NCBI GenBank assembly: GCA_041648595.1
Contig: JBAZOQ010000001.1
Span: 14,002 to 78,001 of the forward strand
Source: Minisyncoccota bacterium
GTDB taxonomy: Bacteria; Patescibacteriota; Minisyncoccia; Phycocordibacterales; UBA9973
Length of the DNA: 64,000 nt
Direction: 5' to 3'
The notes under the pieces are model-generated. The model was not told the origin of the DNA. It saw nothing but the letters and a program-made list of their open reading frames with translations, and did not search any database. This document shows, in pieces, positions 1 to 64,000 of this stretch (positions are counted from its first letter, which is position 1; each line of letters opens with the position of its first letter). The position numbers and the translations under genes are program-made.

Positions 1-1
1 G

Positions 2-3000
2 ACAGATAATGTAGGTGGTTCAGGAATTGGTTCTGTTAAAATTTCTATAAAAGATACAGATGTATCTGTCGCCAAATGGTATAGTGGGACATCTTTTACA
101 GATGTTACAGAAACATATATTACTACTACAGGTACAAATACTTGGAGTTTTAATTCTTCAACAGTACCATTAGTGATAGATCATACTTATTTAGTTCATA
201 TCAAATCTATAGATAGTGCATTAAATGAAGAGAGCCCTGTTCAAGCTCTTTCATTTAAATTTGTAAATTCTCCTCCAGTAGTTTCTAATGTGACAGCTTC
301 TATGGCTTTAAGTGGAGTAGTGACAGTTGGATATGATGTCACAGATGTTGAATCAACGCAGACTACAAATTCTTTATTTTATACAATTGGAGCTACGCTT
401 AATGGAACAATAACAAGTGGAGCAACATCACTTACAGTTTCTGATGCGACACTTTTTGGAGCTTCTGGAACTATTTTGATAGATGATGAGATGATATCTT
501 ATGCAAGTAAGTCGGGAAATATTTTACAGACTCTTACAAGAGGAGCAAATAGTACTACAGCATTTGCACATACTACAGGAGCTTTAATTTATTTAAATGC
601 AGCTTCTGCTACAGGTACTGGTATTGGATTGTCTAATAAAGGAACTGGAAAAGTAATAACTTGGACAGCTAGAACAGATGCAGATGGATATGAAAATGCA
701 ACTGAAACAATTAAGGTTGTTGCGAATGATGGATCTGCTGGATCTATGATAGGGTCACTCGCTTCTTCTGCATTTATTTTTGATGCAAAGAAACCTACTG
801 CGGTAGTCACATTTGATGCTGGAAGTGCAGGTGTGGTAGATAGTGCAACTATTACCATCCCAATGCCAACAGATATTTCAGCGGTAGAATATTTAATTAC
901 TGATGGTGCTTCAGAGGCAGATGGAACGACGAGTGGATGGACAAGTATTACGACTAGCACGACTATACCTTGGACATTTGATTCTGGTATTGAAATAAAG
1001 AATTTAAAATATCAATATAGAGATGCTTATGGAAACACGACAACAGAAACTATAACATCTACTTTGTCTCCAATTCTTGCAAGTTCATTTTTAGTGCAAG
1101 ATACTTCTAACATAACTATTCCATCTTATGATATGTATATCGGGTGGAAAGCATTAGTAGATACTACAGGTTTCTCTTCTTATAAATTAGAATATGCGAC
1201 ATCTACTAATAATGTGACTTATGGATCTTATTCACCAGTTGGTGATGGAATGTCTAATCCTGTCACAAATTATTATGTTCATAGAAATTTGGATTCTACA
1301 AAGTTTTATAGATATCGTCTTGGAGTAACAGGAACTGATGGAAATACTTCTATTCGTGCAGGATCATTTACTACAGCTAAACCAGATGGAGTTCAAAATT
1401 ATGGTGAAGGAGGAGGTGGAAGTGTGGCTACTGCATCAAAAGTAGAAAATGTTGTTCCAACGCAAAATGCTACAACTAAAGATGTCACTGTTACTTATAG
1501 ATTGACAGATACTTCTTTGGCTCAAAAAGTTAGTGTTTCTTATCAAGCTCGAGTATTTTATAATATAGGAATTACTTTACCATCTAATGCATATTCTGGA
1601 GGAAATCTTACAGTATCTGATGCGTCTAAGTTAAAAGATTCTGGATATATTCAAATAAATAATGAAGTAATACAGTATACAGGTAAGACTGGAAATATTT
1701 TGACTGGTCTTACTCGTGGTACATGGCCTACAGCACCTCGTGCAACAAGACAGAATCTTACATTCTTTGCTGGTACTCCGGTATGGGTGATGGCGACTAC
1801 GACGACACCTACAGCTATCACAAATACTACAATATCTACAGGACAAGATGGATCAATAACATGGTCTACATATGGTGAACCTTCTCTCGCGGGAAGTTCA
1901 TATACTAACGTTGGAATAAGAGTGTTAGTTCACGACAATCAAGATCCTGGAGTTGGTCCTATTTCAAGTCAAAATGACTATTCAGAAAATGGAATATTAA
2001 ATACTTTTGATTTAACTGTACCGACTATTACGTTTGATGCAACAAGTTCTACTGGAGCTGAAAGTGTAACCTCTGTAAACTTTGGATTAACTCTTGCTAG
2101 AGCGTATCCAGTTAATTCTACCGTCAACTATACAGTCACTGGTACAGCTACCGGAGGCGGAGTAGACTATACTCTTGCAAATGGAACTGCAACAATTACT
2201 GCTGGAAGTACAACTACTAATATCACAGCAACAATTGTTAATGATATTATTTATGAATCAAGTGAGACAATAATAGTTACAATTTCAAGTCCAACAAACG
2301 CAATATTGGGAGCTAATACAGTTCATACATATACAATCACAGACAATGACACTGTTTCAACAATTGCATTTAATACAACTTCATCTAACGGCCTAGAAAG
2401 TGTAACGGCAGTAACTATTCCAGTTACTATTTCAGCAGTTTCAGGAGCAGATACAACCGTTGATTATACAGTTACTGGTACAGCCACAGGAAGTGGAGCA
2501 GACTATACATTAGCAAATGGAACTGCAACAATTACAGCAGGAAGTACTACTACAAATATTTCTTTAGTTATTGTAGACGATGCTATTAATGAACTTAATG
2601 AAACAATTATTGTTACATTATCTAATCCAAGTGGTGCAACTCTCGGAACAAATACAGCTCATACTTATACAATCACAGACAACGATACTGCATCAACAAT
2701 TGCATTCACTGCAGCAACATTAAATGGTTTAGAAAGTGTAACAGCAGTAACTATTCCAGTTTCTCTTTCTCTTGCTTCATATCAAGATATTACTGTTAAC
2801 TATGCAGTCACAGGTGGAACAGCCACTGGAAGTGGAACAGACTATACTCTTGCATCAGGGGTAGCAACAATTACTGCAGGACAAACTACAACAAATATTT
2901 CAGTAACGGTTGTAAATGATTCTTTGCAAGAATCTAGCGAAACTATTATTGTAACTTTAGCTACTCCTTCAAATGCAACTTTGGGAACAAATACAGCTCA

Positions 3001-6000
3001 TACATATACAATTACCGATGATGATAGTACTCCAACAATTGCATTTACCACAACCTCAGGAATTGGAGCAGAAAGCGTAACTCCAGTAAGTATTGGAGTA
3101 ACTCTTTCAGCAGTTTCTGGATTAGATACAACTGTTGCCTATACTCTAACAGGTACAGCCACAGGAAGTGGAACAGACTATACATTAGCAAGTGGAACAG
3201 CAACAATTACAGCTGGACAAACCACTACAAGTATTTCTCTGGTTATTATAGACGATATACTTAGTGAAGTTAGCGAAACTGCTATCTTAACATTATCCAG
3301 TTCAACTAATTCAACTCTCGGAGTTAACACAACTTATACCTATACAATTACAGACAACGACACTGATCCTACAGTAGCATTCACGGCAGCTTCTTCAAAT
3401 GGATTAGAAAGTGTAACTCCAGTAAATCTTGAAGTTTCTATAGCAGCAGCTTCTTCTAAAAACATAACAGTTGGTTATGCAGTTACCGGAGGTACTGCAA
3501 CTTCAGGTGTTGACTATATTCTTGCTTCAGGAACAGCAACAATTACTGCAGGACAAACTACAACAAATATTTCACTCACTGTCATAAATGATACTCTTAA
3601 GGAATCAAATGAAACTGTAATTGTAACTTTATCTACTCCTTCAAATGCAACTTTGGGAACAAATACAGCTCATACTTATACCATTACAGATAATGACACT
3701 TTTCCAACATTAAGTTTCAACGCTACAACAAGTCAAAGTAATGAAGACGTTAACACTGTAGATATTCCTGTATCTATTACATCTATATATCCAGAAAATG
3801 TAACTTTCTCTTATGCTGTTACAAGTGGTACAGCTACAGGTGGATCAGTTGATTATTTACTAGAAAATGGAACAGGTACAATTACAGCAGGTCAAACATC
3901 TACAAATATTCATATAACTGTTTTTGATGATGAGATTTCTGAAAATACAGAAACAATCGTAATAACTATTTCAAATCCAACGAATGCTACTCTTGGAGCT
4001 AATACAATTCATGCTTACTCTATCTTAGATAATGAAATAGCTGTTACAGCAGCAAGTGGTAGTAATATTAAATCAACAAGTGCTCGTATTGTTTGGACGA
4101 CAGCTGATTACACTGATAGTACTATAGAATATGGTACAGTAGCTCCTCCTGGTACAGAAGGGTCTTTGCCATATACTTTGTCTAAGTCAAATTCAGAGAA
4201 AGTATTATCTCATAATATTTATTTAGGAAATTTAACTCCTTCTACAACTTATTATTATAAATTAACTTCAGTTAATTTAGCAGAAGAAACAACAATTTAC
4301 GAATCAGAATTTACAACTACTCCTGGACCTATTATTAGTAATGTTACATCAAGTGGTGCTACTGATATAGGAGTTGTTATCACTTGGACTTCAAATATTC
4401 CTACAACATCTTATGTTAGTTATTCTACTGATGTAGACTTAGCAAGTCCTACATTATCTTCTGTTTCAGAAGAATTAGTTACCGAACATACTGTTACTTT
4501 AACAGGATTAAATTCTGATAGCACTTATTATTATTTAGTGTATGGAGTAGATGCAGATACAAATGTAGGTGAAGATGCAAATGGTGGCAGTTATTATAAT
4601 TTTGCAACAGGGGCAGATCAAACAGCTCCCGTGATTACAGGAGAGATTACTACACCTATCATTACTGCGACTCAAGCTGCTATTTTATGGACAACTAATG
4701 AAGTTGCAAATGGTAAGGTTATGTATGGAACAAGTGCTGATACTTATGATGATGAAACAGATTTGATATCAACACCATTATTAAATCACATAGCGATCAT
4801 TAGTGATTTAACAGCTACGACAAAATATTATTATGTAGTTGTGTCAGCTGATGCAAACGGTAATACCGTAACATCTGATGAAAAAGAATTAACAACAGCT
4901 GAAGTTGAGCAAGTAATTGTAAGTAGCGGTGGAGGTGGTGGAGGTGGAATTATTGGTGTTGCTCAAGAAATTTATAATCTTTTGCTTGCTGAGAATCAAA
5001 AATATATAGCTAAATTTGGTAGTGATACTAATATCCCGGTTATTACAAATATTAAAGTTGATAGTATTACTGCTTTTGGTGCAATTATTTCGTATGAAAC
5101 AAGTGAAGATACAATATCATTTATTGAATATGGTAAAGATACAGATTACGGTTTTATAGCAGCAGATAAAAATTGGTCAAAAAATCATATAATAAAGGTG
5201 AAAGGATTAAATTTAGGTACAGAATATGATTTTAAAATTAGTGCAATGGATAGAACAAATGATTTTGGTTTTTCTGATAATCAGACCTTCACCACTAAAT
5301 TCTTAAGTGAAGATCTTGCTGAATTAAAAAAGATAGAAAACATAGAACAATTCCAAGCAGAAATAGAAGCAACGATAGAATCAATACTTCCATCTCTTGT
5401 TCCACCATTTATTGATAAACCAGTCGTATCTGATATTACAGAGAGTAGTGCAACAGTAACATTCCGTACAAACATTAAATCTTACCCAGTATTAAGTTAT
5501 ACAACTGATGCTAATTATGATAAAACAAAGACTAATCCATATGATGGAGAAATGTCAGATACTTCAGAAAAAAGTGTTTCTCATACAATGTCTCTTATTG
5601 GATTAAAATCTAATACAAAATATCACGTAATGGCAAAAGCATATTCCTTACCTCAAGTTATTGGTAAATCGGAAGACTTTACATTTATAACAGCTGCTTC
5701 AAAGATTCAGGGATCTATTGTTGATGTTAAGAAAGATATGTTTACAGTTATGTGGACTACAGATGAACCTACTTCTTCTATTATTGAATACAAAAATATG
5801 AAAACTGGAAGAATTTCTCGTACTATTGATGATGTTCAAAATAATTCTCATTCAGTAAGAATTGAAAATCTTTCTCCTGGAACTTCTTATCAGGTTAATA
5901 TTTCAGGTATTAACCAAAAAGGTAATACAGTAGAAAGTGGTTCTTCGTTAAATGTTAAGACATCTACCGACAATACTGCACCAGAAATTTTTAATTTGAA

Positions 6001-6355
6001 AGTAAATAGTACTCTTCTTTCTGGACGAACAGATAAAGTTCAAACAATAATTTCTTGGCAGACTGATGAACCTTCGACTTCTTCTGTTTATTATGAAGAA
6101 GGTTCTGGGTCTTTAGAAAAAGCACTTTCGAACAAACAAGAGGAAGTAGAATTTACAAAAAATCACGTTGTTATATTGGCTTCTCTTAAACCAGGAACTG
6201 TTTATAGATTTACAGTAGAATCGATGGATGATGCAAACAATGTATCTAAACCACCAATTCGTACAATAATTACTCCTAAAAAGATAGAATCAATCGTTGA
6301 TGTTATATTTAAAAACTTTAATGAAACATTTAATTTTATAAATAATGTTAGATAG
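2..6355 (+). CDS. Very large secreted or cell-surface repeat protein (5' partial; open from window start). N-terminal region has duplicated SGNIL.TLTRG modules. Six tandem Calx-beta-like repeats of about 110 aa ending in ..HTYTITDNDT. A poly-Gly linker is followed by multiple FN3 / purple-acid-phosphatase-N-like repeats (..TSYVSYSTD..TYYY..).
   Basis: Frame is open from nt 2 with no stop before 173 (the track start is a GTG at 173). Six roughly 330-bp DNA-level tandem repeats at 2021-4035 translate to Calx-beta-like units. Downstream beta-sandwich repeats have the W..TD and YYY motifs typical of FN3/PKD-like domains. Stop at 6355. Confidence 0.8.
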   Translation, partial: TDNVGGSGIGSVKISIKDTDVSVAKWYSGTSFTDVTETYITTTGTNTWSFNSSTVPLVIDHTYLVHIKSIDSALNEESPVQALSFKFVNSPPVVSNVTASMALSGVVTVGYDVTDVESTQTTNSLFYTIGATLNGTITSGATSLTVSDATLFGASGTILIDDEMISYASKSGNILQTLTRGANSTTAFAHTTGALIYLNAASATGTGIGLSNKGTGKVITWTARTDADGYENATETIKVVANDGSAGSMIGSLASSAFIFDAKKPTAVVTFDAGSAGVVDSATITIPMPTDISAVEYLITDGASEADGTTSGWTSITTSTTIPWTFDSGIEIKNLKYQYRDAYGNTTTETITSTLSPILASSFLVQDTSNITIPSYDMYIGWKALVDTTGFSSYKLEYATSTNNVTYGSYSPVGDGMSNPVTNYYVHRNLDSTKFYRYRLGVTGTDGNTSIRAGSFTTAKPDGVQNYGEGGGGSVATASKVENVVPTQNATTKDVTVTYRLTDTSLAQKVSVSYQARVFYNIGITLPSNAYSGGNLTVSDASKLKDSGYIQINNEVIQYTGKTGNILTGLTRGTWPTAPRATRQNLTFFAGTPVWVMATTTTPTAITNTTISTGQDGSITWSTYGEPSLAGSSYTNVGIRVLVHDNQDPGVGPISSQNDYSENGILNTFDLTVPTITFDATSSTGAESVTSVNFGLTLARAYPVNSTVNYTVTGTATGGGVDYTLANGTATITAGSTTTNITATIVNDIIYESSETIIVTISSPTNAILGANTVHTYTITDNDTVSTIAFNTTSSNGLESVTAVTIPVTISAVSGADTTVDYTVTGTATGSGADYTLANGTATITAGSTTTNISLVIVDDAINELNETIIVTLSNPSGATLGTNTAHTYTITDNDTASTIAFTAATLNGLESVTAVTIPVSLSLASYQDITVNYAVTGGTATGSGTDYTLASGVATITAGQTTTNISVTVVNDSLQESSETIIVTLATPSNATLGTNTAHTYTITDDDSTPTIAFTTTSGIGAESVTPVSIGVTLSAVSGLDTTVAYTLTGTATGSGTDYTLASGTATITAGQTTTSISLVIIDDILSEVSETAILTLSSSTNSTLGVNTTYTYTITDNDTDPTVAFTAASSNGLESVTPVNLEVSIAAASSKNITVGYAVTGGTATSGVDYILASGTATITAGQTTTNISLTVINDTLKESNETVIVTLSTPSNATLGTNTAHTYTITDNDTFPTLSFNATTSQSNEDVNTVDIPVSITSIYPENVTFSYAVTSGTATGGSVDYLLENGTGTITAGQTSTNIHITVFDDEISENTETIVITISNPTNATLGANTIHAYSILDNEIAVTAASGSNIKSTSARIVWTTADYTDSTIEYGTVAPPGTEGSLPYTLSKSNSEKVLSHNIYLGNLTPSTTYYYKLTSVNLAEETTIYESEFTTTPGPIISNVTSSGATDIGVVITWTSNIPTTSYVSYSTDVDLASPTLSSVSEELVTEHTVTLTGLNSDSTYYYLVYGVDADTNVGEDANGGSYYNFATGADQTAPVITGEITTPIITATQAAILWTTNEVANGKVMYGTSADTYDDETDLISTPLLNHIAIISDLTATTKYYYVVVSADANGNTVTSDEKELTTAEVEQVIVSSGGGGGGGIIGVAQEIYNLLLAENQKYIAKFGSDTNIPVITNIKVDSITAFGAIISYETSEDTISFIEYGKDTDYGFIAADKNWSKNHIIKVKGLNLGTEYDFKISAMDRTNDFGFSDNQTFTTKFLSEDLAELKKIENIEQFQAEIEATIESILPSLVPPFIDKPVVSDITESSATVTFRTNIKSYPVLSYTTDANYDKTKTNPYDGEMSDTSEKSVSHTMSLIGLKSNTKYHVMAKAYSLPQVIGKSEDFTFITAASKIQGSIVDVKKDMFTVMWTTDEPTSSIIEYKNMKTGRISRTIDDVQNNSHSVRIENLSPGTSYQVNISGINQKGNTVESGSSLNVKTSTDNTAPEIFNLKVNSTLLSGRTDKVQTIISWQTDEPSTSSVYYEEGSGSLEKALSNKQEEVEFTKNHVVILASLKPGTVYRFTVESMDDANNVSKPPIRTIITPKKIESIVDVIFKNFNETFNFINNVR
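2021..4035 (+). repeat. Six tandem coding repeats of about 330 bp (Calx-beta-like units) inside the giant surface protein gene.
   Basis: Each repeat translates to P(T/S)IAF..(S/T)..G.ESVT.V.I.V.....TTV.Y.VTG.ATG.G.DYTLA.GTATITAG.TTT.I.....DD.....E..I.TLS.P..ATLG.NT.HTYTITDNDT. High nucleotide identity between units is visible by eye. Confidence 0.85.
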
Positions 6356-6423
6356 AGTTAAATTATAAAAAATATTAATCTTTTAAAGATTATTACTTCA
6401 TATGTTATAATCAAATTATTGTT

Positions 6424-6858
6424 ATGAATGTTAAGCAAAATGTAAGAAAAATCTTATTAATTGATAGTAATGAAATATTACGTATCTATTTCCGTGATAT
6501 ATTTTGGATACACGGTAATAATAATCTCTATGAAGTTGAGGTTGTTTCTTCTTTCGAAGAAGCAGAAAAAAAATTAGAATATAAGGATTCTAAACCTGAT
6601 ATTATTTTTTTGGATGTAGTAATGTCAATTAAAGGAGCTAAAAATAGTATTGAAAATGAAATAAATCGATCTGTATCTTTTATTAAAAAAATAAAGAATG
6701 ATAAAACTTTATCAGATATAAAGATAATTATTTATTCTGACCAGAAAGAAAAAGCAATAAAGGATAAAGTTGCTGAATTAGGCATTGAAGGTTATTTGAT
6801 AAAAGGAGAATTAATGCCAAAAGAGATAATAAAATTTGTTGATAAAATTTATGAGTGA
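6424..6858 (+). CDS. Stand-alone CheY-like receiver domain protein. The phospho-acceptor Asp context FLDVVM and the conserved Lys (YLIKG) are present. The N-terminal acidic pocket is degenerate (LLIDSNE instead of DD). There is an insertion after the D loop.
   Basis: REC-domain motif pattern in the translation. Stop TGA at 6856-6858 overlaps the next ORF. Confidence 0.55.
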   Translation: MNVKQNVRKILLIDSNEILRIYFRDIFWIHGNNNLYEVEVVSSFEEAEKKLEYKDSKPDIIFLDVVMSIKGAKNSIENEINRSVSFIKKIKNDKTLSDIKIIIYSDQKEKAIKDKVAELGIEGYLIKGELMPKEIIKFVDKIYE

Positions 6859-8200
6859 AATAATAAAAACTGAAAATTTAAATTTATGGTATGACAAGGG
6901 GAAACCAACAGAGGTTCATTCTCTTAAGGATGTAAATATAAGCATAGACAAAGGTGACTATGTATCTTTTTTCGGACCATCTGGTTGTGGTAAAACCAGT
7001 ATACTTTATGCTATTTCTGGTATTGATCGTTTTCAAGAAGGAAAGGTTTTTATCAATAATCGTGATATATCAGGACTTACAAATCAAGAACTCGCAATTT
7101 TTAGACAGACTGGTATAGGTATTGTTTTTCAGCAGTTTAATCTAGTACCATCTCTGACTGTTTTAAAAAATGTTGCTTTGCCGATGCTTTTTGTGGGTAT
7201 CTCTTCTGAGAAAGCTGATATTGAAGCACGTAAACTTATTGAAAGATTAGATATTCTTGATTATATTGATCGTTATCCTTTTGAACTTTCTGGTGGACAA
7301 CAACAAAGAGTTGGTATTGCTCGCGCACTTGCGAATGACCCACCTATAATTATAGCCGACGAGCCATTAGGAAACCTTGATTCTGTTAATGCAAAAAAAG
7401 TATTAAATTTCTTGAAAGAATTAAATGAAAAAGATGGACGAACTGTGATAATGGTTACACACGAAGCTTGGAGTTTGCGTGACGTTAAAACTATTTTTCA
7501 TATGAAAGATAGTGCTGTTACTGATATTCAAAAAGTAAAAAATACTACTACAGCTGATTCAATATCTAAACATCTAAATGAACAACTTTCTTATATGTCC
7601 TCATCTGATGATAAAAAAGAAGAATATCCTGAAGAGAAAATATCAGCTCGTATTTTAGCCAACTTTTTACTCCGTGGATATTCTATGGATGAGATTAGAC
7701 GTTTTGAATCTTTTGTAAATCAAAGATTTGAAAATAAAATAGATAAAAAAGAATTTCATAAATTTGCTAATATGCCATTTAAAGATGGTGGTGTTGGTCT
7801 TTGGAAGAAAAAAGCTGAAAGAGTGACACAATATTTAGAAGAAATTTTGGAAGAAAAAAAGAACGTTGAACATATATATGGTGTTTTAGAGAAAAATCCA
7901 GAAATGTCTATTTTTGATGAAATCCTCAGCATACGTAATTGGGTATTGGAAGGTTATACTGGTAAAATAACACCAACTCAAGCGGCAGCACTTGATCAAG
8001 TTATTTCTGATAGAATTAGGAATTTTATTCCAGCAGATAAAGTTGTTGAATTATTAGATCTTTCAAAAAATAAATTTGGTGTTGGTCTATCTTTCCGTGC
8101 TGCTCAAACAATATCTGAAAAATTAGAATTATTGTTTAGTGAAGATAATACAGAAATTAATACTGAAACTGATAGCAAAGATTTTGAAAAAAAGTTATAA
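6851..8200 (+). CDS. ABC transporter ATP-binding protein (MacB/LolD/FtsE-like nucleotide-binding domain) with a roughly 220-aa C-terminal extension of unknown function.
   Basis: Walker A GPSGCGKTS, ABC signature LSGGQQQRV, Walker B IIIADEPLGNLD, H-loop VTHE. ATG at 6851 is preferred over the TTG at 6836 listed in the track. Confidence 0.8.
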   Translation: MSEIIKTENLNLWYDKGKPTEVHSLKDVNISIDKGDYVSFFGPSGCGKTSILYAISGIDRFQEGKVFINNRDISGLTNQELAIFRQTGIGIVFQQFNLVPSLTVLKNVALPMLFVGISSEKADIEARKLIERLDILDYIDRYPFELSGGQQQRVGIARALANDPPIIIADEPLGNLDSVNAKKVLNFLKELNEKDGRTVIMVTHEAWSLRDVKTIFHMKDSAVTDIQKVKNTTTADSISKHLNEQLSYMSSSDDKKEEYPEEKISARILANFLLRGYSMDEIRRFESFVNQRFENKIDKKEFHKFANMPFKDGGVGLWKKKAERVTQYLEEILEEKKNVEHIYGVLEKNPEMSIFDEILSIRNWVLEGYTGKITPTQAAALDQVISDRIRNFIPADKVVELLDLSKNKFGVGLSFRAAQTISEKLELLFSEDNTEINTETDSKDFEKKL

Positions 8201-8210
8201 TAGTTTAGTG

Positions 8211-9422
8211 ATGTCTGATAAGAAATTAAAAATAATTGAATTATTGTCTCTTTCTCTTAGAACTTTTCGTATAAAACCCCAAAGAGCTATTTTGACTATT
8301 TTAGGTATGTCTGTCGGTATAGCGACAGTTCTTTTGTTGGTTTCTCTTGGTTATGGTCTTCAATATATTTTGATTGGTAAGCTTATGACCACAGAAGATT
8401 CATTAATAACTATGGAGATTTCTTATCCATCAGAAAGTAATGCTTTAATTAAAAAGCCATTATTAGACGAAATAAGAACATATGGAGACGTTGCAGAAGT
8501 TAGCCCGGTTGCTGAATTTCCTGGTGAAATAAGTAGAGAGGGAGGTTCTGGGCTTTTAGTTAATACAAGTATTGTTGAACCAGCTTATTTTAGATTATCT
8601 GGGTTGCTTCCCAATATTGGTAGTTTGCCTGGAGATCAAGAACAAGGTTTTGTGATATCTAGTCAAACATTAATACCACTTAATCTTGTTGGTGATGCTA
8701 CTTCATTAGATAAACCTTTTAATTTTAAAGTTTTTTATCAGGATGATAAAAATAATACTTTTGAAGAAACAAATTCTTTAGCTCCGATAAAAATAAAAGG
8801 TATTATTAGTGATGAATCAATGCCACCAACCACTATAGTTTTTGCAAAATCTTTTTCTCAAGAACCACCTTTTTATAGGAAAGCTCTTGTGAAAGCAAAA
8901 AGTATTGATGTGCTGGAAGCGCTTCGTGATAAATTTTTAAGTGAAGGTTTTTTAGTTTCTGCTCGCATTGATCTTGTAACACAAGCTAGAAAAATCACAA
9001 ATATTATAACTATTATTTTAGGTATTTTTGGAGTGACTGCATTGGTTGTCTCTGCAATTGGTATGTTTAATACAATGCTTGTCGGTTTCTTGGAACGTAT
9101 TTACGAAGTTGGAATTTTAAAATCTATTGGAGCTACTGATTATGATGTACGTAACTTGTTTTTGGTTGAAGCATCACTAATGGGTATTTTAGGTGGTTTT
9201 GGGGGTATTATAATTGGTATTGGAGGGGGTAAAATTTTGAATTTTTTAGTTAGTGCTTTATCAATAAAATTTGGAGGTGGTTCGATTGATCTATTTCTTA
9301 CACCATGGTGGTTTGTTTTTTTGATTTTGGCTTTTTCGGCTGTAATTGGTTTTATTTCTGGTTGGTGGCCAGCCCACAGAGCTGCTGGCTTGTCTCCAAA
9401 GGAAGCATTTACTAAAAAATAA
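8211..9422 (+). CDS. ABC transporter permease, MacB/FtsX family (N-terminal TM, large extracytoplasmic domain, C-terminal 3-TM FtsX domain).
   Basis: N-terminus MSDKKLKIIELLSLSLRTFRIKPQRAILTILGMSVGIA and C-terminal ILKSIGATDYDVRNLFLVEASLMGILGG are typical of FtsX/MacB permeases. ATG 8211 lies just after the ATPase stop at 8200, whereas the track start 8139 would overlap it by 62 nt. Confidence 0.75.
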   Translation: MSDKKLKIIELLSLSLRTFRIKPQRAILTILGMSVGIATVLLLVSLGYGLQYILIGKLMTTEDSLITMEISYPSESNALIKKPLLDEIRTYGDVAEVSPVAEFPGEISREGGSGLLVNTSIVEPAYFRLSGLLPNIGSLPGDQEQGFVISSQTLIPLNLVGDATSLDKPFNFKVFYQDDKNNTFEETNSLAPIKIKGIISDESMPPTTIVFAKSFSQEPPFYRKALVKAKSIDVLEALRDKFLSEGFLVSARIDLVTQARKITNIITIILGIFGVTALVVSAIGMFNTMLVGFLERIYEVGILKSIGATDYDVRNLFLVEASLMGILGGFGGIIIGIGGGKILNFLVSALSIKFGGGSIDLFLTPWWFVFLILAFSAVIGFISGWWPAHRAAGLSPKEAFTKK

Positions 9423-9469
9423 TTTTTATAATATATTTTATATATTTGTGTTATATTAAAACGATGGAT

Positions 9470-9589
9470 CCCGTTAGAGATTAAATAGTTATTTTTTCGG
9501 GATTTATTTAAGTTAGCTCTTGTAACTAATTTTATTATTAAATATTAATTTAAGGTACGGAAATCTAAAGATTTCCTATCTCTAACGGG
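9470..9589 (+). mobile_element. MITE-like TIR element, family 1 copy a (120 bp). TIRs are CCCGTTAGAGATT / ATCTCTAACGGG. It is flanked by direct repeat ATGGAT (9464-9469 and 9590-9595), and the 3' copy is the lepA start codon.
   Basis: Inverted termini and flanking 6-bp direct repeat were read directly. The interior is AT-rich and non-coding (MDPVRD followed by a stop if read from the 5' ATG). Confidence 0.6.
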
Positions 9590-11509
9590 ATGGATTTAAA
9601 ACACATACGAAACTTTTCTATCATCGCACATATTGATCATGGTAAAAGTACTTTGGCGGATAGAATGTTAGAAATTACACATACTATTCCTGAGCGTAAA
9701 ATGCGTGATCAAGTACTTGATTCTATGGATCTTGAACGTGAACGTGGAATTACTATTAAAATGCAACCAGTTAGGATGGTCTATCGACCAAAATTTCCAA
9801 TTTCCAATTTCCAATTTCCAATCAATGATCCAATTTCTAATGAAAATTCTAAATTAAAAATTGAAAATTCAAATTCAGAATACATTCTGAATTTGATTGA
9901 CACCCCAGGGCATATAGACTTTTCTTATGAAGTTTCTCGAGCATTAAAAGCAGTAGAGGGCTCTATTTTATTAGTTGATGCGACACAGGGAGTACAAGCT
10001 CAAACTCTTACTACACTTAATATGGCACGTGAGGGAGCCAAAGAAGGGGGCAAACAAATTATTCCAGTACTTTCAAAGATTGATTCACCACTTGCTCGAG
10101 TAGAAGAAGTAAAAAGGGAGGTTATAGAACTCTTAGGTTGTAATTCTGACGAAATATTGATGGTTTCTGGACGTACGGGTGAAGGAGTAGAAAATCTTTT
10201 AAATGAAATAATAAAACGTATTCCACCACCAGTTGAAAGTTATCCACAAGGTGATAATATTTTACGTGCTCTTGTTTTTGATTTTAAATATTCTAATCAC
10301 AAAGGGGTTATAGTTTTTATTAGATTATTAGATGGAAAAGTAAAAAAGGGTGATAATTTACTTTTTTCAGTTTCAGGTGAAAAATTTTGTGCTCTGGAAG
10401 TTGGTACTTTTTCTCCAGAAGAAACACCAAGAGATTTTCTTTTTGCAGGAGATACGGGTTATATTGTTACAGGCATAAAAAGACCAGGTATTGCTTCTGT
10501 TGGAGATACTATTACAAAAGAAAAAAATCCATTACCTGCATTACCTGGATATATGCAACCAATGCCTGTTGTTTGGGCATCTGTTTTTCCAGAAGATGCT
10601 GATGATTTTTTAGAACTGAAATTATCTTTAGGAAAATTAAAATTATCTGATTCATCTTTTTCATACGAAGAAGAATCAAGTGGTTCACTAGGGCGAGGAT
10701 TTAGATGTGGTTTTCTTGGAATGCTGCATTTAGAGATTATCACAGAAAGATTAAGACGAGAATTTAATTTAGAGCTTGTTATAACTACTCCATCTATTAC
10801 TTATGAAGTATTATTGAGAAACCCTTCGACAGGCTCAGGGCAAGCTGGAAAAAGAGTAAAAATTTATTTTCCTTACTTTTTTCCTGAAGATGGAAATATA
10901 GATACAGTATTTGAACCTTGGGTAAAATTGAAAATAATTACTCCAATCAAATATATAGGCAATATTATGCAAATTCTTTTTGACCATGAAGCTGAAATTG
11001 GTGAGACAGATAATTTTGGCAATAATCGTTCTTCTGTATCTGTTAAAATGCCACTTCGTGAACTTATGCGTAATTTTTTCGATGAATTGAAAAGTGTTTC
11101 ATCTGGATATGGATCTATTTCTTATGAAATAGATGAAATGCGTAAAGCAAATGTTACTAGACTTGATGTGTTAGTCGCTGAAGAAGTGGTTCCTGCATTT
11201 TGTAGAGTTGTTTCAAAAAAAAGGGCAGAAGAAGAAGCAGAAAAAATAGTTGAAAAATTACATGATATTTTACCAAGACAAATGTTTGTTACTAAAATTC
11301 AGGGTAAAGTGTTAGGACGCATAGTATCATCTCGTACATTGCAGGCATTTAGTAAAGATGTGACTCAACATATGTATGGTGGAGACGTTACTCGTAAAAA
11401 TAAACTTCGAGATAAACAAAAGAAAGGAAAAAAGAAAATGAAAGAACGTGGAAAAGTGAATATTCCACATAGTGTATTTTTGAAAATGATGCGTGGAGGA
11501 AATGATTAA
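9590..11509 (+). CDS. lepA: Translation elongation factor 4 (LepA). It carries an in-frame (AATTTCC)n low-complexity insertion and an in-frame GC-rich REP-like insertion.
   Basis: N-terminus MDLKHIRNFSIIAHIDHGKSTLADR, NLIDTPGHIDF, and the LepA-specific C-terminal domain. Length 639 aa. Confidence 0.9.
   Translation: MDLKHIRNFSIIAHIDHGKSTLADRMLEITHTIPERKMRDQVLDSMDLERERGITIKMQPVRMVYRPKFPISNFQFPINDPISNENSKLKIENSNSEYILNLIDTPGHIDFSYEVSRALKAVEGSILLVDATQGVQAQTLTTLNMAREGAKEGGKQIIPVLSKIDSPLARVEEVKREVIELLGCNSDEILMVSGRTGEGVENLLNEIIKRIPPPVESYPQGDNILRALVFDFKYSNHKGVIVFIRLLDGKVKKGDNLLFSVSGEKFCALEVGTFSPEETPRDFLFAGDTGYIVTGIKRPGIASVGDTITKEKNPLPALPGYMQPMPVVWASVFPEDADDFLELKLSLGKLKLSDSSFSYEEESSGSLGRGFRCGFLGMLHLEIITERLRREFNLELVITTPSITYEVLLRNPSTGSGQAGKRVKIYFPYFFPEDGNIDTVFEPWVKLKIITPIKYIGNIMQILFDHEAEIGETDNFGNNRSSVSVKMPLRELMRNFFDELKSVSSGYGSISYEIDEMRKANVTRLDVLVAEEVVPAFCRVVSKKRAEEEAEKIVEKLHDILPRQMFVTKIQGKVLGRIVSSRTLQAFSKDVTQHMYGGDVTRKNKLRDKQKKGKKKMKERGKVNIPHSVFLKMMRGGND
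9792..9819 (+). repeat. Perfect heptanucleotide tandem repeat (AATTTCC)x4 inside the lepA coding sequence, followed by degenerate AAATTC-like repeats to about 9890. It is translated as PISNFQFPINDPISNENSKLKIENSNSE.
   Basis: Seen directly. The segment lies between the G1 and G3 (DTPGH) motifs, where canonical LepA has no such segment. Confidence 0.8.
10821..10848 (+). repeat. GC-rich REP-like element (family B: CCTTCGACAGGCTCAGGGCAAGC) inserted in frame in lepA. It is translated as NPSTGSGQAGK.
   Basis: A roughly 25-nt island of about 65% GC in an about 30% GC gene. The same motif occurs in eno (x2) and valS (x2). Confidence 0.7.
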
Positions 11510-11787
11510 TATTAATTTAAGCCCCTATTCAAAAGATTTCTGAGCCTTCGCCCTCGGGGACATAAGGACAGGGGACCAACACGACTCTTAAAATCTTTTA
11601 ATAGTGGCTTAAATTTTACTTTATACTAAATATTGGAGAATAAAGTAAAATCATACTGATTATTATCAATATAACAAGCACTGACCAAATCATCTGGATT
11701 TTCTTTTGATGTTTTTTATTGAAAAACATGAGATAATAATAGCATATAATGAGAAATTTTCAAAAAAATGGAGAAAAGAAACATTTT

Positions 11788-12126
11788 ATGCAATCAAAAA
11801 TATTTTTGATATTTTTGTGTATTGTTATACTTGTTTTCTTTTTTAGTATGTTTAGTTTTGTTGATAAAATGAGAGATACTCAAAAAAATAAAGATATAAT
11901 AAAAGATAAAATTGCAGAATTGGAAAAATCAAAACAAACATTTAATTCTGAAATTACTAAATTAAAAACAGAAGAAGGAATAGAAGAAAATATAAGAGAA
12001 AAATTTGGTGTAGTAAAAGAAGGTGAGAATTTAATGATGGTTGTAGATGATAAAAATCCACTAGTAGAAGAAAAAGAAGAAAATAATAAAGATTTTTGGT
12101 CTATTATAAAAAGTTGGCTTAAATAA
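11788..12126 (+). CDS. ftsB: Septum formation initiator FtsB/DivIC family protein (N-terminal TM, coiled coil).
   Basis: Single TM helix then coiled coil with REKFGVVKEGE, which resembles the FtsB ..R..LG.VKPGE motif. GGAG Shine-Dalgarno lies about 11 nt upstream of ATG 11788. The track start 11749 overlaps a TATAAT box. Confidence 0.55.
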   Translation: MQSKIFLIFLCIVILVFFFSMFSFVDKMRDTQKNKDIIKDKIAELEKSKQTFNSEITKLKTEEGIEENIREKFGVVKEGENLMMVVDDKNPLVEEKEENNKDFWSIIKSWLK

Positions 12127-12154
12127 TATGTAATGTTATAATTATCTATATGAA

Positions 12155-12221
12155 TCCCGTTAGAAATTCACTTAACGGGAGTCGAAAATATATTAAAAAT
12201 TAATTTTAAATTTCTAACGGG
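12155..12221 (+). mobile_element. MITE-like TIR element, family 1 copy b (67 bp). TIRs are TCCCGTTAGAAATT / AATTTCTAACGGG. It is flanked by direct repeat ATGAA (12150-12154 and 12222-12226), and the 3' copy is the start codon of the dehydrogenase gene.
   Basis: Read directly. Confidence 0.6.
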
Positions 12222-13175
12222 ATGAAAATAGCATTTTTTAGTGTTTTAAAAGAATATCAAGAATTTTTTAATAATTCATTTTCAAAAGATGAAGTTTTTT
12301 GTTTTGAAGAAAAATTAACTAAAGAAAAATTGAACCAAATAAAAGATTTTGAAGTTGTTTCTGTTTTCGTAGATTCGATAGTAGATAAAGATATTATTGA
12401 TAATTTATCTAATTTAAAATTTATTACTACTCGTTCGACTGGATTTGATCATGTTGATTATCAATATGCAAAAAGTAAGGGAATAGCATTTTCTAATGTT
12501 CCAGTGTATGGCTCTAGTACTGTAGCTGAATTTACTTTTGCTTTGATATTAAATCTTTCTAGAAAAATTAGTGAAGCTCTAAGACAATTGAAAGAAGGAG
12601 GTATTTTTGAAGCATTAAAAAACATACAAGGTTTTGATTTAGATGGTAAAATTATTGGAGTCATTGGTACTGGTAAAATAGGTAAGAATGTAATACGTAT
12701 TGCTAAAGCTTTTAATATGAAAGTTTTAGCTTATGATTTATATCCAGATTTAAATTTTGCGAAAGAAAATAATTTTGAATATAAAGATTTTAATGAAGTG
12801 ATATCTGTATCTGATATTATTACGTTGCATACTCCTTCTACAAAAGAAAATTATCATCTTATAAATAAAGAAAGTATTTCAAAAATGAAAAAAGGTGTTT
12901 ATATCATAAACACTGCCCGTGGTGAACTTATAAATACAGAAGACCTGATATTGGGAGTAAAAGAAGGTATTGTGGGTGGTGTAGGATTAGACGTATTGGA
13001 AGGTGAGCGTGATTTTAAAAAAGGAGACAAGATTGCTTTTTTTGAAATACCTAATGTTATAGTCACACCACATATAGCTTTTTATTCGAAAGAAGCGGTA
13101 GATAGAATAGCTGAAACCACGGTTGATAATATAAAAGGTTTTATGTCTGGTAATTTACAGAATTTAGTAAAATAA
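12222..13175 (+). CDS. D-isomer-specific 2-hydroxyacid dehydrogenase family protein (hydroxypyruvate/glycerate or D-lactate dehydrogenase-like).
   Basis: NAD-binding GVIGTGKIGKNVIRIAKAFNMKVLAYD. Catalytic region ARGELINTEDL..GVGLDV...HIAFYSKEA. Confidence 0.8.
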   Translation: MKIAFFSVLKEYQEFFNNSFSKDEVFCFEEKLTKEKLNQIKDFEVVSVFVDSIVDKDIIDNLSNLKFITTRSTGFDHVDYQYAKSKGIAFSNVPVYGSSTVAEFTFALILNLSRKISEALRQLKEGGIFEALKNIQGFDLDGKIIGVIGTGKIGKNVIRIAKAFNMKVLAYDLYPDLNFAKENNFEYKDFNEVISVSDIITLHTPSTKENYHLINKESISKMKKGVYIINTARGELINTEDLILGVKEGIVGGVGLDVLEGERDFKKGDKIAFFEIPNVIVTPHIAFYSKEAVDRIAETTVDNIKGFMSGNLQNLVK

Positions 13176-13178
13176 AAA

Positions 13179-14462
13179 ATGAGTGAAAGATTTATAAAAA
13201 ATTTTGATGAATTAGCTACGACTCCAAATCGTAAAATAACATTAGAGATAATGGAATCTGGGTTAAATGCTATTAATACAGCGAAAGTTATTGAATCTTC
13301 TATAAATCTCGTAGGAAAAAATTTATTTATAAAAGAAAAAAGTTTTAATTTATCTCAATATAAAAAAATAAAAGTAATTGGTTTTGGTAAATCTTCTTGT
13401 GACGGTGCACTGGCCTTAGAGAAAATTTTAGGACCTAAAATAAGTGAAGGTGCTGTTATAGGACTTTCGAAGGTTCCATGTAAATATATAGAAACATTTG
13501 CTGGTACACATCCAAAACCATCATTGGTGAATGTAGAAGCTAGTAAAAAAATATATGAAATAGTAAAGGGTTCAACAGAGGATGATCTTATAATTGTTAT
13601 CGTTTCAGGTGGTGGTTCTGCTCTTCTTTGTTATCCAGAAAGTGAATGTACACAAGGTATAAAACTTTATGATCAATTCTTGAAATGTGGGAAAACAATA
13701 TCTGAAATTAATACAGTTAGAAAACATATATCTTCCCTAAAGGGTGGTGGATTAGCTGAATTAGCATATGGAGCAACGGTTATTGGTCTTATTTTTTCAG
13801 ATGTACCAGGAGATGTATTTGAAGATGTCGCTTCTGGTCCAACATATAAAGATAGATCTACCATAAATGATGCTAAACAAATTATATTAAATAATAATTT
13901 AGGAGAGTTTGATTTAATTGAAACTACAAAAGAAGATAAATATTTTGAAAAAGTTTATAATTTTGTTCTTGTTTCAAACAGGACTGCCGTAAAAGCTATG
14001 GAAAAGAAGGCAAAAGAATTTGATTTAAATGTGAATGTTGCTTCAGTTAATCTATATGATGATATAGATAAAGTACTTGAAAAATTATTTGTAGTTCAAA
14101 AAGAAAATTTTATAGTTTTAGCTGCGGGAGAACCTCGTATAATAGTCACAAAAGATGGAGGAAAGGGAGGTAGGAATTTACATATGGCGCTTCGAGCAAT
14201 CAAAAAGAAGATTATTGAAAAAGATTCTGTATTTATATCTTTTGCTTCTGATGGTATGGATAATAGTATTGCCGCAGGAGCAATTGTAGATAAAAATACA
14301 ATAGAAAAAATAGAGAAATTAGGTTTAAATATTGGTGATTATTTAGATCGTTTTGATTCTTATAATATATTTGAAAAGTCAGGTGATTTAATAATGACAG
14401 GTCCTACAGGTGCAAACGTTTCAGATTTGATGATTCTTTTAACAAAAAAAGATGGAAAATAA
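13179..14462 (+). CDS. Glycerate kinase, MOFRL family (glycerate 2-kinase-like).
   Basis: Motifs GFGKSSCDGA, VSGGGSALLCYP, RKHISSLKGGGLAE, AAGEPRIIVTKDGGKGGRNLHMAL and FASDGMDNSIAAGAIVD match the MOFRL/DUF4147 glycerate kinase architecture. Confidence 0.75.
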   Translation: MSERFIKNFDELATTPNRKITLEIMESGLNAINTAKVIESSINLVGKNLFIKEKSFNLSQYKKIKVIGFGKSSCDGALALEKILGPKISEGAVIGLSKVPCKYIETFAGTHPKPSLVNVEASKKIYEIVKGSTEDDLIIVIVSGGGSALLCYPESECTQGIKLYDQFLKCGKTISEINTVRKHISSLKGGGLAELAYGATVIGLIFSDVPGDVFEDVASGPTYKDRSTINDAKQIILNNNLGEFDLIETTKEDKYFEKVYNFVLVSNRTAVKAMEKKAKEFDLNVNVASVNLYDDIDKVLEKLFVVQKENFIVLAAGEPRIIVTKDGGKGGRNLHMALRAIKKKIIEKDSVFISFASDGMDNSIAAGAIVDKNTIEKIEKLGLNIGDYLDRFDSYNIFEKSGDLIMTGPTGANVSDLMILLTKKDGK

Positions 14463-15807
14463 AATTACGAAAATTATTGCAGAAGAAATAAAAGATTCGC
14501 GTGGTAATCCGACTATTAAAGTTACAGTATTTGCTTGCCCGCCTTTGGAGGGTGCAGAATATGTATTTGATAGTTTTTCTGTACCTTCTGGTGCATCTAC
14601 TGGAGCCCATGAAGCACATGAGTTAAGAGACCCCGAACCAGAGCAAGCTCGGTACGGGGCAGGTGATAATGGAAAAGGTGGTATGAAGAAGGCTATTTGG
14701 AATGTAGAAAATATTATTGCACCAGCTTTAATTGGTAAAGATATTTTAAATCAAAAAGAAATTGATAGAATAATGATTGAATTAGATGGAACTGCCAATA
14801 AAGATAATTTAGGAGGTAACTCTATGATAGGTGTAAGTATTGCTTGTGCAAAGACAGCTGCGAAAGTGTCTAATGTGGAAATATTTGAACATTTACGTAC
14901 TTTAATGGAGATAAAACCATCCCTTCGACTAGGCTCAGGGCAAGCTAAGAGGATTCCACATCTTTATATGAATTTGATAAATGGAGGAAAGCATGTCCTT
15001 CGACAAGGCTCAGGGCAAGCAAAGAATGATTTAGTTTTTCAGGAATATCACGTTGTCCCAAATACAGAAGATGCAGTAGAAGCAGTTGAAATTGGAATTA
15101 AAATACAAAATTCTCTTAAAGAAATAATTTTAAAAGAACTAGGAGAAGAGTCTCTTGTATTAGGTGATGAAGGAGGTTTTGCTCCTAAGATAAGTGATAT
15201 TAGAAAACCACTTGAATATTTAAGTAAAGCAATAAAAGAAAATAATTTAGAAGATAAAGTTAGGCTCGCGCTCGATGTAGCTAGTTCTTCTTTTTATAAA
15301 GATGGAAAATATAAAGTTGATGGTAAAGACCCCAAAGGAAAGCAAGCTTCCTACGGGGCAGGAATTTCAAAAGAAGAATTAATGGATATTTATAATTCTT
15401 TAATTACAGAATTTAATTTACTTTCTATTGAAGATCCATTTGATGAAGAAGATTTTGAAAGCTTTAGAAAATTAAAAGAAAATCAAAATAATTTAATAGT
15501 GGTAGGAGATGATTTAACTGTGACAAATAAAGTTCTTTTAAAAGAAGCAATTGAGAAAAATAGTATAAATGCAATGATTATAAAACCAAACCAAATAGGC
15601 ACTTTGACAGAGACACTTGAAACGATGCAATTGGCTCGCTTAAATGGTGTAGAGCTCATAGTCAGCCACAGGAGTGGAGAAACTGAGGATAGTTTTATAG
15701 CTGATTTAGCATATGCTTTTGGATGTTTTGGTCTTAAATCAGGGGCTCCAGAAAAATCTGAAAGAAAAGTAAAATATGATAGGTTAATAAAAATTTCTAA
15801 AATATAG
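14452..15807 (+). CDS. eno: Enolase (phosphopyruvate hydratase) carrying four in-frame GC-rich repeat-element insertions.
   Basis: SGASTGAHEAHELRD, catalytic VGDDLTVTN, IKPNQIGTLTET, SHRSGETED. Inserted segments are PEPEQARYGAG, SLRLGSGQAKR, LRQGSGQAKN and GKQASYGAG. Confidence 0.9.
   Translation: MENKITKIIAEEIKDSRGNPTIKVTVFACPPLEGAEYVFDSFSVPSGASTGAHEAHELRDPEPEQARYGAGDNGKGGMKKAIWNVENIIAPALIGKDILNQKEIDRIMIELDGTANKDNLGGNSMIGVSIACAKTAAKVSNVEIFEHLRTLMEIKPSLRLGSGQAKRIPHLYMNLINGGKHVLRQGSGQAKNDLVFQEYHVVPNTEDAVEAVEIGIKIQNSLKEIILKELGEESLVLGDEGGFAPKISDIRKPLEYLSKAIKENNLEDKVRLALDVASSSFYKDGKYKVDGKDPKGKQASYGAGISKEELMDIYNSLITEFNLLSIEDPFDEEDFESFRKLKENQNNLIVVGDDLTVTNKVLLKEAIEKNSINAMIIKPNQIGTLTETLETMQLARLNGVELIVSHRSGETEDSFIADLAYAFGCFGLKSGAPEKSERKVKYDRLIKISKI
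14631..14663 (+). repeat. GC-rich element family C (CCCCGAACCAGAGCAAGCTCGGTACGGGGCAGG, near-palindromic CCCCG..CGGGG), in frame in eno. Second copy at 15330-15362.
   Basis: Two copies share CCCCRAA..AGCAAGCT..TACGGGGCAGG. Both translate to ..QA(R/S)YGAG. Confidence 0.65.
14925..14949 (+). repeat. GC-rich element family B copy in eno (CCTTCGACTAGGCTCAGGGCAAGC). Another copy at 15000-15024.
   Basis: Same motif as in lepA and valS. Translated as PSLRLGSGQAK and LRQGSGQAK. Confidence 0.7.
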
Positions 15808-15877
15808 ATTTTGTAAAATATGCTATAATATCTTTATATATACTAAAAAGTATTGATTATTAATAATATAAAATTTA

Positions 15878-18304
15878 GTGATTATGGTAGAAGAAAAAAA
15901 GGATGTTTTTGTTAAATGGTTTAATGAAGTAGGTATTGATGATGTTCCATCTGTGGGAGGTAAAAATGCTGCATTAGGAGAAATGTATTCTAATCTCGTA
16001 CCACTTGGGGTGAATGTACCAGATGGTTTTGCTTTAACAGCAGATGCATATCGTCATTTTTTTAAAAAAACAGGATTGGATGAAAAAATAAAAGAAATTC
16101 TTTCTGATTTAAATACTCGTGATCTTAGAAATCTTCAAGTTCGTGCAAAAAAAGTTCGTGAAGCTATTTTAAAAGCTAAATTGCCACAAGATTTACAAGA
16201 TGCAGTGACTAAATCTTATGCAGAACTTGGAAAAAAATATGGTAAAAATAGTGATGTCGCAGTGCGTTCTTCTGCAACAGCAGAAGATCTTCCGGGGGCT
16301 TCTTTTGCAGGCCAGCAAGAGACTTATTTAAACATACACGGTATTGAAAACATACTTATAGCAACAAAGAAATGTATCGCTTCTTTATTTACAGATAGAG
16401 CTGTTTCTTACAGAGCAGATAAAGGATTCTCACATTTTGATGCTGCTTTGTCTGTGGGGGTACAACGTATGGTGCGTTCTGACCTCTCTTCTTCTGGTGT
16501 AGCATTTACCATAGATACAGAGACAGGTTTTGATAAAGTTATTTTAATAAATGGTATTTATGGTTTAGGAGAATTTATTGTGCAGGGGAAAGTTATTCCA
16601 GATGAATTTATTGTTTTTAAACCAACATTGGAAAATGGAAGTAAAAATCCAATAATTGGTAAGAATATTGGTAAGAAAAATATTAAACTTGTCTATGCGA
16701 AAGATGGTACAAAAGAAGCGAAAGTTTCTGTAGAAGAACAACAAAAATTTTGTATTACAAACGAAGAAGCTGTAAAACTTGCAAAATGGTGTTTACAAAT
16801 AGAAAAATATTTTTCTAAAAAACACAATCGTTATCAACCGATGGATATAGAATGGGCTAAAGATGGAAAGACAGGTGAGCTTTTTATTGTGCAAGCACGT
16901 CCTGAGACAGTTGTATCTGGGCAAGACAGAAATGTATTAAGAGAATATAAATTGCAAAAAACGAGCAAAGTTTTGGTGAGTGGTATTGCTGTCGGTTCTA
17001 AAATAGGAAGTGGAAAAGTTCGTGTTTTATCTAGTGCAAAAAATATTTCTTTATTCAAAAAAGGAGAAGTTTTGGTTACAGAGATTACTGATCCAGACTG
17101 GGAGCCTATAATGAAGATAGCAAGTGCTATTATTACAGATAAAGGTGGACGTACATCCCATGCCGCAATAGTTTCTCGCGAACTTGGTATTCCTTGTATT
17201 GTTGGATCAAATAATGCTACAAAAGTATTAAAAAATGGACAAGATGTTACGGTAGACTCTTCAGGGGGACAAGTTGGTAATGTATATACTGGAATATTGC
17301 CATTTAAAATACTAGAACATAGACTAGATGCACTACCTAAAATAGATACAAAGATAATGGTAAATATTGGTTCTCCAGATGAAGCATTTAAGAGTTGTCA
17401 TCTTCCAGCGCAAGGAGTGGGCTTGGGAAGATTAGAATTTATTATTGCTTCTCATATTCGTATTCATCCAAATGCTTTAATTAATTATAAAAAATTAAAT
17501 AGAGGGGAGAAGACTCCTGCAATAGTAAAATTACTTAAAGAAATTGATAACATCACTTATGCATATAAAGATAAGACTCAGTTTTATGTTGACGAGCTTG
17601 CACTTGGAATAGCAAAGATTGGTGCTACTTTTTATCCAGAAAAAGTTATTATTCGTCTCTCAGATTTTAAAACGAATGAATATCGTACGCTTATCGGTGG
17701 AGATATGTATGAGCCACACGAAGAGAATCCAATGCTGGGATGGCGTGGTGCATCTCGATATTATGATCCTAAATTTAAAGATGCTTTCGGTCTTGAATGT
17801 AAGGCTATGAAAATGGTACGTGAAGATATGGGCCTCACGAATGTCATTCCGATGGTTCCATTTTGTAGAACTCCAGAAGAAGGAAAAAAGGTGATAGATG
17901 TGATGAAAGAATATGGTTTGGATCGTACAAAAGATAAGAATTTAAAAGTATATGTTATGTGTGAAATTCCTTCAAACATTCTTTTGGCAGATGAATTTCT
18001 TGAAATATTTGATGGTATGTCTATTGGTTCAAATGATTTGACCCAGCTTACTTTGGGGCTAGATAGAGATTCTGGAATAGTGACTCACATATCAAATGAA
18101 AATAATCCTGCTGTTAAAAAGCTAGTAGCAGAAATTATTCATAAATGTAAAGAAAAAGGGAAGTATATAGGTATTTGTGGGCAAGCTCCATCTGACTATC
18201 CAGAATTTGCTAAATTCCTTGTAGATGAAGGTATAGAGAGCATGTCACTTAATCCTGATACTGTCATTAAAATTATTATGGCTTTAGGTGAAAAAAAAGT
18301 ATAA
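15878..18304 (+). CDS. ppsA: Phosphoenolpyruvate synthase (pyruvate, water dikinase).
   Basis: N-terminal VGGKNAALGEMY, phospho-His domain GGRTSHAAIVSRELGIPCIVG, C-terminal PEP-utilizing TIM barrel. Length 808 aa. An extended -10 (TGcTATAAT) lies at about 15827-15836. Confidence 0.85.
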   Translation: MIMVEEKKDVFVKWFNEVGIDDVPSVGGKNAALGEMYSNLVPLGVNVPDGFALTADAYRHFFKKTGLDEKIKEILSDLNTRDLRNLQVRAKKVREAILKAKLPQDLQDAVTKSYAELGKKYGKNSDVAVRSSATAEDLPGASFAGQQETYLNIHGIENILIATKKCIASLFTDRAVSYRADKGFSHFDAALSVGVQRMVRSDLSSSGVAFTIDTETGFDKVILINGIYGLGEFIVQGKVIPDEFIVFKPTLENGSKNPIIGKNIGKKNIKLVYAKDGTKEAKVSVEEQQKFCITNEEAVKLAKWCLQIEKYFSKKHNRYQPMDIEWAKDGKTGELFIVQARPETVVSGQDRNVLREYKLQKTSKVLVSGIAVGSKIGSGKVRVLSSAKNISLFKKGEVLVTEITDPDWEPIMKIASAIITDKGGRTSHAAIVSRELGIPCIVGSNNATKVLKNGQDVTVDSSGGQVGNVYTGILPFKILEHRLDALPKIDTKIMVNIGSPDEAFKSCHLPAQGVGLGRLEFIIASHIRIHPNALINYKKLNRGEKTPAIVKLLKEIDNITYAYKDKTQFYVDELALGIAKIGATFYPEKVIIRLSDFKTNEYRTLIGGDMYEPHEENPMLGWRGASRYYDPKFKDAFGLECKAMKMVREDMGLTNVIPMVPFCRTPEEGKKVIDVMKEYGLDRTKDKNLKVYVMCEIPSNILLADEFLEIFDGMSIGSNDLTQLTLGLDRDSGIVTHISNENNPAVKKLVAEIIHKCKEKGKYIGICGQAPSDYPEFAKFLVDEGIESMSLNPDTVIKIIMALGEKKV

Positions 18305-18318
18305 TATAAATGTACTTG

Positions 18319-18383
18319 TCCTGTTAGAAATTCAACAGGTATGTTATAATGATAAAAATTATTAATTTAAAATTTCTAATAGG
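18319..18383 (+). mobile_element. MITE-like TIR element, family 1 copy c (subfamily c/e). 5' ACTTGTCCTGTTAGAAATTCAACAGG, 3' AAATTTCTAATAGG abutting ATG 18384. Internal TTATAAT box. A 5' ATG at 18310 opens a 5-codon uORF (MYLSC).
   Basis: Read directly. The 3' TIR is degenerate relative to copies a, b, d and f. Confidence 0.5.
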
Positions 18384-18581
18384 ATGCTTATAATATCTCA
18401 AACAATATTTTATATAGTAGCTTCAGTCGCAATGATCGTTGTTCTTGTGATGTTTGTTATTGTGATATATTATTTTATAGGTATTTTAAAAAATACCCGT
18501 AGTATTTCTGATGATATTGTAAATACTTATACAAAAACTAAAAAAAATATAAAGAAGATTATTAATTCAATAAAAATATGA
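18384..18581 (+). CDS. Small hydrophobic membrane protein (65 aa), hypothetical.
   Basis: ORF directly after a family-1 element. Its TGA stop lies inside the ATGAG repeat of the next element. Confidence 0.4.
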   Translation: MLIISQTIFYIVASVAMIVVLVMFVIVIYYFIGILKNTRSISDDIVNTYTKTKKNIKKIINSIKI

Positions 18582-18582
18582 G

Positions 18583-18688
18583 TCCCGTTAGAAATTTACA
18601 AAACGGGGATAAAATTATAAAAATAACATAAATCAACTATCTTTATATATAAATAATATATGTACGAATGGTATGATTTCTAAACGGG
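18583..18688 (+). mobile_element. MITE-like TIR element, family 1 copy d (106 bp). 5' TCCCGTTAGAAATTTAC with local hairpin CCCGTT..AACGGG, 3' GATTTCTAAACGGG. Flanked by ATGAG (18578-18582, containing the upstream TGA stop) and ATGAA (18689, the downstream start).
   Basis: Read directly. TGgTATGAT (extended -10-like) lies 11 nt before the ATG. Confidence 0.6.
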
Positions 18689-19021
18689 ATGAAAAAACAA
18701 ATAAAAAAAGAAGAAAAAAGTAGTAAGTTTTTGAGTGGAGCATTGATAGGTGCAGCACTTGGTGTAGCAGCAGGACTTTTTGCAACATCAAAAAAAGGAA
18801 AAGAAATTACAAAAGAAGTAAAAAATAAATCAGTAGAATTTTATAAATATATTGCTCCACAAATAAAGAAAGCAAAAGAGATGGGGGAGCAAGAATATAA
18901 AGCTTTTATAAATAAAGCATTAGTTAGTTATAATAAAAATAAGAAATTCAGTAAAGAAGACTTAGAAAATCTAAAAAAAGAAGTCCACGCATCTTGGAAA
19001 CATCTAAAAAAGAATTTTTAG
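18689..19021 (+). CDS. YtxH-like small membrane-anchored protein (DUF948-like).
   Basis: N-terminal LSGALIGAALGVAAGLFATSKKGKE followed by a charged helical tail. Confidence 0.5.
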   Translation: MKKQIKKEEKSSKFLSGALIGAALGVAAGLFATSKKGKEITKEVKNKSVEFYKYIAPQIKKAKEMGEQEYKAFINKALVSYNKNKKFSKEDLENLKKEVHASWKHLKKNF

Positions 19022-19036
19022 AAATCTAGCTTAGAC

Positions 19037-19059
19037 TTGCGGAAGCAAGACTTCCGCAA
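19037..19059 (+). repeat. REP-1 palindrome TTGCGGAAGCAAGACTTCCGCAA, immediately upstream of tRNA-Gly.
   Basis: Same palindrome family as the three copies around and inside the RAYT gene at 36.3-37.1 kb. Confidence 0.75.
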
Positions 19060-19064
19060 ATATT

Positions 19065-19135
19065 GCGGGATTAGTTTAGTGGCAGAATGAGTCCTTCCCA
19101 AGGATTAGACGGGGTTTCGATTACCCCATCCCGCA
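19065..19135 (+). tRNA. tRNA-Gly (anticodon CCC).
   Basis: Cloverleaf folded by hand. Acceptor GCGGGAT/ATCCCGC, anticodon loop TTCCCAA, T arm GGGGT-TTCGATT-ACCCC, discriminator A. No encoded CCA. Confidence 0.75.
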
Positions 19136-19222
19136 CAGAATTTAGAAATTTAGCAAAGAAAAACCACCGAGAAGAGCATGGCTTTTCTTGGTGGTAATTA
19201 TTTATATTACAAACCTTAACTT

Positions 19223-20575
19223 TTACTTCATTAAGATCATTTTTTTTGTCTGGCTGAAGTTGCCAGATTGAATTTTGTAGATGTACATTCCGCTAGCAAG
19301 CTGAGAAGCATCAAACTTGGTTTCATAACTTCCAGCAGGTTTTTCTTCATTAACTAACTCAACAACTTCTTTGCCGAGCATATCGTAAACTTTTAGAGTT
19401 ACGAAGCCGGATGCAGGAAGTGCATAACTAATTGTTGTAGAAGGATTAAACGGATTTGGATAATTCTGCGACAGATCAAATTTTGTTGGTACAGAAGTTA
19501 CTTCTTCGGTTACATCTGTAACTCCTGAAGGTTTAAGAATAATTGGTTTTCCATTATTCAAAGTTCCATTCACTTCTATTTCTGATAATTTTGCTCCATT
19601 AATAATAACATAAGAACCTTTATCAAGAGCATCATTTGTTGCAAAAGAGATTTTTGTAACGCCATCTTTTGTGTTTACAGAATTCAGTGTTTTGGATAGT
19701 GAACCTTTTTCAATCCAAGCTCCTTTTGGGAGCTTAAGATTAAGATCTCCATTAGTTAAGCTGTCAGAGAAGATTAGTTTAATAGTATTATTTGACAGTT
19801 GTTGTAGTGCGACTTCACCTTTAGTGGTATTAATACCAAGGCCACAACCTCCTTCATAGTAGTATCCATTTTCAACTGGATAGTAACTAATCACATTAAA
19901 ATGTTTCCAAGTTCTATACAAAGCATCTTGGCTAGATACTTGTAGGTCGCCGGTTACATCGTAATAGGCTAAACTTTTTTGATCAATTACCATGATTTTC
20001 CCTGTAGAAAAATCAAGAATTCTAAAAATATCCAGTGTTCCATTATCTCCACCCCACACTCCATCGTTAAATACGGTTATTTTTGCCGAACTTCCAGAAG
20101 CATAGTATTGAGTATGTTCTAGATTACTTTTTGTGAAAATAGTTTGTCCAAAAATAATATATTCTTCCGTTTTATTAGCCATATCTGGATATTGATTAGC
20201 GATTACACTAATTCTTACAGGAGTAAAATAGCTGTGAAAAATTCCATCACTGAATAATCCCCAATGAATAGTGTTGTGATTTGTTGTTGGGTCATAAGAT
20301 AATAATGGGTATGAATAATTATCATTCCAATACCATTCATTCAACGTAACTGTGTTTCGACTTTCAAAGTCAAAACTTAATCTGTCTGAAGAAAATATTG
20401 TCGATTCAACACCGACTATACTATCTCCAGAAAAAATGACAGGTACCTGATAATGACCACCGGCTACCATCAGTGCATTGTTAATTTGCAAATAACTATC
20501 AGATGATGGTAACGTTTGTGCAAAAATGCCCATAGAAAACAAAATGAACAATGAAAGAAAAAGTAACTTTTTCAT
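19223..20575 (-). CDS. Secreted protein with N-terminal signal peptide and C-terminal Por/T9SS-type sorting domain (secretion system C-terminal sorting domain).
   Basis: C-terminus NYPNPFNPSTTISYALPASGFVTLKVYDMLGKEVVELVNEEKPAGSYETKFDASQLASGMYIYKIQSGNFSQTKKMILMK matches the T9SS C-terminal-domain consensus. N-terminus is MKKLLFLSLFILFSMGIFAQ. Confidence 0.7.
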   Translation of the reverse strand: MKKLLFLSLFILFSMGIFAQTLPSSDSYLQINNALMVAGGHYQVPVIFSGDSIVGVESTIFSSDRLSFDFESRNTVTLNEWYWNDNYSYPLLSYDPTTNHNTIHWGLFSDGIFHSYFTPVRISVIANQYPDMANKTEEYIIFGQTIFTKSNLEHTQYYASGSSAKITVFNDGVWGGDNGTLDIFRILDFSTGKIMVIDQKSLAYYDVTGDLQVSSQDALYRTWKHFNVISYYPVENGYYYEGGCGLGINTTKGEVALQQLSNNTIKLIFSDSLTNGDLNLKLPKGAWIEKGSLSKTLNSVNTKDGVTKISFATNDALDKGSYVIINGAKLSEIEVNGTLNNGKPIILKPSGVTDVTEEVTSVPTKFDLSQNYPNPFNPSTTISYALPASGFVTLKVYDMLGKEVVELVNEEKPAGSYETKFDASQLASGMYIYKIQSGNFSQTKKMILMK

Positions 20576-20804
20576 TTTAGAACTCCTTGAAATAAATTTA
20601 TTTTTTACCCAACCTGTTTGGTATGGGTAGTGAGATATATTCCCACTAATTTAAGGGTGAAATGGGATAATACGCCATCAAATTAGTGAGAATATCTCTA
20701 ATATTGTCAAAGTACCTTATATTTGTATATATTAGCACTTTTAGTCTAAAATGTCAAGTAAATTTCGCTTAACGCATATGCTATAATATAAGTATTAAAA
20801 ATAA

Positions 20805-20839
20805 TCCCGATATTAATTGGGGCACCCGATTATCGGGAT
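20805..20839 (+). promoter_or_regulatory. Perfect 10-bp-stem hairpin TCCCGATATT..(loop)..TATCGGGA in the 5' leader 10 nt upstream of the glutaredoxin-like gene. A TATAAT box lies at 20782-20787.
   Basis: Inverted repeat AATCCCGATA / TATCGGGATT read directly. Its termini resemble the family-1 element termini (TCCCG...CGGGA). Confidence 0.4.
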
Positions 20840-20848
20840 TAAAAACAT

Positions 20849-21085
20849 ATGAAAAATGTAATAATTTATTCAACACCATCTTGTCATTATTGTCGTTTGG
20901 CTAAAGATTTTTTTACTGCAAATAGTATTGTCTATATAGAGCATAATGTTGCTAGTGATCTTGAAAAAAGAAAAGAAATGGTAGAAAAAAGTGGACAAAT
21001 GGGTGTGCCAGTAATTATCATAGATAATGAGATTGTTGTTGGTTTTGATAAACCAGAGCTAGCAAAGATGTTAGGACTTGTTTAG
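20849..21085 (+). CDS. Glutaredoxin-like / NrdH-like small redoxin (CxxC = CHYC).
   Basis: MKNVIIYSTPSCHYCRLAKDFF..., 78 aa, thioredoxin fold pattern. Confidence 0.7.
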   Translation: MKNVIIYSTPSCHYCRLAKDFFTANSIVYIEHNVASDLEKRKEMVEKSGQMGVPVIIIDNEIVVGFDKPELAKMLGLV

Positions 21086-21123
21086 GTTGTCTTAATAACC
21101 TTTTTGATAAGCTTGGTATCATC

Positions 21124-22074
21124 GTGGGAGCTATGAAAAAAATATTTAAAATAATCTTTTCTGTAATTATAATAAGTGTTACAGTTTTTTTATTTCGTAC
21201 AGAATTTGAACAAATTTTTTTTGATTTACAAAATAAATATTTTCCATGTAGTAAACCTATAACATATTCTTTAGGTTCTTTTGATGAAAAATTTGGTATA
21301 TCAAAAGAAGAATTTCTTAAGGTTGTAAATACTGCAGAAATAATATGGGAAAAGTCTATTGATAAGAAGCTTTTTATTTATGAATCAAACGGTGCTGGTG
21401 CTTTAAAAATAAATTTAATTTATGACACAAGACAAGAAGCTACACAGAAATTAAAAGATATAGGTATAACAGTAGATGACAATAGAGCATCTTTTAATAG
21501 CTTAAAGTTGAAATATGACGCTATGCAATCTGATTATTTGAAGTTTAAAAATGCATTTGAATCGGAAATTGTGTTATTTAAAAACCGTCAAAAAGCTTAC
21601 GAAGAAGAAGTTGCGTATTTAAATAAAAATGGTGGTGCATCTAAAGATATTTATAATCGTTTAAATAAAGAAAAAAAATATCTTGATCAAAAATTTTTAG
21701 AAATAAATAAATTGCAGGCAGAACTTAACTTAAAAGCAGATGATGTCAATGCGACAGTTATTGTCTTAAATCGTCTTGTTTCTTCTTTAAATATAGATGT
21801 AAAAAAATTTAATACAATTGGAGATGAACTTGGTGGAGAATTTGAAGAAGGTACTTATAAAGAAAATTCAACAGGCAAAGAAATTGACATATATCAATTT
21901 AACGATGAAGGGAAGTTGGCAAGAGTTTTAACACATGAATTTGGACATGCCCTGGGACTCCAGCATATAGAAAATCCTAAAGCTGTTATGTATCGTTTTA
22001 ATAATGGTATAAATGAAACATTAATGATAGAAGACATTCTTGCTCTAAAAGAGTATTGTGATTTACCTATATAA
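21124..22074 (+). CDS. Membrane-anchored zinc metalloprotease of the metzincin/matrixin type (HEFGHALGLQH plus Met-turn).
   Basis: HExxHxxGxxH motif followed by AVMY. N-terminal TM helix and central coiled coil. Confidence 0.6.
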   Translation: MGAMKKIFKIIFSVIIISVTVFLFRTEFEQIFFDLQNKYFPCSKPITYSLGSFDEKFGISKEEFLKVVNTAEIIWEKSIDKKLFIYESNGAGALKINLIYDTRQEATQKLKDIGITVDDNRASFNSLKLKYDAMQSDYLKFKNAFESEIVLFKNRQKAYEEEVAYLNKNGGASKDIYNRLNKEKKYLDQKFLEINKLQAELNLKADDVNATVIVLNRLVSSLNIDVKKFNTIGDELGGEFEEGTYKENSTGKEIDIYQFNDEGKLARVLTHEFGHALGLQHIENPKAVMYRFNNGINETLMIEDILALKEYCDLPI

Positions 22075-22087
22075 TAATATTTTTTGT

Positions 22088-22158
22088 GTCCTCGCCGGGA
22101 GTCGAACCTGGATCAGCTCGTTAGGAGTGAGCTATTCTATCCATTGAACTACGAGGAC
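22088..22158 (-). tRNA. tRNA-Arg (anticodon CCU), with mismatches in the anticodon and T stems.
   Basis: The reverse complement folds as GTCCTCG acceptor, D arm GTTC/GAAT, anticodon loop CTCCTAA, T loop TTCGACT. There is one A-C mismatch in each of the T stem and the anticodon stem. Confidence 0.55.
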
Positions 22159-22234
22159 TTCAGTTAAGAACTATTTTAATTTAACACAAAAAAAAGAAAT
22201 TTGGAAATTGGCTTTTTAAAAGAGCTATGCTAAA

Positions 22235-22522
22235 ATGTTATTTATGGATCCTGAATTAAAGCAAATGCTTCAGAAAACATTAGCACTTTCTGAAGAAAAC
22301 AATCTTATTTTGCATAAGATTAGAGGAGTTCAGAAGAGGGAATTTATTTGGAGAACATTAAAAATTATTGTAATAATAGGTATAACACTTGGATCTTTTT
22401 ATTATTTAGAACCATATTTAAATAAAATAATGGATTTATATAGTTCGATTTCGGGTGTAGAGCAAAAAGTAAATGGTGCTTCAAATGATTCTTTATTTCA
22501 AGGTTTATTAAAGAAATTTTAA
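22235..22522 (+). CDS. Hypothetical small membrane protein (95 aa).
   Basis: Single predicted TM helix. No recognisable motif. Confidence 0.35.
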   Translation: MLFMDPELKQMLQKTLALSEENNLILHKIRGVQKREFIWRTLKIIVIIGITLGSFYYLEPYLNKIMDLYSSISGVEQKVNGASNDSLFQGLLKKF

Positions 22523-22534
22523 AATATTAAATAT

Positions 22535-22606
22535 GCCTAGGTAGCTCAGTAGTAGAGCGTTCCCCTGAAGAGGGACAGGTCGGGTGTGCGATTCACCCCC
22601 TAGGCA
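22535..22606 (+). tRNA. tRNA-Phe (anticodon GAA).
   Basis: Acceptor GCCTAGG/CCTAGGC, D arm GCTC/GAGC, anticodon loop CTGAAGA, T arm GGGTG-TGCGATT-CACCC. Confidence 0.75.
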
Positions 22607-22625
22607 CAAAATAAAATTATCCAGA

Positions 22626-23096
22626 TTAAATAGATCTAACTTTAATAGTATTCCTTTTTTCTTTGTCTACTTTTTGTATTTTTATAGTTAACAAGCCATG
22701 TTTTTCTGTGGCTTCAACTTCTTCTGGTTCTACTTCTTGTGGTAACAGTACTGCACGAGAGAATTTTCCCCAGTAAAGTTCTTTAACAAAATAATTTTCA
22801 TCATCTATGTTTTTGTTTTCTTCTCTTTTACCTTTTATAGTAATCATATCTCTTGCAATAGTGATCTCTAGGTCTTCTGGTTTAACACCAGCAACCATAG
22901 TTTGCAAAATAATATCTGTTGGTGTTTGATAGACATCCACAGTTAATTCCATTTCTTCATTTTCTTCCTCCATCCAACTATTGCTGTTTTTTTTGTCTAT
23001 TTTATTAACAGATATATTTTTTACATTTTCATTCTCTTCTTCAACATGATTGCTTCCAGTTAATCTATCAAAAAAACTTCTTTTTTTATTTTCCAT
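22626..23096 (-). CDS. Hsp20/alpha-crystallin family small heat-shock protein.
   Basis: Alpha-crystallin domain pattern ..YWGKFSRAVLLPQEV.....GLLTIKIQKV. Confidence 0.7.
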   Translation of the reverse strand: MENKKRSFFDRLTGSNHVEEENENVKNISVNKIDKKNSNSWMEEENEEMELTVDVYQTPTDIILQTMVAGVKPEDLEITIARDMITIKGKREENKNIDDENYFVKELYWGKFSRAVLLPQEVEPEEVEATEKHGLLTIKIQKVDKEKRNTIKVRSI

Positions 23097-23140
23097 ATTT
23101 TTTTAATCCAGATATTAAATATATAATATCTATTTAATTT

Positions 23141-23851
23141 TTAATTTTCTACTTCCATTCTTCTTAGTTTTTCAAAAAGTAATATAATAATAATTGTAAC
23201 GACCCAAAGAAAACCTAGTACTCTTAAAAAATAGTTTCCATTATCTTCCATTATAAAAAAATTAAAGGTACTATGCAAGACTATAGCTAATATTATACCC
23301 CCTAAAAGATATAATTTTTTTACAAATTTACCCATAAAAAACGAAAGTCCTAAAGCTATTCCTATGGTACCTGTTGAAACAGCATGGAGTAGCGTAGATC
23401 CTAAAAACCTGAGTTGACCTGTGAGTAGGCCTACCGTAGTTTGGTTAAGTGAGAATGGTTCTATTAGAAACATTGTATTTTCAAGAGCTGCGAATCCTAA
23501 TGCCACAGTAATTAAAAAAATAGGCCAATCTATCGGTTCATCTATACGATTTGTTTTAGAAAGAAGAATTACTACACATAAATATTTTATTAATTCTTCT
23601 ACACTTGCCCAGCCAATAATTTGCCACTCATATGAACTTACAGTATTTTGTATAAATTTTTGGATTGGTATAACAAAAATAACAGAAATCATACCAACAA
23701 AAAACAAAGAAGCAATGAGTCCTTTTGGTTCAGGATTTAAATTGTCTTCTTTTAACCAAAACCAAAGCCAAAGAAGGGCAGGAATAACACCACCTAAAAG
23801 TGCTAAAAATAAAATTTTTGGATCAGTTGTCATTGGGTTTACCCTGAGCAA
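23141..23851 (-). CDS. Polytopic membrane protein, putative PrsW-family intramembrane protease.
   Basis: Multiple TM helices with EELIKY (E-E-x-x-K), FAALENTMF and LLHAVSTG / HSTFNF His motifs resembling PrsW signatures. Confidence 0.45.
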   Translation of the reverse strand: MLRVNPMTTDPKILFLALLGGVIPALLWLWFWLKEDNLNPEPKGLIASLFFVGMISVIFVIPIQKFIQNTVSSYEWQIIGWASVEELIKYLCVVILLSKTNRIDEPIDWPIFLITVALGFAALENTMFLIEPFSLNQTTVGLLTGQLRFLGSTLLHAVSTGTIGIALGLSFFMGKFVKKLYLLGGIILAIVLHSTFNFFIMEDNGNYFLRVLGFLWVVTIIIILLFEKLRRMEVEN

Positions 23852-26027
23852 AGTCGAAGGGCCATTTTTCTACTAATAAAAGTTTTTTGTCTTTTTGTAG
23901 TGGCATCATGGACCATATTTCTTCTGTGATGAATGGTATAAAAGGATGAAGAGCTTTAAGAAGTGTAGTGAGTTGTGAAAGTAATAATACTCGTGCTGAA
24001 ATAGTATTTTTGTTTTCGAGAATTTTTTTCTTTGAACGTTCAATTATTATATCAGCAAAAGTGTGCCAGAAATAATGATAAAGTTTCTCGGCTACAATGT
24101 AGAATTTATATTCGTCCATTTCCTTTGTAATTTCTGTTATTAAATTCTGTAATTCTTTTTCTGATTTTTTATCTTCTTCATCAAGTTCTGTTTCTTTTGT
24201 TGAATCAAAGTCTTTTGTGTTTTCTAATACGAAACGTGCAGCATTCCAGATTTTATTGGTAAATTTGCTGTATGCTTTAACTTTTTGAATATCAAATTTA
24301 CTATCTGCTCCAGGACCTATACCCACAATCATTGACATGCGGAGAGCGTCTGCCCCATATTCATTGATAACTTCTATTGGGTCAATACCATTACCTAGAG
24401 ATTTACTAAATTTTTGTCCTTTCGCATCTCTGAGTATTCCATGAAGATATACCACTTTAAAAGGAATTTCTCCTATTAAATATTGGGACATTAAAATCAT
24501 ACGTGCCACCCAGAAGAATAAAATTTCATAACCAGGATTAATGACACTCGTAGGATGATATGTTTCTAAGTCACTTCCTTTTTTTGGTTTACCATGAGCG
24601 TAGTCGAATGGCCATCCAAGTGTAGAAAAAGTCCAAAGTCCAGAAGAAAACCAAGTATCCAGAGTATCTTCATCTTGAATCCAACCTTCACCCTCTGGTG
24701 TTTCAATTCCACAATATACTTCTTTGTTTTTATACCAAACTGGGATTCTATGTCCATACCAAATTTGTCGTGATATACACCAATCGCGTAGATTTTCTAT
24801 CCAGTTGAAATAAACTTTTTCAAAGTGGTCTGGTAGAATATTTATTTTATTATCTCGTACCGGCTCGAGCATTAATTCTTTAAGTGTTTTATTTCCTCGA
24901 GAGGAGATTTTTTTATTTACATCAATGAACCACTGGAGCATTATTTGTGGTTCTATTATTCCACCAGTTCGTTCAGCCGTCGCAATTCTATTTATATAAT
25001 TTTCATCAATAGAAACAAGTAATCCTTTTGTTTTTAATTTTTCAACAATTTTTTCTCGAGCATCTAAGATTTTCATGCCGGCAAATTCTCCTGCGATGGG
25101 TAAAAGTTTGCTGTATTTATCAATAATTTGTTCTTTGTCTAATTTGTATTTTTCTGCCAATACGAAGTCTTCATGGGAGTGCCAAGGAGTAATGGTCATA
25201 ACCCCAGTGCCGAATTCCATATCGATTATCTCATCCTTGATTATAGTGGCTTCTATTGGGCCATTTATCCATTCTACGGTTAATTTATCGCCATGTTTCC
25301 ATTTACTGTATCTTTCATCTTTTGGATGCATTACGACGTATTTATCACCAAATTTTGTTTCTGGACGAGCGGTACCTATTTCGAAAGGCCCATATTTAAA
25401 AGTATAGAATTTACTCTTTTTTTCTTCATAAACTAACTCATCATCAGATATGACTGTTTGACCCTTTGGATCCCAGTTTACTATTCTATGACCTCTATAA
25501 ATTAAACCGTCGTCGTACATTTTTTTGAAAACAGTGCGAACCGCTAAATTCCTTTTTTCATCAAAAGTAAAAGCTTCTCGTGACCAATCAAGAGATGCAC
25601 CAACTTTACGCAATTGACTTACTATTGTTTTGCGACTATCTGCAACAAATGTGTTTACTCGTTCTAAGAATTTTTCTCGCCCAATATCTTTTTTCTTTAA
25701 TCCTTCTTTTTCTAGAATTTTTGTTATTTTAGAATCTGTTGCAATTGCTGCATGGTCGGTGCCAGGAAGCCAAAGAGTTTTTTCTCCGCGCATACGGTGG
25801 TAACGTATCATTGTATCTTGCATTGAATCTTCAAGCACATGACCTAAATGTAAGACACCAGTGGCATTTGGAGGGGGGAGAACGATAGAAAATTTTGGAG
25901 CATCTTTTTTAATTATGCCTTTCTCAATACATATGTCTGGATTAAAAAAACCGCTCTCTTCCCAGAGTTTATAAATTTTATCTTCTATTTCTTTTGGGTC
26001 GTAGGGTTTTAGCAATCTTTCATCCAT
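23823..26027 (-). CDS. valS: Valyl-tRNA synthetase (class I, HIGH = PPPNATGVLHLGH, KMSKS = KFSKSLGN). Two in-frame GC-rich element insertions (WPFDFAQGKP at the extreme C-terminus and WPFDYAHGKP internally).
   Basis: N-terminus YDPKEIEDKIYKLWEESGFF and catalytic motifs. Length 734 aa (C-terminal coiled-coil domain absent). Confidence 0.85.
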   Translation of the reverse strand: MDERLLKPYDPKEIEDKIYKLWEESGFFNPDICIEKGIIKKDAPKFSIVLPPPNATGVLHLGHVLEDSMQDTMIRYHRMRGEKTLWLPGTDHAAIATDSKITKILEKEGLKKKDIGREKFLERVNTFVADSRKTIVSQLRKVGASLDWSREAFTFDEKRNLAVRTVFKKMYDDGLIYRGHRIVNWDPKGQTVISDDELVYEEKKSKFYTFKYGPFEIGTARPETKFGDKYVVMHPKDERYSKWKHGDKLTVEWINGPIEATIIKDEIIDMEFGTGVMTITPWHSHEDFVLAEKYKLDKEQIIDKYSKLLPIAGEFAGMKILDAREKIVEKLKTKGLLVSIDENYINRIATAERTGGIIEPQIMLQWFIDVNKKISSRGNKTLKELMLEPVRDNKINILPDHFEKVYFNWIENLRDWCISRQIWYGHRIPVWYKNKEVYCGIETPEGEGWIQDEDTLDTWFSSGLWTFSTLGWPFDYAHGKPKKGSDLETYHPTSVINPGYEILFFWVARMILMSQYLIGEIPFKVVYLHGILRDAKGQKFSKSLGNGIDPIEVINEYGADALRMSMIVGIGPGADSKFDIQKVKAYSKFTNKIWNAARFVLENTKDFDSTKETELDEEDKKSEKELQNLITEITKEMDEYKFYIVAEKLYHYFWHTFADIIIERSKKKILENKNTISARVLLLSQLTTLLKALHPFIPFITEEIWSMMPLQKDKKLLLVEKWPFDFAQGKPNDN
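23836..23864 (-). repeat. GC-rich element family B variant (TGGCCCTTCGACTTTGCTCAGGGTAAACC on the minus strand) at the valS 3' end. Second copy at 24587-24615.
   Basis: Both translate to WPFD(F/Y)A(Q/H)GKP. Same CCTTCGAC..GCTCAGGG core as the lepA and eno copies, but read in a different frame. Confidence 0.65.
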
Positions 26028-26067
26028 ATTTAAATAATATCATAAAATAAAAGGGTTTTCTACCTAC

Positions 26068-26176
26068 AAAAAAGACAAAACATCTTTTAAAAAGCATTGC
26101 GCAGGCTGACGAGCCGAGCATAGCAAATTTTCAGCAGAAAATTATGTGCGGTTTTTAAAAGATGTTTTGTCTTTTT
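26068..26176. mobile_element. Hairpin / MITE-like element. Perfect 24-25-bp inverted repeat AAAAGACAAAACATCTTTTAAAAAG ... CTTTTTAAAAGATGTTTTGTCTTTT flanking a 58-nt core containing the GC-rich motif CGCAGGCTGACGAGCCGAG. Located in the valS-tsaD intergenic region.
   Basis: Read directly. The core motif recurs inside tsaD at 26683-26702 and in degenerate form upstream of tRNA-Ser (about 28990-29015). Confidence 0.65.
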
Positions 26177-26179
26177 TTG

Positions 26180-27382
26180 TTAGAGGCTAAGGTTTCCTTT
26201 GGCCTTTATGCTCGAGATTTTTGGTACTTTTTTCTTATTTTTTATAAATTGTAGATATCCAGCTACACCTATCATTATTGAATTATCTCCTGTTAATTTT
26301 TTTTCTGGGAAAAGTAATATAGTATTTTTTTCTACAATTTTTTTCATTTGTCTTTGTAAATGTTCATTACAAGATACACCACCAGCTACTATGATTGTTT
26401 TTGCTTTATATTTTTCTTTTGCTTTAATTGTTTTATAAATAAGAGTTTCTACTACAGCATTTTCAAATTCTAGTGCAATAGCTTGTTTTATTTTTTCATT
26501 TTGCCCGCCTGCCTCGTTATGCGAAGCATTTCGGGCAGGTAATATATTAGGATTTTCTTTTTTAAGGTCACGTATTAAATAAAGTACTGCAGTTTTTAAT
26601 CCTGAAAATGAAAAATCAAAATTTTTACTGTAGAGCATAGGGCGGGGAAGAGCGAAGGAAAAACAATCTTTGTGGGGTGTCTCGCAGGCTGACGAGCCGA
26701 GAGGCAGCGCTCCGCGAGCACGCGGAGACAGCGACCCCAGAAAGATTGGTTTTTCTGTAGCTCTTTTTTTTTCAGCTAATTTTGAAATTTCTGGTCCTCC
26801 TGGATAAGGCAGATCCATCATTCTAGCTACTTTGTCATATGCTTCTCCTGCAGCATCATCTAATGTTTGACCAATGATTTTGTATTGTAGCCAATTTTTT
26901 GAGAGTACAAGCTCTGTGTGCCCACCAGAAACGAGAAGAGATAAAATAGGGAATTCTATTTTAGGAATTGTAAAACTACCCTTGCTTTTAGCAAATACAG
27001 ATACTATATGTCCTTCCATGTGATTAACTGGTATAAGTGGTACATCCCATTTTTCTGCAAGTTCTTTTGCAAAAACTATTCCACTCCAAAGTGAAGGTTC
27101 TAGCCCTGGTCCATAAGTGACTGCTATTAGATCAACTGGTTTTTCTTTTTTAGCTAATTTGGATTTTTTAAGAGCTTTTTCTAATAGTATTGGTAAATTT
27201 TTTATATGTTCACGTTTTGCGAGCATAGGGAATACTCCACCATAAGGAGTATGAATTGCTATTTGTGAATTTGAAAAATTAGATAAAATATTAAATGAAG
27301 CAAAACCATTTTTATTGAGATTTGCATCCATTATTGTTATGGCTGTATCGTCACAGCTAGTTTCTATACTTAATATTTTCAT
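26180..27382 (-). CDS. tsaD: tRNA N6-adenosine threonylcarbamoyltransferase TsaD (Kae1/Gcp family) with a roughly 35-aa in-frame GC-rich insertion.
   Basis: MKILSIETSCDDTAITI, NHMEGHI, SGGHTELV, VAGGVSCN. The inserted segment is GSLSPRARGALPLGSSACETPHKDCFSFALPRP. Confidence 0.85.
   Translation of the reverse strand: MKILSIETSCDDTAITIMDANLNKNGFASFNILSNFSNSQIAIHTPYGGVFPMLAKREHIKNLPILLEKALKKSKLAKKEKPVDLIAVTYGPGLEPSLWSGIVFAKELAEKWDVPLIPVNHMEGHIVSVFAKSKGSFTIPKIEFPILSLLVSGGHTELVLSKNWLQYKIIGQTLDDAAGEAYDKVARMMDLPYPGGPEISKLAEKKRATEKPIFLGSLSPRARGALPLGSSACETPHKDCFSFALPRPMLYSKNFDFSFSGLKTAVLYLIRDLKKENPNILPARNASHNEAGGQNEKIKQAIALEFENAVVETLIYKTIKAKEKYKAKTIIVAGGVSCNEHLQRQMKKIVEKNTILLFPEKKLTGDNSIMIGVAGYLQFIKNKKKVPKISSIKAKGNLSL
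26638..26750 (-). repeat. GC-rich palindromic element of about 110 bp (family D core CGCAGGCTGACGAGCCGAG flanked by imperfect inverted repeats CAATCTTTGTGGGGTGTC / GACAGCGACCCCAGAAAGATTG) inserted in frame in tsaD.
   Basis: GC content far above the surrounding coding sequence. Shares its core with the intergenic element at 26097-26116. Confidence 0.65.
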
Positions 27383-27383
27383 G

Positions 27384-27457
27384 TGGGCGGTACAAGACTC
27401 GAACTTGTTGCCTCGTCGACGTCAACGACGCGCTCTAACCAAATGAGCTAACCGCCC
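27384..27457 (-). tRNA. tRNA-Val (anticodon GAC).
   Basis: The reverse complement folds as GGGCGGT acceptor, GCTC/GAGC D stem, anticodon loop TTGACGT, T arm ACAAG-TTCGAGT-CTTGT. Confidence 0.75.
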
Positions 27458-27466
27458 AAACTGTAA

Positions 27467-28213
27467 TTATACAGCGAACTTTTCTAATATTTCAAGTTCT
27501 TCTTTTGTGTTTGCTCCTAATGCTTCATGAGATTCTATTTGTATGGCTTCCACTTTTTTTCCTTCTTTTGAGGCTAAGTGAAGGAGATCTGTTAAATAAT
27601 ATTCATTCTGTATATTATTATTTTTTACTTTTTCTAAATTTTTCCAAAGCCATTTTGCATCAAAAGCATAACTTCCAGCATTTACTTCTTTTATTAATTT
27701 TTCTTTTTCATTAGCATCTTTGTATTCACGAATGCCTGTAATTTTCCCATCTTTTCTTAAAATTCTTCCAAAAGCAAGAAATCCTTTTCTCCAGTCTTTA
27801 AAATCTGACACTTCCGTCGTTGTAAATGTTATTTTAGTTTTTGCTTTTAGGTGTTTTTTTAATAAATTTTTTAATGTTTCTGAAGATATTAAAGGTTGGT
27901 CTCCAGATAAGACGATTATATGTTTTGCGTCATTACAATATTCTCTTGCACAAAATACAGCATGTCCAGTACCTAGTTGTTCTTCTTGTATTGCATAAAA
28001 ACAAGAATCTTTAAGTTCGGATTCCACTAATTCTTTATTATGTCCTATTATTGCTATCGGTTTTTGGTTGAATGCTTTTTTTGCTGATTTTAAAATGTAT
28101 TTTATCATTGGTTTACCGTTTAGTTTCAATAAAATTTTTGGCAAATCACTCTGCATTCTTTTACCTTTTCCTGCTGCTAATATTATTATTTTTATATCTT
28201 TTAAATTTTCCAT
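27467..28213 (-). CDS. Sugar-phosphate nucleotidyltransferase (GlmU N-terminal-domain-like, UDP-GlcNAc pyrophosphorylase-type).
   Basis: IIILAAGKGKRMQSDLPKILLKLNGKPMIKYIL matches the LAAGKGTRM nucleotidyltransferase signature. At 248 aa it lacks the acetyltransferase hexapeptide-repeat domain. Confidence 0.65.
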   Translation of the reverse strand: MENLKDIKIIILAAGKGKRMQSDLPKILLKLNGKPMIKYILKSAKKAFNQKPIAIIGHNKELVESELKDSCFYAIQEEQLGTGHAVFCAREYCNDAKHIIVLSGDQPLISSETLKNLLKKHLKAKTKITFTTTEVSDFKDWRKGFLAFGRILRKDGKITGIREYKDANEKEKLIKEVNAGSYAFDAKWLWKNLEKVKNNNIQNEYYLTDLLHLASKEGKKVEAIQIESHEALGANTKEELEILEKFAV

Positions 28214-28407
28214 AAAAATAAGCCCGAAGGCTTTATATTGAATATATTAGCATTTTATTTAAAATTTGACGAGTTTTTTGTAAAACAAACAAAAGGTAAA
28301 TAAGTTGATTAAATATGAAGAATTTATGAAGGATATTTGGTGATATTAGTAAAATATGTTATGGTATTTTTAGAAACGTTATTTATTAATTTTTTTGGGA
28401 GAAAACA

Positions 28408-28671
28408 ATGGAGTTTAACTTATTACGAAAAATTTCAGCTTATACAGTTGGGATTTTTATTTTTATAAAAATATTTTTTGATTCTTATTTTTGGAGTATC
28501 TGGATATATTTTAAATATATCCAAAAGGATTATAAAAAATTACAAGACAGAAAAATAAAAAAATTAGAGAATATATCTAATAAGTCACATATTTTTGCTT
28601 TTATATTATTTATTTTAGCAATAATTCTTTGGTGGGAAGTTTTGGTTTATTATGCGACACCAGCTTCCTGA
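28408..28671 (+). CDS. Hypothetical small membrane protein (87 aa).
   Basis: Two predicted TM helices. No recognisable motif. Confidence 0.3.
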   Translation: MEFNLLRKISAYTVGIFIFIKIFFDSYFWSIWIYFKYIQKDYKKLQDRKIKKLENISNKSHIFAFILFILAIILWWEVLVYYATPAS

Positions 28672-28712
28672 TATCGATTTTAAGTCTCGTCATTGCGACG
28701 GGGCTTTTTTAT

Positions 28713-28787
28713 TGGTGACCCTACCGGGAGTCGGACCCGGATTTAGTGCTTGAAAAGCACTCGTCCTAACCGTTAGACGATAGGGCC
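28713..28787 (-). tRNA. tRNA-Glu (anticodon UUC), CCA encoded.
   Basis: Reverse complement GGCCCTATCGTCTAACGGTTAGGACGAGTGCTTTTCAAGCACTAAATCCGGGTCCGACTCCCGGTAGGGTCACCA. Confidence 0.8.
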
Positions 28788-29018
28788 TATATAGTACATG
28801 TTATATTATTTTTGAAAAAACTGCAAAAAATGTTAGATTACATATTAGATAGGGTATAAGATAATGATGACGAACGTAGTATGGAGACGTGGGTATTAAG
28901 TATGAACTGCTTCATATTTAATCTGATTCTGCTTTTGCAGAAATGTCTAATATGCTTTAGCATGAAGACATAGGGAAGGGTCCGAGAGGGCACGAAGCCA
29001 TGGCGACGAGCATAGCGA

Positions 29019-29103
29019 GGAGACGTGGGTGAGTGGTTGAAACCACCGCTCTCGAAAAGCGGCATACCGCAAGGTATCGGAGGTTCAAATCCTCCCGTCT
29101 CCG
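29019..29103 (+). tRNA. tRNA-Ser (anticodon CGA) with a long variable arm.
   Basis: Acceptor GGAGACG/CGTCTCC, anticodon loop CTCGAAA, variable arm ATACC-GCAA-GGTAT, T arm GGAGG-TTCAAAT-CCTCC, discriminator G. Confidence 0.75.
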
Positions 29104-29107
29104 CAAA

Positions 29108-29150
29108 AGAAAAACCCGATGCACGTTTGTTTGTGTAAAGGGTTTTTTTT
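29108..29150 (+). terminator. Possible rho-independent terminator after tRNA-Ser (AAAAACCC ... GGGTTTTTTTT).
   Basis: Stem AAAACCC/GGGTTTT with a large loop, followed by a T run. Confidence 0.35.
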
Positions 29151-29460
29151 AAATCTGTTTTTTCTTTAAAGGTTTTTTATTTAAAAACCAATAAAGAAAA
29201 ATAAAAAACAAGATACTAACTCCAACGCCCAATATTTCTAAAATTGGTAGTAAATTAGAAATTATTATTTCTAGATAACTTCCAATTAAGATAGTCATTA
29301 TAGTATAAAAGATAATATGATCTTTTCTGTAAAAAATAATTTTTGTTTTAAGGTAAACAATAATTATTTTTATAAAAGAATAATCACCTTTACAGCTAAC
29401 ATTTTTATCTTCTATCCTAACAAAAGGGCTTGGAAGACTGTCATACTCTTCTTTTGTCAT
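29149..29460 (-). CDS. Hypothetical membrane protein (103 aa).
   Basis: ORF with predicted TM helices. No motif. Confidence 0.3.
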   Translation of the reverse strand: MTKEEYDSLPSPFVRIEDKNVSCKGDYSFIKIIIVYLKTKIIFYRKDHIIFYTIMTILIGSYLEIIISNLLPILEILGVGVSILFFIFLYWFLNKKPLKKKQI

Positions 29461-29699
29461 TTTTTACTCCTTTCAGAAAAATATTTTTTTAAAAATATTT
29501 AATATATTTAAGGTAATTGATGTTATTAAAACCTTAAAAAGAAATATTTGAAAATTGGAACTTTTTTTATTAATTCCAAGAATCTCAGAAAAAAAATTTT
29601 TCATTTTTTGACTCCTTTTCTATTGTTTAATTTACTTTTTCCACATAAAATATAACAATTTTTGGGTAAATTGTCAAGTTTTTTATGTGGAAAAGATAT

Positions 29700-30632
29700 T
29701 TATTTAGTATGTAAATATAGATAAATATCCTCAATAGCTTTTACAGCATCGCCGGCGGCTATGTTATTTTGATGATATAAGATATTTGTACAATCTCCCG
29801 CAGCCCAAATGCCAGATGTTTCTGTTTTTTGATTTGATTGATTTATTTTTATACGATTTCCTTCATCTAATGGAATTATGTCTTTAACAAAATTAGTATT
29901 TGGAATTTGTCCGATTTCTACAAAAATACCTGAAACTTTTAGTTCTGTCTCTGTATTATTTATTTTGTTCTTATAAATTATTCCTTCTACAAATTTTTCA
30001 CCTTTTATTTCTAAAATTTCTACATTTTTAATTGCTTTTACATTTTCTTTCTTTAATACTTTTTCAACTGTTATTTCGTCAGCACGAAAATTTTCACTTC
30101 TGTGTAATATTGTAACTGTTTTGCAATATGCAGAAAGTTGAGCAGCAGATTCAAAAGCTGCATTTCCTCCACCAACCACTACGACATCTTGATCTGCAAA
30201 AAGGGGACCATCACAAGTAGCACAATAGGTGAGTCCTTTATGCTCTAATTTATTTGCATTTTTTGCTTCTAATTTTCTGCGTCCGCTACCTGTGGCTATT
30301 AGAATAGTTTTAGTTAAAAATTCTTCTTCAGATTCTGTTTTAATTAAAAAGTTAGTATCAGATTTTGTTATTGTATTTACTTTCTCTCCATCTTTCACTT
30401 CTAATGTTTGTCCGACTCCAGCATTAGCGAGTACGTGTTTTTTAAAATTTAGAGCTAGATCAGAGCCAGAGATAGAAGGAGAACCAATCCAATTATAAAT
30501 CTGTAGAGACACGATAGATTGCCCACCCCATTCGGATGTTATAAATAAGGTATTAAGTCTTTTACGAGAAGCATATACAGCCGCTGCTGAGCCAGCTGGA
30601 CCACCCCCTACAATTATTAAATCATATACCAT
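29700..30632 (-). CDS. trxB: Thioredoxin-disulfide reductase.
   Basis: FAD motif IIVGGGPAGSAAAVY, redox-active CATCDG, NAD(P)-binding VVVGGGNAAFESAAQL. Confidence 0.85.
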   Translation of the reverse strand: MVYDLIIVGGGPAGSAAAVYASRKRLNTLFITSEWGGQSIVSLQIYNWIGSPSISGSDLALNFKKHVLANAGVGQTLEVKDGEKVNTITKSDTNFLIKTESEEEFLTKTILIATGSGRRKLEAKNANKLEHKGLTYCATCDGPLFADQDVVVVGGGNAAFESAAQLSAYCKTVTILHRSENFRADEITVEKVLKKENVKAIKNVEILEIKGEKFVEGIIYKNKINNTETELKVSGIFVEIGQIPNTNFVKDIIPLDEGNRIKINQSNQKTETSGIWAAGDCTNILYHQNNIAAGDAVKAIEDIYLYLHTK

Positions 30633-30662
30633 TTAGGTATTATAGCACACCTGTCAAATTTT

Positions 30663-31880
30663 TTAATTCTTTTTGCGTCTTAGAAATGCTGGAACAGCGC
30701 TCCAGTCTTCTCCCTCATCTTCTATAATTATTTCTTCTACAACTTCAGGTTTCTTATCTACTTTTTTTAGGAAATCATTATTAACATTAATATTTGTATT
30801 ATTATTTTTATTTGAGTTTTGAATAGTATTATGTATTTCTTTTACAACTTTTTCTGCATTTTCTTCTTTTACTAATGTTTGACCTAAAATATTAGTTCCG
30901 CTAAAAAGATTTTTACGAGGAACATCATTGGTGAAGCTTGTAGCTATGACAGTGACTTTTAATTCACCTTTTTTTAATTTTTCATCTTTAATAGTACCAA
31001 AGATTACTTTAGCATCTTTATCTATAGATTCTGTAATTATTTTAGCTGCTTCTTGTATTTCATGTATTGTTATGTCATCTCCACCAGAGATAGCAAATAA
31101 TACTCCCTTTGCACCATTGATTGAAACTTCTAATAGGGGAGAATTGATAGCTTGAAGTGCTGCTTTTGAAGCACGGCCATCTCCTGATGCGAGTCCTATT
31201 CCCATAAGAGCACTTCCTGCGTCTGACATGATAGCTCTAATATCTGCAAAATCTACATTTATAATACCAGGTGTAGTAATTAAATCTGAGATACCTTCCA
31301 CTGCTTGACGTAGAACATTATCACAATTAGCAAAAGCATCTTTGAAGTTTGTAGTTTTGTCGGCTAGTTGTATTAATTTATCATTTGGAATAATTATAAT
31401 AGCATCAACTTCTTTTGCTAATTCTTCAATACCTTTTTCTGCGATTTTCATTCGGTGATTTCCTTCAAAGAAAAATGGTTTAGTGACGACAGCGACGGTG
31501 AGTATGCCTTGCTCTTTAGCAGCACGAGCGACGATAGGTGCAGCTCCTGTACCTGTACCTCCTCCCATACCACAAGCAACAAAAATCATGTCAGCACCTT
31601 TGATGACGTCTTGAATTTCAGATTTTGTTTCTTCAGCAGCTTTTCTTCCAATTTCTGGATTCATTCCAGCACCTAGGCCTTTAGTAAGATTTTTACCAAT
31701 GTGGATTTTTTTATCTGCGAGAGAATGATGCAAGTCTTGAGTGTCTGTATTCATACAAATAAAAGACACACCTTTGACTTTGGAGTTGATCATATGATTT
31801 ATGGCATTTTTACCGGATCCTCCTATTCCGATGACCATAATGCGAGCAAAACTTTGTATTTCAGGGTTTAATTTAGGCAT
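30663..31880 (-). CDS. ftsZ: Cell division protein FtsZ.
   Basis: Tubulin signature [13 protein letters not shown] and [13 protein letters not shown]. Confidence 0.9.
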
Positions 31881-31885
31881 ATTTA

Positions 31886-32040
31886 TAAAGGCTTTAGGCT
31901 TTAGGCTCTAGGCTTTAGCTTTTATACTAATACTCAGAATCTAACTACTAAGAGCAAAATTTAATTAATAAAGTTATATGTTCATATAATAGCAGAAAAT
32001 TATATTTTGGCTAGTAGCCTAAAGCCTAGTGCCTAAAGCC
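31886..32040. repeat. Inverted pair of CCTAAAG/CCTAGTG heptad-repeat blocks (GGCTTTAGGCTTTAGGCTCTAGGCTTTAGC ... TAGCCTAAAGCCTAGTGCCTAAAGCC) bracketing the ftsA-ftsZ intergenic region. A third block lies at 48911-48941 upstream of obg.
   Basis: Read directly. The two blocks are reverse complements of each other. Confidence 0.7.
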
Positions 32041-32045
32041 TGTGT

Positions 32046-33209
32046 TTAGGGCATTAATTGCTTAATGTTTGATTTTAATATTATCATTATTTTTTTGAAG
32101 AAAACTTTTAGTGAACTTTCAGAATAAGAATCATCGTCGTCGGGGTACATTATAAGTCCAAGAACCGTAAACCAAGATGGATCACGAAGTTTTGTTTTTA
32201 TATTACCAAAAATTTCTGTTGCAGCTATTTTTGAAGGAAGTTTTAAATTAAATTTAGAAAAATCTTCAAGTGTTGGAATGTTTGCACCTCCACCGACGAA
32301 TACAATACCTGCTGGCAATAATTCGTTCCTTTTTATTTTTTTAAGATAATTTTCTAATAATTCAAAAATATCAGAAAGACGAGCCTCGATTATTTCGTCT
32401 AATTTTTTCTTTGAGTAGTCTTCAGTTATGTTACCAAGTTTGAAACGCTCAGCATCTTCAAGTGATATTTTCATTCCTAATGCTATATCATTTGTAATAT
32501 CTGCACCACCTATAGAAAAGGTATGAAGAGCTACAAGTGTTTTATTTTCAAACACAGACAAAGAAACTGTTTCAGATCCAATATTAACTATTGCTCCGCC
32601 GACTATTTTTTGTTTTTCAGATAGTGCTATACGACTTTCGGCTTCTCCTGCCGCTACTATGTCTATTGGTTCTATTCCAGCTAGTGTTACAACTTCTAAT
32701 AAATCTTCAAAATGTGAGTTAGAACAAGTTACAAAAAGTGTTTTAGTTTCAAGCTTTGTTCCTATCATGCCTTCTGGTCTTCCAAGGATTTCTTTACCAT
32801 CAAGTTTAAAAGAAATAGGGAATATTTTTATTGTTTTTCTATTATTTAAATTTATGTTATTTTCACAATCTTCTATTGTTTTATTTACATCTAATTTTGT
32901 TACTTCACCATCAGCCTTAGAAATGATACACATTCCATTTGTCATATCACCACGTAATGTTACGCCACCGATTGAAATAACAGCACGCCTTATTTTTAGG
33001 CCTGAATTTTTTTCAGCTACTCCCAATGCATTTTTTAGAGAAATTACAGCAGAAGAAATATCGACAACATATCCATGTCTTATGCCTTTTGTTTCACTTT
33101 CTCCAATACCAATAATTTTAGGATTTTTTTCTCCTTTTAGAAATTCTGCTACGACAACTCTTGTCGTTGTAGACCCCATGTCTATTCCTATAGAAATATT
33201 TCTGATCAT
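32046..33209 (-). CDS. ftsA: Cell division protein FtsA (actin-like ATPase).
   Basis: N-terminal ISIGIDMGSTTTRVVVAEF and actin-fold phosphate motifs. Located upstream of ftsZ in the same orientation. Confidence 0.8.
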   Translation of the reverse strand: MIRNISIGIDMGSTTTRVVVAEFLKGEKNPKIIGIGESETKGIRHGYVVDISSAVISLKNALGVAEKNSGLKIRRAVISIGGVTLRGDMTNGMCIISKADGEVTKLDVNKTIEDCENNINLNNRKTIKIFPISFKLDGKEILGRPEGMIGTKLETKTLFVTCSNSHFEDLLEVVTLAGIEPIDIVAAGEAESRIALSEKQKIVGGAIVNIGSETVSLSVFENKTLVALHTFSIGGADITNDIALGMKISLEDAERFKLGNITEDYSKKKLDEIIEARLSDIFELLENYLKKIKRNELLPAGIVFVGGGANIPTLEDFSKFNLKLPSKIAATEIFGNIKTKLRDPSWFTVLGLIMYPDDDDSYSESSLKVFFKKIMIILKSNIKQLMP

Positions 33210-33519
33210 ATTTTTTTTCAGCTTCTTCCATTATACTCCCATGTTCCATTCCTTTCAAATGTAACATTCCGTGGATAACTAAAAAACCCACTAATTGAGG
33301 TAATGTTCTGCCAAACTTTTTTAGTTCTTTTTTAATCACACTTTTACACAAAACTATTTCTCCTACATCTTTATGTAAGGCGAAAGAAAGAACATTAGTT
33401 GGTTTATCTATCTTTCTATATTTCTTATTTATTTCCCTAGATTTTTTTTCACTCACAAAAGCAATAGACAAAGAGTATTCTTTACCCAATATATCCTGCT
33501 TTATTTTCTCAAATTTCAT
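33118..33519 (-). CDS. ybeY: rRNA maturation endoribonuclease YbeY.
   Basis: HGMLHLKGMEH matches the H-x-x-x-H-x-x-G-x-x-H zinc motif. Its 3' end overlaps the ftsA 5' end by about 90 nt in another frame. Confidence 0.7.
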   Translation of the reverse strand: MKFEKIKQDILGKEYSLSIAFVSEKKSREINKKYRKIDKPTNVLSFALHKDVGEIVLCKSVIKKELKKFGRTLPQLVGFLVIHGMLHLKGMEHGSIMEEAEKKYDQKYFYRNRHGVYNDKSCRSRISKRRKKS

Positions 33520-33520
33520 T

Positions 33521-33748
33521 TTATTTTATTTTTCCAAGTTTTCGAAGTTTTTCTATTTCCTTTCTTCTTCCTAAGCGTTTTAGAGTTCCTTTTTTGACTG
33601 TTAGTTTTGATTCTTTTCTTTTGTTATAACGAGAACCTTTTACTTTTTGAATTATGTTTGATTCTTGAATTCTACGAGAAAAACGACGCAATACGCTTGC
33701 ATTATTCTCATTTCCATTTTTATTTATTTCTATTACTGTTTTTGCCAT
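33521..33748 (-). CDS. rpsU: 30S ribosomal protein S21.
   Basis: Small basic protein with LRRFSRR, characteristic of bS21. Confidence 0.6.
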   Translation of the reverse strand: MAKTVIEINKNGNENNASVLRRFSRRIQESNIIQKVKGSRYNKRKESKLTVKKGTLKRLGRRKEIEKLRKLGKIK

Positions 33749-33838
33749 ATTTGTAGATTATCATAGTTTTTTGAAAAATGCAAAATATGGGTATTAAAAA
33801 ATGTAAATTAGTTGCTTTCTTAGGCAAGTTCTTGTTTT

Positions 33839-33945
33839 GCAAAAAATGAGAGCTAGTGCTTTTTTATGGCTCGCACTCTAACCTGAATGTGGTAACTCTA
33901 TCTAATATTGCGTATGCCAAAAAAAGCACTAGCTCTCATTTTTTG
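33839..33945. mobile_element. Hairpin / MITE-like element. Perfect 27-bp inverted repeat GCAAAAAATGAGAGCTAGTGCTTTTTT ... AAAAAAGCACTAGCTCTCATTTTTTGC flanking a 52-nt core, in the divergent rpsU/greA promoter region (greA leader).
   Basis: Read directly. Confidence 0.6.
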
Positions 33946-33982
33946 CTAGACTTTTTTATAAAAAAAAGTTAAGATTCAAAAT

Positions 33983-34450
33983 ATGCAACAATCAGGTAAT
34001 TATATAACAGAAGAAAAAAGAAAAGCTTTAGAAATTGAATTGAAGGAGCTCAAAGGCCCTAAAAGGAAAGAACTTCTAGAAGGCTTAGCTTATGCAAAAT
34101 CATTAGGTGATTTATCTGAGAACGCAGAATATCATCAAGCACGTGAAGATCAAGGTAAACTCGAAGAACGTATTTCGAGAATAGAACAAATTTTGCAATC
34201 TTCTCAAGTTGTATCTGGTGGTGGTGGAGATATAATTGAAATTGGATCAAAAGTTGTTGTTCTTAAAGAAGGAGAGAAAGAAGAAAAAATTTATCAAATT
34301 GTAGGTTCTGAAGAGGCTGATATGTTACAAGGAAAAATTTCTAATAGGTCTCCTTTTGGTGAAGTACTTTTTGGAAAGAAAAAAGGAGAAAATGTATCAT
34401 TTAAAACTCCTGGTGGTAAAGTTAATTATAAAATCGTGGATGTATCTTAG
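33983..34450 (+). CDS. greA: Transcription elongation factor GreA.
   Basis: GDLSENAEYHQAREDQ signature and C-terminal FKBP-like domain. Confidence 0.85.
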   Translation: MQQSGNYITEEKRKALEIELKELKGPKRKELLEGLAYAKSLGDLSENAEYHQAREDQGKLEERISRIEQILQSSQVVSGGGGDIIEIGSKVVVLKEGEKEEKIYQIVGSEEADMLQGKISNRSPFGEVLFGKKKGENVSFKTPGGKVNYKIVDVS

Positions 34451-34477
34451 TTTCCGTTTTTAAACGGAAGAATTAAA

Positions 34478-35941
34478 ATGTCTTCAATTGATGAAATTAG
34501 GGACACAAAAATAAAAAAACTTGAACTTTTAAAAAAGAAGGGTATTAATCCTTATCCAGCTGTTTCAAAAAGAGAATTTTCTTTAAAAGAGGCTATTGAT
34601 GGTTTTGATAATTTAGAAAAGGAGGGTGTCTCTAAATGGATTGGAGGTAGAATAATGTCCATAAGAGGACAAGGTGCTATCATTTTTGTTACATTGTATG
34701 ATGGTACAGCTTTTTTTCAAGGCTTATTGAAAAAAGATATTATTGGGGATGAAAAGTTTGATTTTTTTACTGAAGTAATTGATATTGGAGATTTTATTGA
34801 AATTCTTGGTACTTTTTTTACTACAAAGAGAGGAGAAAAAACGGTTGAGGTGAAAAATTGGAATATTTTATCAAAAAGCTTGCGTCCGTTGCCAGAAAAG
34901 TGGCATGGACTTCAAGACGTTGAAGAAAGATTTAGAAAAAGATATTTAGATATATTAATGGATCCTGAAGTAAAAGAACTTCTTTTTAAAAAAACAAAAT
35001 TCTGGGACACTTCTCGTACTTTTATGAAAGAGCATGGATTTTTGGAAGTGGAGACCCCAAGTCTTGAGGTGACGACAGGTGGTGCTGAAGCGACTCCTTT
35101 TAAAACATATAATGAAGATTTTAAATTGCCTTTGTATTTGAGAATTTCTATTGGTGAGCTTTGGCAGAAACGTTTAATGGCTGCAGGATTTCCAAAAACT
35201 TTTGAAATAGGTAGAGCATATAGGAATGAAGGTTCTGATGCAAATCATTTGCAGGAATTTACTAATTTAGAATTTTACTGGGCTTATGCAAATTATGAAG
35301 ATGGTATGATTCTCGCAGAAGAACTTTATAAAAAAATAGCGATAGATGTCTTTGGAAAAACTGATTTTGAAACAAGAGGACATAAGTTTGATTTAGGGGG
35401 AAAATGGGGACGTATTGATTATAGAGAGACAGTAAAAAAAGAAACAGGTATAGATGTACTTCTAACTACATATGATGAAGTAAAAAAGAAATTAGAAGAT
35501 TTAAAAATTGTTTATGATGGGAATACAATGGAACGTTTAGTAGATACTCTTTGGAAACATTGTAGAAAACAAATTTCTGGGCCTGTTTTTTTGATTGGGC
35601 ACCCAAAACTCGTTTCTCCACTTTCAAAATCAATGGAGAAGAATTCTCTATTAACAGAAAGATTCCAAATAATTATCGCAGGAAATGAAGTTGGTAATGG
35701 CTTTTCAGAATTGAATGATCCGATAGATCAAGCAGAAAGATTCGAAGCTCAACAAGAACTTTTGAAATCAGGGGATAAAGAGGCAATGATGCCTGATATG
35801 GAATTCGTTGAAATGCTTGAATACGGCATGCCTCCTACTTGTGGTTTTGGTTTTGGAGAAATGTTGTTTGCCTTTTTAGCAGATAAACCTATTCGTGAAG
35901 TTCAATTTTTTCCATTAATGCGTCCTAAAAAAGAAGAATAA
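34478..35941 (+). CDS. lysS: Lysyl-tRNA synthetase (class II).
   Basis: Anticodon-binding OB fold WIGGRIMSIRGQGAIIFVTL, motif 2 FEIGRAYRNEG, motif 3 region GFGFGEMLFAF. Confidence 0.85.
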   Translation: MSSIDEIRDTKIKKLELLKKKGINPYPAVSKREFSLKEAIDGFDNLEKEGVSKWIGGRIMSIRGQGAIIFVTLYDGTAFFQGLLKKDIIGDEKFDFFTEVIDIGDFIEILGTFFTTKRGEKTVEVKNWNILSKSLRPLPEKWHGLQDVEERFRKRYLDILMDPEVKELLFKKTKFWDTSRTFMKEHGFLEVETPSLEVTTGGAEATPFKTYNEDFKLPLYLRISIGELWQKRLMAAGFPKTFEIGRAYRNEGSDANHLQEFTNLEFYWAYANYEDGMILAEELYKKIAIDVFGKTDFETRGHKFDLGGKWGRIDYRETVKKETGIDVLLTTYDEVKKKLEDLKIVYDGNTMERLVDTLWKHCRKQISGPVFLIGHPKLVSPLSKSMEKNSLLTERFQIIIAGNEVGNGFSELNDPIDQAERFEAQQELLKSGDKEAMMPDMEFVEMLEYGMPPTCGFGFGEMLFAFLADKPIREVQFFPLMRPKKEE

Positions 35942-35980
35942 AAAAACTCTCTACTATTTAATACGCATATAAAGCATATT

Positions 35981-36220
35981 TTATAATAAAGAGTAAAATG
36001 GACATTTTTTTTCTAGTAAAATTTTTTTTATTCTTTCGTCGCAATCCGCAGTAGAAAGAACAGATGTTAAAGGGTAATCTTTATCTATGTTTTTTTCACA
36101 TTTTTTACATAGAGAAATTTGACCATTTTTTTTATCATAATACCACTGTCTTGGGTATTTATAATAAACAACTAACAGGTTGTCTTTTTTTTGACAAATT
36201 TCTTCTTTTTTCTTTTTCAT
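35981..36220 (-). CDS. Hypothetical small Cys-containing protein (79 aa).
   Basis: ORF with CKKCEKN...CPFY. Weak evidence. Confidence 0.25.
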   Translation of the reverse strand: MKKKKEEICQKKDNLLVVYYKYPRQWYYDKKNGQISLCKKCEKNIDKDYPLTSVLSTADCDERIKKILLEKKCPFYSLL

Positions 36221-36325
36221 TTTTTATCTCAGTTTTTAAAAAATTAAAAAATATTTTTACAAATTTTTATATCTAATATACATGATACTCTTTTTACTTT
36301 TTAAAATCTAAAAGTTATCCACAAT

Positions 36326-36347
36326 TTGCGGAAGCAAGGCTTCCGCA
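36326..36347 (+). repeat. REP-1 palindrome TTGCGGAAGCAAGGCTTCCGCA, immediately upstream of the RAYT gene.
   Basis: Perfect 9-bp arms GCGGAAGC/GCTTCCGC around CAAGG. Confidence 0.75.
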
Positions 36348-36361
36348 GTACTATAGTTAGT

Positions 36362-37063
36362 ATGGCGTATAGAAAAGCATCTTTTGTAGAAGGAGAATTT
36401 TATCATATTTATAATAGAGGAAATAGTAAACAAAAAATATTTTTAGATAATCATGATTATGATCGTTTTATAAAATTATTATATCTTTGTAATTCAGAAT
36501 ATAGTATTGATTTTCGTGAAGATATAGTAAGACAGGGAATTAATGCTTGGGATTTTGATCGTGGTGAATCTATAGTTTCAATAGGTGCATGGGTATTAAT
36601 GCCAAATCATTTTCATTTATATTTAAATATAAATCCGCGGAAGCAAGGCTTCCGCAAAGTTCGTATTAATGAAATTACAGAATTTATGCACAAACTTTTG
36701 ACATCTTATTCGAAGTATTTTAATACAAAATATAAACGTACAGGAGGATTATTTGAAGGTAAATTTAAATCAGTTCATATAGAGGATGATAATCAAGCAA
36801 AATATCTTTTTTCTTATATTCATTTGAATCCAGTCAAACTTATAGATAGTAAATGGAAAGAAAATGGAATAAAAAATAAAAAACAAACAAAAGATTTTTT
36901 GAATAAATATATATGGTCAAGTTATTTAGATTATAAAGGAATTACTCGTTCCCCAAATAAAATTTTAAATAAAAAGGCATTTCCAGAATACTTTCGTAAT
37001 ATGAAAGATTTTGATTTTGAAATAGGGGAGTGGCTTAATTTTTCGGATTCTGACTTAAATTAA
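36362..37063 (+). CDS. IS200/IS605-family HUH Y1 transposase, REP-associated tyrosine transposase (RAYT)-like. It contains an in-frame REP-1 copy (PRKQGFRK).
   Basis: N-terminal FVEGEFYHIYNRGN, HUH motif MPNHFHLYL, catalytic Tyr region KYLFSYIHLNPVK. Flanked on both sides by REP-1 palindromes. ATG 36362 is preferred over the track's TTG start at 36326, which lies inside the REP. Confidence 0.75.
   Translation: MAYRKASFVEGEFYHIYNRGNSKQKIFLDNHDYDRFIKLLYLCNSEYSIDFREDIVRQGINAWDFDRGESIVSIGAWVLMPNHFHLYLNINPRKQGFRKVRINEITEFMHKLLTSYSKYFNTKYKRTGGLFEGKFKSVHIEDDNQAKYLFSYIHLNPVKLIDSKWKENGIKNKKQTKDFLNKYIWSSYLDYKGITRSPNKILNKKAFPEYFRNMKDFDFEIGEWLNFSDSDLN
36635..36657 (+). repeat. REP-1 palindrome CCGCGGAAGCAAGGCTTCCGCAA inserted in frame within the RAYT gene.
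   Basis: Translated as NPRKQGFRKV directly after the HUH motif. Confidence 0.7.
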
Positions 37064-37096
37064 AATCCAAAAGACCGTCTTTTGGGTAAAAAAAAA

Positions 37097-37119
37097 TTGC
37101 GGAAGCCAGGCTTCCGCAA
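37097..37119 (+). repeat. REP-1 palindrome TTGCGGAAGCCAGGCTTCCGCAA, immediately downstream of the RAYT gene.
   Basis: Read directly. Confidence 0.75.
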
Positions 37120-37444
37120 AATTTAACTTTTGTTGAAATAGAAATACACGTAGTAGAGTGCCAAAAATATGGCGAACAACAAAAAAGAAACTCCGGTACC
37201 TACCCACTGTAGGTTCCAGGCAAATATTATTCCTAAAAAGAACAGGAATAACTCAACAAAAATAAGGAGAATTGTTATCTCCTCTTTGAGGAGAATGTCT
37301 ATCTTCTCTTTTAATGTTTTCATTTTTTCTCCATTTTAATTTTTAATTCCATCAATAGTTTAACACAAAATTGACATAAAAGTCAATGTTTTTCAGTTTC
37401 GAGTTATCCACAGGTAGGGCTTGGCTTCTTTTTTGCTTGTGGTT

Positions 37445-37484
37445 TATAATGTTAATCAAGTGGGAAAAGGTGGGAAAAGTGTTA
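37445..37484 (+). promoter_or_regulatory. Putative Pmra region. TATAAT -10 box (37445-37450) followed by three direct repeats GTGGG / GTGGG / GTGTT spaced exactly 10 bp apart (37460, 37470, 37480), a candidate MraZ operator.
   Basis: AAGTGGGAAAAGGTGGGAAAAGTGTT read directly. MraZ is known to bind arrays of short direct repeats in its own promoter. Confidence 0.5.
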
Positions 37485-37505
37485 ATAACTTTTTTATATA
37501 AATTT

Positions 37506-37952
37506 ATGTTAATCGGCGAATACATACACACTATAGATGAAAAGAATAGAATTTCATTGCCTGTAAAATTCCGTAAGGAACTTGGCAAAAAAATTATTAT
37601 TACACCTGGGCTTGATCAATGTTTATTTATATTTACAGCAGTTGAATGGAAAAAGGTTTCAAAAAGACTTTCTGATTCAGATTCTGATTTATCTTTTTTG
37701 AAAGCTGACAAGAGAAGTTTTAATAGATTTATGTTTGGACGAGCAGCAGAAGTGGAAGTGGATACTATTGGAAGAATTTTAATTCCTGATTTTTTGAAAG
37801 AAAGAATTGGCCTTGCTGGTAAAGCAGCGATAATAGGAGTAGAAGACAGAGTTGAAATTTGGAATGATAAAACATGGATGCAATACAGAGATGTTGTGGA
37901 AAAACAAGCAGATCAATTAGCAGAGAAGTTGGGACAAAAAGATGATGATTAA
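37506..37952 (+). CDS. mraZ: Transcriptional regulator MraZ.
   Basis: MLIGEYIHTIDEKNRISLPVKFRKEL and a second SpoVT/AbrB-like repeat GRAAEVEVDTIGRILIPDFL. The track's extended N-terminus from 37386 is probably untranslated leader. Confidence 0.85.
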   Translation: MLIGEYIHTIDEKNRISLPVKFRKELGKKIIITPGLDQCLFIFTAVEWKKVSKRLSDSDSDLSFLKADKRSFNRFMFGRAAEVEVDTIGRILIPDFLKERIGLAGKAAIIGVEDRVEIWNDKTWMQYRDVVEKQADQLAEKLGQKDDD

Positions 37953-38874
37953 TGAGGCAGGGGAGAGTATACACAAGACAGTTCTTTTAAATGAAACAAT
38001 AGAAGGTTTAGGGCTCTCCAGAAGCCAGGCTTTGGGGATTTCTAAAAGCATGGCTTCAGAAAAGATTATTCTTGATGCGACATTTGGTGGTGGTGGACAT
38101 TCTAGAGAAATTTTAGAAAGATATCCTGAAATAAAAATAGTTGCACTAGATCAAGATAAAGATACTTGGAAAAAAGCAGAAAATAAATTTAAAGGTTTAG
38201 AAAAAAGAATATCATTTTTAAATATTAATTTTAGAGATATTAAAGAAGATGATAAATTTGATGGAATTATTTTTGATTTAGGTTTGAGTTCTGATCAGTT
38301 AGAAAATTCTGGACGAGGATTTTCTTTTATAAAAGATGAGCCATTGCTCATGACTATGAAAGAAAATCCTCTGCCAGAAGATCTTACAGCCATAGACATA
38401 GTAAATGGTTGGAGTGAAAAAAGTTTGGCAGATATTATTTATGGTTATGGTGAAGAAAGATTTTCTAGGAGAATAGCGAAGGGTATAGTAGAAGCAAGAA
38501 AAAAAAATAGAATTGAGAGGACGACAGATTTGGTAAAAATAATTAGTGAAAGTGTTCCATCGACATACAGAAAACAAAGGTTACATTTTGCCACAAGAAC
38601 ATTTCAAGCATTACGTATAGCAGTAAATGATGAATTAGGTGCTCTTCAAATAGGACTGGAAAAAGGATTGAAAATTTTAAATAAAGGAGGAAGGATGGCA
38701 GTAATTTCTTTTCATAGTTTAGAAGATAGAATTGTTAAAAGATTTTTTAAAGAAAAAGAAAGAAACGGAGAAGTATTTTTAATAAACAAGAGACCAATAA
38801 TAGCAGGAGAAAAAGAAATAAAAAATAATGCGAGATCAAGAAGTGCAAAATTACGAATTTTAGAAAAAATTTAA
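37942..38874 (+). CDS. rsmH: 16S rRNA (cytosine1402-N4)-methyltransferase RsmH (MraW).
   Basis: HKTVLLNE...DATFGGGGHS SAM-binding N-terminus and conserved C-terminal region. Confidence 0.85.
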   Translation: MMINEAGESIHKTVLLNETIEGLGLSRSQALGISKSMASEKIILDATFGGGGHSREILERYPEIKIVALDQDKDTWKKAENKFKGLEKRISFLNINFRDIKEDDKFDGIIFDLGLSSDQLENSGRGFSFIKDEPLLMTMKENPLPEDLTAIDIVNGWSEKSLADIIYGYGEERFSRRIAKGIVEARKKNRIERTTDLVKIISESVPSTYRKQRLHFATRTFQALRIAVNDELGALQIGLEKGLKILNKGGRMAVISFHSLEDRIVKRFFKEKERNGEVFLINKRPIIAGEKEIKNNARSRSAKLRILEKI

Positions 38875-38941
38875 TCCGCCAAAATTTTTCACAAGATTAA
38901 GGCGAGACATTTAAAAATATAATATTAAAAATTTAGGTGGA
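38875..38941 (+). mobile_element. MITE-like TIR element, family 2 copy 1 (67 bp). TIRs are TCCGCCAAAATTTTT / AAAAATTTAGGTGGA. Flanked by TAA direct repeat (the 5' copy is the rsmH stop). The 3' TIR provides the AGGTGGA Shine-Dalgarno about 6 nt upstream of ftsL ATG 38947.
   Basis: Read directly. Confidence 0.55.
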
Positions 38942-38946
38942 TAAAT

Positions 38947-39300
38947 ATGAAAGAAGTAAGTTTAAAATTAAAGAGTTTTGCAGGTAATGTAAATATCATT
39001 GATAATGGTAATTTACAAAGGAGGATTTTATATACGATGCTTTATGTGCTTGCAGGACTTGCTTTTTTCTATGTTTTTCTTTTAGGAAATATGATTTTTA
39101 ATATTGTAGAACGAAAAACACTTGAAAGTCATGCTTTAACATTACAGAACGAAGTTGGTAATCTAGAATTAGAATACCTTTCTTTGTCTCAAAAAGTAGA
39201 TCTTAATCTTGCATATTCTTTAGGTTTTAAAGAAACAAAAACGAAATTTGCAACACGAAAAGCTCTTGGTAGTATAAGTATCGCTAAAAATGAAATCTAG
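38947..39300 (+). CDS. ftsL: Cell division protein FtsL-like (single TM plus coiled coil).
   Basis: Position between rsmH and ftsI. TM helix LYVLAGLAFFYVFLLG followed by a coiled coil. Confidence 0.55.
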   Translation: MKEVSLKLKSFAGNVNIIDNGNLQRRILYTMLYVLAGLAFFYVFLLGNMIFNIVERKTLESHALTLQNEVGNLELEYLSLSQKVDLNLAYSLGFKETKTKFATRKALGSISIAKNEI

Positions 39301-40999
39301 TTTTATTTTAAGGAATAGAATTATATTTTTTTGTATCTTTATTTTTGCTCTTATATTGATAGGAAAGCTTTTTTTAGTACAAGTTGTTCATAGTAACGAT
39401 TATTCTCTACGTGCTGATAGACAATATTCTACGCCATCTTCAAATATTTTTGAACGTGGAACTATTTATTTTTCACGCAAAGATGATCAACTTGTTTCTG
39501 CTGCTATGCAGACTACAGGATTTAAAGTAGCAATTAACCCAATAAAAGTACTCGATAAAGAATTAACTTATCAAGAATTATCAAAAGTTATAAAAATAGA
39601 CCACGATGAGTATTTAATAAAGGCTAATAAAGAAAATGATCCTTATGAAGAGATAGCGACCCATCTTTCAAAAGAGCAAGCTGATGCTATATCTCTTTTG
39701 AAAATTCCTGGTTTATCTATTTATAAAGAGAAATGGCGTTTTTATCCTGGAAGTAATTTAGCAGCACAGTCATTGGGTTTCGTAGCTTATAATAATAATG
39801 ATCTTGCTGGACGTTATGGGCTTGAAAGACAATATAATGATTTACTTTCTAGAAATAAAAATAATCCATATGTAAATTTTTTTGCTGAAGTTTTTTCTAA
39901 TATTAATAAAACATTATTTAGTGATGATACAAAAGAAGGAGATATTGTAACGACGATAGAACCGAATGTTCAAAGTTTCTTGGAAGACACACTAGAGAGT
40001 GTTAAAGAAAAATATCAAATTGACTCTATTGGTGGAATAATAATGAATCCTACTGATGGTTCTATTTATGCACTTTCCAGTAAGCCGGATTTTGATTTAA
40101 ATGATTTTTCGGAAGTTAAAACTTCTACTTTTTCTAATCCATTAGTAGAAAATGTTTTTGAATTTGGATCTGTAGTAAAACCTTTAGTAGTAGCAGGAGC
40201 ATTAGATGCAGGTGTAATTAAGGCAGATACGACATATAATGATAACGGATCAGTAGTCGTTGAGAAACATACAATATCTAACTTTGATAAACAAGCTAGA
40301 GGACCTGGTACAACAATGCAAGATGTTTTAACACAATCATTGAATACTGGAATGGTTTTTATAGAGCAAAAATTAGGTAAAGAAAAATTACGTGATTATT
40401 TATTATCTTTTGGTATAAAAGATAAGACAGGTATTGATTTGCCAAATGAAACGAGTGGTTTAGTTTCTAATATAATGACTAGTCCTCGTGAGATTGAATA
40501 TGCGAATGCTGCTTTTGGACAAGGTATAGCTATGACTCCAATAGAATTAGTGCGAGCGTTGGCATCATTATCAAATGGTGGAAAATTGGTTACACCACAT
40601 CTTGTTAAAACTATAAAATATGATGATGGTACAGAGAAAAATATTGTATATGAAACAAAACCTGTAAAAATATCTGAAGCGACTAGTACGGAGATTACGC
40701 GTATGCTTGTAAATGTTATGGATCAAGACAAGATAGGAAATGGAGAACTGGAACATTATAGTGTTGCAATAAAAACTGGTACTGCACAAGTTGCAGATAA
40801 AGAAACAGGCGGGTATTATGATGATAGGCATATGCATTCTTTTTTTGGATATTTTCCAGCTTATGAGCCTAAGTTTATTGTTTTTCTTTATGCAATAAAT
40901 CCTAAAGGTGTGCTTTATTCAATTCAGACATGGGCAGATCCTTTTGTTAGTGTTGCAAAATTTTTAGTTAATTATTATGAAGTTCCACCTGACAGATAA
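39290..40999 (+). CDS. ftsI: Penicillin-binding protein transpeptidase (FtsI/PBP2-type).
   Basis: SxxK (GSVVKP), SxN (SLNTG), KTG (KTGTA). N-terminal TM anchor. Confidence 0.85.
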   Translation: MKSSFILRNRIIFFCIFIFALILIGKLFLVQVVHSNDYSLRADRQYSTPSSNIFERGTIYFSRKDDQLVSAAMQTTGFKVAINPIKVLDKELTYQELSKVIKIDHDEYLIKANKENDPYEEIATHLSKEQADAISLLKIPGLSIYKEKWRFYPGSNLAAQSLGFVAYNNNDLAGRYGLERQYNDLLSRNKNNPYVNFFAEVFSNINKTLFSDDTKEGDIVTTIEPNVQSFLEDTLESVKEKYQIDSIGGIIMNPTDGSIYALSSKPDFDLNDFSEVKTSTFSNPLVENVFEFGSVVKPLVVAGALDAGVIKADTTYNDNGSVVVEKHTISNFDKQARGPGTTMQDVLTQSLNTGMVFIEQKLGKEKLRDYLLSFGIKDKTGIDLPNETSGLVSNIMTSPREIEYANAAFGQGIAMTPIELVRALASLSNGGKLVTPHLVKTIKYDDGTEKNIVYETKPVKISEATSTEITRMLVNVMDQDKIGNGELEHYSVAIKTGTAQVADKETGGYYDDRHMHSFFGYFPAYEPKFIVFLYAINPKGVLYSIQTWADPFVSVAKFLVNYYEVPPDR

Positions 41000-41007
41000 A
41001 AGATGAA

Positions 41008-41113
41008 TCCACCAAAATTTTTTAACAGAGAAATATTATAAATTAATTTATTTTTTTATATCAATCATATAATCTTTTAATAGATAAGTAGGTTAGGTAT
41101 AAAATTTAGGCGG
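41008..41113 (+). mobile_element. MITE-like TIR element, family 2 copy 2 (106 bp). TIRs are TCCACCAAAATTTTTT / AAAATTTAGGCGG. Flanked by direct repeat ATGAA (41003-41007 and 41114-41118, the latter being the murF start).
   Basis: Read directly. Confidence 0.55.
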
Positions 41114-42409
41114 ATGAAAACAATTTTTAAAAAAATAATAGTATACATATTACAAATAGAATCACGATTGGTTCTTTGGAAATATAAACCCAAAATTGTA
41201 TCTATTACTGGATCAGTGGGTAAAACTTCTACAAAAGATGCAGTTTTTGCTGTTATTTCTCTCATTTCTTATGTTCGTAAAAGTGAAAAAAGTTATAACA
41301 GTGAAATAGGATTACCTCTAACGATATTGGGGTGTCCTAATGGATGGAATAATCCTTTTATGTGGTTTTTAAATATATTAAAGGGGTTTTGGCTTTTTGT
41401 TTGGCCACATAAATATCCTAAATGGTTAGTGCTTGAGGTTGGTATTGGTAAACCAGGTGATATGCATCGTACTGCTTCTTGGCTTCAAAGTGATGTAGTG
41501 ATAATTACAGCAATAGGAGATACTCCATCACACATTGAATTTTTTGAATCACGTAAACATTTAATAGAAGAAAAGAGTAGGCTTATAAAAACTTTGAAAA
41601 AAGATGGACTTTTAATATTGAATAATGATGATGAGACAGTATCTGAAATGAGAGAAAAAATAAAGAACATTGTTGTGACTTTTGGTTTTAAAGAAGGTTC
41701 TAATATAAGAGCATCAGAAGATAGTATTTTATATACAGAAGATGAGATACCAGAAGGTTTGATTTTTAGAATAGACGAAGATGGTAATAGTTTGCCGGTG
41801 ACTATAGAAGGAGTATTTGGTAGAAATCACATATATGCTTCACTTGGTGCTCTTGCTCTTTCTTCCGGTTTGAAATTTAATATGCTTGATTCTATTAATA
41901 GACTTAAAAATTATAGTGTCCCACCTGGACGTATGCGTCTTTTGGATGGTATAAATGATTCTCTTATAATAGATGATACTTATAATTCTTCTCCTTATGC
42001 TTGTGAATTTGCCCTTAAAACTTTGAAAGAGGTGAAATTAATAGGTAGAAAGATTGCTATTTTAGGAGATATGTTAGAGCTTGGTCGTCACACAGAAGAA
42101 GCGCATAAAAATATTGGTAAAATTGCAAAAGAAAATTCTGACATACTTATTGTAGTAGGACTTAGAGCTAAAAAAATAAAAGAAGGTGCGAAAGAAGCTG
42201 GAATGAACGATATGAATATTTTTGAATTTTTGAATTCACACGAAGTAGGAAAGTTTCTAAAAACATTTGTACAAAAAAATGATCTTGTTCTTATTAAAGG
42301 TTCACAAGGAATGAGAATGGAGAGGGTAGTAGAATCTATATTGAAAGATAAAAAAAATAAGTATCAACTTCTTGTTCGTCAAGACGAAGAGTGGAAAAAG
42401 AAGAAATAA
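41114..42409 (+). CDS. murF: UDP-N-acetylmuramoyl-tripeptide--D-alanyl-D-alanine ligase.
   Basis: ITGSVGKTSTKD P-loop and Mur ligase central and C-terminal domains. Confidence 0.8.
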   Translation: MKTIFKKIIVYILQIESRLVLWKYKPKIVSITGSVGKTSTKDAVFAVISLISYVRKSEKSYNSEIGLPLTILGCPNGWNNPFMWFLNILKGFWLFVWPHKYPKWLVLEVGIGKPGDMHRTASWLQSDVVIITAIGDTPSHIEFFESRKHLIEEKSRLIKTLKKDGLLILNNDDETVSEMREKIKNIVVTFGFKEGSNIRASEDSILYTEDEIPEGLIFRIDEDGNSLPVTIEGVFGRNHIYASLGALALSSGLKFNMLDSINRLKNYSVPPGRMRLLDGINDSLIIDDTYNSSPYACEFALKTLKEVKLIGRKIAILGDMLELGRHTEEAHKNIGKIAKENSDILIVVGLRAKKIKEGAKEAGMNDMNIFEFLNSHEVGKFLKTFVQKNDLVLIKGSQGMRMERVVESILKDKKNKYQLLVRQDEEWKKKK

Positions 42410-42414
42410 AAATT

Positions 42415-42441
42415 GGCGGAACACAATGTCCGCCTTTTTTA
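42415..42441 (+). terminator. Rho-independent terminator after murF (GGCGGA-acacaatg-TCCGCC-TTTTTT).
   Basis: Perfect 6-bp GC stem plus T run. Confidence 0.75.
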
Positions 42442-42721
42442 AAATTCTTCAAATTTATCTAAAATTTTTTTATAGAAATTTGTTTTAAAAACAAATTTTT
42501 CTGTCAGGAATGCAATTCCTAAAAAAATTATTAAAGCACTAAAAATATAAATAGCAAGAACAAAATCTCCGTAACTCATCTTGAACTCCTTTTTGTTGAT
42601 AAATCTTATACAAGTATAGCATATTGTTATCTATTTGTCAAGTATTCTAAGTTTGTAAAAAAATAACTCTTGTGTTATAATTAAAACAGAAATAAAGTAA
42701 TTTTTTTAAAAAGGAGAAAAA

Positions 42722-43153
42722 ATGAAAAATGTTCTTTATGTGATTAATCACGTAGAAATTATTTTTTGTTTCAATTTAGTTTTTTCCTTTTTGGGAATAA
42801 TTATTTTGAAGAAAAGACGAATTTATAAAAATTATGCCTCTTATATAATCCTTACTAGATTAATAATAATATTGATTTTTATTAATTTTATAATAATTTT
42901 TACACACATTGAAGTTTCAAATCAAATAGGAGAAAAGATGCATCTTTTGAATTCAATTCTTGGATCTATTAAAATTGAATTTTTTGGTTTTTTGATGTCT
43001 TTTATATTATTAATTTCTTTTATAGAGATTTTTTACAAACCAGAAGATTCATTTTATATAAAATTTCTTGTAATTATGTTCGCTGTTTTTTTTGTAAGTA
43101 CAGCAATAATAACCATAGTGTTGTATGTTTTAAATATACTAGTACCAACATAA
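42722..43153 (+). CDS. Hypothetical polytopic membrane protein (143 aa, Phe/Ile-rich).
   Basis: ORF of hydrophobic stretches only. No recognisable motif. Confidence 0.35.
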   Translation: MKNVLYVINHVEIIFCFNLVFSFLGIIILKKRRIYKNYASYIILTRLIIILIFINFIIIFTHIEVSNQIGEKMHLLNSILGSIKIEFFGFLMSFILLISFIEIFYKPEDSFYIKFLVIMFAVFFVSTAIITIVLYVLNILVPT

Positions 43154-43168
43154 TATGTTGGTACTTTT

Positions 43169-43633
43169 TTATAAACTAGGATTAATTAAGTTTGCTATTA
43201 TTAACACTATTCCAGCACCCAGGAGACATCCTGCCATTTTTCCTATAGATGAGCCAAGCATTGTACGTTCTTCTGATATTTTGCTTTCCCTTAATCTTTC
43301 TGCCATATGACCCTCAAAAACACCTGCTATGCCATCTGTAATAGCATTTCCGACGACTCCACCAATGATTGCACCAGCTATACCAGCTATTGATCCTCCA
43401 ATGATTGCCAAAATAGCTAAAATACCATTATCAATTATACCAAATATAATGTCTGGCCAGACATTTTTTATTGTAATTTTAAAAAACTCTAAAGAAACAA
43501 GACATAAAAATCCTAAGGTTAATATAACCCAACCAATAATCTTTACATCATAAATAAAAAAAGCACTTATTAAAAATATAATAATACACAAAGTAGCAAC
43601 TTTTATCATTGCTATAATAAATTTTTTATTCAT
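43169..43633 (-). CDS. Hypothetical membrane protein with glycine-zipper segment (GGSIAGIAGAIIGGVVGNAITDGIAGV).
   Basis: ORF with two N-terminal TM helices and a Gly-zipper. Confidence 0.4.
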   Translation of the reverse strand: MNKKFIIAMIKVATLCIIIFLISAFFIYDVKIIGWVILTLGFLCLVSLEFFKITIKNVWPDIIFGIIDNGILAILAIIGGSIAGIAGAIIGGVVGNAITDGIAGVFEGHMAERLRESKISEERTMLGSSIGKMAGCLLGAGIVLIIANLINPSL

Positions 43634-43697
43634 TCATATATTATACTTTAAAATAAAAAAATAGCCCCATAAGGACTATTTTAAGTGTCTATTCAGC

Positions 43698-43799
43698 TGG
43701 TGTTGCTTCAGGAGTTGGAGTTTCTGGAGTTGTAGGACAAGTACATGGTTCATTTCCACATACAGGACATTTTGTTTTTACTTCGTCCATAATTTGCGT
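43698..43799 (-). CDS. Possible 33-aa Cys-rich small peptide MDEVKTKCPVCGNEPCTCPTTPETPTPEATPAE.
   Basis: Short ORF not in the track. CPVC...CTC metal-binding-like spacing plus a Pro/Thr-rich tail. It lies between two membrane-protein genes. Confidence 0.25.
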
Positions 43800-44008
43800 A
43801 AGTTAAATGATAATTGCATCGACAAATACGTAGACTACTACGCATCTACCCTACATATCTATTATATTATAAAAAAAAATATAAATCAAATAAATTTATA
43901 AATAATCAATGCTGAAATTGTTTCAATATTAAGAGATGCAATAAGTAAAGTTTAATTAAATAATTAAAAGTGGTTAATTTTTATAGTTTTTAGTATAATA
44001 TATTATAT

Positions 44009-44542
44009 ATGAATGAATCATTAAAAAATAAAAATGATATAAAAGATAATGAAAAAGGAAGTTTTGAGATAAAAAAACATGGTGGAATTGTTTTAAGAAA
44101 TATTCCTTTTTGCGAAATACTTGAAAACGAAAAAGAATATAAAGAAAGTAAAGAAAGAAAAAAGGCAATTAGTGATCTTTTAAAGATATGGGATCATTTT
44201 TTTATAGCAGAAGTATCAAATAATGTAAAAGGAGCATTGAAAAGCCCCAAAGGTTTTGAAAGATTTATTGATAGTCTTTTAGACGTAAAAGATGATAATT
44301 TTGATTTAAGAAATTTCCTTGAAGGTAGTTTGTCAGAGTTTGAATCGTTGAAGGATTCTTTTGAAACTATAAAAGAAAAATTTTTAGAGGACAGATTAGA
44401 TTTTAAAGATACAGATGATATGGATTTAAATGATGAATTGAAATCTAAATTAGAAACACAACTTAAATGGATAGATGAAAAATTTAAAACAGTAGAAGAT
44501 CTAATTGAATATATCAAATTAAAAATAACAGAATTATTATAA
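44009..44542 (+). CDS. Hypothetical acidic helical protein (177 aa).
   Basis: ORF only. No recognisable motif. Confidence 0.35.
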   Translation: MNESLKNKNDIKDNEKGSFEIKKHGGIVLRNIPFCEILENEKEYKESKERKKAISDLLKIWDHFFIAEVSNNVKGALKSPKGFERFIDSLLDVKDDNFDLRNFLEGSLSEFESLKDSFETIKEKFLEDRLDFKDTDDMDLNDELKSKLETQLKWIDEKFKTVEDLIEYIKLKITELL

Positions 44543-44544
44543 AT

Positions 44545-44619
44545 TGGTGACCCTACAGAGAATCGGACTCTGATTTTATCCTTGAGAAGGATACGTCCTG
44601 ACCGTTAGACGATAGGGCC
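44545..44619 (-). tRNA. tRNA-Glu (anticodon CUC), CCA encoded.
   Basis: Reverse complement GGCCCTATCGTCTAACGGTCAGGACGTATCCTTCTCAAGGATAAAATCAGAGTCCGATTCTCTGTAGGGTCACCA. Confidence 0.8.
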
Positions 44620-44722
44620 ATGTAAAAAATATAGCATTTTTTAGCAAAAAAGAAAAAACGCATAACCAATTGTGTGGAAATACGTTTTTTAGTACGATTG
44701 TGGGTGTACTTATTAAAAATTT

Positions 44723-44902
44723 CTAATTTAGAAGCATATTTTGAGAATAGAGTTCAGAAGATTTTCTGTTTTCTCTTTCTCTTTCTTCTCTTGACCTTCT
44801 TAAGAGGATTACAATTTCCTCTTTTTTCTCTCTTTTGATATTCCTGTGACAGAACATCTTTTTAATCTTGTTCGGTAAATTAACCTTTTTTGATTTGGGC
44901 AT
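44723..44902 (-). CDS. Possible small basic protein (59 aa, MPKSKKVNLPNKIKKMFCHRNIKREKK...) with a good GGAG Shine-Dalgarno.
   Basis: GGAGATACGTTATG context on the minus strand. Not in the track (under 60 aa). Confidence 0.3.
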   Translation of the reverse strand: MPKSKKVNLPNKIKKMFCHRNIKREKKEEIVILLRRSREERERENRKSSELYSQNMLLN

Positions 44903-45068
44903 AACGTATCTCCTTAAAAAATAAAAAATTAGTTAATTTGACTCAATATAAAAGAACATAGAATATTGAATCTGTAAAGATTATACATTACTTTAATATA
45001 AATAGCAATAAAAACTGTGGAAAAGTCTTTTTTTTGTTAGTCTTTCAGTTTTGCTTGCCCGCCCTAAA

Positions 45069-46127
45069 TTAATCTTCATTTTGGTGGGGTTTTTCTATTG
45101 AAAGAGTAGAAAGTTCTGGTGAAGTGCCTGCTATACGAAGCACGTCTTTGTCTATTTTTTTTAATTCTTTATTTGAAGCATTATAGTGATTTACTACAGT
45201 ACCTAAAGCATTACCAAGTTTGTCGTGATATTCATCAAAAGATTTTAAGTGTTTTCCGAGATCTTCCACCTTCTTTATTATTTCTTTTGCCGACTCTTCT
45301 ATTTTGAGAGCTTTGAGTCCTTGTAATACAGTTTGTAAATATGCAAGGAAAGAAGTTGGAGATGTGATGATGACTTTATATTTTCCAGCTGCTCGTTGAA
45401 TCAAATTTTCATTTTCATTGTCGTTTATATTTGCTGCACCAACTTTATTTGTAAGGAGATCATAGTAGATAGCTTCATGTGGAATAAACATAAAAGCGAA
45501 GTCTGTAGTACCTTTTCCAGGTTGTATATATTTTGCAGTTTCTGTAATTCTATTTTTTAGATCATTTATAAAAATTGTTTCTAATTTTTTCTTTTCAGCT
45601 ACATTTTGCTCTTCAGCCATTTTATTATAATTTTCAAGAGAAAATTTTGAATCTATAGGAATTATTTTATCTTTTACAAATACTACAGCATCGACAATAG
45701 TGCCATCTGGAAATGGGTATTGCATTTGATAAGACCCAGGCGGAAGGACATTTTTTAAAACTGTCTCTAGGTAGTATTCACCAAGTATACCTCGTTGTTT
45801 TGGATTTTTTAGTATATCTTGCAGGCTTTGTAGTTGATCAGCAAAAGAAATGACTTGTTTATTCGTCTCATCGAGCCTTGTGAGTCTTTCTGTAACATCA
45901 CGGATTATTTCATTTGATTGAGATGAATGAAATTTTAAACTTTCTTGGACTTGTTTGTGTGATTCTCCAAGTTTATTATCTACTGTGCGAGATAATTCAT
46001 TTAATTGAGTTAGAATAAGGTTTAAACCAGTGTCATTTTCAGGTTTATTATTTTTCTTTTCAAGTAAAAAATATAGAATAATTCCTATTATTAAAACTAT
46101 TATTATAATTATTAAAATGTTTTCCAT
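45069..46127 (-). CDS. rmuC: DNA recombination protein RmuC homolog.
   Basis: N-terminal TM, long coiled coil, C-terminal RmuC nuclease-like region FMFIPHEAIYYDLL. Confidence 0.7.
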   Translation of the reverse strand: MENILIIIIIVLIIGIILYFLLEKKNNKPENDTGLNLILTQLNELSRTVDNKLGESHKQVQESLKFHSSQSNEIIRDVTERLTRLDETNKQVISFADQLQSLQDILKNPKQRGILGEYYLETVLKNVLPPGSYQMQYPFPDGTIVDAVVFVKDKIIPIDSKFSLENYNKMAEEQNVAEKKKLETIFINDLKNRITETAKYIQPGKGTTDFAFMFIPHEAIYYDLLTNKVGAANINDNENENLIQRAAGKYKVIITSPTSFLAYLQTVLQGLKALKIEESAKEIIKKVEDLGKHLKSFDEYHDKLGNALGTVVNHYNASNKELKKIDKDVLRIAGTSPELSTLSIEKPHQNED

Positions 46128-46150
46128 AAATTCTTTTCAAATAAACTATA

Positions 46151-46876
46151 CTATTTTCTCAGATAATATTTTAGTGTATAAATCCAATCTTCATCTTCTC
46201 CATTTTCTTTTTCTTTTGTTTCTAAGAACCATTGTAAATAACCACGATCAATCTTTGAGACATTTTCTACTGTTTTACCCATATGTTTGCCGAAAGAAAA
46301 CGAGTACATAAGTGAAGGTTTAGAAGATATATCAATCATATTTTTTAATACTTCTTTATCACTAATTTGCCCATTGGTGGATTCCTTTTTTATTTTATCA
46401 AAAAGTCTTTCAAATAATTTTTCTAAGACCAATACATCACCTAATGCATCATGTGCCATAGCATCTATTTCTATATCTAAAAAGTATCTGAGGAATTGTA
46501 GTTTATGTTGAGGAAGTTTATTTTCTTTGTCTAGTGCACGAGCTACACGTAATGTGCAAATAATATTTTTAGGATTAATTTTTTCTTTTTTTATTATTGC
46601 TAAATCGAATTTTGCATTATGAGCTACTAGTATAGAATCTTTATCTTCAAAAAGATTTTTTATTTTTTTGTAATCATTACTTTCTTGAAAAGATACTTTG
46701 TTTTCTACCATTTTATTTGTTATGTGATGTACAGCAGAAGCTTCTGCAGGAATTTTTATTTCTGGTTTATATAACTCACAAAATGTTTCATTGTTGGTTT
46801 TATAAGCTAGTTGGCACAAAAAATCTGTATTATTTACACCTGTAGTTTCTGTATCAAAAAATATAATCTTTTGCAT
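46151..46876 (-). CDS. DnaQ-like 3'-5' exonuclease (DEDDh) with ExoX-type C-terminal domain.
   Basis: Exo I FFDTETTG, Exo II VAHNAKFDLAII, Exo III HDALGDVLVL. C-terminal FGKHMGKTVENVSKIDRGYLQWFL. Confidence 0.75.
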   Translation of the reverse strand: MQKIIFFDTETTGVNNTDFLCQLAYKTNNETFCELYKPEIKIPAEASAVHHITNKMVENKVSFQESNDYKKIKNLFEDKDSILVAHNAKFDLAIIKKEKINPKNIICTLRVARALDKENKLPQHKLQFLRYFLDIEIDAMAHDALGDVLVLEKLFERLFDKIKKESTNGQISDKEVLKNMIDISSKPSLMYSFSFGKHMGKTVENVSKIDRGYLQWFLETKEKENGEDEDWIYTLKYYLRK

Positions 46877-46896
46877 AGTGTTATTTTAGCATATTT

Positions 46897-46905
46897 TTGG
46901 TATAA
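46897..46905 (+). promoter_or_regulatory. Extended -10 promoter TGGTATAAT ending 7 nt before the yqeY ATG (46913). Predicted leaderless transcript.
   Basis: Perfect TGnTATAAT. Spacing to ATG equals the usual -10-to-TSS distance. No Shine-Dalgarno. Confidence 0.5.
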
Positions 46906-46912
46906 TGTAATA

Positions 46913-47368
46913 ATGTTACACGAGCAAATAAAAAATAATATAAAAGACGCTATGTTGGCAAAAAATATTGTTTTGCTTGAGACTTTACGTTCTATGATAG
47001 CTTCATTTACGAATGAACTTATTTCAAAGTCGAGGAAACCTAATGAATTTTTGTCTAATGAAGAAGTGATAGCAGTGATAACTCGTCTGGCAAAGCAAAG
47101 AAAAGATTCTATAGAACAATATTCAAAAGGTAATCGCCAAGATTTAGTTGATGAGGAATCAGCGCAGTTGGTTATTTTAGAGACTTATTTACCTAAATTG
47201 ATGGAAAAAAGTGAGATAGAAAAAATTGCGAAAGATAAAAAAGAAGAGCTTGGTATTAATGACGGAATAAAAAAGGGAATGTTGATGCAAGCTTTAATGA
47301 AAGAATTGAAAGGTAAAGCGGATGGAGCAGTTGTGAAAGAAGTCGTAGATAATCTTTTTAAAATTTAA
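46913..47368 (+). CDS. yqeY: GatB/YqeY domain-containing protein.
   Basis: MLHEQIKNNIKDAMLAKN....ETYLPK...QALMKELKGKADGAVVKEVV. The track start 46811 (antisense overlap with the exonuclease gene) is rejected. Confidence 0.7.
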   Translation: MLHEQIKNNIKDAMLAKNIVLLETLRSMIASFTNELISKSRKPNEFLSNEEVIAVITRLAKQRKDSIEQYSKGNRQDLVDEESAQLVILETYLPKLMEKSEIEKIAKDKKEELGINDGIKKGMLMQALMKELKGKADGAVVKEVVDNLFKI

Positions 47369-47371
47369 AGT

Positions 47372-47995
47372 ATGTATACAGTTAATTTTTTAACTACTTT
47401 AGTAGAAAACCATCAGATATTAGCTTATCTTGTTATTTTTCTTGGGCTCATATTTGAAGGAGAGGTAGTTGTCATTAGCACTGGAGTTTTAGCTTATCTT
47501 GGAGCTTTGGATTTTACATTATCACTTATTTTTATTTTTGCCGGTAGTTTCGTAAAAACTTTTGCTTTGTATTATATAGGGGAAGTAATGAATTCTAAAT
47601 TTAGTCACAGTAAATTTTTTCAATATATAGAAAGGAGAGTATTTTATTTTATGCCGAGATTTAAACAAAAACCTTTTTGGTCTATTTTTCTTTCAAAATT
47701 TATTATGGGGACGAATTATTTGGTTATTTTATTTTCTGGATATAACAGAATCAGCATGAAGACTTTTATAAAAGCAGAAATTATTTCTACCATTATTTGG
47801 GCGCCAGCGCTTTTATCATTGGGATATTTTTTCAGTCAGACAGCTCTTGCTTTCAGTAAGGAAATAAGTAAGTTCTCTTTTATTATTCTTGTTTTATTGA
47901 TAGTATTTTTACTTTTTGATAAATTAATGGCTGCTTTTTATAGAGTTTTTGAGTTTTTAAAGAATACTACTAGTAATAACAATGGAAATGAATAA
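47372..47995 (+). CDS. DedA/SNARE-associated family membrane protein (putative).
   Basis: VIFLGLIFEGEVVVISTGVLAYLG and overall topology. Confidence 0.45.
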   Translation: MYTVNFLTTLVENHQILAYLVIFLGLIFEGEVVVISTGVLAYLGALDFTLSLIFIFAGSFVKTFALYYIGEVMNSKFSHSKFFQYIERRVFYFMPRFKQKPFWSIFLSKFIMGTNYLVILFSGYNRISMKTFIKAEIISTIIWAPALLSLGYFFSQTALAFSKEISKFSFIILVLLIVFLLFDKLMAAFYRVFEFLKNTTSNNNGNE

Positions 47996-48902
47996 AATAC
48001 ATTCGAATACCTCAGTATTAAAAAAATTAATTACACACAATGGATCTTTTCATACGGATGATGTTTTTGCTGCAGCGACACTTTCCTTAGTGTTAGAAAA
48101 AATGGGAGAAGATTTTGAAATAATTCGTACGCGTGATGAGGAAATTATAAAAAATGGTGATTATGTTTTTGATGTAGGTGGAATTTATGATGAAGAGAAA
48201 AATAGATTTGATCATCATCAAAAAGGTGGAGCTGGTAAAAGATACGAAATAGAATATTCTTCATTTGGTTTGGTTTGGAAGAAATATGGTATAGAACTAA
48301 CAGAATCAGAAAAGATAGTTGAAATAGTAGATAGACATCTCGTGGCTCCTATAGATGCATCAGATAATGGTATTGATTTAGTAGAAAGTAAACATAAAAT
48401 TTTTCCATACTTAATTCAAGATTTTTTTAGAATAATGCGACCTACTTGGAGAGAAACTAATTCTAATATTAATGAAATGTTTTTTAAAAGTGTAGAAATT
48501 GCGAAAGAAATTTTATTACGGGAAATAATTTATGCAAAAGATGCTATCTTAGCTGATGAAGCAATTTTATCAATATACAATAATACAAAAGATAAAAGAT
48601 TTATTGTTTTAGATAAAAATTATGCAAAAAAAGAAATTTTAGAAAAGCTTACTGGAACTCTTTTTGTAGTTTATCCTAGAGAAACTAGTAATACTTGGGG
48701 TGTTGAAGCAATAAGAAAGGATTTTAAAAGTTTTGAAAATAAAAAAAATTTACCAACAAAATGGGGAGGATTTAGAGATGAAGAATTACAAAATATTACA
48801 GGTGTAAAAGATGCAGTATTTTGTCATAAAGCATTATTTATTGCAGTGGCAAAAACAAAAGAAGGAGCGATTAAATTAGCAGAATTAGCAATTTTAAGGT
48901 AA
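47982..48902 (+). CDS. MYG1/UPF0160-family metal-dependent hydrolase.
   Basis: THNGSFHTDDVFAAATL and DHHQKGG motifs. Confidence 0.65.
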   Translation: MEMNKIHSNTSVLKKLITHNGSFHTDDVFAAATLSLVLEKMGEDFEIIRTRDEEIIKNGDYVFDVGGIYDEEKNRFDHHQKGGAGKRYEIEYSSFGLVWKKYGIELTESEKIVEIVDRHLVAPIDASDNGIDLVESKHKIFPYLIQDFFRIMRPTWRETNSNINEMFFKSVEIAKEILLREIIYAKDAILADEAILSIYNNTKDKRFIVLDKNYAKKEILEKLTGTLFVVYPRETSNTWGVEAIRKDFKSFENKKNLPTKWGGFRDEELQNITGVKDAVFCHKALFIAVAKTKEGAIKLAELAILR

Positions 48903-48945
48903 ATTATATCTAGTGCCTAGTGCCTAAAGCCTAGTGCCTATTAAC

Positions 48946-49977
48946 ATGGCATTTATAGATGAAATAAAAATATATGGAGAAGCTGGAACTGGTGGGAACG
49001 GTGTTGTTAGATGGCGTCAAGAGAAATTTATACCGAAAGGTGGACCTGCAGGAGGCGATGGTGGACGTGGTGGAGATTTTTATGCGCAGGCTGTTCGCGA
49101 TGTACACATACTTTCAAAATATAAAGCAAAAAAAAGTTTTTACGCAGAAAAAGGTGAGGATGGTGGTAATAAAAGTTTACATGGCAAAAAAGGAGAAGAT
49201 TTCTTTTTGGAATTACCAATAGGATCTATCATTACAAATTTAGATACAGATGAGAGATGGCAGTTACTAAAAGAAGGAGAGAAAATTTTATTATTAAAAG
49301 GTGGGTATGGTGGATTTGGAAATGAACATTTTAAAAGTTCTACTAATACGACTCCAAAAGAATGGCGTCCTGGAGAAGAAGGTGAACATGCTAATTTTCA
49401 TATAGAATTAGAACTTTTTGCTGACATAGGGTTAGTTGGGCTTCCTAATGCCGGTAAATCATCTCTACTTAACTCCATAACGAATGCAGATGCAAAAGTG
49501 GGTGATTATGCCTTTACAACCCTAGATCCTAACCTAGGAGACTTTTATGACTATACCATTGCTGATATCCCAGGACTTATAGAAGGTGCAAATACAGGAA
49601 AAGGATTAGGTGTTAAATTTTTGAGACATATAAAACGTACAAAAATGATTGCGCACCTTGTTTCTTTTGAGAATTTATCTAAGGGTTCTACGGGAATGAT
49701 GAAAGTTTATAAAGAAATTCGTAAAGAATTAGAAAAATATGATAAGAATTTGAAACTCGGAGAGGATGGGTTATCTTTAAAAGATGAAATCATTATTTTG
49801 ACTAAATCTGATATTGTAGAAGATAAAAAAATAATAGAAAGAGAAAAAGATAAATTTAAAAAAATACTTGCCCGTTCTTCTGGTGGAAGTAAAAAAGTTT
49901 TTGTGCTTTCTTTATTTGATGATGATAGTGTAAAAAATTTACGAGATGAACTAGTGAAAATTCTACAAAAGAAATAA
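48946..49977 (+). CDS. obg: GTPase Obg/CgtA.
   Basis: Obg fold N-terminus MAFIDEIKIYGEAGTGGNGVVRWRQEKFIPKGGPAGGDGGRGGDFY. G1 GLPNAGKSSLL, G3 DIPG. The track GTG start 48934 lies inside the CCTAGTG repeat block. Confidence 0.85.
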   Translation: MAFIDEIKIYGEAGTGGNGVVRWRQEKFIPKGGPAGGDGGRGGDFYAQAVRDVHILSKYKAKKSFYAEKGEDGGNKSLHGKKGEDFFLELPIGSIITNLDTDERWQLLKEGEKILLLKGGYGGFGNEHFKSSTNTTPKEWRPGEEGEHANFHIELELFADIGLVGLPNAGKSSLLNSITNADAKVGDYAFTTLDPNLGDFYDYTIADIPGLIEGANTGKGLGVKFLRHIKRTKMIAHLVSFENLSKGSTGMMKVYKEIRKELEKYDKNLKLGEDGLSLKDEIIILTKSDIVEDKKIIEREKDKFKKILARSSGGSKKVFVLSLFDDDSVKNLRDELVKILQKK

Positions 49978-49988
49978 AATCCACAGAG

Positions 49989-50030
49989 GCGTTGCCTCTG
50001 TGGATTATGGATATTTTTATTTAAAAACAT
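49989..50030 (+). terminator. Terminator-like perfect 12-bp hairpin ATCCACAGAGGC-gtt-GCCTCTGTGGAT followed by an A/T-rich tract after obg.
   Basis: Read directly. May also terminate a convergent minus-strand small ORF. Confidence 0.6.
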
Positions 50031-50218
50031 AATATAGCATAAAAAATACCACTGGTGCTACAAAAAAGACGATAAAGAAAAATAAATTCATTTTTTTCTT
50101 TTTCTTTTCGTATTTTTCTTGTTTCTCTCTTTCCGAAAAATATATCATTTTTAGCTCCTTTTAAGTAAGTTTACTATGAATTTCTAATTTAGAGGTTAAC
50201 ATAAATATTAATTTAATC

Positions 50219-50260
50219 AACTGTCTACCAACCTTACATATGAAAAGATAGTAGACAGTT
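50219..50260. promoter_or_regulatory. 42-bp palindrome AACTGTCTAC-caaccTTACATATGAAAAgata-GTAGACAGTT upstream of the PaaX-like regulator gene. Candidate operator.
   Basis: Perfect 10-bp arms. A related palindrome lies downstream of the gene at 50900-50933. Confidence 0.5.
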
Positions 50261-50287
50261 AGGAATAGTTTCTATATAATGAATATT

Positions 50288-50857
50288 ATGAAAGGAGAAA
50301 TTATTTATAAAATTTTGTCTGTTTTACAAGAAAAAACTTTTTCTGTTATAGACTTAGTTGATGTTTTTGTTAGTTCAGGATATGGAGCAAATATTAACAA
50401 AATAGAATATGAATTTAATAAGAAAAATAAAAAAAGAATTAATAATCAAATAGATAAAGAAAAAATAAGAAAAATAAAAAGATATTTATATAAACTTGAA
50501 AAAGAAGGACTTATATTGAAAAATTTATCAATGAAAATAAATCTGACTCAAAAAGGTAAAAATAAATTAAGTGTATTTAAAAAATCTTTCTTATTAAATA
50601 AAACTAAATATAAAAGAGAAAAAAGTGAAAATATAATTGTAATTAGTTATGATATACCAATAGCATTTAATAAAGAGAGAAATATATTAAGAGATATGTT
50701 GAGATATTTAGATTTTAATTTAATTCATAAGAGTGTTTGGGTTGGGAAAACAAAATTACCAAAAGAGCTGATTGTTGATTTAGAGAATCTTGGAATTTTA
50801 GATTATTTAGAAATTTTAGAAGTTACAAAAAATGGGAGTTTAAAATCAAAAAATTAA
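50288..50857 (+). CDS. Winged-helix transcriptional regulator, PaaX-like (N-terminal wHTH plus C-terminal W..V.SYDIP...R..LR..L..LGF..L..SVWV domain).
   Basis: LYKLEKEGLILKN wHTH recognition region. IIVISYDIPIAFNKERNILRDMLRYLDFNLIHKSVWVGK resembles the PaaX middle domain. TATATAAT at 50273-50280 lies 7 nt before ATG 50288, so a leaderless start is preferred over the track's 50279. Confidence 0.5.
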   Translation: MKGEIIYKILSVLQEKTFSVIDLVDVFVSSGYGANINKIEYEFNKKNKKRINNQIDKEKIRKIKRYLYKLEKEGLILKNLSMKINLTQKGKNKLSVFKKSFLLNKTKYKREKSENIIVISYDIPIAFNKERNILRDMLRYLDFNLIHKSVWVGKTKLPKELIVDLENLGILDYLEILEVTKNGSLKSKN

Positions 50858-50899
50858 TTTTTTGATTAAGATTAATTAATATTAGAATTTTTAAAATTT

Positions 50900-50933
50900 G
50901 TCTACTATCTTTACATATGTAAACTTAGTAGAC
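50900..50933. promoter_or_regulatory. 34-bp palindrome GTCTACTA-TCTTTACATATGTAAAC-TTAGTAGAC downstream of the PaaX-like gene, related to the upstream palindrome.
   Basis: Shares GTCTAC..TTACATATG(T/A)AAA..GTAGAC with 50219-50260. Confidence 0.5.
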
Positions 50934-51010
50934 AAAAATGAGATTTATTTAAAATATATATTTTTTGATTTATATTAGCCAATTTAATTTTTATTTTATA
51001 TAATGGAACT

Positions 51011-52546
51011 ATGGAGAAAAAATATTATCCTACAATTGGATTAGAAATTCATGCAGAACTTAAAACAAATACAAAAATGTTTTGTAGTTGTAAGAATAAT
51101 CCTGATGAAGAAAAACCAAACATAAACATTTGTCCAGTCTGTATGGCTCATCCTGGTACTTTGCCTGTAATAAATAAAAAGGCTATAGAAAATGTTATAA
51201 AAGTTGGTTTAGCTATTGGTGGAGATATTGCAGATTTTACTGAGTTTGATCGTAAAAATTATTTTTACCCAGATATTCCAAAAGGGTATCAAATTTCTCA
51301 ATATAAATATCCAATAATTTCTGGAGGACATCTTGCAGATTTTGATGTGACGCGTGTGCATCTAGAAGAAGATACAGCAAATAATAAACATAGAGATGAA
51401 AAATTTACAGACGTTGGACGTCTGTTACAGACGTCCAACGTCTGTAAAGAAGGATATTCTCTTGTTGATTTTAATCGCGCAGGCGTGCCTTTAATGGAGC
51501 TTGTCACGGAACCACATACTTTTAAAACTGATACTGATGCAGCAAAAGCAGCATCTTTATTTGCGAAAGAACTTCAGCTTATACTTTGGTATTTAGGTGT
51601 TTCTGAAGCAAATATGGAAAAAGGTGAAATGCGAGTAGAAGCGAATATTTCTGTTTCTGATAACATAAAAGCTTTTGAGCTTAATCAGCCAGTCGGATTG
51701 TCAGGAAGAATGGAAGCCATTGCTTCTTTAGGTACAAAGGTAGAAGTAAAAAATTTAAATTCATTTAAAAGTGTCGAGAAAGCTATCAAATTTGAATTAG
51801 ACAGAATGATTGCTCTTTATGAAGAAGGAAAAGCAGATGAAATAGTGCAAGAGACTAGAGGTTGGGATGAGAGTAAACAGAAAACATTCTCACAAAGAAA
51901 AAAGGAATCTAGTCATGATTATAGATATTTTCCAGAACCAGATTTACCAAAAATGAAATTGCATGAAGTTTTTAATTTAAAAGCAATGGAAAAAGTATTA
52001 CCAGAATTACCTCAAGCAAAAAGACTAAGATATAAAAATGATTTTGGAGTAAAAAAGGAAGATATTGAAAGTTATATTAATGATAAAGAATTAGGAGGAT
52101 GGTTTGAAGAAATAGCAAAATCATTAAATGATTCTGAAAAAATAAAAATTGCTTCAAATTATATTACCTCTGATTATTTGGGTTTAAAGAAAGCCAACTT
52201 GGAGGCAAGGCCTCCAAGTGCTGCAAATTTTGCTGAATTAATAAACTTAGTTACTGAAAGTAAAATTTCTTCTCGTTCAGCAAAAGACATTTTAGCGATG
52301 ATTGTATTGAAAGATGAATCTTCACTCAAAATTGCAACAGAAAAAGGTTTACTTCAAAAAAATGATGAGGGAGAAATAAGAAATTTAGTTCAAAAGATAA
52401 TTTCTGAAAATCCTGAAGTAGTGGCTATTTATAAAGGTGGAAAAGAAAATGCAATTATGTCTCTTGTTGGAAAAATTATAAAAGAAAGTAATGGCAGTGC
52501 CAATCCACAAATAGTTATCAAAATGTTGAAAGAAATGTTAAAATAA
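51011..52546 (+). CDS. gatB: Asp-tRNA(Asn)/Glu-tRNA(Gln) amidotransferase subunit B, with two in-frame palindromic insertions.
   Basis: N-terminus YYPTIGLEIHAELKTNTKMFCSC..NINICPVCMAHPGTLP and C-terminal YqeY-like domain. No gatA or gatC in the window. Confidence 0.85.
   Translation: MEKKYYPTIGLEIHAELKTNTKMFCSCKNNPDEEKPNINICPVCMAHPGTLPVINKKAIENVIKVGLAIGGDIADFTEFDRKNYFYPDIPKGYQISQYKYPIISGGHLADFDVTRVHLEEDTANNKHRDEKFTDVGRLLQTSNVCKEGYSLVDFNRAGVPLMELVTEPHTFKTDTDAAKAASLFAKELQLILWYLGVSEANMEKGEMRVEANISVSDNIKAFELNQPVGLSGRMEAIASLGTKVEVKNLNSFKSVEKAIKFELDRMIALYEEGKADEIVQETRGWDESKQKTFSQRKKESSHDYRYFPEPDLPKMKLHEVFNLKAMEKVLPELPQAKRLRYKNDFGVKKEDIESYINDKELGGWFEEIAKSLNDSEKIKIASNYITSDYLGLKKANLEARPPSAANFAELINLVTESKISSRSAKDILAMIVLKDESSLKIATEKGLLQKNDEGEIRNLVQKIISENPEVVAIYKGGKENAIMSLVGKIIKESNGSANPQIVIKMLKEMLK
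51405..51447 (+). repeat. Perfect 43-bp palindrome TTACAGACGTTGGACGTCTGT-t-ACAGACGTCCAACGTCTGTAA (21-bp arms) inside gatB. Translated as FTDVGRLLQTSNVCKEG.
   Basis: Read directly. GC-rich relative to its surroundings. Confidence 0.8.
52198..52218 (+). repeat. REP-1-variant palindrome CTTGGAGGCAAGGCCTCCAAG in frame in gatB (ANLEARPPSAA).
   Basis: Same stem-CAAGG-stem architecture as REP-1, with compensatory stem changes. Confidence 0.6.
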
Positions 52547-52555
52547 AGAGACTTG

Positions 52556-52619
52556 TCCCGTTAGAAATTCAGCGGACATGTTATAATGATAATGTTATTA
52601 ATTTAAAATTTCTAATGAG
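52556..52619 (+). mobile_element. MITE-like TIR element, family 1 copy e (subfamily c/e). 5' (ACTTG)TCCCGTTAGAAATTCAGCGGACATG, internal TTATAAT, 3' AAATTTCTAATGAG abutting the fba ATG 52620.
   Basis: About 85% identical to copy c over its length. Confidence 0.5.
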
Positions 52620-53492
52620 ATGAAAACCTTACGTGAATATGTAAAAGAAGCGGAAGAGAAGAAGGTAGCAATAGGTCATTTTAATATTTCAAATTTAGAA
52701 GCCTTGCATGGTATTTATAATGCAGCTAAGAAGTTAAATGTGCCTATAATAATTGGTCTTTCAGAAGGGGAAGAAAATTTTATAGGTAAAGAAGAAGCAG
52801 TAGCTTTAATAAAGGCTATTCGTGAGAGGGATGATTTTCCTATTTTTTTAAATGCAGATCATCATTATAGTTTTGAAAAAGTTAAAGAAGCGTTAGATGC
52901 TGGTTATGATGCAGCTATTATTGATTTAGTAAAATTACCACTTGAAGAAAATATTTTACTTACAAAAAAATGTGTTGATTATGCTAAAGAACTTTCTCAA
53001 AAAGAAAATAGAGATATTTTAGTTGAAGCAGAGCTTGGTTTCATTGGAACTTCTTCAAAAATTTTAGAGGAAATTCCAGAAGGGGTAAGTGAAGCGACTA
53101 TGACAAAAGCAGAAGATGCAAAATATTTTGTAGAAAAAACTGGTATTGATTTGTTGGCACCTTCTGTAGGAAATGTTCATGGAATGGTAAAAGGAGGAAA
53201 CCCTAGACTTAATATAGAAAGAATAAAAAAAATCCGTGCTACTTGTGGTGTACCTCTAGTATTACATGGAGGTTCAGGAATTTCGGATGAAGATTTTACG
53301 AATGCTATAAAAGCAGGTATTTCTATAGTTCATATTAATACTGAGATTCGTGTTGCTTATAAAGAAGCAATAGAAAAATATTTGAAAGAGAATCCAAATG
53401 AAGTTGCACCATATAAAATATTACAACATGCAGTAGAGGCTGTAGAAAAAGTAGTAGAAGCGCGATTGAAGCTTTTTAATAATTTAAAATAG
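52620..53492 (+). CDS. fba: Class II fructose-bisphosphate aldolase.
   Basis: MKTLREYVKEAEEKKVAIGHFNISNLE, metal-binding His region NADHHYSFE, LHGGSGISDEDF. Confidence 0.8.
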   Translation: MKTLREYVKEAEEKKVAIGHFNISNLEALHGIYNAAKKLNVPIIIGLSEGEENFIGKEEAVALIKAIRERDDFPIFLNADHHYSFEKVKEALDAGYDAAIIDLVKLPLEENILLTKKCVDYAKELSQKENRDILVEAELGFIGTSSKILEEIPEGVSEATMTKAEDAKYFVEKTGIDLLAPSVGNVHGMVKGGNPRLNIERIKKIRATCGVPLVLHGGSGISDEDFTNAIKAGISIVHINTEIRVAYKEAIEKYLKENPNEVAPYKILQHAVEAVEKVVEARLKLFNNLK

Positions 53493-53500
53493 AAAAAATT

Positions 53501-54091
53501 ATGGAGATAGAAAAACCTTCTTTTGAATTCAGAAAAGAAAAGATAAAATATCAAGGAGAAATCATTGAAGTAGTTCAAGAAACTTTTTTTTCTAATGATA
53601 AAGAGATTAATTTAGAGAAAGGAAGAAGATCTCCAGGTGTTAGATTAATAATAGAAGCACCTGACGGAAAATTTTTAATAAGTAAAGAAGAAAGGCCAAG
53701 ATTTGGTTTAGATTATAGATTGCCAGGTGGTAAGGTTTTTAATTCGCTTTCTGAATTTAATGAATTTTTAAAATCAAAAAAAGATTTAAAGGAAATTTTA
53801 GAAAAAGCGAAAGAAGCAGCAATAAATGAAGCAAAAGAAGAAGTAGGAATTAATCCAACAGAAATGGAAGAATTTTATATCTCTCATTGCGGTGGAAGTT
53901 TTGAATGGGATTTACATTATTTTATTGTTAAAAAATATGAAGAAGTTGGACAAAGTCTTGAAGAACATGAAAAGATAGAACCAACAGTATTATCGAAAGA
54001 AGAATTATTAGAAATAATTTTTTCTGGACAAATGAAAGAAGATAGAAGTGTCGCTGTATTATTAAAATATTTACATAGTAAAGAAAAATAA
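53501..54091 (+). CDS. NUDIX hydrolase (Nudix box interrupted by an insertion).
   Basis: GGKV......E.AAINEAKEEVGI with a roughly 20-aa insertion between GG and the REx2EE part. Confidence 0.5.
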   Translation: MEIEKPSFEFRKEKIKYQGEIIEVVQETFFSNDKEINLEKGRRSPGVRLIIEAPDGKFLISKEERPRFGLDYRLPGGKVFNSLSEFNEFLKSKKDLKEILEKAKEAAINEAKEEVGINPTEMEEFYISHCGGSFEWDLHYFIVKKYEEVGQSLEEHEKIEPTVLSKEELLEIIFSGQMKEDRSVAVLLKYLHSKEK

Positions 54092-54167
54092 AAATGTTTT
54101 CACAGATTTTTAACACAATTAAAAGTTTTTTACACATAATTCAAATATTTTTTGATTAAAAAAATGC

Positions 54168-54956
54168 ATGAAAGAAAAGATAGAAATTCAAAATAGAAAA
54201 AATAAAAAAATAGTTGTTGAAATTAATACGCCAGAAAATGTGAAAGGTTTATCTTTTACGTTACATGGTCTTGGTGGTTTTAAAGAACAAATACATATAA
54301 TGGCTCTTTTAGATACACTTTTAAAAAATAATTATATTGTAGTTAATTTTGATGCAACTAATTCTATTGGTGAAAGTGATGGCAAATATGAAGAAGCAAC
54401 AATGCAAAATCACTATGAAGATTTAGTTGATGTTATTAACTGGGCAAAAACTCAGAATTGGTACAAAGAGCCATTTATTTTAGCAGGGCATAGTTTAGGA
54501 GGATTTGCTGTTGCAAAGTACGCAGAAGAATTTCCAAAAGAAGTTAAGGGGGTGTTTCCTTATGCCGCCGTCTATTCTGGTAAAAATAGCTTTGAAGCAT
54601 CAGAAAAATTCAAATCTGAAGAAATTAAAGCATGGAAAGAAACAGGTTGGACACACAGGACTAGTACTTCAAAGCCAGGTACAAAAATGAAACTCCCATG
54701 GTCTCATATGGAAGAAAGACTTAAACATGACTTAAAACCTATGGTTAATAAAATTACAATGCCTGTACTTTTTGTTGTTGGAGAAAATGATACTAGTTGT
54801 CCACCAGAGCATCAAAAAAATTTCTTTGATTTACTGCCAAAAGGAATAGAGAGAGAGTTTCATATTATTAAAGGTGCACCACATACTTTCCATGATTTAG
54901 AACACTTGAATCAATTAAAAGAAATTTTTGATAATTGGTTAAAGAAATTAAAATAA
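54168..54956 (+). CDS. Alpha/beta hydrolase fold protein.
   Basis: Nucleophile elbow GHSLGG. Asp and His candidates present. Confidence 0.6.
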   Translation: MKEKIEIQNRKNKKIVVEINTPENVKGLSFTLHGLGGFKEQIHIMALLDTLLKNNYIVVNFDATNSIGESDGKYEEATMQNHYEDLVDVINWAKTQNWYKEPFILAGHSLGGFAVAKYAEEFPKEVKGVFPYAAVYSGKNSFEASEKFKSEEIKAWKETGWTHRTSTSKPGTKMKLPWSHMEERLKHDLKPMVNKITMPVLFVVGENDTSCPPEHQKNFFDLLPKGIEREFHIIKGAPHTFHDLEHLNQLKEIFDNWLKKLK

Positions 54957-56762
54957 GTGAAAGAAGAAATACTAAAATTTTTTAATGGGGAAGTAGAAGA
55001 TAGCGAAGAAACACTTTTAAAATATTCGCGTGATGCGAGTATTTTTGAATTACGACCAAAGCTTGTTCTTTTCCCTTTGGACTCAAAAGATGTTCAGAAT
55101 TTAGTGAAATGGGTAAGTGAAAATAAAGATAAATATGCCGATCCTGAAAAAAATAAAGATTATAAAAATCTTTCCATTACTTGCAGATGCGCAGGAACAG
55201 ATATGTCAGGTGGTGCTATAGGTGAATCTTTGATTTTGGATTTCACTCGGCATATGAATAAGTTGATACGACCACCTCGCCCTTTGGGCACTCCTCCTTC
55301 AAAAGGAGGAGAAGATTTTTCTCCCCTCCTTGGTGAGGAGGGGGCTGGGGGTGGTGATTATTCCATCACTGTGCAGCCCGGTATGTTTTATCGAGATTTT
55401 GAAAAAATAACTTTAGAAAAAGGACTTATTTTGCCTTGTTACACTGCATCAAAGAGTTTGAATGCTATGGGTGGAATGTTTGGTAATAATTCGGCTGGAG
55501 AGCGAACTCTTAAATATGGGAAAACAGAAGATTATATTTTAGAAACAAAGATAGTTTTTTCTGATGGTAATGAATATATTATAAAACCATTAACTCAAAA
55601 TGAATTAACTAAAAAAATAATGCAGTCAAATTTTGAGAGTGAAATTTATAAAAATATTTATAATTTAATAAATGAAAATAAAGAAGAAATAAAAAATGCC
55701 AAACCAGCGGTCAGTAAAAATTCTGCAGGATATTATATTTGGAATGTAATTGGAGATTTTTTTGATTTAAACAAACTTTTAGTTGGTTCTCAAGGCACAT
55801 TGGGTATAGCTACCGAAATTACTTTTAAACTTGTTAAAAATCCTAAACATTCTAAACTTGTAGTTATTTTTGTTAATGGATTAGAACCATTGGGTCGTCT
55901 TGTGGATGAAATTTTACAATTTAAACCAGAAACACTTGAGACATATGATGATAAAACTATAAAATTAGCAGTTAGATTTTTTCCAGATTTTCTTAAAAAT
56001 AAAGGTCTTCTTGGTATGATAAAATTTATGTGGAGTTTTTTACCTGAATTGAAAATGATGTTCAATAGTCTTTTTGGGGGTGGTTTCCCAAAATTAATTA
56101 TTCTTGCAGAGTTTGCTGGTGAAGATGAATCTATGATAGACAGGCAATGTATTTCTTTAAAAGAAAAGATTTCCGCCAAAGGCGGACCAGCCTCAGGCTG
56201 GAAAAATATAAATGTTCATATTACAAAGTCAGAGATAGAAGCAAATAAATATTGGGATATTAGAAGAGAAAGTTTTTCTTTACTACGTAAACATGTCAAA
56301 GGTCTTCATACTGCTCCATTTATAGATGATATTATAGTTCGTCCAGAATTTTTGCCAAAATTTATTCCTGAGCTTAATCAAATTTTTTCAAAATATGATT
56401 TGAATTATACAATAGCAGGACATATAGGAGATGGTAATCTTCACGTCATTCCTCTTATGGATTTTAAACATCCTGATACACCTAAAATAATAATAGAACT
56501 TGGAGAGAAAGTGTATGATCTTATTATAAAATATCATGGTTCTATTACAGCAGAACACAATGATGGTATAGTTCGTACTTTATATTTAGAAAAAATGTAC
56601 GGGAAAAAGATGGTTGCAATTTTTGGAGAAATAAAAAAAATATTTGATTTGAAAAATATTTTTAATCCAGGTAAAAAAACATTTTCAGAAGATGGTGGTG
56701 GAACAAAAGAATATATGATTTCACATATTGCACTGGAACATAGCGTAATACATAAAGTTTAA
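54957..56762 (+). CDS. FAD-linked oxidase (PCMH-type FAD-binding domain plus FAD-oxidase C-terminal domain; glycolate oxidase GlcD / D-lactate dehydrogenase-like) with a roughly 30-aa GC-rich insertion.
   Basis: FAD-binding N-terminus and C-terminal GHIGDGNLHV. The insertion is RPPRPLGTPPSKGGEDFSPLLGEEGAGGGD. Confidence 0.7.
   Translation: MKEEILKFFNGEVEDSEETLLKYSRDASIFELRPKLVLFPLDSKDVQNLVKWVSENKDKYADPEKNKDYKNLSITCRCAGTDMSGGAIGESLILDFTRHMNKLIRPPRPLGTPPSKGGEDFSPLLGEEGAGGGDYSITVQPGMFYRDFEKITLEKGLILPCYTASKSLNAMGGMFGNNSAGERTLKYGKTEDYILETKIVFSDGNEYIIKPLTQNELTKKIMQSNFESEIYKNIYNLINENKEEIKNAKPAVSKNSAGYYIWNVIGDFFDLNKLLVGSQGTLGIATEITFKLVKNPKHSKLVVIFVNGLEPLGRLVDEILQFKPETLETYDDKTIKLAVRFFPDFLKNKGLLGMIKFMWSFLPELKMMFNSLFGGGFPKLIILAEFAGEDESMIDRQCISLKEKISAKGGPASGWKNINVHITKSEIEANKYWDIRRESFSLLRKHVKGLHTAPFIDDIIVRPEFLPKFIPELNQIFSKYDLNYTIAGHIGDGNLHVIPLMDFKHPDTPKIIIELGEKVYDLIIKYHGSITAEHNDGIVRTLYLEKMYGKKMVAIFGEIKKIFDLKNIFNPGKKTFSEDGGGTKEYMISHIALEHSVIHKV
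55271..55368 (+). repeat. GC-rich insertion of about 100 bp in the FAD oxidase gene, containing nested palindromes CTCCTCCTT-caa-AAGGAGGAG and CCCCTCC-ttggtga-GGAGGGG.
   Basis: Read directly. More than 60% GC against about 30% in the gene. Confidence 0.65.
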
Positions 56763-56810
56763 AAATCAATTTATATTTGCTTTTTTTATATTTTTATATA
56801 TAATGTTTTT

Positions 56811-57476
56811 ATGTTTGTAATTAAAGCTAAAAAAAGAAACGAAGGTATTAATTTAGATACATTAAGAAATGAAGGAGAGATTCCAGCTGTTTTTTATGGT
56901 ATGGGAAAAGCTACTACTTCTATTTCTATACCGACAGTTGAATTTAAAAAAATTTGGAGAGAAGCAGGAGAATCTTCTACTATAAAAGTATCAATCGGTG
57001 ATAATAACATTGATGTTTTAATTCATGATGTACAAGTACATCCAGTTACAGATGAGCCTATTCATGTAGATTTTCTTGTTGTAGATATGAATAAAAAGAT
57101 TAAAGTTAATGTACCACTAGAATATATTGGAATATCTAATGTTGTAAAGAATGGTTTAGGAAATCTTGTAAAAGTACTTCATGAAGTAGAAATTGAAGCA
57201 TTACCAAAAGATCTTCCACATAATCTTATTATTGATATATCTAAACTAGAAACAATAGATGACCAAGTTTTTGTCTCTGATATAAAATTACCTATTGGTG
57301 TTGTTTTAATTACTGATCTAAACGAAGTTGTTGCTTCTGTTGTTCTTCAAGTAGAAGAAAAAGAAGAAGTCATTGCTCCAATTGATTTATCTGCAATTGA
57401 AGTTGAAAAGAAAGGTAAGAAAGAAGAGGAAGGAGGAGAAGCAGTAGAATCTGAAGTAGAAGCAGAAAAGAAATAA
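56811..57476 (+). CDS. rplY: 50S ribosomal protein L25 / general stress protein Ctc.
   Basis: N-terminus KAKKRNEGINLDTLRNEGEIPAVFYG and acidic C-terminal tail. Confidence 0.8.
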   Translation: MFVIKAKKRNEGINLDTLRNEGEIPAVFYGMGKATTSISIPTVEFKKIWREAGESSTIKVSIGDNNIDVLIHDVQVHPVTDEPIHVDFLVVDMNKKIKVNVPLEYIGISNVVKNGLGNLVKVLHEVEIEALPKDLPHNLIIDISKLETIDDQVFVSDIKLPIGVVLITDLNEVVASVVLQVEEKEEVIAPIDLSAIEVEKKGKKEEEGGEAVESEVEAEKK

Positions 57477-57523
57477 TCTTCCAAAGGCGGACAGGTTTTC
57501 TAAAATATGTTAAAATAAAGACT

Positions 57524-58879
57524 ATGGTCAAGAAGATTGCCATAGTTTTTATTTTTGTATTACTTTTAACTTTTGGAACACCAAAGGCATCTTTGTCTTT
57601 TGATTGCGAAAAAGATTTAAATAGTAGCTCTTCAGCTAGTCAAAGGCGATCTTGTCAAAATGAACTTGATAAATTATTACAAGAACAAGCTGACTTAGAA
57701 GCTAAATTAAAAGAACAAAATAAACAAACAGGTACTCTTAAGGGAGATGTGATAGCGCTTACTACTCAAATCAATGCTTTAAAAACTAAAGTAAAAGCAA
57801 GAGCGTTAATAATAGCAGAATTAAAAGTTGATATAAATGACAAGGTTTCAAAAATAGAAACACTGTCTGGAAAAATAGAACGTGAACACGTATCTCTTGC
57901 TCAATTATTAAGAAATACAAATGATTTTGATAATCAGGATTTTATTTATTTAATATTTTCTGACGAAAGTCTTTCTACTTTTTATAGTGATCTTGAATCT
58001 TATGCTTCTATTAAACAAGCTATAAAAATGTCAGTGGATCAAATTAGGGGTATAAAAACTGAAACAGAAATAGAAAAAAAGGGTCTTGAAAAAAAACAGA
58101 ATGCAGAAACAGATGCTAAAGCTGAACTTGAAAGTGCACAAAAAAAGGTTGTACAAAGTGAAGCTGAAAAGAAAAAACTTTTAGTAATAAGTACACAAAC
58201 AGCAAGTGCTTATCAACTGTTGGCTGCAGACAGAAAAGCAAGAGCAGCAAAAATTCGTAGTGCTTTATTTAACTTAGCTGGTATTTCACAAAAAATTGAA
58301 TTTGGAACAGCATTGGAATATGCAAATGAAGCAAAAAATAAAACCGGTATTGATCCTGCATTTTTACTCGCTATTCTTACACAAGAAAGTAATTTGGGAG
58401 CAAATGTTGGCCAGTGTTATTTGACTAATGTTGATACAGGAGAAGGTGCTGGTAAAAATACAGGAACTTATTTTAAAAATGTAATGAAGCCAACCCGTGA
58501 TGTAGGACCATTTTTGGAGATAACTAACAATCTTGGTTTTGATGCATTTAAGACTGCTGTATCTTGTCCTATTGCTGGAGTAGCTGGATGGGGAGGTGCA
58601 ATGGGGCCAGCTCAATTTATTCCTTCGACATGGAAATTATTTGAAAATCGTTTAAAAAATCTTTTAGGATATTTTGCTAGTCCTTGGGCTCCTAAAGATT
58701 CTTTTATGGCTTCATCTTTATATCTCACAGATCTTGGAGCGGTGGGTACTAGTGCTAGTGCTCAAAATAGAGCTGCTTGTAAATATTATGGTTCTGGAGG
58801 AGCAACATGTTCATATAGTAATAGTGTTATGAAATTAAAATCTACAATACAAGATAATATAGATTTGCTTTCGAGTTAA
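57524..58879 (+). CDS. Secreted coiled-coil protein with C-terminal lysozyme/transglycosylase-like domain (putative peptidoglycan hydrolase).
   Basis: Signal peptide, long coiled coil, C-terminal AFLLAILTQESNLGANVGQCY resembling the catalytic E-S region of lytic transglycosylases. Confidence 0.45.
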   Translation: MVKKIAIVFIFVLLLTFGTPKASLSFDCEKDLNSSSSASQRRSCQNELDKLLQEQADLEAKLKEQNKQTGTLKGDVIALTTQINALKTKVKARALIIAELKVDINDKVSKIETLSGKIEREHVSLAQLLRNTNDFDNQDFIYLIFSDESLSTFYSDLESYASIKQAIKMSVDQIRGIKTETEIEKKGLEKKQNAETDAKAELESAQKKVVQSEAEKKKLLVISTQTASAYQLLAADRKARAAKIRSALFNLAGISQKIEFGTALEYANEAKNKTGIDPAFLLAILTQESNLGANVGQCYLTNVDTGEGAGKNTGTYFKNVMKPTRDVGPFLEITNNLGFDAFKTAVSCPIAGVAGWGGAMGPAQFIPSTWKLFENRLKNLLGYFASPWAPKDSFMASSLYLTDLGAVGTSASAQNRAACKYYGSGGATCSYSNSVMKLKSTIQDNIDLLSS

Positions 58880-58902
58880 ATTTGTGATACTCTCTCCTAG
58901 TA

Positions 58903-59127
58903 ATGAAAAAAGAAATACATCCAAAATATGATATTAAAGCTAAAGCTACTTGCGCATGTGGAGCTATTTTTGAAGTAGGTTCAACAATGCCTGAAATTAA
59001 AATGGAAATTTGTAGTCATTGCCATCCTTTTTATACTGGCAATGATAAAGTTATGGATACTGCTGGACGTGTAGAACGTTTCAATAAGCGTCGTGCTTTG
59101 GTTGCTAAAGTTAAAGCCAAGAAGTAA
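58903..59127 (+). CDS. rpmE: 50S ribosomal protein L31.
   Basis: MKKEIHPKY..CxC....CSHCHPFYTG zinc-ribbon L31 pattern. Confidence 0.8.
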   Translation: MKKEIHPKYDIKAKATCACGAIFEVGSTMPEIKMEICSHCHPFYTGNDKVMDTAGRVERFNKRRALVAKVKAKK

Positions 59128-60090
59128 ATGAATTTAGACGAATTAAAAAAAAATCATAATACAAGCTATTTGGCTAGTATTTTAGAGCGTCTTTTGCGTG
59201 AAGAAGAACAAGTTCGTGAAATGATGGGTGGTGATGATGATTTGCATGAGATGGCAGCGATTGAACTTAAGTCTATTCAAGAACAAAAAGAAGTTACAGA
59301 AAAACAGATTCAAGACATATTAGACAAGGATATCGAAGAAGAAGAAATGGCTAATGAAATAGTATTAGAAGTACGTGCTGGAGCTGGAGGAGACGAAGCT
59401 TCTCTTTTTGCTTGGGAGCTTGCACATATGTATGAATTATTTTCTGTGATGAAAGGTTGGCAATGGAAGACAAATTATGAATCAAAAAGTGAATTGGGTG
59501 GTTATAAAGAAGCGAGTTTTGAAATAAAGGGTAGAGATATTTATAAAATGATGCGTTATGAAACTGGAGTGCACAGGGTACAAAGAACACCTGCAACAGA
59601 AAAAAATGGACGAGTACATACTTCTACTGCATCTGTCGCTGTGCTTCCTATCAGAAGAAAAGTTTTATTTGAAATTAATCCAGCAGATTTAGATATGGAA
59701 TATTCTCGTTCAGGAGGAAAAGGAGGACAGAATGTAAATAAGGTTGAAACAGCAGTACGTCTCATTCATAAACCAACAGGCATAGACGTGCGTTCAACAA
59801 ATGAAAGAAGTCAACTTGCAAATCGTGAAAAAGCGATGATGATTTTAACTGCAAAACTTCAACAGTTAAAAGAAGAAGAAGAGGCTAAAAAATATGCTGG
59901 TGTAAGGAAAGATCAAATAGGTACTGGAGATAGATCAGAAAAAATTCGTACTTATAATTTTTCTCAAGATAGAGTAACAGATCATCGTATCAAAAAATCT
60001 TGGCATAACTTACCTAAAATAATGGGAGGATATATTGAAGAAATTGTTGATGCTTTACAGTCTGGTGAGACAGGGGATGAAGAAGAATAA
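59128..60090 (+). CDS. prfA: Peptide chain release factor 1.
   Basis: PAT tripeptide context [18 protein letters not shown] in [18 protein letters not shown]. No frameshift site. Confidence 0.8.
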
Positions 60091-60298
60091 AAAAGATTTT
60101 GCTTTTTATTTATGTATATGTAATACTTATTGTGTAGTTTCTCGAAAGAGCTTTTAAAGTTTTCGTTGTGAGTTTAGTGATATGTTTTTGCATCAAAGAG
60201 ATCATTGAGCGACAAGAGTATCTACGTTTTGGCATAAAGTCAAAACATTATAATTAGTTTTTGCTCATTTTTTTAAAAAACGAGAGAAGTAAAATAAT

Positions 60299-60640
60299 AT
60301 GGCTACAAAGCTATATGTAGGGGGACTCCCTTACAGTGTTCAAGAGGATGCTCTTAAAGAGCTCTTTGCACAAGCAGGTTTAGTAACATCTGCTGTGATT
60401 ATTATGGATAAGATGTCTGGTCGTTCAAAAGGTTTTGGATTTGTAGAAATGGCAACAGCAGAGGAAGCACAAGCTGCTATATCTATGTTCAATGATCAAG
60501 AATATGAAGGACGCAAACTTACAGTAAATGAGGCTCGTCCAATGGAAGCTCGTCCACCAAGACAAAGTGGTGGTGGATATGGTGGAAATAGTAATGGAGG
60601 ATACGGTGGAGGTAACCGTGGTGGACGCCGAGAATATTAA
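60299..60640 (+). CDS. RRM-type RNA-binding protein with glycine-rich C-terminus.
   Basis: RNP2 LYVGGL and RNP1 KGFGFVEM. C-terminal GGYGGNSNGGYGGGNRGGRR. Confidence 0.85.
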   Translation: MATKLYVGGLPYSVQEDALKELFAQAGLVTSAVIIMDKMSGRSKGFGFVEMATAEEAQAAISMFNDQEYEGRKLTVNEARPMEARPPRQSGGGYGGNSNGGYGGGNRGGRREY

Positions 60641-60656
60641 TCTGATTTATTTGTAC

Positions 60657-60683
60657 AAAAACCGCTTTTTAAGCGGTTTTTGT
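60657..60683 (+). terminator. Rho-independent terminator after the RRM gene (AAAAACCGCTT-ttt-AAGCGGTTTTT).
   Basis: Perfect 11-bp stem including the U tract. Confidence 0.7.
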
Positions 60684-60720
60684 TTGCAGATAGAAGGTAT
60701 ATTTGATATAGTCTTTTTAA

Positions 60721-60792
60721 GGGCGTGTAGTTCAGTGGTAGAACGCTGTCCTGATAAGACAGAGGCCGTAGGTCCGATTCCTACCACGCCCA
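60721..60792 (+). tRNA. tRNA-Ile (anticodon GAU).
   Basis: Acceptor GGGCGTG/CACGCCC, D arm GTTC/GAAC, anticodon loop CTGATAA, T arm GTAGG-TCCGATT-CCTAC. Confidence 0.75.
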
Positions 60793-60793
60793 C

Positions 60794-61075
60794 ATGGAGA
60801 CAGAAGGAAATAAAAATAAAAACAATAATTTGTCTCGCCAGAATGGAATTTGGTGGAAACCAGCAGTTGAAATATTTAGTGAAATATCAACTTGGATTGC
60901 AGTGCCAATAATTTTGGCAGTGATAGGAGGTAAAGCCCTAGATGAACGTTATGGTACAAAGCCATATTTACTTCTAGTATTGTCTGGTGTAGCTTTTTTA
61001 TTTTCAGCTTATGGTATTGTAAAAGCTGTAAAAAAATATGCAGCTAAAATAAAAAAAGAAGAAGAGAAAAAATAA
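60794..61075 (+). CDS. AtpZ/AtpI-like small membrane protein preceding the F-type ATPase genes.
   Basis: Two TM helices. Position immediately upstream of atpB. Its ATG starts 1 nt after the tRNA-Ile 3' end. Confidence 0.5.
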   Translation: METEGNKNKNNNLSRQNGIWWKPAVEIFSEISTWIAVPIILAVIGGKALDERYGTKPYLLLVLSGVAFLFSAYGIVKAVKKYAAKIKKEEEKK

Positions 61076-61078
61076 TTT

Positions 61079-61981
61079 ATGGAACAAGAAAAAAATTTAG
61101 TAACACAAACAACAGCAACAGAAGAAATATCTCACGACTCTACGCTTTTTGCTGAACCTATTTATCATTTCAATAATTTTACAATTACAAATGCTCTTTT
61201 CACGAGCTGGATAGTTGTGATTTTTATTATTGTTATGTCTTTCATACTTCGTTCTAAGCTTCGAGAAGTTCCTGGAAAAATTCAAAATCTTTTTGAAATT
61301 GTTATAGATGGAGCACTTTCTTTATGTGATCAAGTTACAAACGATAGAGCTCTTTCTTTGAAAATTTTTCCAATTGCTATTTCTGTATTTATTTTTATTC
61401 TTATTAATAATTGGATTGGATTGATTCCACTAGGAGGTTTGGGATTAATAGAAAAAGGAGAAGAGGGTCTTGCTTTTATACCATTTCTTCGTGGTGGTAC
61501 AGCTGATATTAATACAACTATTGCATTGGCTTTGATGGCTGTTTTAGGTGCAAATATGTTTGGTGTTTTTTCTATAGGAATATGGAAAACTTTTAATAAA
61601 TATGTTAATCTGAAAGTAATTGGACAAATGGGGAAAAAACTACGTAAAGACCCAACAATTATAATTGTTGCTCCAATTACGTTCTTTGTAGGATTAATTG
61701 AAATTGTTGGTGAATTTGCAAAAGTTGCATCATTATCTTTTCGTCTTTTTGGTAATGTCTTTGCAGGAGAAGTCTTGCTCGTTTCTATGGCGGCATTAGT
61801 TGGATATGTTGTACCAATACCATTTCTTTTTTTAGAAATACTTGTTGGAGTCATTCAAGCGCTTATTTTTTCAATTTTATTGGTTGTTTATTTTACAATT
61901 GCATCTACAGATCACGATGAACACGAAGAAACACATCACAAAGAAGAGTCGATTATTATTAATAATAGTATTCCGATCTAG
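61079..61981 (+). CDS. atpB: F0F1 ATP synthase subunit a.
   Basis: Conserved Arg region LSFRLFGNVFAGEVLL and multiple TM helices. Confidence 0.85.
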   Translation: MEQEKNLVTQTTATEEISHDSTLFAEPIYHFNNFTITNALFTSWIVVIFIIVMSFILRSKLREVPGKIQNLFEIVIDGALSLCDQVTNDRALSLKIFPIAISVFIFILINNWIGLIPLGGLGLIEKGEEGLAFIPFLRGGTADINTTIALALMAVLGANMFGVFSIGIWKTFNKYVNLKVIGQMGKKLRKDPTIIIVAPITFFVGLIEIVGEFAKVASLSFRLFGNVFAGEVLLVSMAALVGYVVPIPFLFLEILVGVIQALIFSILLVVYFTIASTDHDEHEETHHKEESIIINNSIPI

Positions 61982-62209
<228 letters not shown>

Positions 62210-62212
62210 AAT

Positions 62213-62300
62213 TCCCCTCTTGAGGGGTGCCCCTCGGGCGGGGTGGATGAATATTTCCACCTCCCCCTAAAGGGTACTCCTCAAGAGGAGAATAAACCCA
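62213..62300 (+). promoter_or_regulatory. GC-rich structured intergenic element between atpE and atpF, with palindromes CCCCTCTTGAGGGG and CTCCTCAAGAGGAG and a GGTGGA..TCCACC stem.
   Basis: Read directly. More than 55% GC in a roughly 90-nt stretch. Confidence 0.45.
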
Positions 62301-62792
62301 ATGGATTCAATCATTAACACATTTCACATAGATTTTAAAATTATTATTGCTCAAATTTTTAATTTTGTGATAGTTTTTGTTGTTTTATACATATATGCTC
62401 TTAAGCCATTAAATAAATTAATGAAGGAGCGTTCTGAAAAAATATCAAAAGGTATTGATGATGCTAAAATAAATGCAGAAATTTTAAATAATACAAAAGC
62501 AGAATATGAAGAAGTTTTAGTAAAAGCTCGTAATGAAGCATATAAGATATGGGAAGTTGGAAAAAAAGAATCAGAAGCAAAAAAAATTTTAATGTTAGAA
62601 AAAGCAAAAGAAGAAGTTGATATTATGATAGATAATGGAAAAAAGAATCTTGAAAATGAAAAAATAAAAATGGTAGCCGAAGCCAGAGAAGAAATCACTA
62701 CTCTTTCCATAAAAATAGCAGAAAAAATACTTGGTAAAAATTTAGATAAAAATTTTGATGAGAAAACAATGAAAGAATTAAATAATATATAA
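62301..62792 (+). CDS. atpF: F0F1 ATP synthase subunit b.
   Basis: N-terminal TM helix then a long charged helix. Position in the operon. Confidence 0.75.
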   Translation: MDSIINTFHIDFKIIIAQIFNFVIVFVVLYIYALKPLNKLMKERSEKISKGIDDAKINAEILNNTKAEYEEVLVKARNEAYKIWEVGKKESEAKKILMLEKAKEEVDIMIDNGKKNLENEKIKMVAEAREEITTLSIKIAEKILGKNLDKNFDEKTMKELNNI

Positions 62793-62793
62793 A

Positions 62794-62870
62794 TCCACCA
62801 AAATTTTTCACGAAAATAAAATTATGTTAACAAATATTAAAATTATATATATTAAAAAAATTTAGGCGGA
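62794..62870 (+). mobile_element. MITE-like TIR element, family 2 copy 3 (77 bp). TIRs are TCCACCAAAATTTTTCAC / AAAAAATTTAGGCGGA. Flanked by TAAA direct repeat (the 5' copy contains the atpF TAA stop). AGGCGGA lies 8 nt upstream of atpH ATG 62879.
   Basis: Read directly. Confidence 0.55.
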
Positions 62871-62878
62871 TAAAAAAT

Positions 62879-63289
62879 ATGGCAACTATTTCAAACAATG
62901 ATATAGCCCGTGCAATTTATCTAATTTTGAAAGATAAAACAAAAATAGAATTACATGATGTATTTGATAAAGTAATAAAATTTTTAGTACAGAAAAGATT
63001 ATTAACAAAGACTGCAGATATTTTAGAACGTTTAGATAAAATAATTAATAAAGAGGAAGGGAAAATTATTGTAAAGATATTAAGTGCTAAAAAACTAAAA
63101 GAAGAATTAAAAAAAGAATTAATAATTTTTCTGAAAGAACGTTATAAAGCTAAAGAGATTGTCTTTATAGAAGTGTTAGAAGAAAAATTGTTAGGTGGTA
63201 TGAGAATAGAGGTGAATGATGAAATTATCGATTTAACAGTAAAAAACAAAATTAAAAAATTACAAGAACATTTAACAAGAAGAATATGA
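62879..63289 (+). CDS. atpH: F0F1 ATP synthase subunit delta.
   Basis: Position between atpF and atpA. OSCP-like helical protein of 136 aa. Confidence 0.65.
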   Translation: MATISNNDIARAIYLILKDKTKIELHDVFDKVIKFLVQKRLLTKTADILERLDKIINKEEGKIIVKILSAKKLKEELKKELIIFLKERYKAKEIVFIEVLEEKLLGGMRIEVNDEIIDLTVKNKIKKLQEHLTRRI

Positions 63290-63290
63290 G

Positions 63291-63389
63291 TCCCGTTAGA
63301 AGTTAACTTTCGGGAATAAATTATAAAAATTAATTAAGTTTATCTAATATATTAAAAAAGTTAAGTAAATTAGTATAACTTCTAACGGG
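63291..63389 (+). mobile_element. MITE-like TIR element, family 1 copy f (99 bp). TIRs are TCCCGTTAGAAGTTAAC / ATAACTTCTAACGGG. Flanked by direct repeat ATGAGT (63285-63290, containing the atpH TGA stop, and 63390-63395, the atpA start).
   Basis: Read directly. TAGTATAAC lies 10 nt before the ATG. Confidence 0.6.
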
Positions 63390-64000
63390 ATGAGTAACAA
63401 TATTGTAGAAAATTTAAAAAAAGAAATAGATAATTTTTCATCACAAATAAAAGCTGAAAAAGTTGGACATGTTTTAGAAGTTTTTGATGGTATAGCCAAA
63501 GTTTCTGGTCTTTCAGAGATAAAATCATCAGAGATGGTTACTTTTAGCAATGGAGAAATTGGTGTAGCACTTAACCTAGAAGAGGATACTGTTGGTATTA
63601 TCATTCTTGATGATTTTTCTAAGATAAGAGAAGGGGATGAAGTCAAAGCTACTGGAAAAATTTTAGAAGTACCAGTTTCGGATAATATTATTGGACGAGT
63701 TGTAAATGCCTTAGGTGTAGAAATTGATGGCAAAGGTGTTATTAGAACAGATAAAACTTATCCAATAGAAAAAGTTGCACCGGGTGTTATTACTCGTCTT
63801 TCTGTCTCTCAACCTGTTTCCACTGGTATTAAAGTTATCGATGCTATCATTCCTATCGGTCGTGGTCAACGTGAGCTTATTATTGGTGATCGCCAGACTG
63901 GTAAAACTGCAATTGCTATTGATGCTATTTTAAATCAAAAAGGTCAAAATATGATTTGTGTTTATGTTTCTATTGGTCAAAAAGATTCTAAACTTCGCAA
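63390..64000 (+). CDS. atpA: F0F1 ATP synthase subunit alpha (3' partial, runs off the window).
   Basis: [41 protein letters not shown] ... Walker [14 protein letters not shown]. Not in the ORF track because there is no stop within the window. Confidence 0.85.

Follow-up and report, generated by a model that had tools for sequence, protein, structure and literature searches.

The gap between rsmH and an ftsL-like gene in this genome is filled entirely by a 69-nt sequence whose two ends are inverted repeats of each other, which raises the question as to what such an element is and whether it acts on the genes on either side. Decades of work, mainly in Proteobacteria and Firmicutes, have described small palindromic repeats, which usually lie at operon ends, away from essential genes. 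To our knowledge, Patescibacteria do not grow in pure culture, and very little is known about the signals that control their gene expression.

Palindromic elements between genes of the window

The analyzed DNA (the window) is a 64,000-nt stretch of a Minisyncoccota contig. A Pfam search of the window identified MraZ, RsmH, PBP transpeptidase, Mur ligase and the ATP synthase subunits a, c, b and delta, and gave no match for the ftsL-like ORF. An earlier note on this DNA had placed three copies of a repeat family with inverted termini, named family 2, at the rsmH|ftsL, ftsI|murF and atpF|atpH junctions, and all three were located there. The pattern ATCCRCCAAAATTTTT...AAAAATTTAGGYGGAT is common to the three copies, which are arranged as follows:

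38874-38942, + strand: family-2 copy 1, 69 nt, occupying the entire rsmH|ftsL-like gap
38874-38889, + strand: 5' arm of copy 1, ATCCGCCAAAATTTTT
38927-38942, + strand: 3' arm of copy 1, AAAAATTTAGGTGGAT, followed by AAAT and then by ATG
41004-41007, + strand: 5' TGAA direct repeat of copy 2, within ATGAA 41003-41007
41007-41115, + strand: family-2 copy 2, 109 nt, of a long sub-family, in the ftsI|murF gap
41115-41118, + strand: 3' TGAA direct repeat of copy 2, within ATGAA 41114-41118
62793-62871, + strand: family-2 copy 3, 79 nt, in the atpF|atpH gap
62793-62808, + strand: 5' arm of copy 3, ATCCACCAAAATTTTT, with A at position 5, giving A.C against the 3' arm
62856-62871, + strand: 3' arm of copy 3, AAAAATTTAGGCGGAT, followed by AAAAAAT and then by ATG

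Each copy is fitted closely to its neighboring genes. The final A of the rsmH stop codon TAA (38872-38874) doubles as the first base of copy 1 (ATCC), and the ATG of the ftsL-like gene follows 3' of the element at 38947. The 3' arm of copy 2 runs two bases into the murF ATG (41114-41116), and a 12-codon ORF (MNPPKFFNREIL, then stop) starts at the ATG at 41003 and crosses the 5' arm; the long sub-family to which this copy belongs was also found in L046, L080, L087, L099 and L129. Copy 3 lies between the atpF stop, ending at 62792, and the atpH ATG at 62879, and an identical atpF|atpH junction is present in L137. In the minimum-energy fold the arms of copy 1 are paired with each other. With covariance model R1, copy 1 scored 75.5 bits in the sense and 37.6 bits in the antisense direction, and copy 3 scored 63.7 bits. 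The TCC...GGA termini that the family was said to have in common with a family 1 are present, as are the flanking direct repeats (TAA or TAAA, which include the upstream stop, and ATGAA at the murF start), and the spacing of 0-8 nt between the 3' terminal repeat and the ATG is as described. When a 13-nt arm sequence was searched with at most one mismatch, it occurred seven times in the window compared to 0.5 expected occurrences, with seven or more in none of 100 shuffles; six of the seven matches are arms of the three copies.

Distribution, probable insertion origin and conservation of the family

Further copies, on whose existence the earlier note had made its claim depend, are numerous. Two collection scans yielded 24 loci in ~13 species-level MAGs and 111 metagenome stretches, giving ~128 unique sense copies; the ~125 beyond those of the window come from Nomurabacteria/Parcubacteria-group MAGs. 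The loose scan also returned two perfect palindromes (L067, L071) and the GGAGG-type tandem hairpins L081, L091 and L104, which were not counted as members of the family. Within the reach of these scans, the family is confined to the Parcubacteria-group Patescibacteria (Nomurabacteria/Paceibacteria-type MAGs). Copies are 60-109 bp long, mostly ~70 bp with a sub-family of ~107 bp, and occupy more than 30 different junctions, where the downstream genes include those for S11, L23, L2, L5, S9, S5, L16, S10 and FtsW/RodA. The window copies add the dcw and atp operons to the ribosomal-protein, division and pilus contexts in which many copies lie, with pilins among the products of the operons concerned.

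Our analysis revealed a repeat family that is dispersed and strictly intercistronic, as had been claimed: every copy lies between co-directional genes and in the sense orientation, pointing towards the downstream ATG. In 78 of 106 copies the upstream stop codon finishes at -1 or 0 of the element, abutting its 5' arm, and counting stops up to +4 raises this to 91. The ATG follows at -2 to +13 nt past the element in ~90% of copies, most commonly at 4-7 nt; in most copies the 3' arm stops 2-9 nt short of it. Sense copies scored 52-87 bits with the covariance model, and the antisense shadows of the same copies 37-52 bits.

The four-letter sequences flanking the TCC...GGA core are TTAA|TAAA in 52 copies and TAAA|TAAA in 27, while TTCA|TAAA, found in 10 copies, is not a repeat. 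TAA or TAAA flanks the core in most copies and is equally the family consensus. Copy-specific flanks are TGAA|TGAA, seen in eight of the nine copies with a 3' TGAA, and TACA|TACA in one copy. These copy-specific repeats point to a MITE/REPIN-like origin, and family 2 probably began as a tiny mobile element; its copies resemble MITE/REPIN-type insertions at the point where one gene of a compact operon stops and the next one starts. Orthologous junctions differ in their occupancy. The rsmH|ftsL junction, filled in the window, contains no element in L015 (TTTAAATAATATG); conversely, L015 and L024 but not the window have a copy at greA|aspS. At rplM|rpsI, tuf|rpsJ and further junctions, too, some genomes carry the element while others have an empty or differently filled gap. 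A conserved ancestral spacer, which the earlier note had named as the alternative to a repeat, was thus not what the relatives showed, since their junctions are filled, empty or occupied by other repeats. The empty junctions are mostly short and have no Shine-Dalgarno (SD) sequence, which fits coupling as the norm in this lineage, and as the relatives manage without the element at the same junctions, it is not essential. Related mini-palindromes were also found inserted in frame within prepilin genes.

Conservation is concentrated at the ends of the element. Among orthologous pairs, arm identity is 95-98% (~96%) at every level of divergence, while in the same pairs identity falls to 36-51% at third codon positions and to 63-75% in the interior. 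The AAA after GGAT is kept in 97-100% of copies, and the scan did not demand it. At positions 15-28, TTYACAAAAATAAA is conserved. In the 0.9 Mb examined there were essentially no solo or decayed arms, no credible widely spaced arm pairs that would bound an autonomous IS, and no autonomous element or transposase-bearing copy. Based on these comparisons, both 16-nt arms and the AAA after the 3' arm look to have been under strong purifying selection since insertion, and the near-unchanged ends across many species suggest that they help translation of the downstream gene.

Predicted arm pairing and the downstream start codon

In every copy, 14-15 of the 16 arm positions are complementary, so that the arms form terminal inverted repeats. 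The minimum-energy fold has a mean of -12.2 kcal/mol and a mean z of -3.95, and joins the two arms in 116 of 118 copies; the antisense strand folds better (-14.9 vs -12.2 kcal/mol), and the fold z of the window copies with their flanks is only -1.3 to -1.5. Arm position 8 is non-complementary in all 121 copies, and position 5 is unpaired in 32 of the 121 (26%), with no association between the arms. Changes on both sides that compensate each other were found for four pairs, compared to 1.8 +/- 0.5 in shuffles, none of which reached four (500 shuffles), and single changes compatible with wobble pairing were also seen. In L033 a standard copy occurs alongside one with the U-A variant, indicating that the compensation is local to the copy. 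Overall covariation of the arms was not above shuffles, because almost no arm position varies. The proposal that the 5' terminal repeat could pair with the 3' one fits the predicted fold, and is weakened by slight covariation, by a position that is never paired and by another that is mismatched in 26% of copies.

The earlier note had further claimed that the element supplies an SD-like AGGYGGA to the downstream gene. The 3' arm reads like AGGYGGAUAAA, is purine-rich, and lies 6-9 nt ahead of the AUG, which is an SD-like spacing. As an SD it is weak: with the anti-SD assumed to be canonical, since the loci searched contained no 16S rRNA 3' end, pairing energies are -5.7 kcal/mol for GGCGG, -7.1 for GGUGG and -10.2 for GGAGG, the last being the rarest 3'-arm variant, while real SDs in the window have -9.3 kcal/mol under the same assumption. 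Most genes in this genome have no SD. Given the weak SD, the SD-poor genome, the slight covariation and the unpaired positions, sequestration of the 3' arm and coupling of the two genes are no more than plausible.

An Rfam search of the whole window at the gathering score returned only tRNAs, and a search of 38800-41200 with E up to 10 gave only chance matches far below threshold. A sigma-70 consensus scan of 37000-43000 found no promoter in copy 1, and its count of 35 was not above the 29.5 +/- 6.2 of shuffles. The terminator scan of the same region found none at the elements and located the operon terminator at 42415-42434; an intrinsic terminator was rejected as a reading of the element, with its loop of ~38 nt and a 3' flank of AAA rather than a U tract. 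The lineage studied here appears to use leaderless-type promoters. A leaderless-promoter reading of GGATAAAT was rejected because the would-be -10 lies too near the ATG, judged by promoters elsewhere in the window, which show TGnTAnAAT and a 6-7 nt geometry. Literature searched for intergenic palindromic repeats of Patescibacteria and for leaderless or Shine-Dalgarno initiation in CPR bacteria did not describe the element. It is a known kind of palindromic repeat, and this family is itself new to Rfam and to the searched literature.

We tentatively propose, with a likelihood that we place a little short of even, that a co-transcribed stem joins the stop and start codons, masks the weak SD-like 3' arm and keeps translation of the two genes coupled. 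The element would be transcribed within the operon mRNA, and its arms would form a stem of about -9 to -13 kcal/mol that always contains a central R.A mismatch and loops out the A-rich interior. Such pairing would set the upstream stop and the downstream AUG at the foot of one stem and would bury the purine-rich 3' arm. The stop codon adjoins the 5' arm or overlaps it, and a ribosome terminating there may then melt the stem and open the downstream initiation site beside itself, so that the cistrons would be coupled across the 70-nt insertion. Sequestration of an SD or start codon is known to lower translation 100-1000-fold. Reinitiation efficiency falls with the distance between stop and start, and in E. 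coli reporters an intercistronic hairpin of -9 kcal/mol was no block to reinitiating ribosomes (PMC3592434). Besides the weak SD in an SD-poor genome, the unpaired arm positions, the modest fold z of the window copies with flanks, the better antisense fold, the lack of overall covariation above shuffles and the relatives without the element, two observations sit uneasily with the coupling model. The strict sense orientation calls for a direction-specific signal, in the interior or at position 8, since a flipped copy offers near-identical arms, and the model gives no account of such a signal. In addition, the arms are invariant rather than freely covarying, which hints at a trans-acting factor and counts against the model.

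A wider form of this idea, which we consider speculative and somewhat unlikely, is a mobile 'coupling cassette' that inserts at a stop/start boundary with its own anti-RBS beside the stop codon and an RBS beside the start codon, folds away, and preserves or sets the coupling. If true, it would explain why junctions that are normally repeat deserts, in ribosomal-protein, divisome and ATP synthase operons, have been colonized, and why the arms are frozen across a phylum-level clade of ultra-small, largely SD-less bacteria.

Known repeats and competing explanations

Correia/NEMIS of Neisseria, RUP of S. pneumoniae and ERIC/IRU of Enterobacteriaceae are likewise small non-coding repeats (~70-160 bp) with terminal inverted repeats and short flanking direct repeats, and family 2 resembles such bacterial MITEs in its dispersed intergenic copies and its filled and empty orthologous sites. 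However, no sequence relation to them was found, and family 2 occupies the exact stop-to-start gap in a single orientation, whereas ERIC and Correia are found in both. Its flanking repeat is a stop codon (TAA, TAAA, TGAA), in contrast to the TA of bacterial MITEs, its arms are invariant over a phylum-level clade, and one arm position is never complementary. We know of no parent IS for family 2. REPINs are similar in having two conserved inverted short arms, a less conserved spacer and one long hairpin; they are not known to be bound to stop or start codons or to one orientation, and are mobilized by RAYT transposases, of which none was noticed among the called genes of L001, L137 or L139. A REP-type arm was rejected for family 2, as ATCCGCCAAAATTTTT is not a GC-rich palindrome and holds only the AT palindrome AAAATTTT. 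Systems of structural coupling by termination and reinitiation also have the downstream initiation region paired with the end of the upstream cistron and opened by upstream translation. In E. coli atpHA, translational coupling acts through mRNA structure. Such known structures are idiosyncratic and gene-specific, whereas family 2 would be one portable module at dozens of unrelated junctions. REPINs also form populations of near-identical copies with long vertical persistence (PMC3116915, PMC3337134). Bacterial MITEs are co-transcribed with their neighbors and can form long hairpins, and some of them contain promoters or change how stable the mRNA is (PMC3184786). The REP2 repeats of Neisseria and the IR repeats of Borrelia end just before start codons and form the ribosome-binding region of many unrelated genes (PMC3184786), but they supply promoter, RBS and ATG and are not stop-to-start palindromes inside operons, whereas the RBS-like motif of family 2 is weak (GGCGG) and its promoter only a candidate.

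Several other roles can be set against the coupling model. The stem, its large AU-rich loop and the R.A mismatch may instead be a processing or stability signal, cut on one strand by RNase III at the mismatch or by RNase Y/E-type enzymes in the loop; this would give operon segments unequal half-lives and could release a downstream mRNA that begins with the 3' arm. We regard this as unlikely, although the never-paired mismatch is central in the 16-bp stem, the A-rich loop is predicted to be single-stranded, RNase III is encoded in the clade (in L018 its gene lies directly upstream of a copy), and copies occur in operons that need unequal amounts of product (atp, ribosomal proteins, pilins). Programmed decay reportedly reshapes operons in other systems (PMC5927463), and ERIC and REP repeats influence mRNA stability (PMC3184786). 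Nevertheless, a stem of 16 bp that contains 1-2 mismatches is a short substrate for RNase III, and a stability role predicts neither the lock to the stop codon nor the SD-like spacing to the ATG. The same copy-specific direct repeats and variable junctions that mark an insertion would also suit a purely selfish MITE/REPIN-like element with no host function, as would the in-frame insertions in prepilin genes and the long vertical survival of REPIN populations (PMC3116915, PMC3337134). Its arms would be kept because only intact copies replicate and decayed ones are quickly deleted from streamlined genomes; its position and orientation would reflect oriented insertion at T(A/G)AA by start codons, with the RBS-like end rendering the insertion harmless. 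There are non-orthologous copies whose interiors are 92-95% identical, which indicates recent copying, and copy number varies widely, from two loci in each of a 457 kb and a 593 kb contig to at least eight exact matches in PFRK01. However, selection for mobility cannot hold the arms of resident orthologous copies at ~96% when the interiors of those copies differ by 25-37%; the AAA on the 3' side of the palindrome does not vary either, and the 0.9 Mb examined held no autonomous element, transposase-bearing copy or solo arm. A purely selfish nature is thus decidedly unlikely in our view.

The strict sense orientation would be accounted for if the element were a portable cassette of promoter and RBS, its interior driving an internal transcript that starts at the 3' arm and gives the downstream gene a short-leader mRNA, like Neisseria REP2 or Correia promoters; there are precedents for repeats that bear promoter, RBS and ATG (PMC3184786). 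Signals that could serve are TTYACA beside the 5' arm, in line with the conserved TTYACAAAAATAAA, and, at 21-26 nt from the 3' end, a weak TATAAT that is the majority-rule consensus there (-26 to -21); a -10-like hexamer starting at -26 to -24 occurs in 56 of 110 copies, and 13 of the 110 have no -10-like hexamer. The distance of ~24 nt between TTYACA and the TATAAT-like box exceeds sigma-70 geometry (16-18 nt), and the TG extension of the plausible window promoters is missing, so that a sigma-70-type promoter in the interior was rejected. With no promoter found by the scan in copy 1, no regional excess over shuffles, and both the conservation of the 5' arm and the stop-codon lock left unexplained, we consider the promoter reading very improbable. 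Finally, the arms could act on DNA as paired half-sites (ATCCRCC-W-AAATTT, read from the outside in) for a regulator or a domesticated transposase, for which it would speak that each arm independently tolerates the same purine alternative at position 5 and that the arm sequences are invariant rather than covarying. The spacing of the arms, however, spans nearly a full helical turn (60-79 bp, plus 104-109 bp) without phasing, on which ground a phased operator pair was rejected. A transcriptional operator also makes little sense inside operons such as L4|L23|L2, and within one contig (L033) compensatory changes are local to single copies; we give this explanation hardly any weight.

Whichever role applies, one module lies precisely between stop and start codons in the most conserved operons of Patescibacteria. 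If its arms act as RNA, as in the coupling model, family 2 would be a natural portable device that links or tunes the translation of adjacent genes, and it would shed direct light on the translation of internal cistrons in a mostly SD-less lineage. If it is purely selfish, it would be a mobile element able to invade ribosomal-protein operons without polar damage. Either way, it provides an annotation marker that pins start codons and a lineage-specific signature for binning.

Copies in the window and among relatives

The family-2 element, a palindromic repeat of about 70 nt with an interior between two 16-nt arms, is present in the window in three copies. Sequence inspection bore out the locations given for them in the earlier note.

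38874-38942, forward strand: copy 1, in the gap between rsmH and an ftsL-like gene
41007-41115, forward strand: copy 2, in the ftsI-murF gap, of the 104-109-nt sub-family
62793-62871, forward strand: copy 3, in the atpF-atpH gap

All three start with ATCCRCCAAAATTTTT and end with AAAAATTTAGGYGGAT. Pfam identified the flanking genes as MraZ, RsmH, PBP transpeptidase (ftsI-type), Mur ligase (murF-type) and ATP synthase a, c, b and delta, and returned no match for the ftsL-like ORF (117 aa). The window belongs to a 122.5-kb metagenome contig (ENA ERZ27247322) and has a G+C content of ~30%. It contains 7 matches to the 13-nt arm against 0.5 expected (7 was reached in 0 of 100 shuffles), six of which are arms of copies 1-3. 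The stop and start details claimed in the same note are correct at every copy: the first base of copy 1 is the last A of the rsmH stop TAA, the atpF stop ends one base upstream of copy 3, and copy 2 has ATGAA on either side, the 3' one being the murF start. The vestigial ATG of the 5' ATGAA opens a 12-codon ORF (MNPPKFFNREIL, then a stop) across the 5' arm of copy 2 (41003-41041).

A species-level scan of one genome per species with the pattern ATCCRCCAAAATTT-N30-60-AAATTTAGGYGGAT revealed 24 loci from ~13 MAGs labelled Candidatus Nomurabacteria, Paceibacterota, Minisyncoccia or Patescibacteria group. A looser scan of metagenomes, with arm positions 5 and 8 (numbered from the outer end) free in both arms, yielded 111 stretches, and ~128 unique sense copies were obtained once duplicates were removed. 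An Rfam search gave no matching family, and literature searches on Patescibacteria/CPR repeats and start signals found no description of the element.

The element measures 60-79 nt (mode 70-71), with the sub-family at 104-109 nt. The scan pattern fixed 12/14 bases per arm; T15 and T16 of the 5' arm and the A preceding the 3' arm are near-invariant though unfixed by the scan, and the AAA downstream of GGAT, likewise unfixed, is 97-100% conserved. The interior is A-rich, with a moderately conserved TTYACAAAAATAAA adjoining the 5' arm. Covariance model scores of 52-87 bits for the sense strand and 37-52 bits for the antisense strand indicate that the element is directional despite its almost symmetric arms. 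At one locus (L043, minus strand, 255-358), a full copy is immediately preceded by an incomplete one that consists of the 5' arm and a short GGAGGAT end, in a nested or tandem arrangement.

Of the 106 copies not close to a contig end, 56 have an upstream stop codon that ends at -1 relative to the element and 22 have one that ends at 0; in 91 the stop lies within +4. The downstream start falls -2 to +13 nt past the element in ~90% of copies (mode 4-7 nt), and all copies are directed at the downstream gene. Genes 3' of copies include those for ribosomal proteins S11, L23, L2, L5, S9, S5, L16 and S10 and for FtsW/RodA; an RNase III gene lies directly upstream of one copy, and further copies, judged by eye, occur beside pilin-like genes and pilC and at purH-purB, ftsX-pyrG and greA-aspS. 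Based on this placement and these gene contexts, the element is an intercistronic feature of conserved operons.

Pairing, age and origin of the arms

In minimum-energy folds of isolated copies the arms were paired in 116 of 118, with a mean energy of -12.2 kcal/mol and a mean z of -3.95 against shuffles; the window copies folded with their flanks reached z of only -1.3 to -1.5, and the antisense strand folds better than the sense strand. Across 121 distinct sequences (arms, short flanks and the ends of the interior), pairing holds in 90.3% of cells. Both sides have changed in four pairs, compared with 1.8 +/- 0.5 in shuffles (4 reached in 0 of 500), for example C-G to U-A at position 4 (L033, L037) and U-A to C-G at position 12 (L129, L031). 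L033 has a standard and a variant copy on the same contig, so this compensation belongs to the individual copy. The low z of the window copies and the better antisense folding speak against pairing, and so do three further results. Hardly any position varies, so the total covariation score is the same as the shuffle mean. At position 8, A or G faces A and no pair forms in any of the 121 sequences, though the scan left this position free. Position 5 is unpaired in 32/121, mostly as A.C, and varies independently in the two arms.

Different species, with 50-78% identity between their flanking proteins, have copies at the same junction. Over 42 orthologous pairs, arm identity stays at 95-98% at every divergence, while identity drops from 73% to 36% at third codon positions and from 89% to 63% in the interior (unrelated-copy background, 66%), which argues that both arms are under purifying selection in situ. 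Interiors of some copies at different junctions are 92-95% identical, so copying between junctions has continued. Solo or decayed arms were essentially absent from 0.9 Mb of sequence.

Orthologous junctions in relatives are of three kinds: some carry the element, some are short and empty, and some hold other repeats. At rsmH-ftsL the window reads TTTAA[TCC...GGA]TAAATATG, L015 reads TTTAAATAATATG, and L036 has a different palindrome ending in CGGG directly before ATG. At greA-aspS, L015 and L024 carry a family-2 copy, and the window (34453-34468) has only the mini-hairpin TCCGTTTTTAAACGGA shortly past the greA stop. With TCC...GGA taken as the core, the flanking 4-mers are TTAA/TAAA (n=52), TAAA/TAAA (n=27), TGAA/TGAA (8 of 9 copies with 3' TGAA) and TACA/TACA (n=1); the TGAA and TACA repeats are copy-specific. 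The 5' TGAA repeat with its ATG is, in L046 and L080, still preceded by the apparent old RBS of the L24 gene (AAGGATATGAA, AAGGA motif). These flanks and the RBS remnant fit a putative 3-4-bp target duplication at the stop/start boundary, which is only partly established because TAA/TAAA is also the family consensus.

Other repeats at operon junctions

Family 1, a separate palindrome family (TCCCGTTAGAAATT...AATTTCTAACGGG), has six copies in the window:

9469-9592
12155-12224
18319-18386
18583-18691
52556-52622
63291-63392

All six end in CGGG exactly at the ATG, and TGTTATAAT lies within several. Ends of the family-1 type (...ttctaacgggATG, ...cgtacgggATG) are found at orthologous ribosomal-protein and rsmH-ftsL junctions in relatives. 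A GC-rich palindrome at atpE-atpF (62211-62293) starts one base past the atpE stop and has a true SD (GAGGAG) in its 3' arm, 9 nt upstream of the atpF ATG; an unrelated L046 junction has a near-identical palindrome, which makes this a third dispersed family. In the atp operon of L137 (9104-14500), from the same organism, 4 of 8 junctions carry a palindrome: the GC-rich type at atpE-atpF, family 2 at atpF-atpH, family 1 at atpH-atpA, and at atpG-atpD a mini-hairpin TCCGCCAAAGGCGGA built on the family-2 arm core. The lineage as a whole seems prone to having its operon junctions colonised by several repeat families.

Short TAG-rich tandem repeats (AGGCTTTAGGCTCTAGGC and related sequences) lie at intergenic junctions of the window (31889-31918, 32016-32041, 48903-48933) and of L005, L010, L098 and L135. 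A 37-nt mini-palindrome related to the family-2 arms, ACCCGCCAAAATTTTC-CAAA-GAAAATTTCAGGCGGGT, occurs in L094 (~688-725) and L115 (4359, 4937), where it seems to sit as an in-frame insertion within the leader of prepilin-like genes, reminiscent of Rickettsia palindromic elements. The terminator past murF (42415-42434; GGCGGAACACAATGTCCGCC then T6) has the family-2 arm core GGCGGA/TCCGCC in the opposite order. A repeated hairpin, TTGCGGAAGC-N-GCTTCCGCAA, lies at 19037-19060, 36326-36350, 36640-36658 and 37097-37119, the last scored as a two-way terminator.

Possible roles in translation

The earlier note had read the 3' arm as SD-like; its spacing to the ATG fits, but the predicted anti-SD pairing is weak. 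Against an assumed canonical 16S tail, which may differ from the lineage's own, GGCGG pairs at -5.7, GGUGG at -7.1 and GGAGG at -10.2 kcal/mol, and the real SDs of the window at -9.3 kcal/mol. GGAGG is the rarest 3'-arm form (2/121 copies). A GGAG-like SD precedes only ~7 of 60 window genes, and the empty junctions of relatives are mostly short and without an SD. At many window genes a TGnTAnAAT-type -10 box ends 6-7 nt upstream of the ATG, for example at these starts:

30632, reverse strand
43633, reverse strand
46876, reverse strand
51011, forward strand
56811, forward strand
57524, forward strand

These boxes suggest widespread leaderless mRNAs. The element interior has a weak majority-rule TATAAT 21-26 nt upstream of the 3' end; a promoter-plus-RBS cassette, like Neisseria REP2, is an improbable reading of the element, and paired DNA binding sites are scarcely credible.

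Our favoured reading, quite possible though tentative, is that the stem couples the stop codon to the AUG. Operon mRNA would read through the element, and the arms would form a moderate stem with the stop codon and AUG at its foot and the purine-rich 3' arm buried. A terminating ribosome, covering the outermost bases of the 5' arm, would open the stem, exposing the initiation site immediately beside it. Such coupling would account for the stop-codon lock and the fixed ATG distance, for the conservation of both arms (the 3' arm because of its initiation role, the 5' arm because of its complementarity), and for moderate stability and tolerance within essential operons. It leaves unaccounted for the strict sense orientation, the never-paired mismatch and the GGCGG preference. 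In E. coli reporters, SD masking lowers translation 100-1000-fold, reinitiation falls with distance, and reinitiating ribosomes are not stopped by a -9 kcal/mol intercistronic hairpin (PMC3592434); these results support the plausibility of coupling. A role as a processing or stability site is unlikely.

By comparison with known repeats, the element behaves like, and probably is, a small palindromic repeat of the MITE/REPIN type (PMC3184786, PMC3116915), without a known transposase. Its arms are not self-palindromic, in contrast to those of REP. Unlike Correia, ERIC and RUP, it occupies the stop-to-start gap exactly, in a single orientation, with arms invariant phylum-wide and a conserved central mismatch. 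That it is purely selfish is also unlikely, ranking after the processing or stability site. Selfish origin and host function are compatible, and the findings agree with an old mobile family retained because its copies work.

Follow-up and report, generated by a model that had tools for sequence, protein, structure and literature searches.

The gatB gene in the window, the 64-kb stretch of DNA analysed here, carries a perfect palindrome that we read as a REPIN-type element, belonging to a repeat family associated with RAYT genes in CPR/Paceibacteria. It would have been inherited or acquired by recombination, and would be probably neutral to GatB; we put the probability of this interpretation at about 0.85. 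Its sequence, TTTACAGACGTTGGACGTCTGT-T-ACAGACGTCCAACGTCTGTAAA, consists of two 22-nt arms, 100% complementary, around a centre of 1 nt. A previous sequence-only reading had noticed the palindrome and had given its extent as 43 bp (51405-51447), one base short on each side. Each arm can fold into a small hairpin of its own, formed by a 19-nt REP unit with a stem of 7-8 bp (CAGACGT/ACGTCTG) and a loop of 3 nt (TGG/CCA), and the 45 bp as a whole are thus one REP-like unit doubled in inverted orientation. Coordinates of all features are given in Table 1.

Table 1. Position of the gatB palindrome, of its units and of the REP and RAYT features of the window.
Feature	Position	Strand	Remarks
gatB, Asp/Glu-tRNA amidotransferase subunit B	51011..52546	+	511 aa; Pfam
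45-bp palindrome, inverted doublet of REP-like hairpin unit (REPIN-type)	51404..51448	.	in frame, gatB
Left REP unit, ACAGACGT-TGG-ACGTCTGT	51407..51425	+	conserved TTAC tag before unit
Right REP unit, inverted	51427..51445	-	+ strand reads ACAGACGT-CCA-ACGTCTGT
Second REP-like hairpin in gatB, ACTTGGAGGC-AAG-GCCTCCAAGT	52197..52219	.	10-bp stem, z = -3.4; peptide NLEARPPS
RAYT-like Y1 (HUH) transposase gene	36362..37063	+	cognate REP differs from gatB unit
REP GCGGAAGC-AAG-GCTTCCGC	36328..36346	+	5' flank of RAYT gene
REP GCGGAAGC-AAG-GCTTCCGC	36637..36655	+	inside RAYT ORF, in frame (..NPRKQGFRKV..), just 3' of HFH motif
REP GCGGAAGC-CAG-GCTTCCGC	37099..37117	+	3' flank of RAYT gene
Fourth RAYT-cognate REP copy	19039..19057	+	1 mismatch; intergenic, 7 nt upstream of tRNA gene

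A chance origin of a palindrome with 22-nt arms is excluded, as the sequence-only reading had anticipated: when the window was shuffled 30 times with its dinucleotides preserved, the longest perfect hairpin arm was 9-12 nt, and the chance expectation for the 19-mer unit is 0.00 occurrences. Folded as single-stranded DNA, the palindrome reaches -25 kcal/mol (z = -11.4). Its G+C content is about 45%, for roughly 30% in the whole window and 26% in the surrounding 2 kb. The same palindrome is present in a second public record, a contig of 101.6 kb (ENA ERZ27249422 k141_195877) with 100% identity across 5.5 kb, and an identical GatB is encoded by four contigs; these may not all be fully independent assemblies. 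It had also been argued that a palindrome of this length should be unstable, because of cruciform formation and SbcCD cleavage. This was overstated: bacteria tolerate palindromes of about 45 bp, and SbcCD-dependent inviability concerns much longer ones.

Within GatB, the palindrome is an in-frame insertion of 15 codons into a loop of variable length, modelled with low confidence and without regular structure. The gene product is identified by Pfam (GatB_N, 1.7e-96; GatB_Yqey, 5.4e-32) and aligns end to end with the solved GatB structures 3AL0 and 3H0L. Codons 132-146 (F132-K146, peptide FTDVGRLLQTSNVCK) coincide exactly with the palindrome, in the loop that leads from the HLEEDTANNKH strand to the YSLVDFNRAGVPL strand, and in the AlphaFold model residues 124-156 have a pLDDT<50 and no secondary structure. 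Among 120 close orthologues, this loop is 4-5 residues long (mostly DRGDF) in 54 and 7-24 in the rest; of 80 species loci, about 55 lack an insert and have a short segment of 8-9 residues, and the GatB proteins of T. maritima and Aquifex differ in length at the loop as well. The 54 short orthologues bear out the proposal that the segment is inserted rather than conserved GatB sequence. Conservation at the protein level, considered as an explanation of the segment, is ruled out by these short loops and by the sister lineages, which have unrelated hairpin classes or none at the loop. The effect of the insert on GatB is probably neutral.

The loop is occupied repeatedly. Five GatB lineages, that of the window and four others scattered over the tree, share both the palindrome class of the window and its codon offset; other classes are found at other offsets, and some orthologues carry other perfect palindromes. 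Homologous copies at the same codon position come from other assemblies (L208, L209, L112 and L040). Covariation extends to the outermost pair, which is T..A in the window and G..C in L208 and L209, the centres of orthologous copies differ, and the outer end of the L112 copy is degenerate, against 22/22 perfect pairs in the window. That arms stay perfect while copies differ between species could point to selection for the hairpin rather than to recent copying only.

When further copies of the arm were sought, as suggested together with the original observation, it proved to belong to a repeat family that is scattered over CPR contigs and associated with genes for RAYT transposases. The 16-mer of the gatB unit was found at 43 low-GC metagenome loci, of which 30 have the complete unit, as 13 inverted doublets and 30 singles; eight loci have more than one element, with several per contig in, for example, L151, L172, L188, L190 and L156. 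The unit is also found in L213, L215, L085, L126 and others, and the conserved tag of the family is TTAC (GTAA on the other strand). Copies lie between genes and, in several reading frames, within housekeeping genes. In-frame copies are found in topA (L088 and L151, same site), trxB (L126, L141 and L089, same site), atpG (L188), a Mur-ligase-like gene (L158) and gatB (L112), these host genes being recognised from their sequences. The remaining 77 of 120 metagenome matches of the 16-mer lie in high-GC contigs, include no doublets and were taken as chance. Three matches in viral contigs were likewise set aside: two are high-GC chance matches, and the third, in L217 (identical in sequence to L173), resembles a protein motif (..LTDVGRQ..) rather than a REP. 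The 16-mer was absent from 1.3 Mb of gatB loci of other species.

The gatB-type unit flanks RAYT genes in other genomes. L172 and L156 each contain a RAYT homologue with the unit on both flanks. When homologues were picked by protein similarity alone, two of three had the unit, as a doublet just upstream (L213) or on both sides (L215), and the third had a covarying sister unit instead. The genome of the window has a putative sister-class RAYT/REP system of its own (Table 1). The protein matches REP_Tyr_transpos with E=1.9e-12 (47 bits, for a cutoff of 80) and Y1_Tnp with 21.1 bits (cutoff 23); its L172 and L156 homologues score 23.2 and 23.5 bits for Y1_Tnp, just over that cutoff, and E about 1e-5 to 1e-6 for REP_Tyr_transpos. 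These RAYT-like proteins score below the curated NCBIfam cutoff. HFH motifs are seen in the window, L172 and L156 sequences, and relatives, from a clade abundant in CPR, are named RayT or REP-associated tyrosine transposase by JGI and NCBI. The REP of the window RAYT also forms a doublet with perfect 22-nt arms, which lies in frame in the atpG gene of a near-identical contig (99.97% over an 11-kb overlap), some 10 kb outside the window.

Neither a second copy of the gatB class nor a cognate RAYT was found in the 74 kb of this genome formed by the window and the 10 kb beyond it. Therefore, the gatB copy is most likely a resident element, inherited or acquired by recombination, and not a fresh transposition. 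One filled/empty polymorphism illustrates recombination. Two groups of gatB alleles that are 99.5% identical (L201/L204 and L202/L203) have a net difference of +45 nt, owing to a palindrome of related class that is present or absent in the same loop. Their mismatches are clustered within about 40 nt of the insert, with only two in the other ~1400 nt, and no target-site duplication was found in the L201/L202 pair, which is not a clean insertion. This palindrome moved together with flanking gatB sequence, by recombination and not by transposition. For the gatB lineage of the window, no closely related empty allele was found, nor was there a direct repeat or target-site duplication at the junctions of its palindrome (GAAAAA/TTTACAG...CTGTAAA/GAAGGA).

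How such copies might spread can be proposed from known enzymes. TnpA of IS200/IS605 elements such as IS608 is a Y1 HUH enzyme that recognises subterminal DNA hairpins and cleaves beside a short tetranucleotide, which for IS608 is TTAC, the same as the tag of the gatB REP. By analogy with this enzyme and with E. coli TnpA-REP, a RAYT would act on the hairpin as single-stranded DNA, with cleavage and joining beside the conserved TTAC, and single-stranded TTACAGACGTTGGACGTCTGGGA would be the expected substrate for binding and cleavage by a RAYT of the L172/L213 type. Unlike IS608, the gatB element does not encode a transposase, and TTAC is its presumed cleavage site. We know of no RAYT for which transposition of REPINs in vivo has been shown experimentally. 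In gene-dense genomes, only in-frame, stop-free copies in tolerant surface loops would survive, a filter that would create hot spots at the level of loops. A resident copy would then be passed on vertically, and would cross between lineages by homologous recombination in the codons on either side, which are highly conserved.

An unlikely alternative is that an active cognate RAYT, located elsewhere in this genome, has recently inserted the REPIN. The perfection of the window arms, next to the degenerate L112 copy, would fit with it, and so would the abundance of RAYTs of this clade in CPR, given that 74 kb of the genome were examined. However, those 74 kb hold neither cognate RAYT nor second copy, the same class occupies the same codon offset in four other scattered GatB lineages, and the sole polymorphism examined moved by recombination. 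The claim that the palindrome was recently inserted can be kept for the insertion and not for its date: the age of the element is not datable, because no close empty allele was found and the same position is filled in four other lineages. Selection of the hairpin or of the peptide loop for a host function (gatB expression, translation pausing, stability, or a useful surface loop) seems to us quite improbable. It would account for complementarity that stays perfect despite lineage-specific sequences, with covariation of the outermost pair, for the occupation of the same loop in about half of the orthologues, and for the hairpins that recur at a third gatB site with unchanged length. It is difficult to reconcile with presence or absence among alleles 99.5% identical, with sister lineages that have unrelated hairpins or none, with copies of the unit that are intergenic, in several frames and in unrelated genes, and with a peptide located in a low-confidence model region without regular structure. 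An Rfam scan of the whole window returned tRNAs only, with no matching family at the palindrome.

Two further explanations would dispense with a mobile repeat. The palindrome might have originated in place, if replication switched templates and copied a 22-nt stretch by fold-back, without a pre-existing element. A perfect palindrome with a 1-nt centre is a typical product of template switching, and the window has a single copy. This reading is largely refuted by the dispersed units, and we give it very little credence: 19 nt including TTAC are identical in many unrelated CPR loci and in RAYT flanks, each arm already contains the internal hairpin of the family, and orthologous gatB copies share the element yet differ in their centres. 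Palindromes can also come from MDA or assembler errors, as artificial fold-back junctions. An assembly or amplification artefact is very unlikely, with odds that we consider next to nil, since a second record, whose contig differs in length, has the identical sequence, the insert leaves an essential gene exactly in frame, and assemblies of other samples have homologous insertions at this codon.

A resident REPIN in gatB can be compared with known systems. RPE-1 was reportedly described by Ogata and colleagues in 2000 as a selfish palindrome found in frame within many protein-coding genes of Rickettsia; it is about 100-150 bp long and has no known transposase. The gatB element resembles it in being palindromic selfish DNA, in frame in a protein-coding gene of a reduced genome and missing from orthologues, and differs in its length of 45 bp, which does not fit RPE-1, and in being made of RAYT-associated REP units. 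The Rickettsia elements are tolerated because their insertion sites are surface-exposed segments. A MITE was rejected, as there is no flanking direct repeat and the associated enzyme is a Y1, not a DDE, transposase.

With REPINs, the doublets of REPs mobilised with RAYTs (Bertels & Rainey 2011, PMC3116915, PMC3337134; Nunvar 2010), the element shares its two inverted short hairpin repeats with a short spacer, a family that exists as singles and doublets, and RAYT genes with that repeat on their flanks, each RAYT lineage having its own covarying REP class. It differs from them by its location in frame in an essential coding sequence and not in extragenic DNA, by its TTAC/GTAA tag in place of GTAG, by a spacer of only 1 nt, by its CPR host, and by a cognate RAYT not found in 74 kb of this genome. 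REPs and their dimers have also been surveyed inside genes, with RPE-4 and RPE-6 of Rickettsia among them (Di Nocera et al. 2013, PMC3733652). In that survey, dimers lying wholly in ORFs add about 20-30 residues, the hosts are often housekeeping, DNA-metabolism or translation genes, and different REPs are occasionally found at about the same site of orthologous genes. The families described there carry GTAG or CGTC tags and are mainly from Proteobacteria, Opitutus and Rickettsia; the gatB unit has neither tag unpaired but TTAC, its lineage differs, and reoccupation of the same loop is much more marked. The gatB palindrome is, in our reading, an intragenic REPIN comparable to the Rickettsia palindromic elements, a known kind of selfish DNA in a group for which it is not reported in searchable papers: in the library searched, no paper describes REP, RAYT, RPE or palindromic in-frame insertions in CPR/Patescibacteria.

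As in Rickettsia, the genome of this CPR bacterium, although tiny and gene-dense, keeps hairpin repeats in essential genes, which shows how elements of the REP/RAYT type can endure with little room between genes. Alignments of CPR proteins contain hypervariable loops and unusual indels that insertions of this kind explain. The insertions are probably also one cause of broken assemblies, given that many RAYT contigs measure just 1-3 kb. They also give strain-level markers. REPIN movement is not settled even in model organisms, and filled/empty polymorphisms, such as those of the Hainich groundwater alleles, could measure it in uncultivated populations. A bolder scenario, which we hold to be distinctly doubtful, is that RAYT-REPIN systems of CPR have moved wholesale into tolerant loops of gatB, atpG, topA and trxB, that they spread between lineages by homing-like co-conversion, in which cleavage or recombination at the hairpin is repaired from a filled allele acquired from the environment, and that variants with the DnaA-box-like TTATCCACA possibly function in replication. 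If this were true, such loops would be arenas of gene drive at the population level.

A second, REP-1-like palindrome had been reported in gatB at 52198-52218. It is real and one base longer on each side (Table 1), and the likeness is reasonable, as its AAG loop and GGA[AG]GC/GC[TC]TCC core are common with the REP flanking the window RAYT. The length of gatB is unchanged there relative to orthologues, and this place is taken in other species by different hairpins, perfect and with a triloop. A second insertion hot spot of the window's gatB, at 51658-51730 (NIKAFELNQPVGLSGRMEAIAS), adds 22 residues that many orthologues lack; it was not counted as a REP, its hairpin being insignificant (z = -1.6).

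The ORF that hosts the palindrome is clearly gatB: it matches GatB_N (1.7e-96) and GatB_Yqey (5.4e-32), and aligns over its full length with solved GatB structures. The palindrome, at 51404–51448 (TTTACAGACGTTGGACGTCTGT-T-ACAGACGTCCAACGTCTGTAAA), is a perfect inverted repeat with arms of 22 nt around one central base, and corresponds exactly to codons 132–146 (FTDVGRLLQTSNVCK). The sequence-only reading was right about its perfection, but had made it one base too short on each side. Chance does not account for it: across 30 dinucleotide-preserving shuffles, the maximum length of a perfect arm ranged from 9 to 12 nt, versus 22 nt here, the expected count of its 19-nt unit was 0.00, and its single-strand fold reached -25 kcal/mol (z = -11.4). 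Its G+C content is ~45%, versus ~30% for the window, whose genome is a Paceibacterota/Nomurabacteria-like CPR. An assembly artefact, a concern raised earlier, is very unlikely, because the identical sequence is found in a second public record whose contig differs in length, and four contigs encode the identical GatB protein.

Each arm forms its own hairpin, ACAGACGT-TGG-ACGTCTGT, with a stem of 8 bp and a loop of 3 nt, and the loop (TGG versus CCA) is the sole difference between the two arms. Therefore, the palindrome consists of one 19-nt unit present twice, in inverted orientation, with a 1-base joint, which is how a REP doublet (REPIN) is organised.

The site is bounded by the invariant segments HLEEDTANNKH and [YF]SL[IV]DFNRAGVPL. 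Among 120 GatB orthologues (73–86% identity), 54 have no more than 4–5 residues, mostly DRGDF, at the site. The segment is, as had been proposed, an inserted palindromic element and not a conserved part of GatB, and its loop is hypervariable. The remaining orthologues have 7–24 residues of quite dissimilar sequence. At the DNA level, different perfect palindromes were found in the loop of other species (Table), all with a 7–9-bp stem per arm around a conserved GT-NNG-AC centre. In the AlphaFold model, residues 124–156 (pLDDT<50) lack secondary structure and lie between strands 111–123 and 161–166, and length at the loop also differs in T. maritima and Aquifex. The loop is tolerant of length variation.

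Hairpins also occur in a GatB linker of constant length (11 residues). The window's copy shares its AAG loop and core with the resident REP described below; other species have TGCGGAAGT-CCG-ACTTCCGCA or other perfect triloop hairpins. Several REP classes are represented among these linker hairpins, which were seen in 6 of 26 species. Another hot spot of insertion into GatB was noted at window 51661–51726 (residues ~217–239), where a conserved insert of 22 residues (NIKAFELNQPVGLSGRMEAIAS) is shared by the window and ~20 orthologues, whereas most orthologues have DKNK. Folding of this segment in the window gave no significant hairpin (z = -1.6); the equivalent site of locus L080 holds a perfect doublet with arms of 28 nt.

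Table. Coordinates and loci of gatB hairpins, in-ORF elements (genes as recognised from sequence) and the resident RAYT-like/REP system; L-numbers are other loci or contigs compared
Feature	Locus	Position	Strand	Details
gatB ORF, host of palindrome	window	51011–52546	+	511 codons
gatB linker hairpin	window	52197–52219		same site in L012, L016, L020, L026, L074
GatB-loop palindrome	L006			arms 22 nt; tttcccacatgtcagacatgtg
GatB-loop palindrome	L029			arms 22 nt; gcccccaggtcggacctgtggg
GatB-loop palindrome	L053			arms 21 nt
GatB-loop palindrome	L005			arms 18 nt
GatB-loop palindrome	L201			arms 25 nt
GatB-loop single hairpin	L207			closest relative; CCCACAAGT-TGA-ACTTGTGGG
In-ORF element, topA	L088, L151			common site
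In-ORF element, trxB	L126, L141, L089			common site
In-ORF element, atpG	L188
In-ORF element, Mur-ligase-like gene	L158
In-ORF element, infB	L160			5' end of reading frame
In-ORF element, FtsQ-like gene	L151
In-ORF element, gatB	L112			another lineage
RAYT-like gene	window	36362–37063
Resident REP	window	36328 and 37099		GCGGAAGC-AAG-GCTTCCGC; flanking RAYT-like gene; different from gatB unit
Resident REP, third copy	window	36637		in frame within RAYT-like gene
Resident REP, fourth copy	window	19039		intergenic, adjoining tRNA

A search for further copies of the arm, suggested from the sequence alone, uncovered a dispersed, RAYT-associated repeat family in low-GC, CPR-like contigs. When metagenome contigs were scanned for exact copies of ACAGACGTTGGACGTC, at least 120 matches were obtained. 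Among the matches listed, 77 were in high-GC contigs, with no doublet, and look like chance, and 43 were in low-GC, CPR-like contigs, within a recurring element of approximate consensus TTACAGACGTTGGACGTCTGGGA-spacer-TCCCAGACGTCCAACGTCTGTAA. In a strict count requiring the complete hairpin, 30 low-GC loci among the matches listed held 13 inverted doublets and 30 singles, eight of these loci having more than one element. A complete hairpin of the gatB class was not found in the gatB neighbourhoods of 80 other species (1.3 Mb). About 40% of the elements among the matches listed lie inside ORFs of at least 150 codons, recognised by their sequence as housekeeping genes (Table); the infB element may precede the true start codon.

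A tblastn query with the RAYT-like protein of the window found homologues in five of the motif-selected loci, among the matches listed. The RAYT-like genes of L172 and L156 have perfect doublets of the gatB-class unit on either flank (for example ctccagacgttggacgtctgt-AATTT-acagacgtccaacgtctggag). Against selection bias, three relatives of the L172 protein were chosen solely by protein similarity. The gatB-class unit was present at two of the three, as a doublet immediately upstream of the RAYT-like gene in L213 and on both sides of it in L215, and the third (L210) has a covarying sister unit, CAGGTA-TCCGA-TACCTG, on its flanks. The homologues score at cutoff for Pfam Y1_Tnp and below cutoff for NCBIfam REP_Tyr_transpos; more than 2,800 protein clusters are related to them, many carrying the name RayT or REP-associated tyrosine transposase in Patescibacteria (JGI, NCBI). 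A DnaA-box-like 9-mer (TGTGGATAA / TTATCCACA) was also seen at fixed offsets (-16, +19) from 17 of 87 REP cores (expected 2.6%), in L161, L195, L156, L191, L213, L215 and others, and in RAYT gene flanks. It seems to form part of an extended version of the element.

The window has its own RAYT-like/REP system (locus 36305–37120). The in-frame REP copy sits directly after the HFH motif (..HFHLYLNINPRKQGFRKV..); it could have abolished enzyme activity or could be tolerated. Contig L205, 99.97% identical to the window across an 11 kb overlap, carries at 12597–12643, ~10 kb past the window's right end, a perfect in-frame doublet of the resident REP in atpG (ATP synthase gamma): TTTGCGGAAGCCTTGCTTCCGC-AAG-GCGGAAGCAAGGCTTCCGCAAA, with arms of 22 nt and a 3-nt spacer, encoding EFAEALLPQGGSKASAKF. 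Its architecture is the same as that of the gatB palindrome. At the same atpG site, L188 has a remnant of the resident-REP class beside its gatB-class doublet.

A neighbour-joining tree built from the 120 GatB proteins shows a scattered insertion state: it varies between sister taxa, and the window's class (TDVGR) turns up at four separate positions. Among GatB alleles, the filled P0013/P0016 and the empty P0025 share 99.5% identity, with a net DNA difference of 45 nt; three of the four contigs with these alleles come from Hainich groundwater wells. A clean insertion is ruled out by the clustering of mismatches beside the palindrome: 14 within 40 nt downstream and, in one contig, 6 upstream, versus 2 across the remaining ~1400 nt. 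The palindrome of the filled alleles was therefore carried along with adjacent gatB sequence, through homologous recombination or co-conversion. In five lineages, the window's class is found at an identical codon offset, 5 residues past NNKH and 4 ahead of SL, with one or two variations; other classes have different offsets inside the loop. In our reading, each class was inserted once and then spread vertically and by recombination, and different classes entered this one tolerant loop independently.

Mobilisation of the element would be due to a RAYT that acts on the hairpin in single-stranded form, beside the conserved TTAC, the tetranucleotide also used by IS608 TnpA, and only in-frame, stop-free copies in permissive loops would outlast selection. 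Neither a cognate RAYT of the gatB unit nor a second copy was found in the 74 kb of this genome scanned, so that a resident or recombination-acquired element is more likely than a fresh jump. The perfect symmetry of the arms may be due to recency, to hairpin-templated repair or to selection on the element.

The classic in-frame selfish palindromes are those of Rickettsia RPE-1. REPINs and RAYTs are well described (PMC3116915, PMC3337134). Catalogued intragenic REPs and REP dimers encode 20–30 residues in Opitutus, Rickettsia (RPE-4/6), Thauera and others, and in rare cases orthologous genes have different REPs at about the same site (PMC3733652). The gatB element shares its mode of existence with catalogued intragenic REPs and RPEs, but its tag is TTAC, versus GTAG or CGTC in described REPs, from which it also differs in host lineage, compactness and strength of the loop-level hot spot. 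No paper connecting REP/RAYT with CPR bacteria was found in the literature searched; annotation pipelines already give CPR transposases RAYT names. The finding does not represent a new category; it makes intragenic REPIN populations clearly visible in CPR genomes.

Other features were seen. A GC-rich hairpin at window 55291–55311 (CTCCTCCTT-CAA-AAGGAGGAG), in a 601-codon FAD-oxidase gene (peptide ..PLGTPPSKGGED..), may be a further in-frame insertion. Perfect hairpins with 13-bp stems at 49978–50006, directly past obg, and 60655–60683, directly ahead of a tRNA gene, are probably terminators. A secreted-looking protein of 450 residues (19223–20575, minus strand) has a C-terminal sorting domain of type IX secretion (Por_Secre_tail, 4.9e-15), typical of Bacteroidota and unexpected in a CPR genome, and an ORF as long as 2060 codons (173–6355, plus strand) occupies the window's left end. 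In L209, the gatB neighbourhood of the genome encoding P0021, a diversity-generating-retroelement-like pair, bAvd and reverse transcriptase (3390–5412), adjoins a large surface protein.

What the first reader, a model, noticed from the sequence alone, without database searches (positions are those of the whole stretch)
55271..55368. Roughly 100-bp GC-rich nested-palindrome insertion in the FAD-linked oxidase gene
The segment translates to RPPRPLGTPPSKGGEDFSPLLGEEGAGGGD between conserved parts of the FAD-binding domain. It contains the hairpins CTCCTCCTT/AAGGAGGAG and CCCCTCC/GGAGGGG. It is related in style, though not in sequence, to the atpE-atpF intergenic element (CCCCTCTTGAGGGG / CTCCTCAAGAGGAG at 62213-62300).
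Basis: seen in the sequence. Interest (0 to 1): 0.5.

Follow-up and report, generated by a model that had tools for sequence, protein, structure and literature searches.

The report
In-frame selfish GC-rich hairpin repeat
The GC-rich palindrome inside this FAD-oxidase gene is a real, in-frame copy of a small repeated DNA element that occurs in almost every bacterial phylum, whose full-length relatives carry a DUF559 endonuclease gene, and which in these tiny AT-rich (CPR/Paceibacteria) genomes sits inside housekeeping genes much as the palindromic elements of Rickettsia do.

Summary
Window 55272-55356 is an 85-nt, 59% GC nested palindrome in a 31% GC genome. It lies in frame in a D-lactate-dehydrogenase-like FAD oxidase (54957-56762). 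It is an insertion: 45 of 120 orthologues have an empty site and only 5 carry this arrangement. It maps to a low-confidence coil between two strands of the FAD-binding domain.

It consists of two inverted ~35-40-nt units, each with a head CCACCYC, a small hairpin and a CYCCTCC/GGAGGRG hairpin.

The unit is pan-bacterial. In CPR-like contigs, copies lie in frame in FtsK, UvrB, RsmA, PheT and GatB. The only protein family that recurs beside units is DUF559, a Vsr-like PD-(D/E)XK endonuclease, typically bracketed by two inverted units.

Best reading: a non-autonomous, MITE-like copy of a selfish cassette family, tolerated in a permissive loop and behaving like a Rickettsia palindromic element. 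The mobilisation mechanism is inferred, not shown. No Rfam family or paper describing it was found.

The parts
54957..56762 (+). Host gene: FAD-linked oxidase (VAO/PCMH fold, D-lactate-dehydrogenase-like), 601 aa, intact reading frame
   Evidence: ORF. Pfam PF01565 + PF02913. AF2 model with pTM 0.86; best PDB matches are 7qh2_C and 8jds, D-lactate dehydrogenases.
55272..55311 (+). Unit A: head CCACCTC (55272-55278), hairpin 1 GCCC-TTT-GGGC (55279-55289), hairpin 2 CTCCTCCTT-CAA-AAGGAGGAG (55291-55311). Encodes PPRPLGTPPSKGGE.
   Evidence: Aligns with units from other loci and phyla.
55312..55322 (.). Junction between the two units (AAGATTTTTCT), where the hairpin-2 ends abut
   Evidence: The equivalent junctions in L003, L007, L153 and L219 differ in length and sequence.
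55323..55356 (-). Unit B in inverted orientation, lacking hairpin 1: hairpin 2 CCCCTCCT-TGGTG-AGGAGGGG (55323-55343) and head complement GGGGGTGG(TG) (55347-55356). Encodes SPLLGEEGAGGG.
   Evidence: Its head pairs with the head of unit A as the outer stem in the predicted folds.
62210..62293 (.). Second copy of the same family, filling the atpE-atpF spacer: inverted unit (62214-62246), AT spacer ATGAATATTT (62247-62256), direct unit (62257-62292). The heads face inward and the termini are AATTCCCCTC...GAGGAGAAT.
   Evidence: The spacer is only 2 nt in the syntenic L005. The right-hand unit is 100% identical to a copy in a different spacer (L31-RF1) of another genome, L008 14017-14052.

Best explanation
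Window 55272-55356 is a non-autonomous, MITE-like copy of a dispersed selfish DNA repeat. It consists of two inverted ~35-40-nt GC-rich double-hairpin units.

Shown:
- The unit family is repeated within this genome, including in the atpE-atpF spacer.
- It occurs in related CPR genomes at non-orthologous sites.
- It occurs in nearly all bacterial phyla.
- In its fullest form, two inverted units bracket a ~110-aa DUF559 (Vsr-like PD-(D/E)XK) endonuclease ORF.
- The copy here is an insertion that keeps the reading frame and has no stop codon in the frame used.
- It lies in a predicted disordered loop between two beta-strands of the FAD-binding domain. In orthologues this loop has accepted at least five or six different inserts.

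Inferred:
- The segment is translated as a flexible Gly/Pro/Glu-rich surface loop that the enzyme tolerates.
- It persists because it is harmless there. In a compact genome with almost no spacers, only in-frame copies in permissive loops survive selection.
- Its spread depends on the hairpin ends being recognised as structured DNA. A DUF559 endonuclease supplied in trans would make a break, and a unit-bearing copy would then be copied in by repair. Alternatively, the unit pairs act as landing pads for the DUF559 cassette.
- I infer no benefit to the host.

The confidence of 0.7 is for the 'in-frame copy of a dispersed selfish repeat' reading. The specific DUF559-driven mobilisation step I would put at about 0.4.
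For: Insertion status:
- 45 of 120 orthologues have an empty site.
- The empty-site DNA in L009 is AT-rich with no trace of the element.
- Pfam and PDB alignments break at the insert.
- In the AF2 model residues 110-134 are coil with pLDDT 48-57, between strands 103-109 and 135-139.

Repeat family:
- The window holds 4 units in 2 loci, against 0 in 30 shuffles.
- An identical unit sits in a different spacer of L008.
- A single unit lies in frame in gatB of L005 and is absent from three orthologues.
- In-frame copies occur in FtsK (two), UvrB (two), RsmA and PheT of CPR-like contigs, in more than one frame and orientation.

Independent events at this loop:
- The A-B order occurs at three separate places in the orthologue tree, with different junctions.
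- The B-A order occurs in P0116, single units in six proteins, and an unrelated MITE in eleven.

Pan-bacterial spread:
- 22 viral contigs match the unit pattern.

DUF559 link:
- It is the only protein family recurring beside units in unrelated loci, seen in 15 loci.
- 14 of 15 domains lie within 150 nt of a unit and 9 of 15 are flanked on both sides. The binomial P is about 1e-13 at a 10% chance rate.
- Pfam PF04480 scores E 1e-29 to 1e-35.
- One AT-rich (33% GC) contig carrying the CPR-type unit variant has a DUF559 ORF abutting a pair.

Structural constraint:
- Hairpin 1 is paired in 94% of cells, and all 4 pairs show changes on both sides. None of 500 shuffles reached this.
- The element's DNA is more conserved than the host gene around it: 96.5% vs 84-86%, 81% vs 70%, 85% vs 74%.
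Against: - No DUF559 gene lies in the 64-kb window, and the rest of the genome could not be read.
- In the one AT-rich contig carrying the CPR-type unit variant (L181), the DUF559 ORF lies beside a complete unit pair rather than between two units.
- No clear target-site duplication or precise empty/filled junction was found. At the FAD-oxidase and gatB sites the insert appears to replace 6-9 nt.
- The order here, with heads outward (A-B), is the reverse of the canonical cassette ends, with heads inward. I have only speculative explanations: abutted ends of two elements, or of a circular form.
- PD-(D/E)XK nucleases of this family are not known transposases.
- Translation of the segment and activity of the enzyme are not shown.
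- My hairpin-1 covariation set was hand-picked for diversity.
Confidence: 0.7

Rival explanations
1. The unit pairs are the primary repeat, spread by some other unknown means. DUF559 genes are secondary invaders: homing-type endonuclease genes that use the repeat as a multi-copy landing site, with the two half-repeats providing the homology for repair.
For: Only about 5% of the loci holding units carry DUF559. The ORF always sits between the two inward-facing heads, where a cut at the centre of a heads-inward pair would place it. In L181 an intact pair lies next to the ORF. Vsr/DUF559-fold enzymes include a known homing endonuclease (PMC3424549).
Against: This leaves the dispersal of the units themselves unexplained. 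No other candidate mobilising protein recurs near units. A low ratio of autonomous to non-autonomous copies is equally typical of MITEs.
Confidence: 0.2
2. It is a REP/REPIN-type element: a GC-rich imperfect palindrome doublet mobilised by a RAYT (IS200/IS605-like HUH tyrosine transposase).
For: The units are short GC-rich imperfect palindromes. They often occur as inverted doublets that can fold into one long hairpin. Hairpin structure is conserved by compensatory change.
Against: This copy and many CPR copies are intragenic, whereas REPs are by definition extragenic. The sequence is nearly the same across phyla, whereas REPs are lineage-specific. Clustering of all ORFs within 500 nt of units in about 260 loci gave DUF559 as the only family that recurs across unrelated loci and found no transposase cluster. 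The other multi-locus clusters come from redundant, apparently orthologous human-gut loci.
Confidence: 0.07
3. The segment has a function for the host. Either it is an mRNA or DNA structure (translational pause, transcript-stabilising hairpin, protein-binding site), or it is a lineage-specific protein loop under selection.
For: The element's DNA is more conserved than its surroundings. The predicted RNA structure is very stable, at -51 kcal/mol. In the atp operon the copy sits just after atpE, where a stabilising hairpin could plausibly raise c-subunit expression; this last point is inference.
Against: The same DNA occurs in unrelated genes, in spacers, in both orientations and in several frames. 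Close orthologues (79% identity) do without it. The peptide is predicted to be disordered. Different, unrelated inserts occupy the same loop in other lineages.
Confidence: 0.06
4. It is not a mobile element at all: a local low-complexity expansion or slippage product, or an assembly artefact.
For: The peptide is of low complexity. No target-site duplication was seen.
Against: The same arrangement was recovered in independent assemblies (P0001 in 2 contigs; P0002 in two NCBI MAGs). Near-identical units occur at unrelated loci and in unrelated phyla. The structure is far beyond chance.
Confidence: 0.02

Closest known systems
Rickettsia palindromic elements (RPEs)
   Same: Both are short (~100-150 bp) palindromic repeats inserted in frame into unrelated housekeeping genes as well as spacers. 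Both are translated with the host protein, at positions compatible with its fold, in small reduced genomes (review PMC10969869). Here the hosts are the FAD oxidase, GatB, FtsK, UvrB, RsmA and PheT.
   Different: No sequence relation is claimed. RPEs are confined to Rickettsia and its relatives, whereas this unit is found across bacterial phyla. This element is strongly GC-rich in an AT-rich genome. It is modular, occurring as single units, heads-in pairs and heads-out pairs. It has a candidate protein partner (DUF559), which RPEs lack.
REP / BIME / REPIN elements with RAYT transposases
   Same: GC-rich imperfect palindromes of 20-40 nt, frequently as inverted doublets that fold into a longer hairpin, with structure conserved by compensatory changes.
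   Different: REPs are extragenic and lineage-specific, and are linked to a Y1 HUH transposase. Here copies are intragenic, the sequence is shared across phyla, and the recurrent neighbour is a PD-(D/E)XK (DUF559) protein.
GC clusters of yeast mitochondria and double-hairpin elements of Allomyces mitochondria (from my own knowledge; the papers were not retrieved)
   Same: GC-rich hairpin or double-hairpin repeats scattered in a very AT-rich genome. Some lie in frame within coding regions, and in Allomyces they are found next to mobile endonuclease ORFs.
   Different: Those are organellar and eukaryotic and have unrelated sequences. Their endonucleases are of the LAGLIDADG/GIY-YIG kinds, not DUF559.
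Vsr-fold homing endonucleases (e.g. the group-I-intron enzyme grouped with Vsr/DUF559 in PMC3424549)
   Same: Full-length relatives of this element encode a Vsr/DUF559-fold nuclease (Pfam) and behave as insertions in otherwise conserved genes: N6_N4 methylase, Type ISP specificity domain, SpoU methylase.
   Different: There is no intron or intein around them. The cassette is read through in frame or stands free, and it is bounded by 35-45-nt hairpin inverted repeats. The window copy has no ORF at all.
Classical bacterial MITEs (Correia/NEMIS, ERIC, Nezha)
   Same: Short, ORF-less, with terminal inverted repeats; far more numerous than the ORF-bearing form; occasionally fused in frame with genes (PMC10969869).
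   Different: No target-site duplication was seen, and no DDE transposase parent is known. Units also occur singly and in the reversed order.

Membership tests
Rickettsia palindromic elements | Repeated palindromic element of roughly 100-150 bp, present at many unrelated loci | tested here: met
   An 85-nt nested palindrome. Copies at 2 window loci and in GatB, FtsK, UvrB, RsmA, PheT and spacers of related genomes.
Rickettsia palindromic elements | Insertion in frame in protein-coding genes, compatible with the host fold | tested here: met
   The reading frame is intact. The insert is a low-pLDDT coil between two strands. Pfam domains of the host genes remain detectable around the inserts.
Rickettsia palindromic elements | Sequence similarity to RPE-1 to RPE-10 consensus; Rickettsiales host | not tested
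   No RPE consensus was available in the tools. The host is CPR/Paceibacterota and the unit is pan-bacterial. I file it as working like an RPE, not as a member.
REP/REPIN-RAYT | Extragenic location | tested here: not met
   This copy and about half of the CPR-type copies lie inside ORFs.
REP/REPIN-RAYT | Cognate RAYT (Y1 transposase) gene flanked by the repeats | tested here: not met
   Clustering of all ORFs within 500 nt of units in about 260 loci gave DUF559 as the only family that recurs across unrelated loci and found no transposase-like cluster. Whole genomes were not surveyed.
REP/REPIN-RAYT | GC-rich imperfect palindrome, often in inverted doublets | tested here: met
MITE (TIR/TSD type) | Terminal inverted repeats | tested here: met
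   Heads-inward pairs have 35-45-nt inverted ends, AATTCCCCTCC...GGAGGGGAATT. The window gene copy is an inverted pair in the opposite order.
MITE (TIR/TSD type) | Target-site duplication | tested here: inconclusive
   Comparing filled and empty sites at four loci shows no clear duplication. Both spacer insertions lie in TAA|A contexts, and the in-gene insertions replace 6-9 nt.
MITE (TIR/TSD type) | Related autonomous element with the same ends | tested here: inconclusive
   DUF559 cassettes share the ends, but DUF559 is not a known transposase and its activity on these ends is untested.
DUF559 / Vsr-fold endonuclease cassette | Encodes a PF04480 domain | tested here: not met
   There is no DUF559 ORF in the element or anywhere in the window. 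Full-length relatives elsewhere do encode it. The window copy is at most an ORF-less derivative.
DUF559 / Vsr-fold endonuclease cassette | The endonuclease cuts unit-bearing or empty target DNA | not testable with these tools
   Needs biochemistry.
Intein / mini-intein | N-terminal Cys/Ser and C-terminal His-Asn + Cys/Ser/Thr splice junctions; Hint fold | tested here: not met
   The insert is about 26-30 aa, RPPRP...GGGDYS, with no splice-junction residues. The same DNA also occurs in spacers.

The most novel reading that the evidence does not exclude
The ~37-nt double-hairpin unit and the DUF559 ORF together form a previously unrecognised class of mobile element. It would be a tiny cassette (~0.5 kb) driven by a Vsr-fold PD-(D/E)XK endonuclease and bounded by structured GC-rich ends. 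It would have crossed essentially all bacterial phyla and left thousands of ORF-less copies. Because those copies are free of stop codons, they can live inside essential genes. The two unit orders seen (heads in, heads out) could be the two ways of opening a circular intermediate.
Probability: 0.3. Interest if true: 0.8.

Novelty: new variant of a known kind. Interest (0 to 1): 0.6.

Why it matters
- It extends the Rickettsia phenomenon of selfish DNA inside protein-coding genes to the Candidate Phyla Radiation, where spacers are almost absent. It also shows that housekeeping proteins there (FtsK, UvrB, GatB, PheT, RsmA, this oxidase) carry repeat-derived loops. This matters for annotation, domain detection, phylogenetic alignment and structure prediction of CPR proteins.
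- The same 37-nt motif recurs almost unchanged from Bacteroides to cyanobacteria, Chlamydiota and CPR. That is unusual for bacterial repeats and points to a shared, cross-phylum mobilising machinery.
- The motif gives DUF559, a large domain family of unknown function, a concrete and testable role as the nuclease of a mobile cassette with defined DNA ends.
- Practically, translations of the motif (SPPxxGGVPEGRGG, PPRPSGTPPxxGGE) probably underlie many spurious small ORFs in databases. This last point rests on my own recollection and was not tested.

Tried and rejected
- Rfam: at gathering thresholds on the whole window, and at E<=1 on six canonical loci and on 26400-29200, no family covers the element.
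- Literature: searches for the motif strings, for RPE-like elements in CPR and for DUF559 found no description.
- UNCG tetraloop idea: I first read the hairpin-1 loop as an RNA UNCG tetraloop. With a 4-bp stem the loop is a triloop (TTC/TGC/TAC/TCC), so I dropped that argument.
- Hairpin-2 covariation: fixed-length counts were out of register because loop lengths vary. I discarded them and kept only hairpin 1.
- Covariance model: MAFFT misaligned the 3' arm of hairpin 2, so I used a custom scanner with shuffled controls instead.
A 49-aa composite found no candidates, not even P0001, so the word index does not serve such low-complexity queries. This negative result is uninformative.
- BLASTN of a Serratia DUF559 cassette against plasmids and E. 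coli genomes: no match.
- P0015 (empty site): the DNA could not be fetched because the file was too large.
- Intein, intron and slippage readings were rejected (see membership tests and rivals).
Full report
**1. The observation**

The window is 30.8% GC. At 55272-55356 lies an 85-nt segment of 59% GC, inside a 601-aa ORF (54957-56762, +) with Pfam FAD_binding_4 and FAD-oxidase_C domains.

There is also a 4-bp hairpin, GCCC-TTT-GGGC (55279-55289). An outer stem joins CCACCTCG at the left end to GGGGGTGG at the right end, so the whole is a closed multi-branch structure. Predicted energies are -25.2 kcal/mol as DNA (z -4.9) and -51.1 kcal/mol as RNA (z -4.1). None of 200 shuffles folded as well.

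**2. It is an insertion**

- Pfam's FAD_binding_4 profile matches only residues 136-205, corresponding to profile positions 65-134.
- phmmer against solved D-lactate dehydrogenases restarts at residue 135.
- I aligned the 120 best orthologues, at 64-100% identity, all from Paceibacterota/Nomurabacteria-type sources. The stretch between HMNKLI and ITVQPGMFYRDFEK is hypervariable.
- Site states among the 120: 45 empty (e.g. ISFNGDK), 5 with this arrangement, 1 with the two halves in the opposite order, 6 with a single related unit (FPPSPLQGEGRGEV), 11 with an unrelated palindromic insert, and the rest with other loops.
- The empty-site DNA of L009 (79% identical protein) is plain AT-rich sequence.
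- In an AlphaFold2 model (mean pLDDT 81.9, pTM 0.86) residues 110-134 are coil with pLDDT 48-57, between strands 103-109 and 135-139.
- The fold is VAO/PCMH, closest to FAD-dependent D-lactate dehydrogenases.

**3. Anatomy: a modular unit**

DNA from orthologous loci shows the insert is made of a ~35-40-nt unit, U. The unit has three parts:
- a head, CCACCYC;
- a small hairpin 1 (GCCC-TTY-GGGC);
- after one A, hairpin 2 (CYCCTCC-loop-GGAGGRG).

The window insert is U (55272-55311), an 11-nt junction, and an inverted U lacking hairpin 1 (55323-55356). The heads face outward. In L005 (Nomurabacteria GW2011_GWA2_40_9) the same codon site holds the two units in the other order, heads inward, with an 11-nt AT spacer.

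The atpE-atpF spacer (62210-62293, between atpE 62000-62209 and atpF 62301-62792) is inverted U + ATGAATATTT + U, with heads inward. Its right-hand unit, CCACCTCCCCCTAAAGGGTACTCCTCAAGAGGAG, is 100% identical to a unit in the L31-RF1 spacer of another genome (L008). In syntenic L005 the atpE-atpF gap is 2 nt. The two window elements therefore belong to one family.

A purpose-built scanner finds exactly these 4 units in the window and none in 30 Markov shuffles.

**4. Dispersal, including inside other genes**

- L005 carries a single unit in frame in gatB (FSPPARGGVSEGRGGGS). This 14-aa insert is absent from three orthologues.
- A metagenome scan with a narrower pattern (CCTCGCCCTTNNGGCACTCCYCC) recovered CCACCTCGCCC...CACTCCTCC copies both heads-inward (at least 12 loci) and heads-outward (at least 7 loci).
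- About half of these copies lie inside long ORFs. Pfam identifies the hosts as FtsK (two copies, one inside the motor domain), UvrB (two copies), RsmA/KsgA and PheT.
- Different reading frames and both orientations are used: PPRPSGTPPxxGGE, TTSPFGHSSSTRRR, SPPARGGVSEGRGG. The insertions are therefore a DNA-level phenomenon, not a protein module.
- In the orthologue tree the A-B insert occurs in three separate places (the P0001-3 clade, P0034, P0104) with different junctions. P0104 keeps a KFMDDIPKK loop upstream. This argues for repeated hits on the same permissive loop.
- A second hot spot lies between IWNV and FDLNK. It is empty in the window but carries another palindromic insert family in 48 of 120 orthologues.

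**5. The unit is pan-bacterial**

The pattern CCACCYCSCCCN{3,4}GGGNACYCCYCN{2,9}GRGGRG matched 22 IMG/VR contigs. Matching taxa include:
- Chlamydiota, Verrucomicrobiota and Planctomycetes;
- Cyanobacteria (Nodosilinea PCC 7104, Chamaesiphon);
- Bacteroidota (Bacteroides rodentium, Flavobacterium, Pedobacter);
- Chloroflexota, Acidobacteriota, Nitrospirae and Fibrobacter;
- Firmicutes;
- Proteobacteria (Serratia microhaemolytica);
- Paceibacterota.

Host GC content ranges from 30% to 70%. Sequence variants co-vary between head and hairpin 2: CCACCCC.../CCCCTCC, CCACCTC.../CTCCTCC and CCCCCTC.../CTCCCCC.

Hairpin 1 keeps its pairing through changes on both sides, e.g. GGTC-TTC-GACC, GTCT-TTC-AGAC and GACGC-AA-GCGTC. 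It is paired in 94% of cells, all 4 pairs show double changes, and none of 500 shuffles reached the observed score. That set was hand-picked for diversity.

The element's DNA is more conserved than the host gene around it: 96.5% vs 84-86% (L001), 81% vs 70% (L003) and 85% vs 74% (L007). This fits either constraint on the structure or a more recent origin than the host alleles.

**6. The DUF559 link**

While checking which non-CPR copies lie in long ORFs (18 of 165), I saw that several unit pairs bracket a ~110-aa domain. Pfam identifies it as DUF559 (PF04480, E 1e-29 to 1e-35). This is a Vsr-like PD-(D/E)XK nuclease family, which a published survey groups with Vsr and a group-I-intron homing endonuclease (PMC3424549).

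The canonical layout has three parts:
- left end: AATTCCCCTCC-loop-GGAGGGG-T-hairpin1-GGGGTGG;
- middle: 13-68 nt, then the DUF559 ORF;
- right end: CCACCCC-hairpin1-CACCCCTCC-loop-GGAGGGGAATT.

This layout is found free-standing (L030, L096, L054). It is also found read through in frame inside an N6_N4 DNA methylase, a Type ISP specificity domain (which it splits) and ahead of a SpoU methylase. L047 is also free-standing, but both of its flanking units are in the direct orientation.

An unbiased clustering of all ORFs within 500 nt of units in about 260 loci gave DUF559 as the only family recurring in unrelated loci (15 loci). No transposase cluster appeared. Of 15 complete DUF559 domains, 14 lie within 150 nt of a unit and 9 are flanked on both sides. 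One AT-rich (33% GC) contig carrying the CPR-type unit variant has a DUF559 ORF abutting a complete pair. The window itself has no DUF559.

A paper on programmed inversions lists 'DUF559 domain-containing protein' among the gene families most enriched for flanking inverted repeats (PMC9881135). This fits these ends, but that paper does not describe the cassette.

**7. Interpretation**

Shown: the segment is an in-frame copy of a dispersed, structured, cross-phylum repeat, located in a permissive loop.

Inferred: it is a non-autonomous relative of DUF559 cassettes. It spreads through recognition of its hairpin ends by that nuclease followed by repair-copying, or else the pairs serve as landing pads for the cassette. 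It is translated as a disordered loop and is neutral to the host.

Weak points:
- No target duplication or exact junction was found.
- The heads-outward order is unexplained. It may represent abutted ends of two elements or of a circular form; this is speculation.
- No DUF559 gene is seen in this genome fragment.
- There is no direct evidence of translation.

Rival readings are a RAYT-mobilised REP, a host function, and an artefact. Section 6 and argue against them.

**8. Comparison with what is known, and novelty**

Functionally the closest match is the Rickettsia palindromic element: an in-frame palindromic repeat in housekeeping genes of a reduced genome (PMC10969869). Structurally it resembles REP/REPIN doublets. 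In its GC-rich-hairpin-in-AT-rich-genome character and its association with endonuclease ORFs, it recalls yeast mitochondrial GC clusters and Allomyces double-hairpin elements (from my own knowledge).

It is not a member of any of these by sequence, host range or partner protein. Rfam has no family for it. Full-text searches found no description of it in CPR or of DUF559 cassettes with these ends. It may still be catalogued under another name in papers outside the library.

I rate it a new variant of a known kind, with interest 0.6. The finding as given is an RPE-like insertion and would be moderately interesting on its own. The pan-bacterial unit and its DUF559 link raise that interest.

Noticed in passing
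Orthologues of window 54957-56762. The site corresponds to window aa ~267 (nt ~55750-55760), empty in the window. Example: L001 5568-5670.: There is a second in-frame insertion hot spot between IWNV and FDLNK. 48 of 120 orthologues carry a different ~90-nt palindromic MITE-like family, giving peptides KNSSGLTLPGVPGGTHTVQNS, KNFSGPRISGAPNPGQTIQN and NFLETAPSESRGQGTHTFLEN (probably the same DNA in several frames). The L001 copy has perfect 18-nt inverted ends, AAAAATTCCCCAGCAAAT. The same family also occupies the first hot spot in 11 orthologues, and a similar copy sits in the L31-RF1 spacer of L001.
   Followed up: partly
L010-L031, e.g. L012:7983, L014:4537, L017:11570, L022, L028, L029: In many non-CPR copies the 5' flank of the unit is a short tandem repeat of about 7 nt, such as GGGGTTA, GACGTTA, GTTAGTT, TAAATTA, CTGAAAAC or GATTGCC. 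The repeat differs from locus to locus and ends in ...AAC just before CCACCCC. I have no explanation.
   Followed up: no
window 26639-26764: A GC-rich (up to 73%) island with a long imperfect hairpin (AAAACAATCTTTGTGGGG...CCCCAGAAAGATTGGTTTTT) enclosing CTGACGAG...GAAA-like motifs. There is no Rfam match even at E<=1. It may be an uncatalogued structured RNA.
   Followed up: partly
window 19037-19059, 36327-36347, 36637-36655, 37097-37119: Four copies of a small perfect hairpin, (TT)GCGGAAGC-AAG-GCTTCCGC(AA), flanked by AT-rich sequence. One lies just upstream of tRNA-Gly. This could be another repeat family, or terminators or binding sites.
   Followed up: no
window 28958-29018: A GC-rich (~60%) stretch lies immediately upstream of tRNA-Ser (29019-29104). 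It has no Rfam match at E<=1.
   Followed up: partly
L008 6241-7722 (gatB): The L008 GatB has a different ~17-aa insert (PEAQLRGVGVSPKLGFGEE) at another position relative to its orthologues. This suggests further insert families in CPR housekeeping genes.
   Followed up: no
window 55291-55343 and all unit copies: Hairpin 2 consists of a perfect Shine-Dalgarno-like GGAGG paired to an anti-SD-like CCTCC, and the head CCACCTCC resembles the 3' end of 16S rRNA. The reverse strand has four G-runs (GGAGGGG-T-GCCCGAAGGGC-GGGG-T-GGG) that could form a G-quadruplex. Neither point was tested.
   Followed up: no
L110 3147-3211 (Nitrospirae MAG): Here the unit occurs as a single perfect 59-nt palindrome, CCACCCCGCCCTTCGGGCACCCCTCCTT-AAA-AAGGAGGGGTGCCCGAAGGGCGGGGTGG. 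The two units share one hairpin 2 with their heads outward. This is the extreme form of the order seen in the window gene.
   Followed up: no
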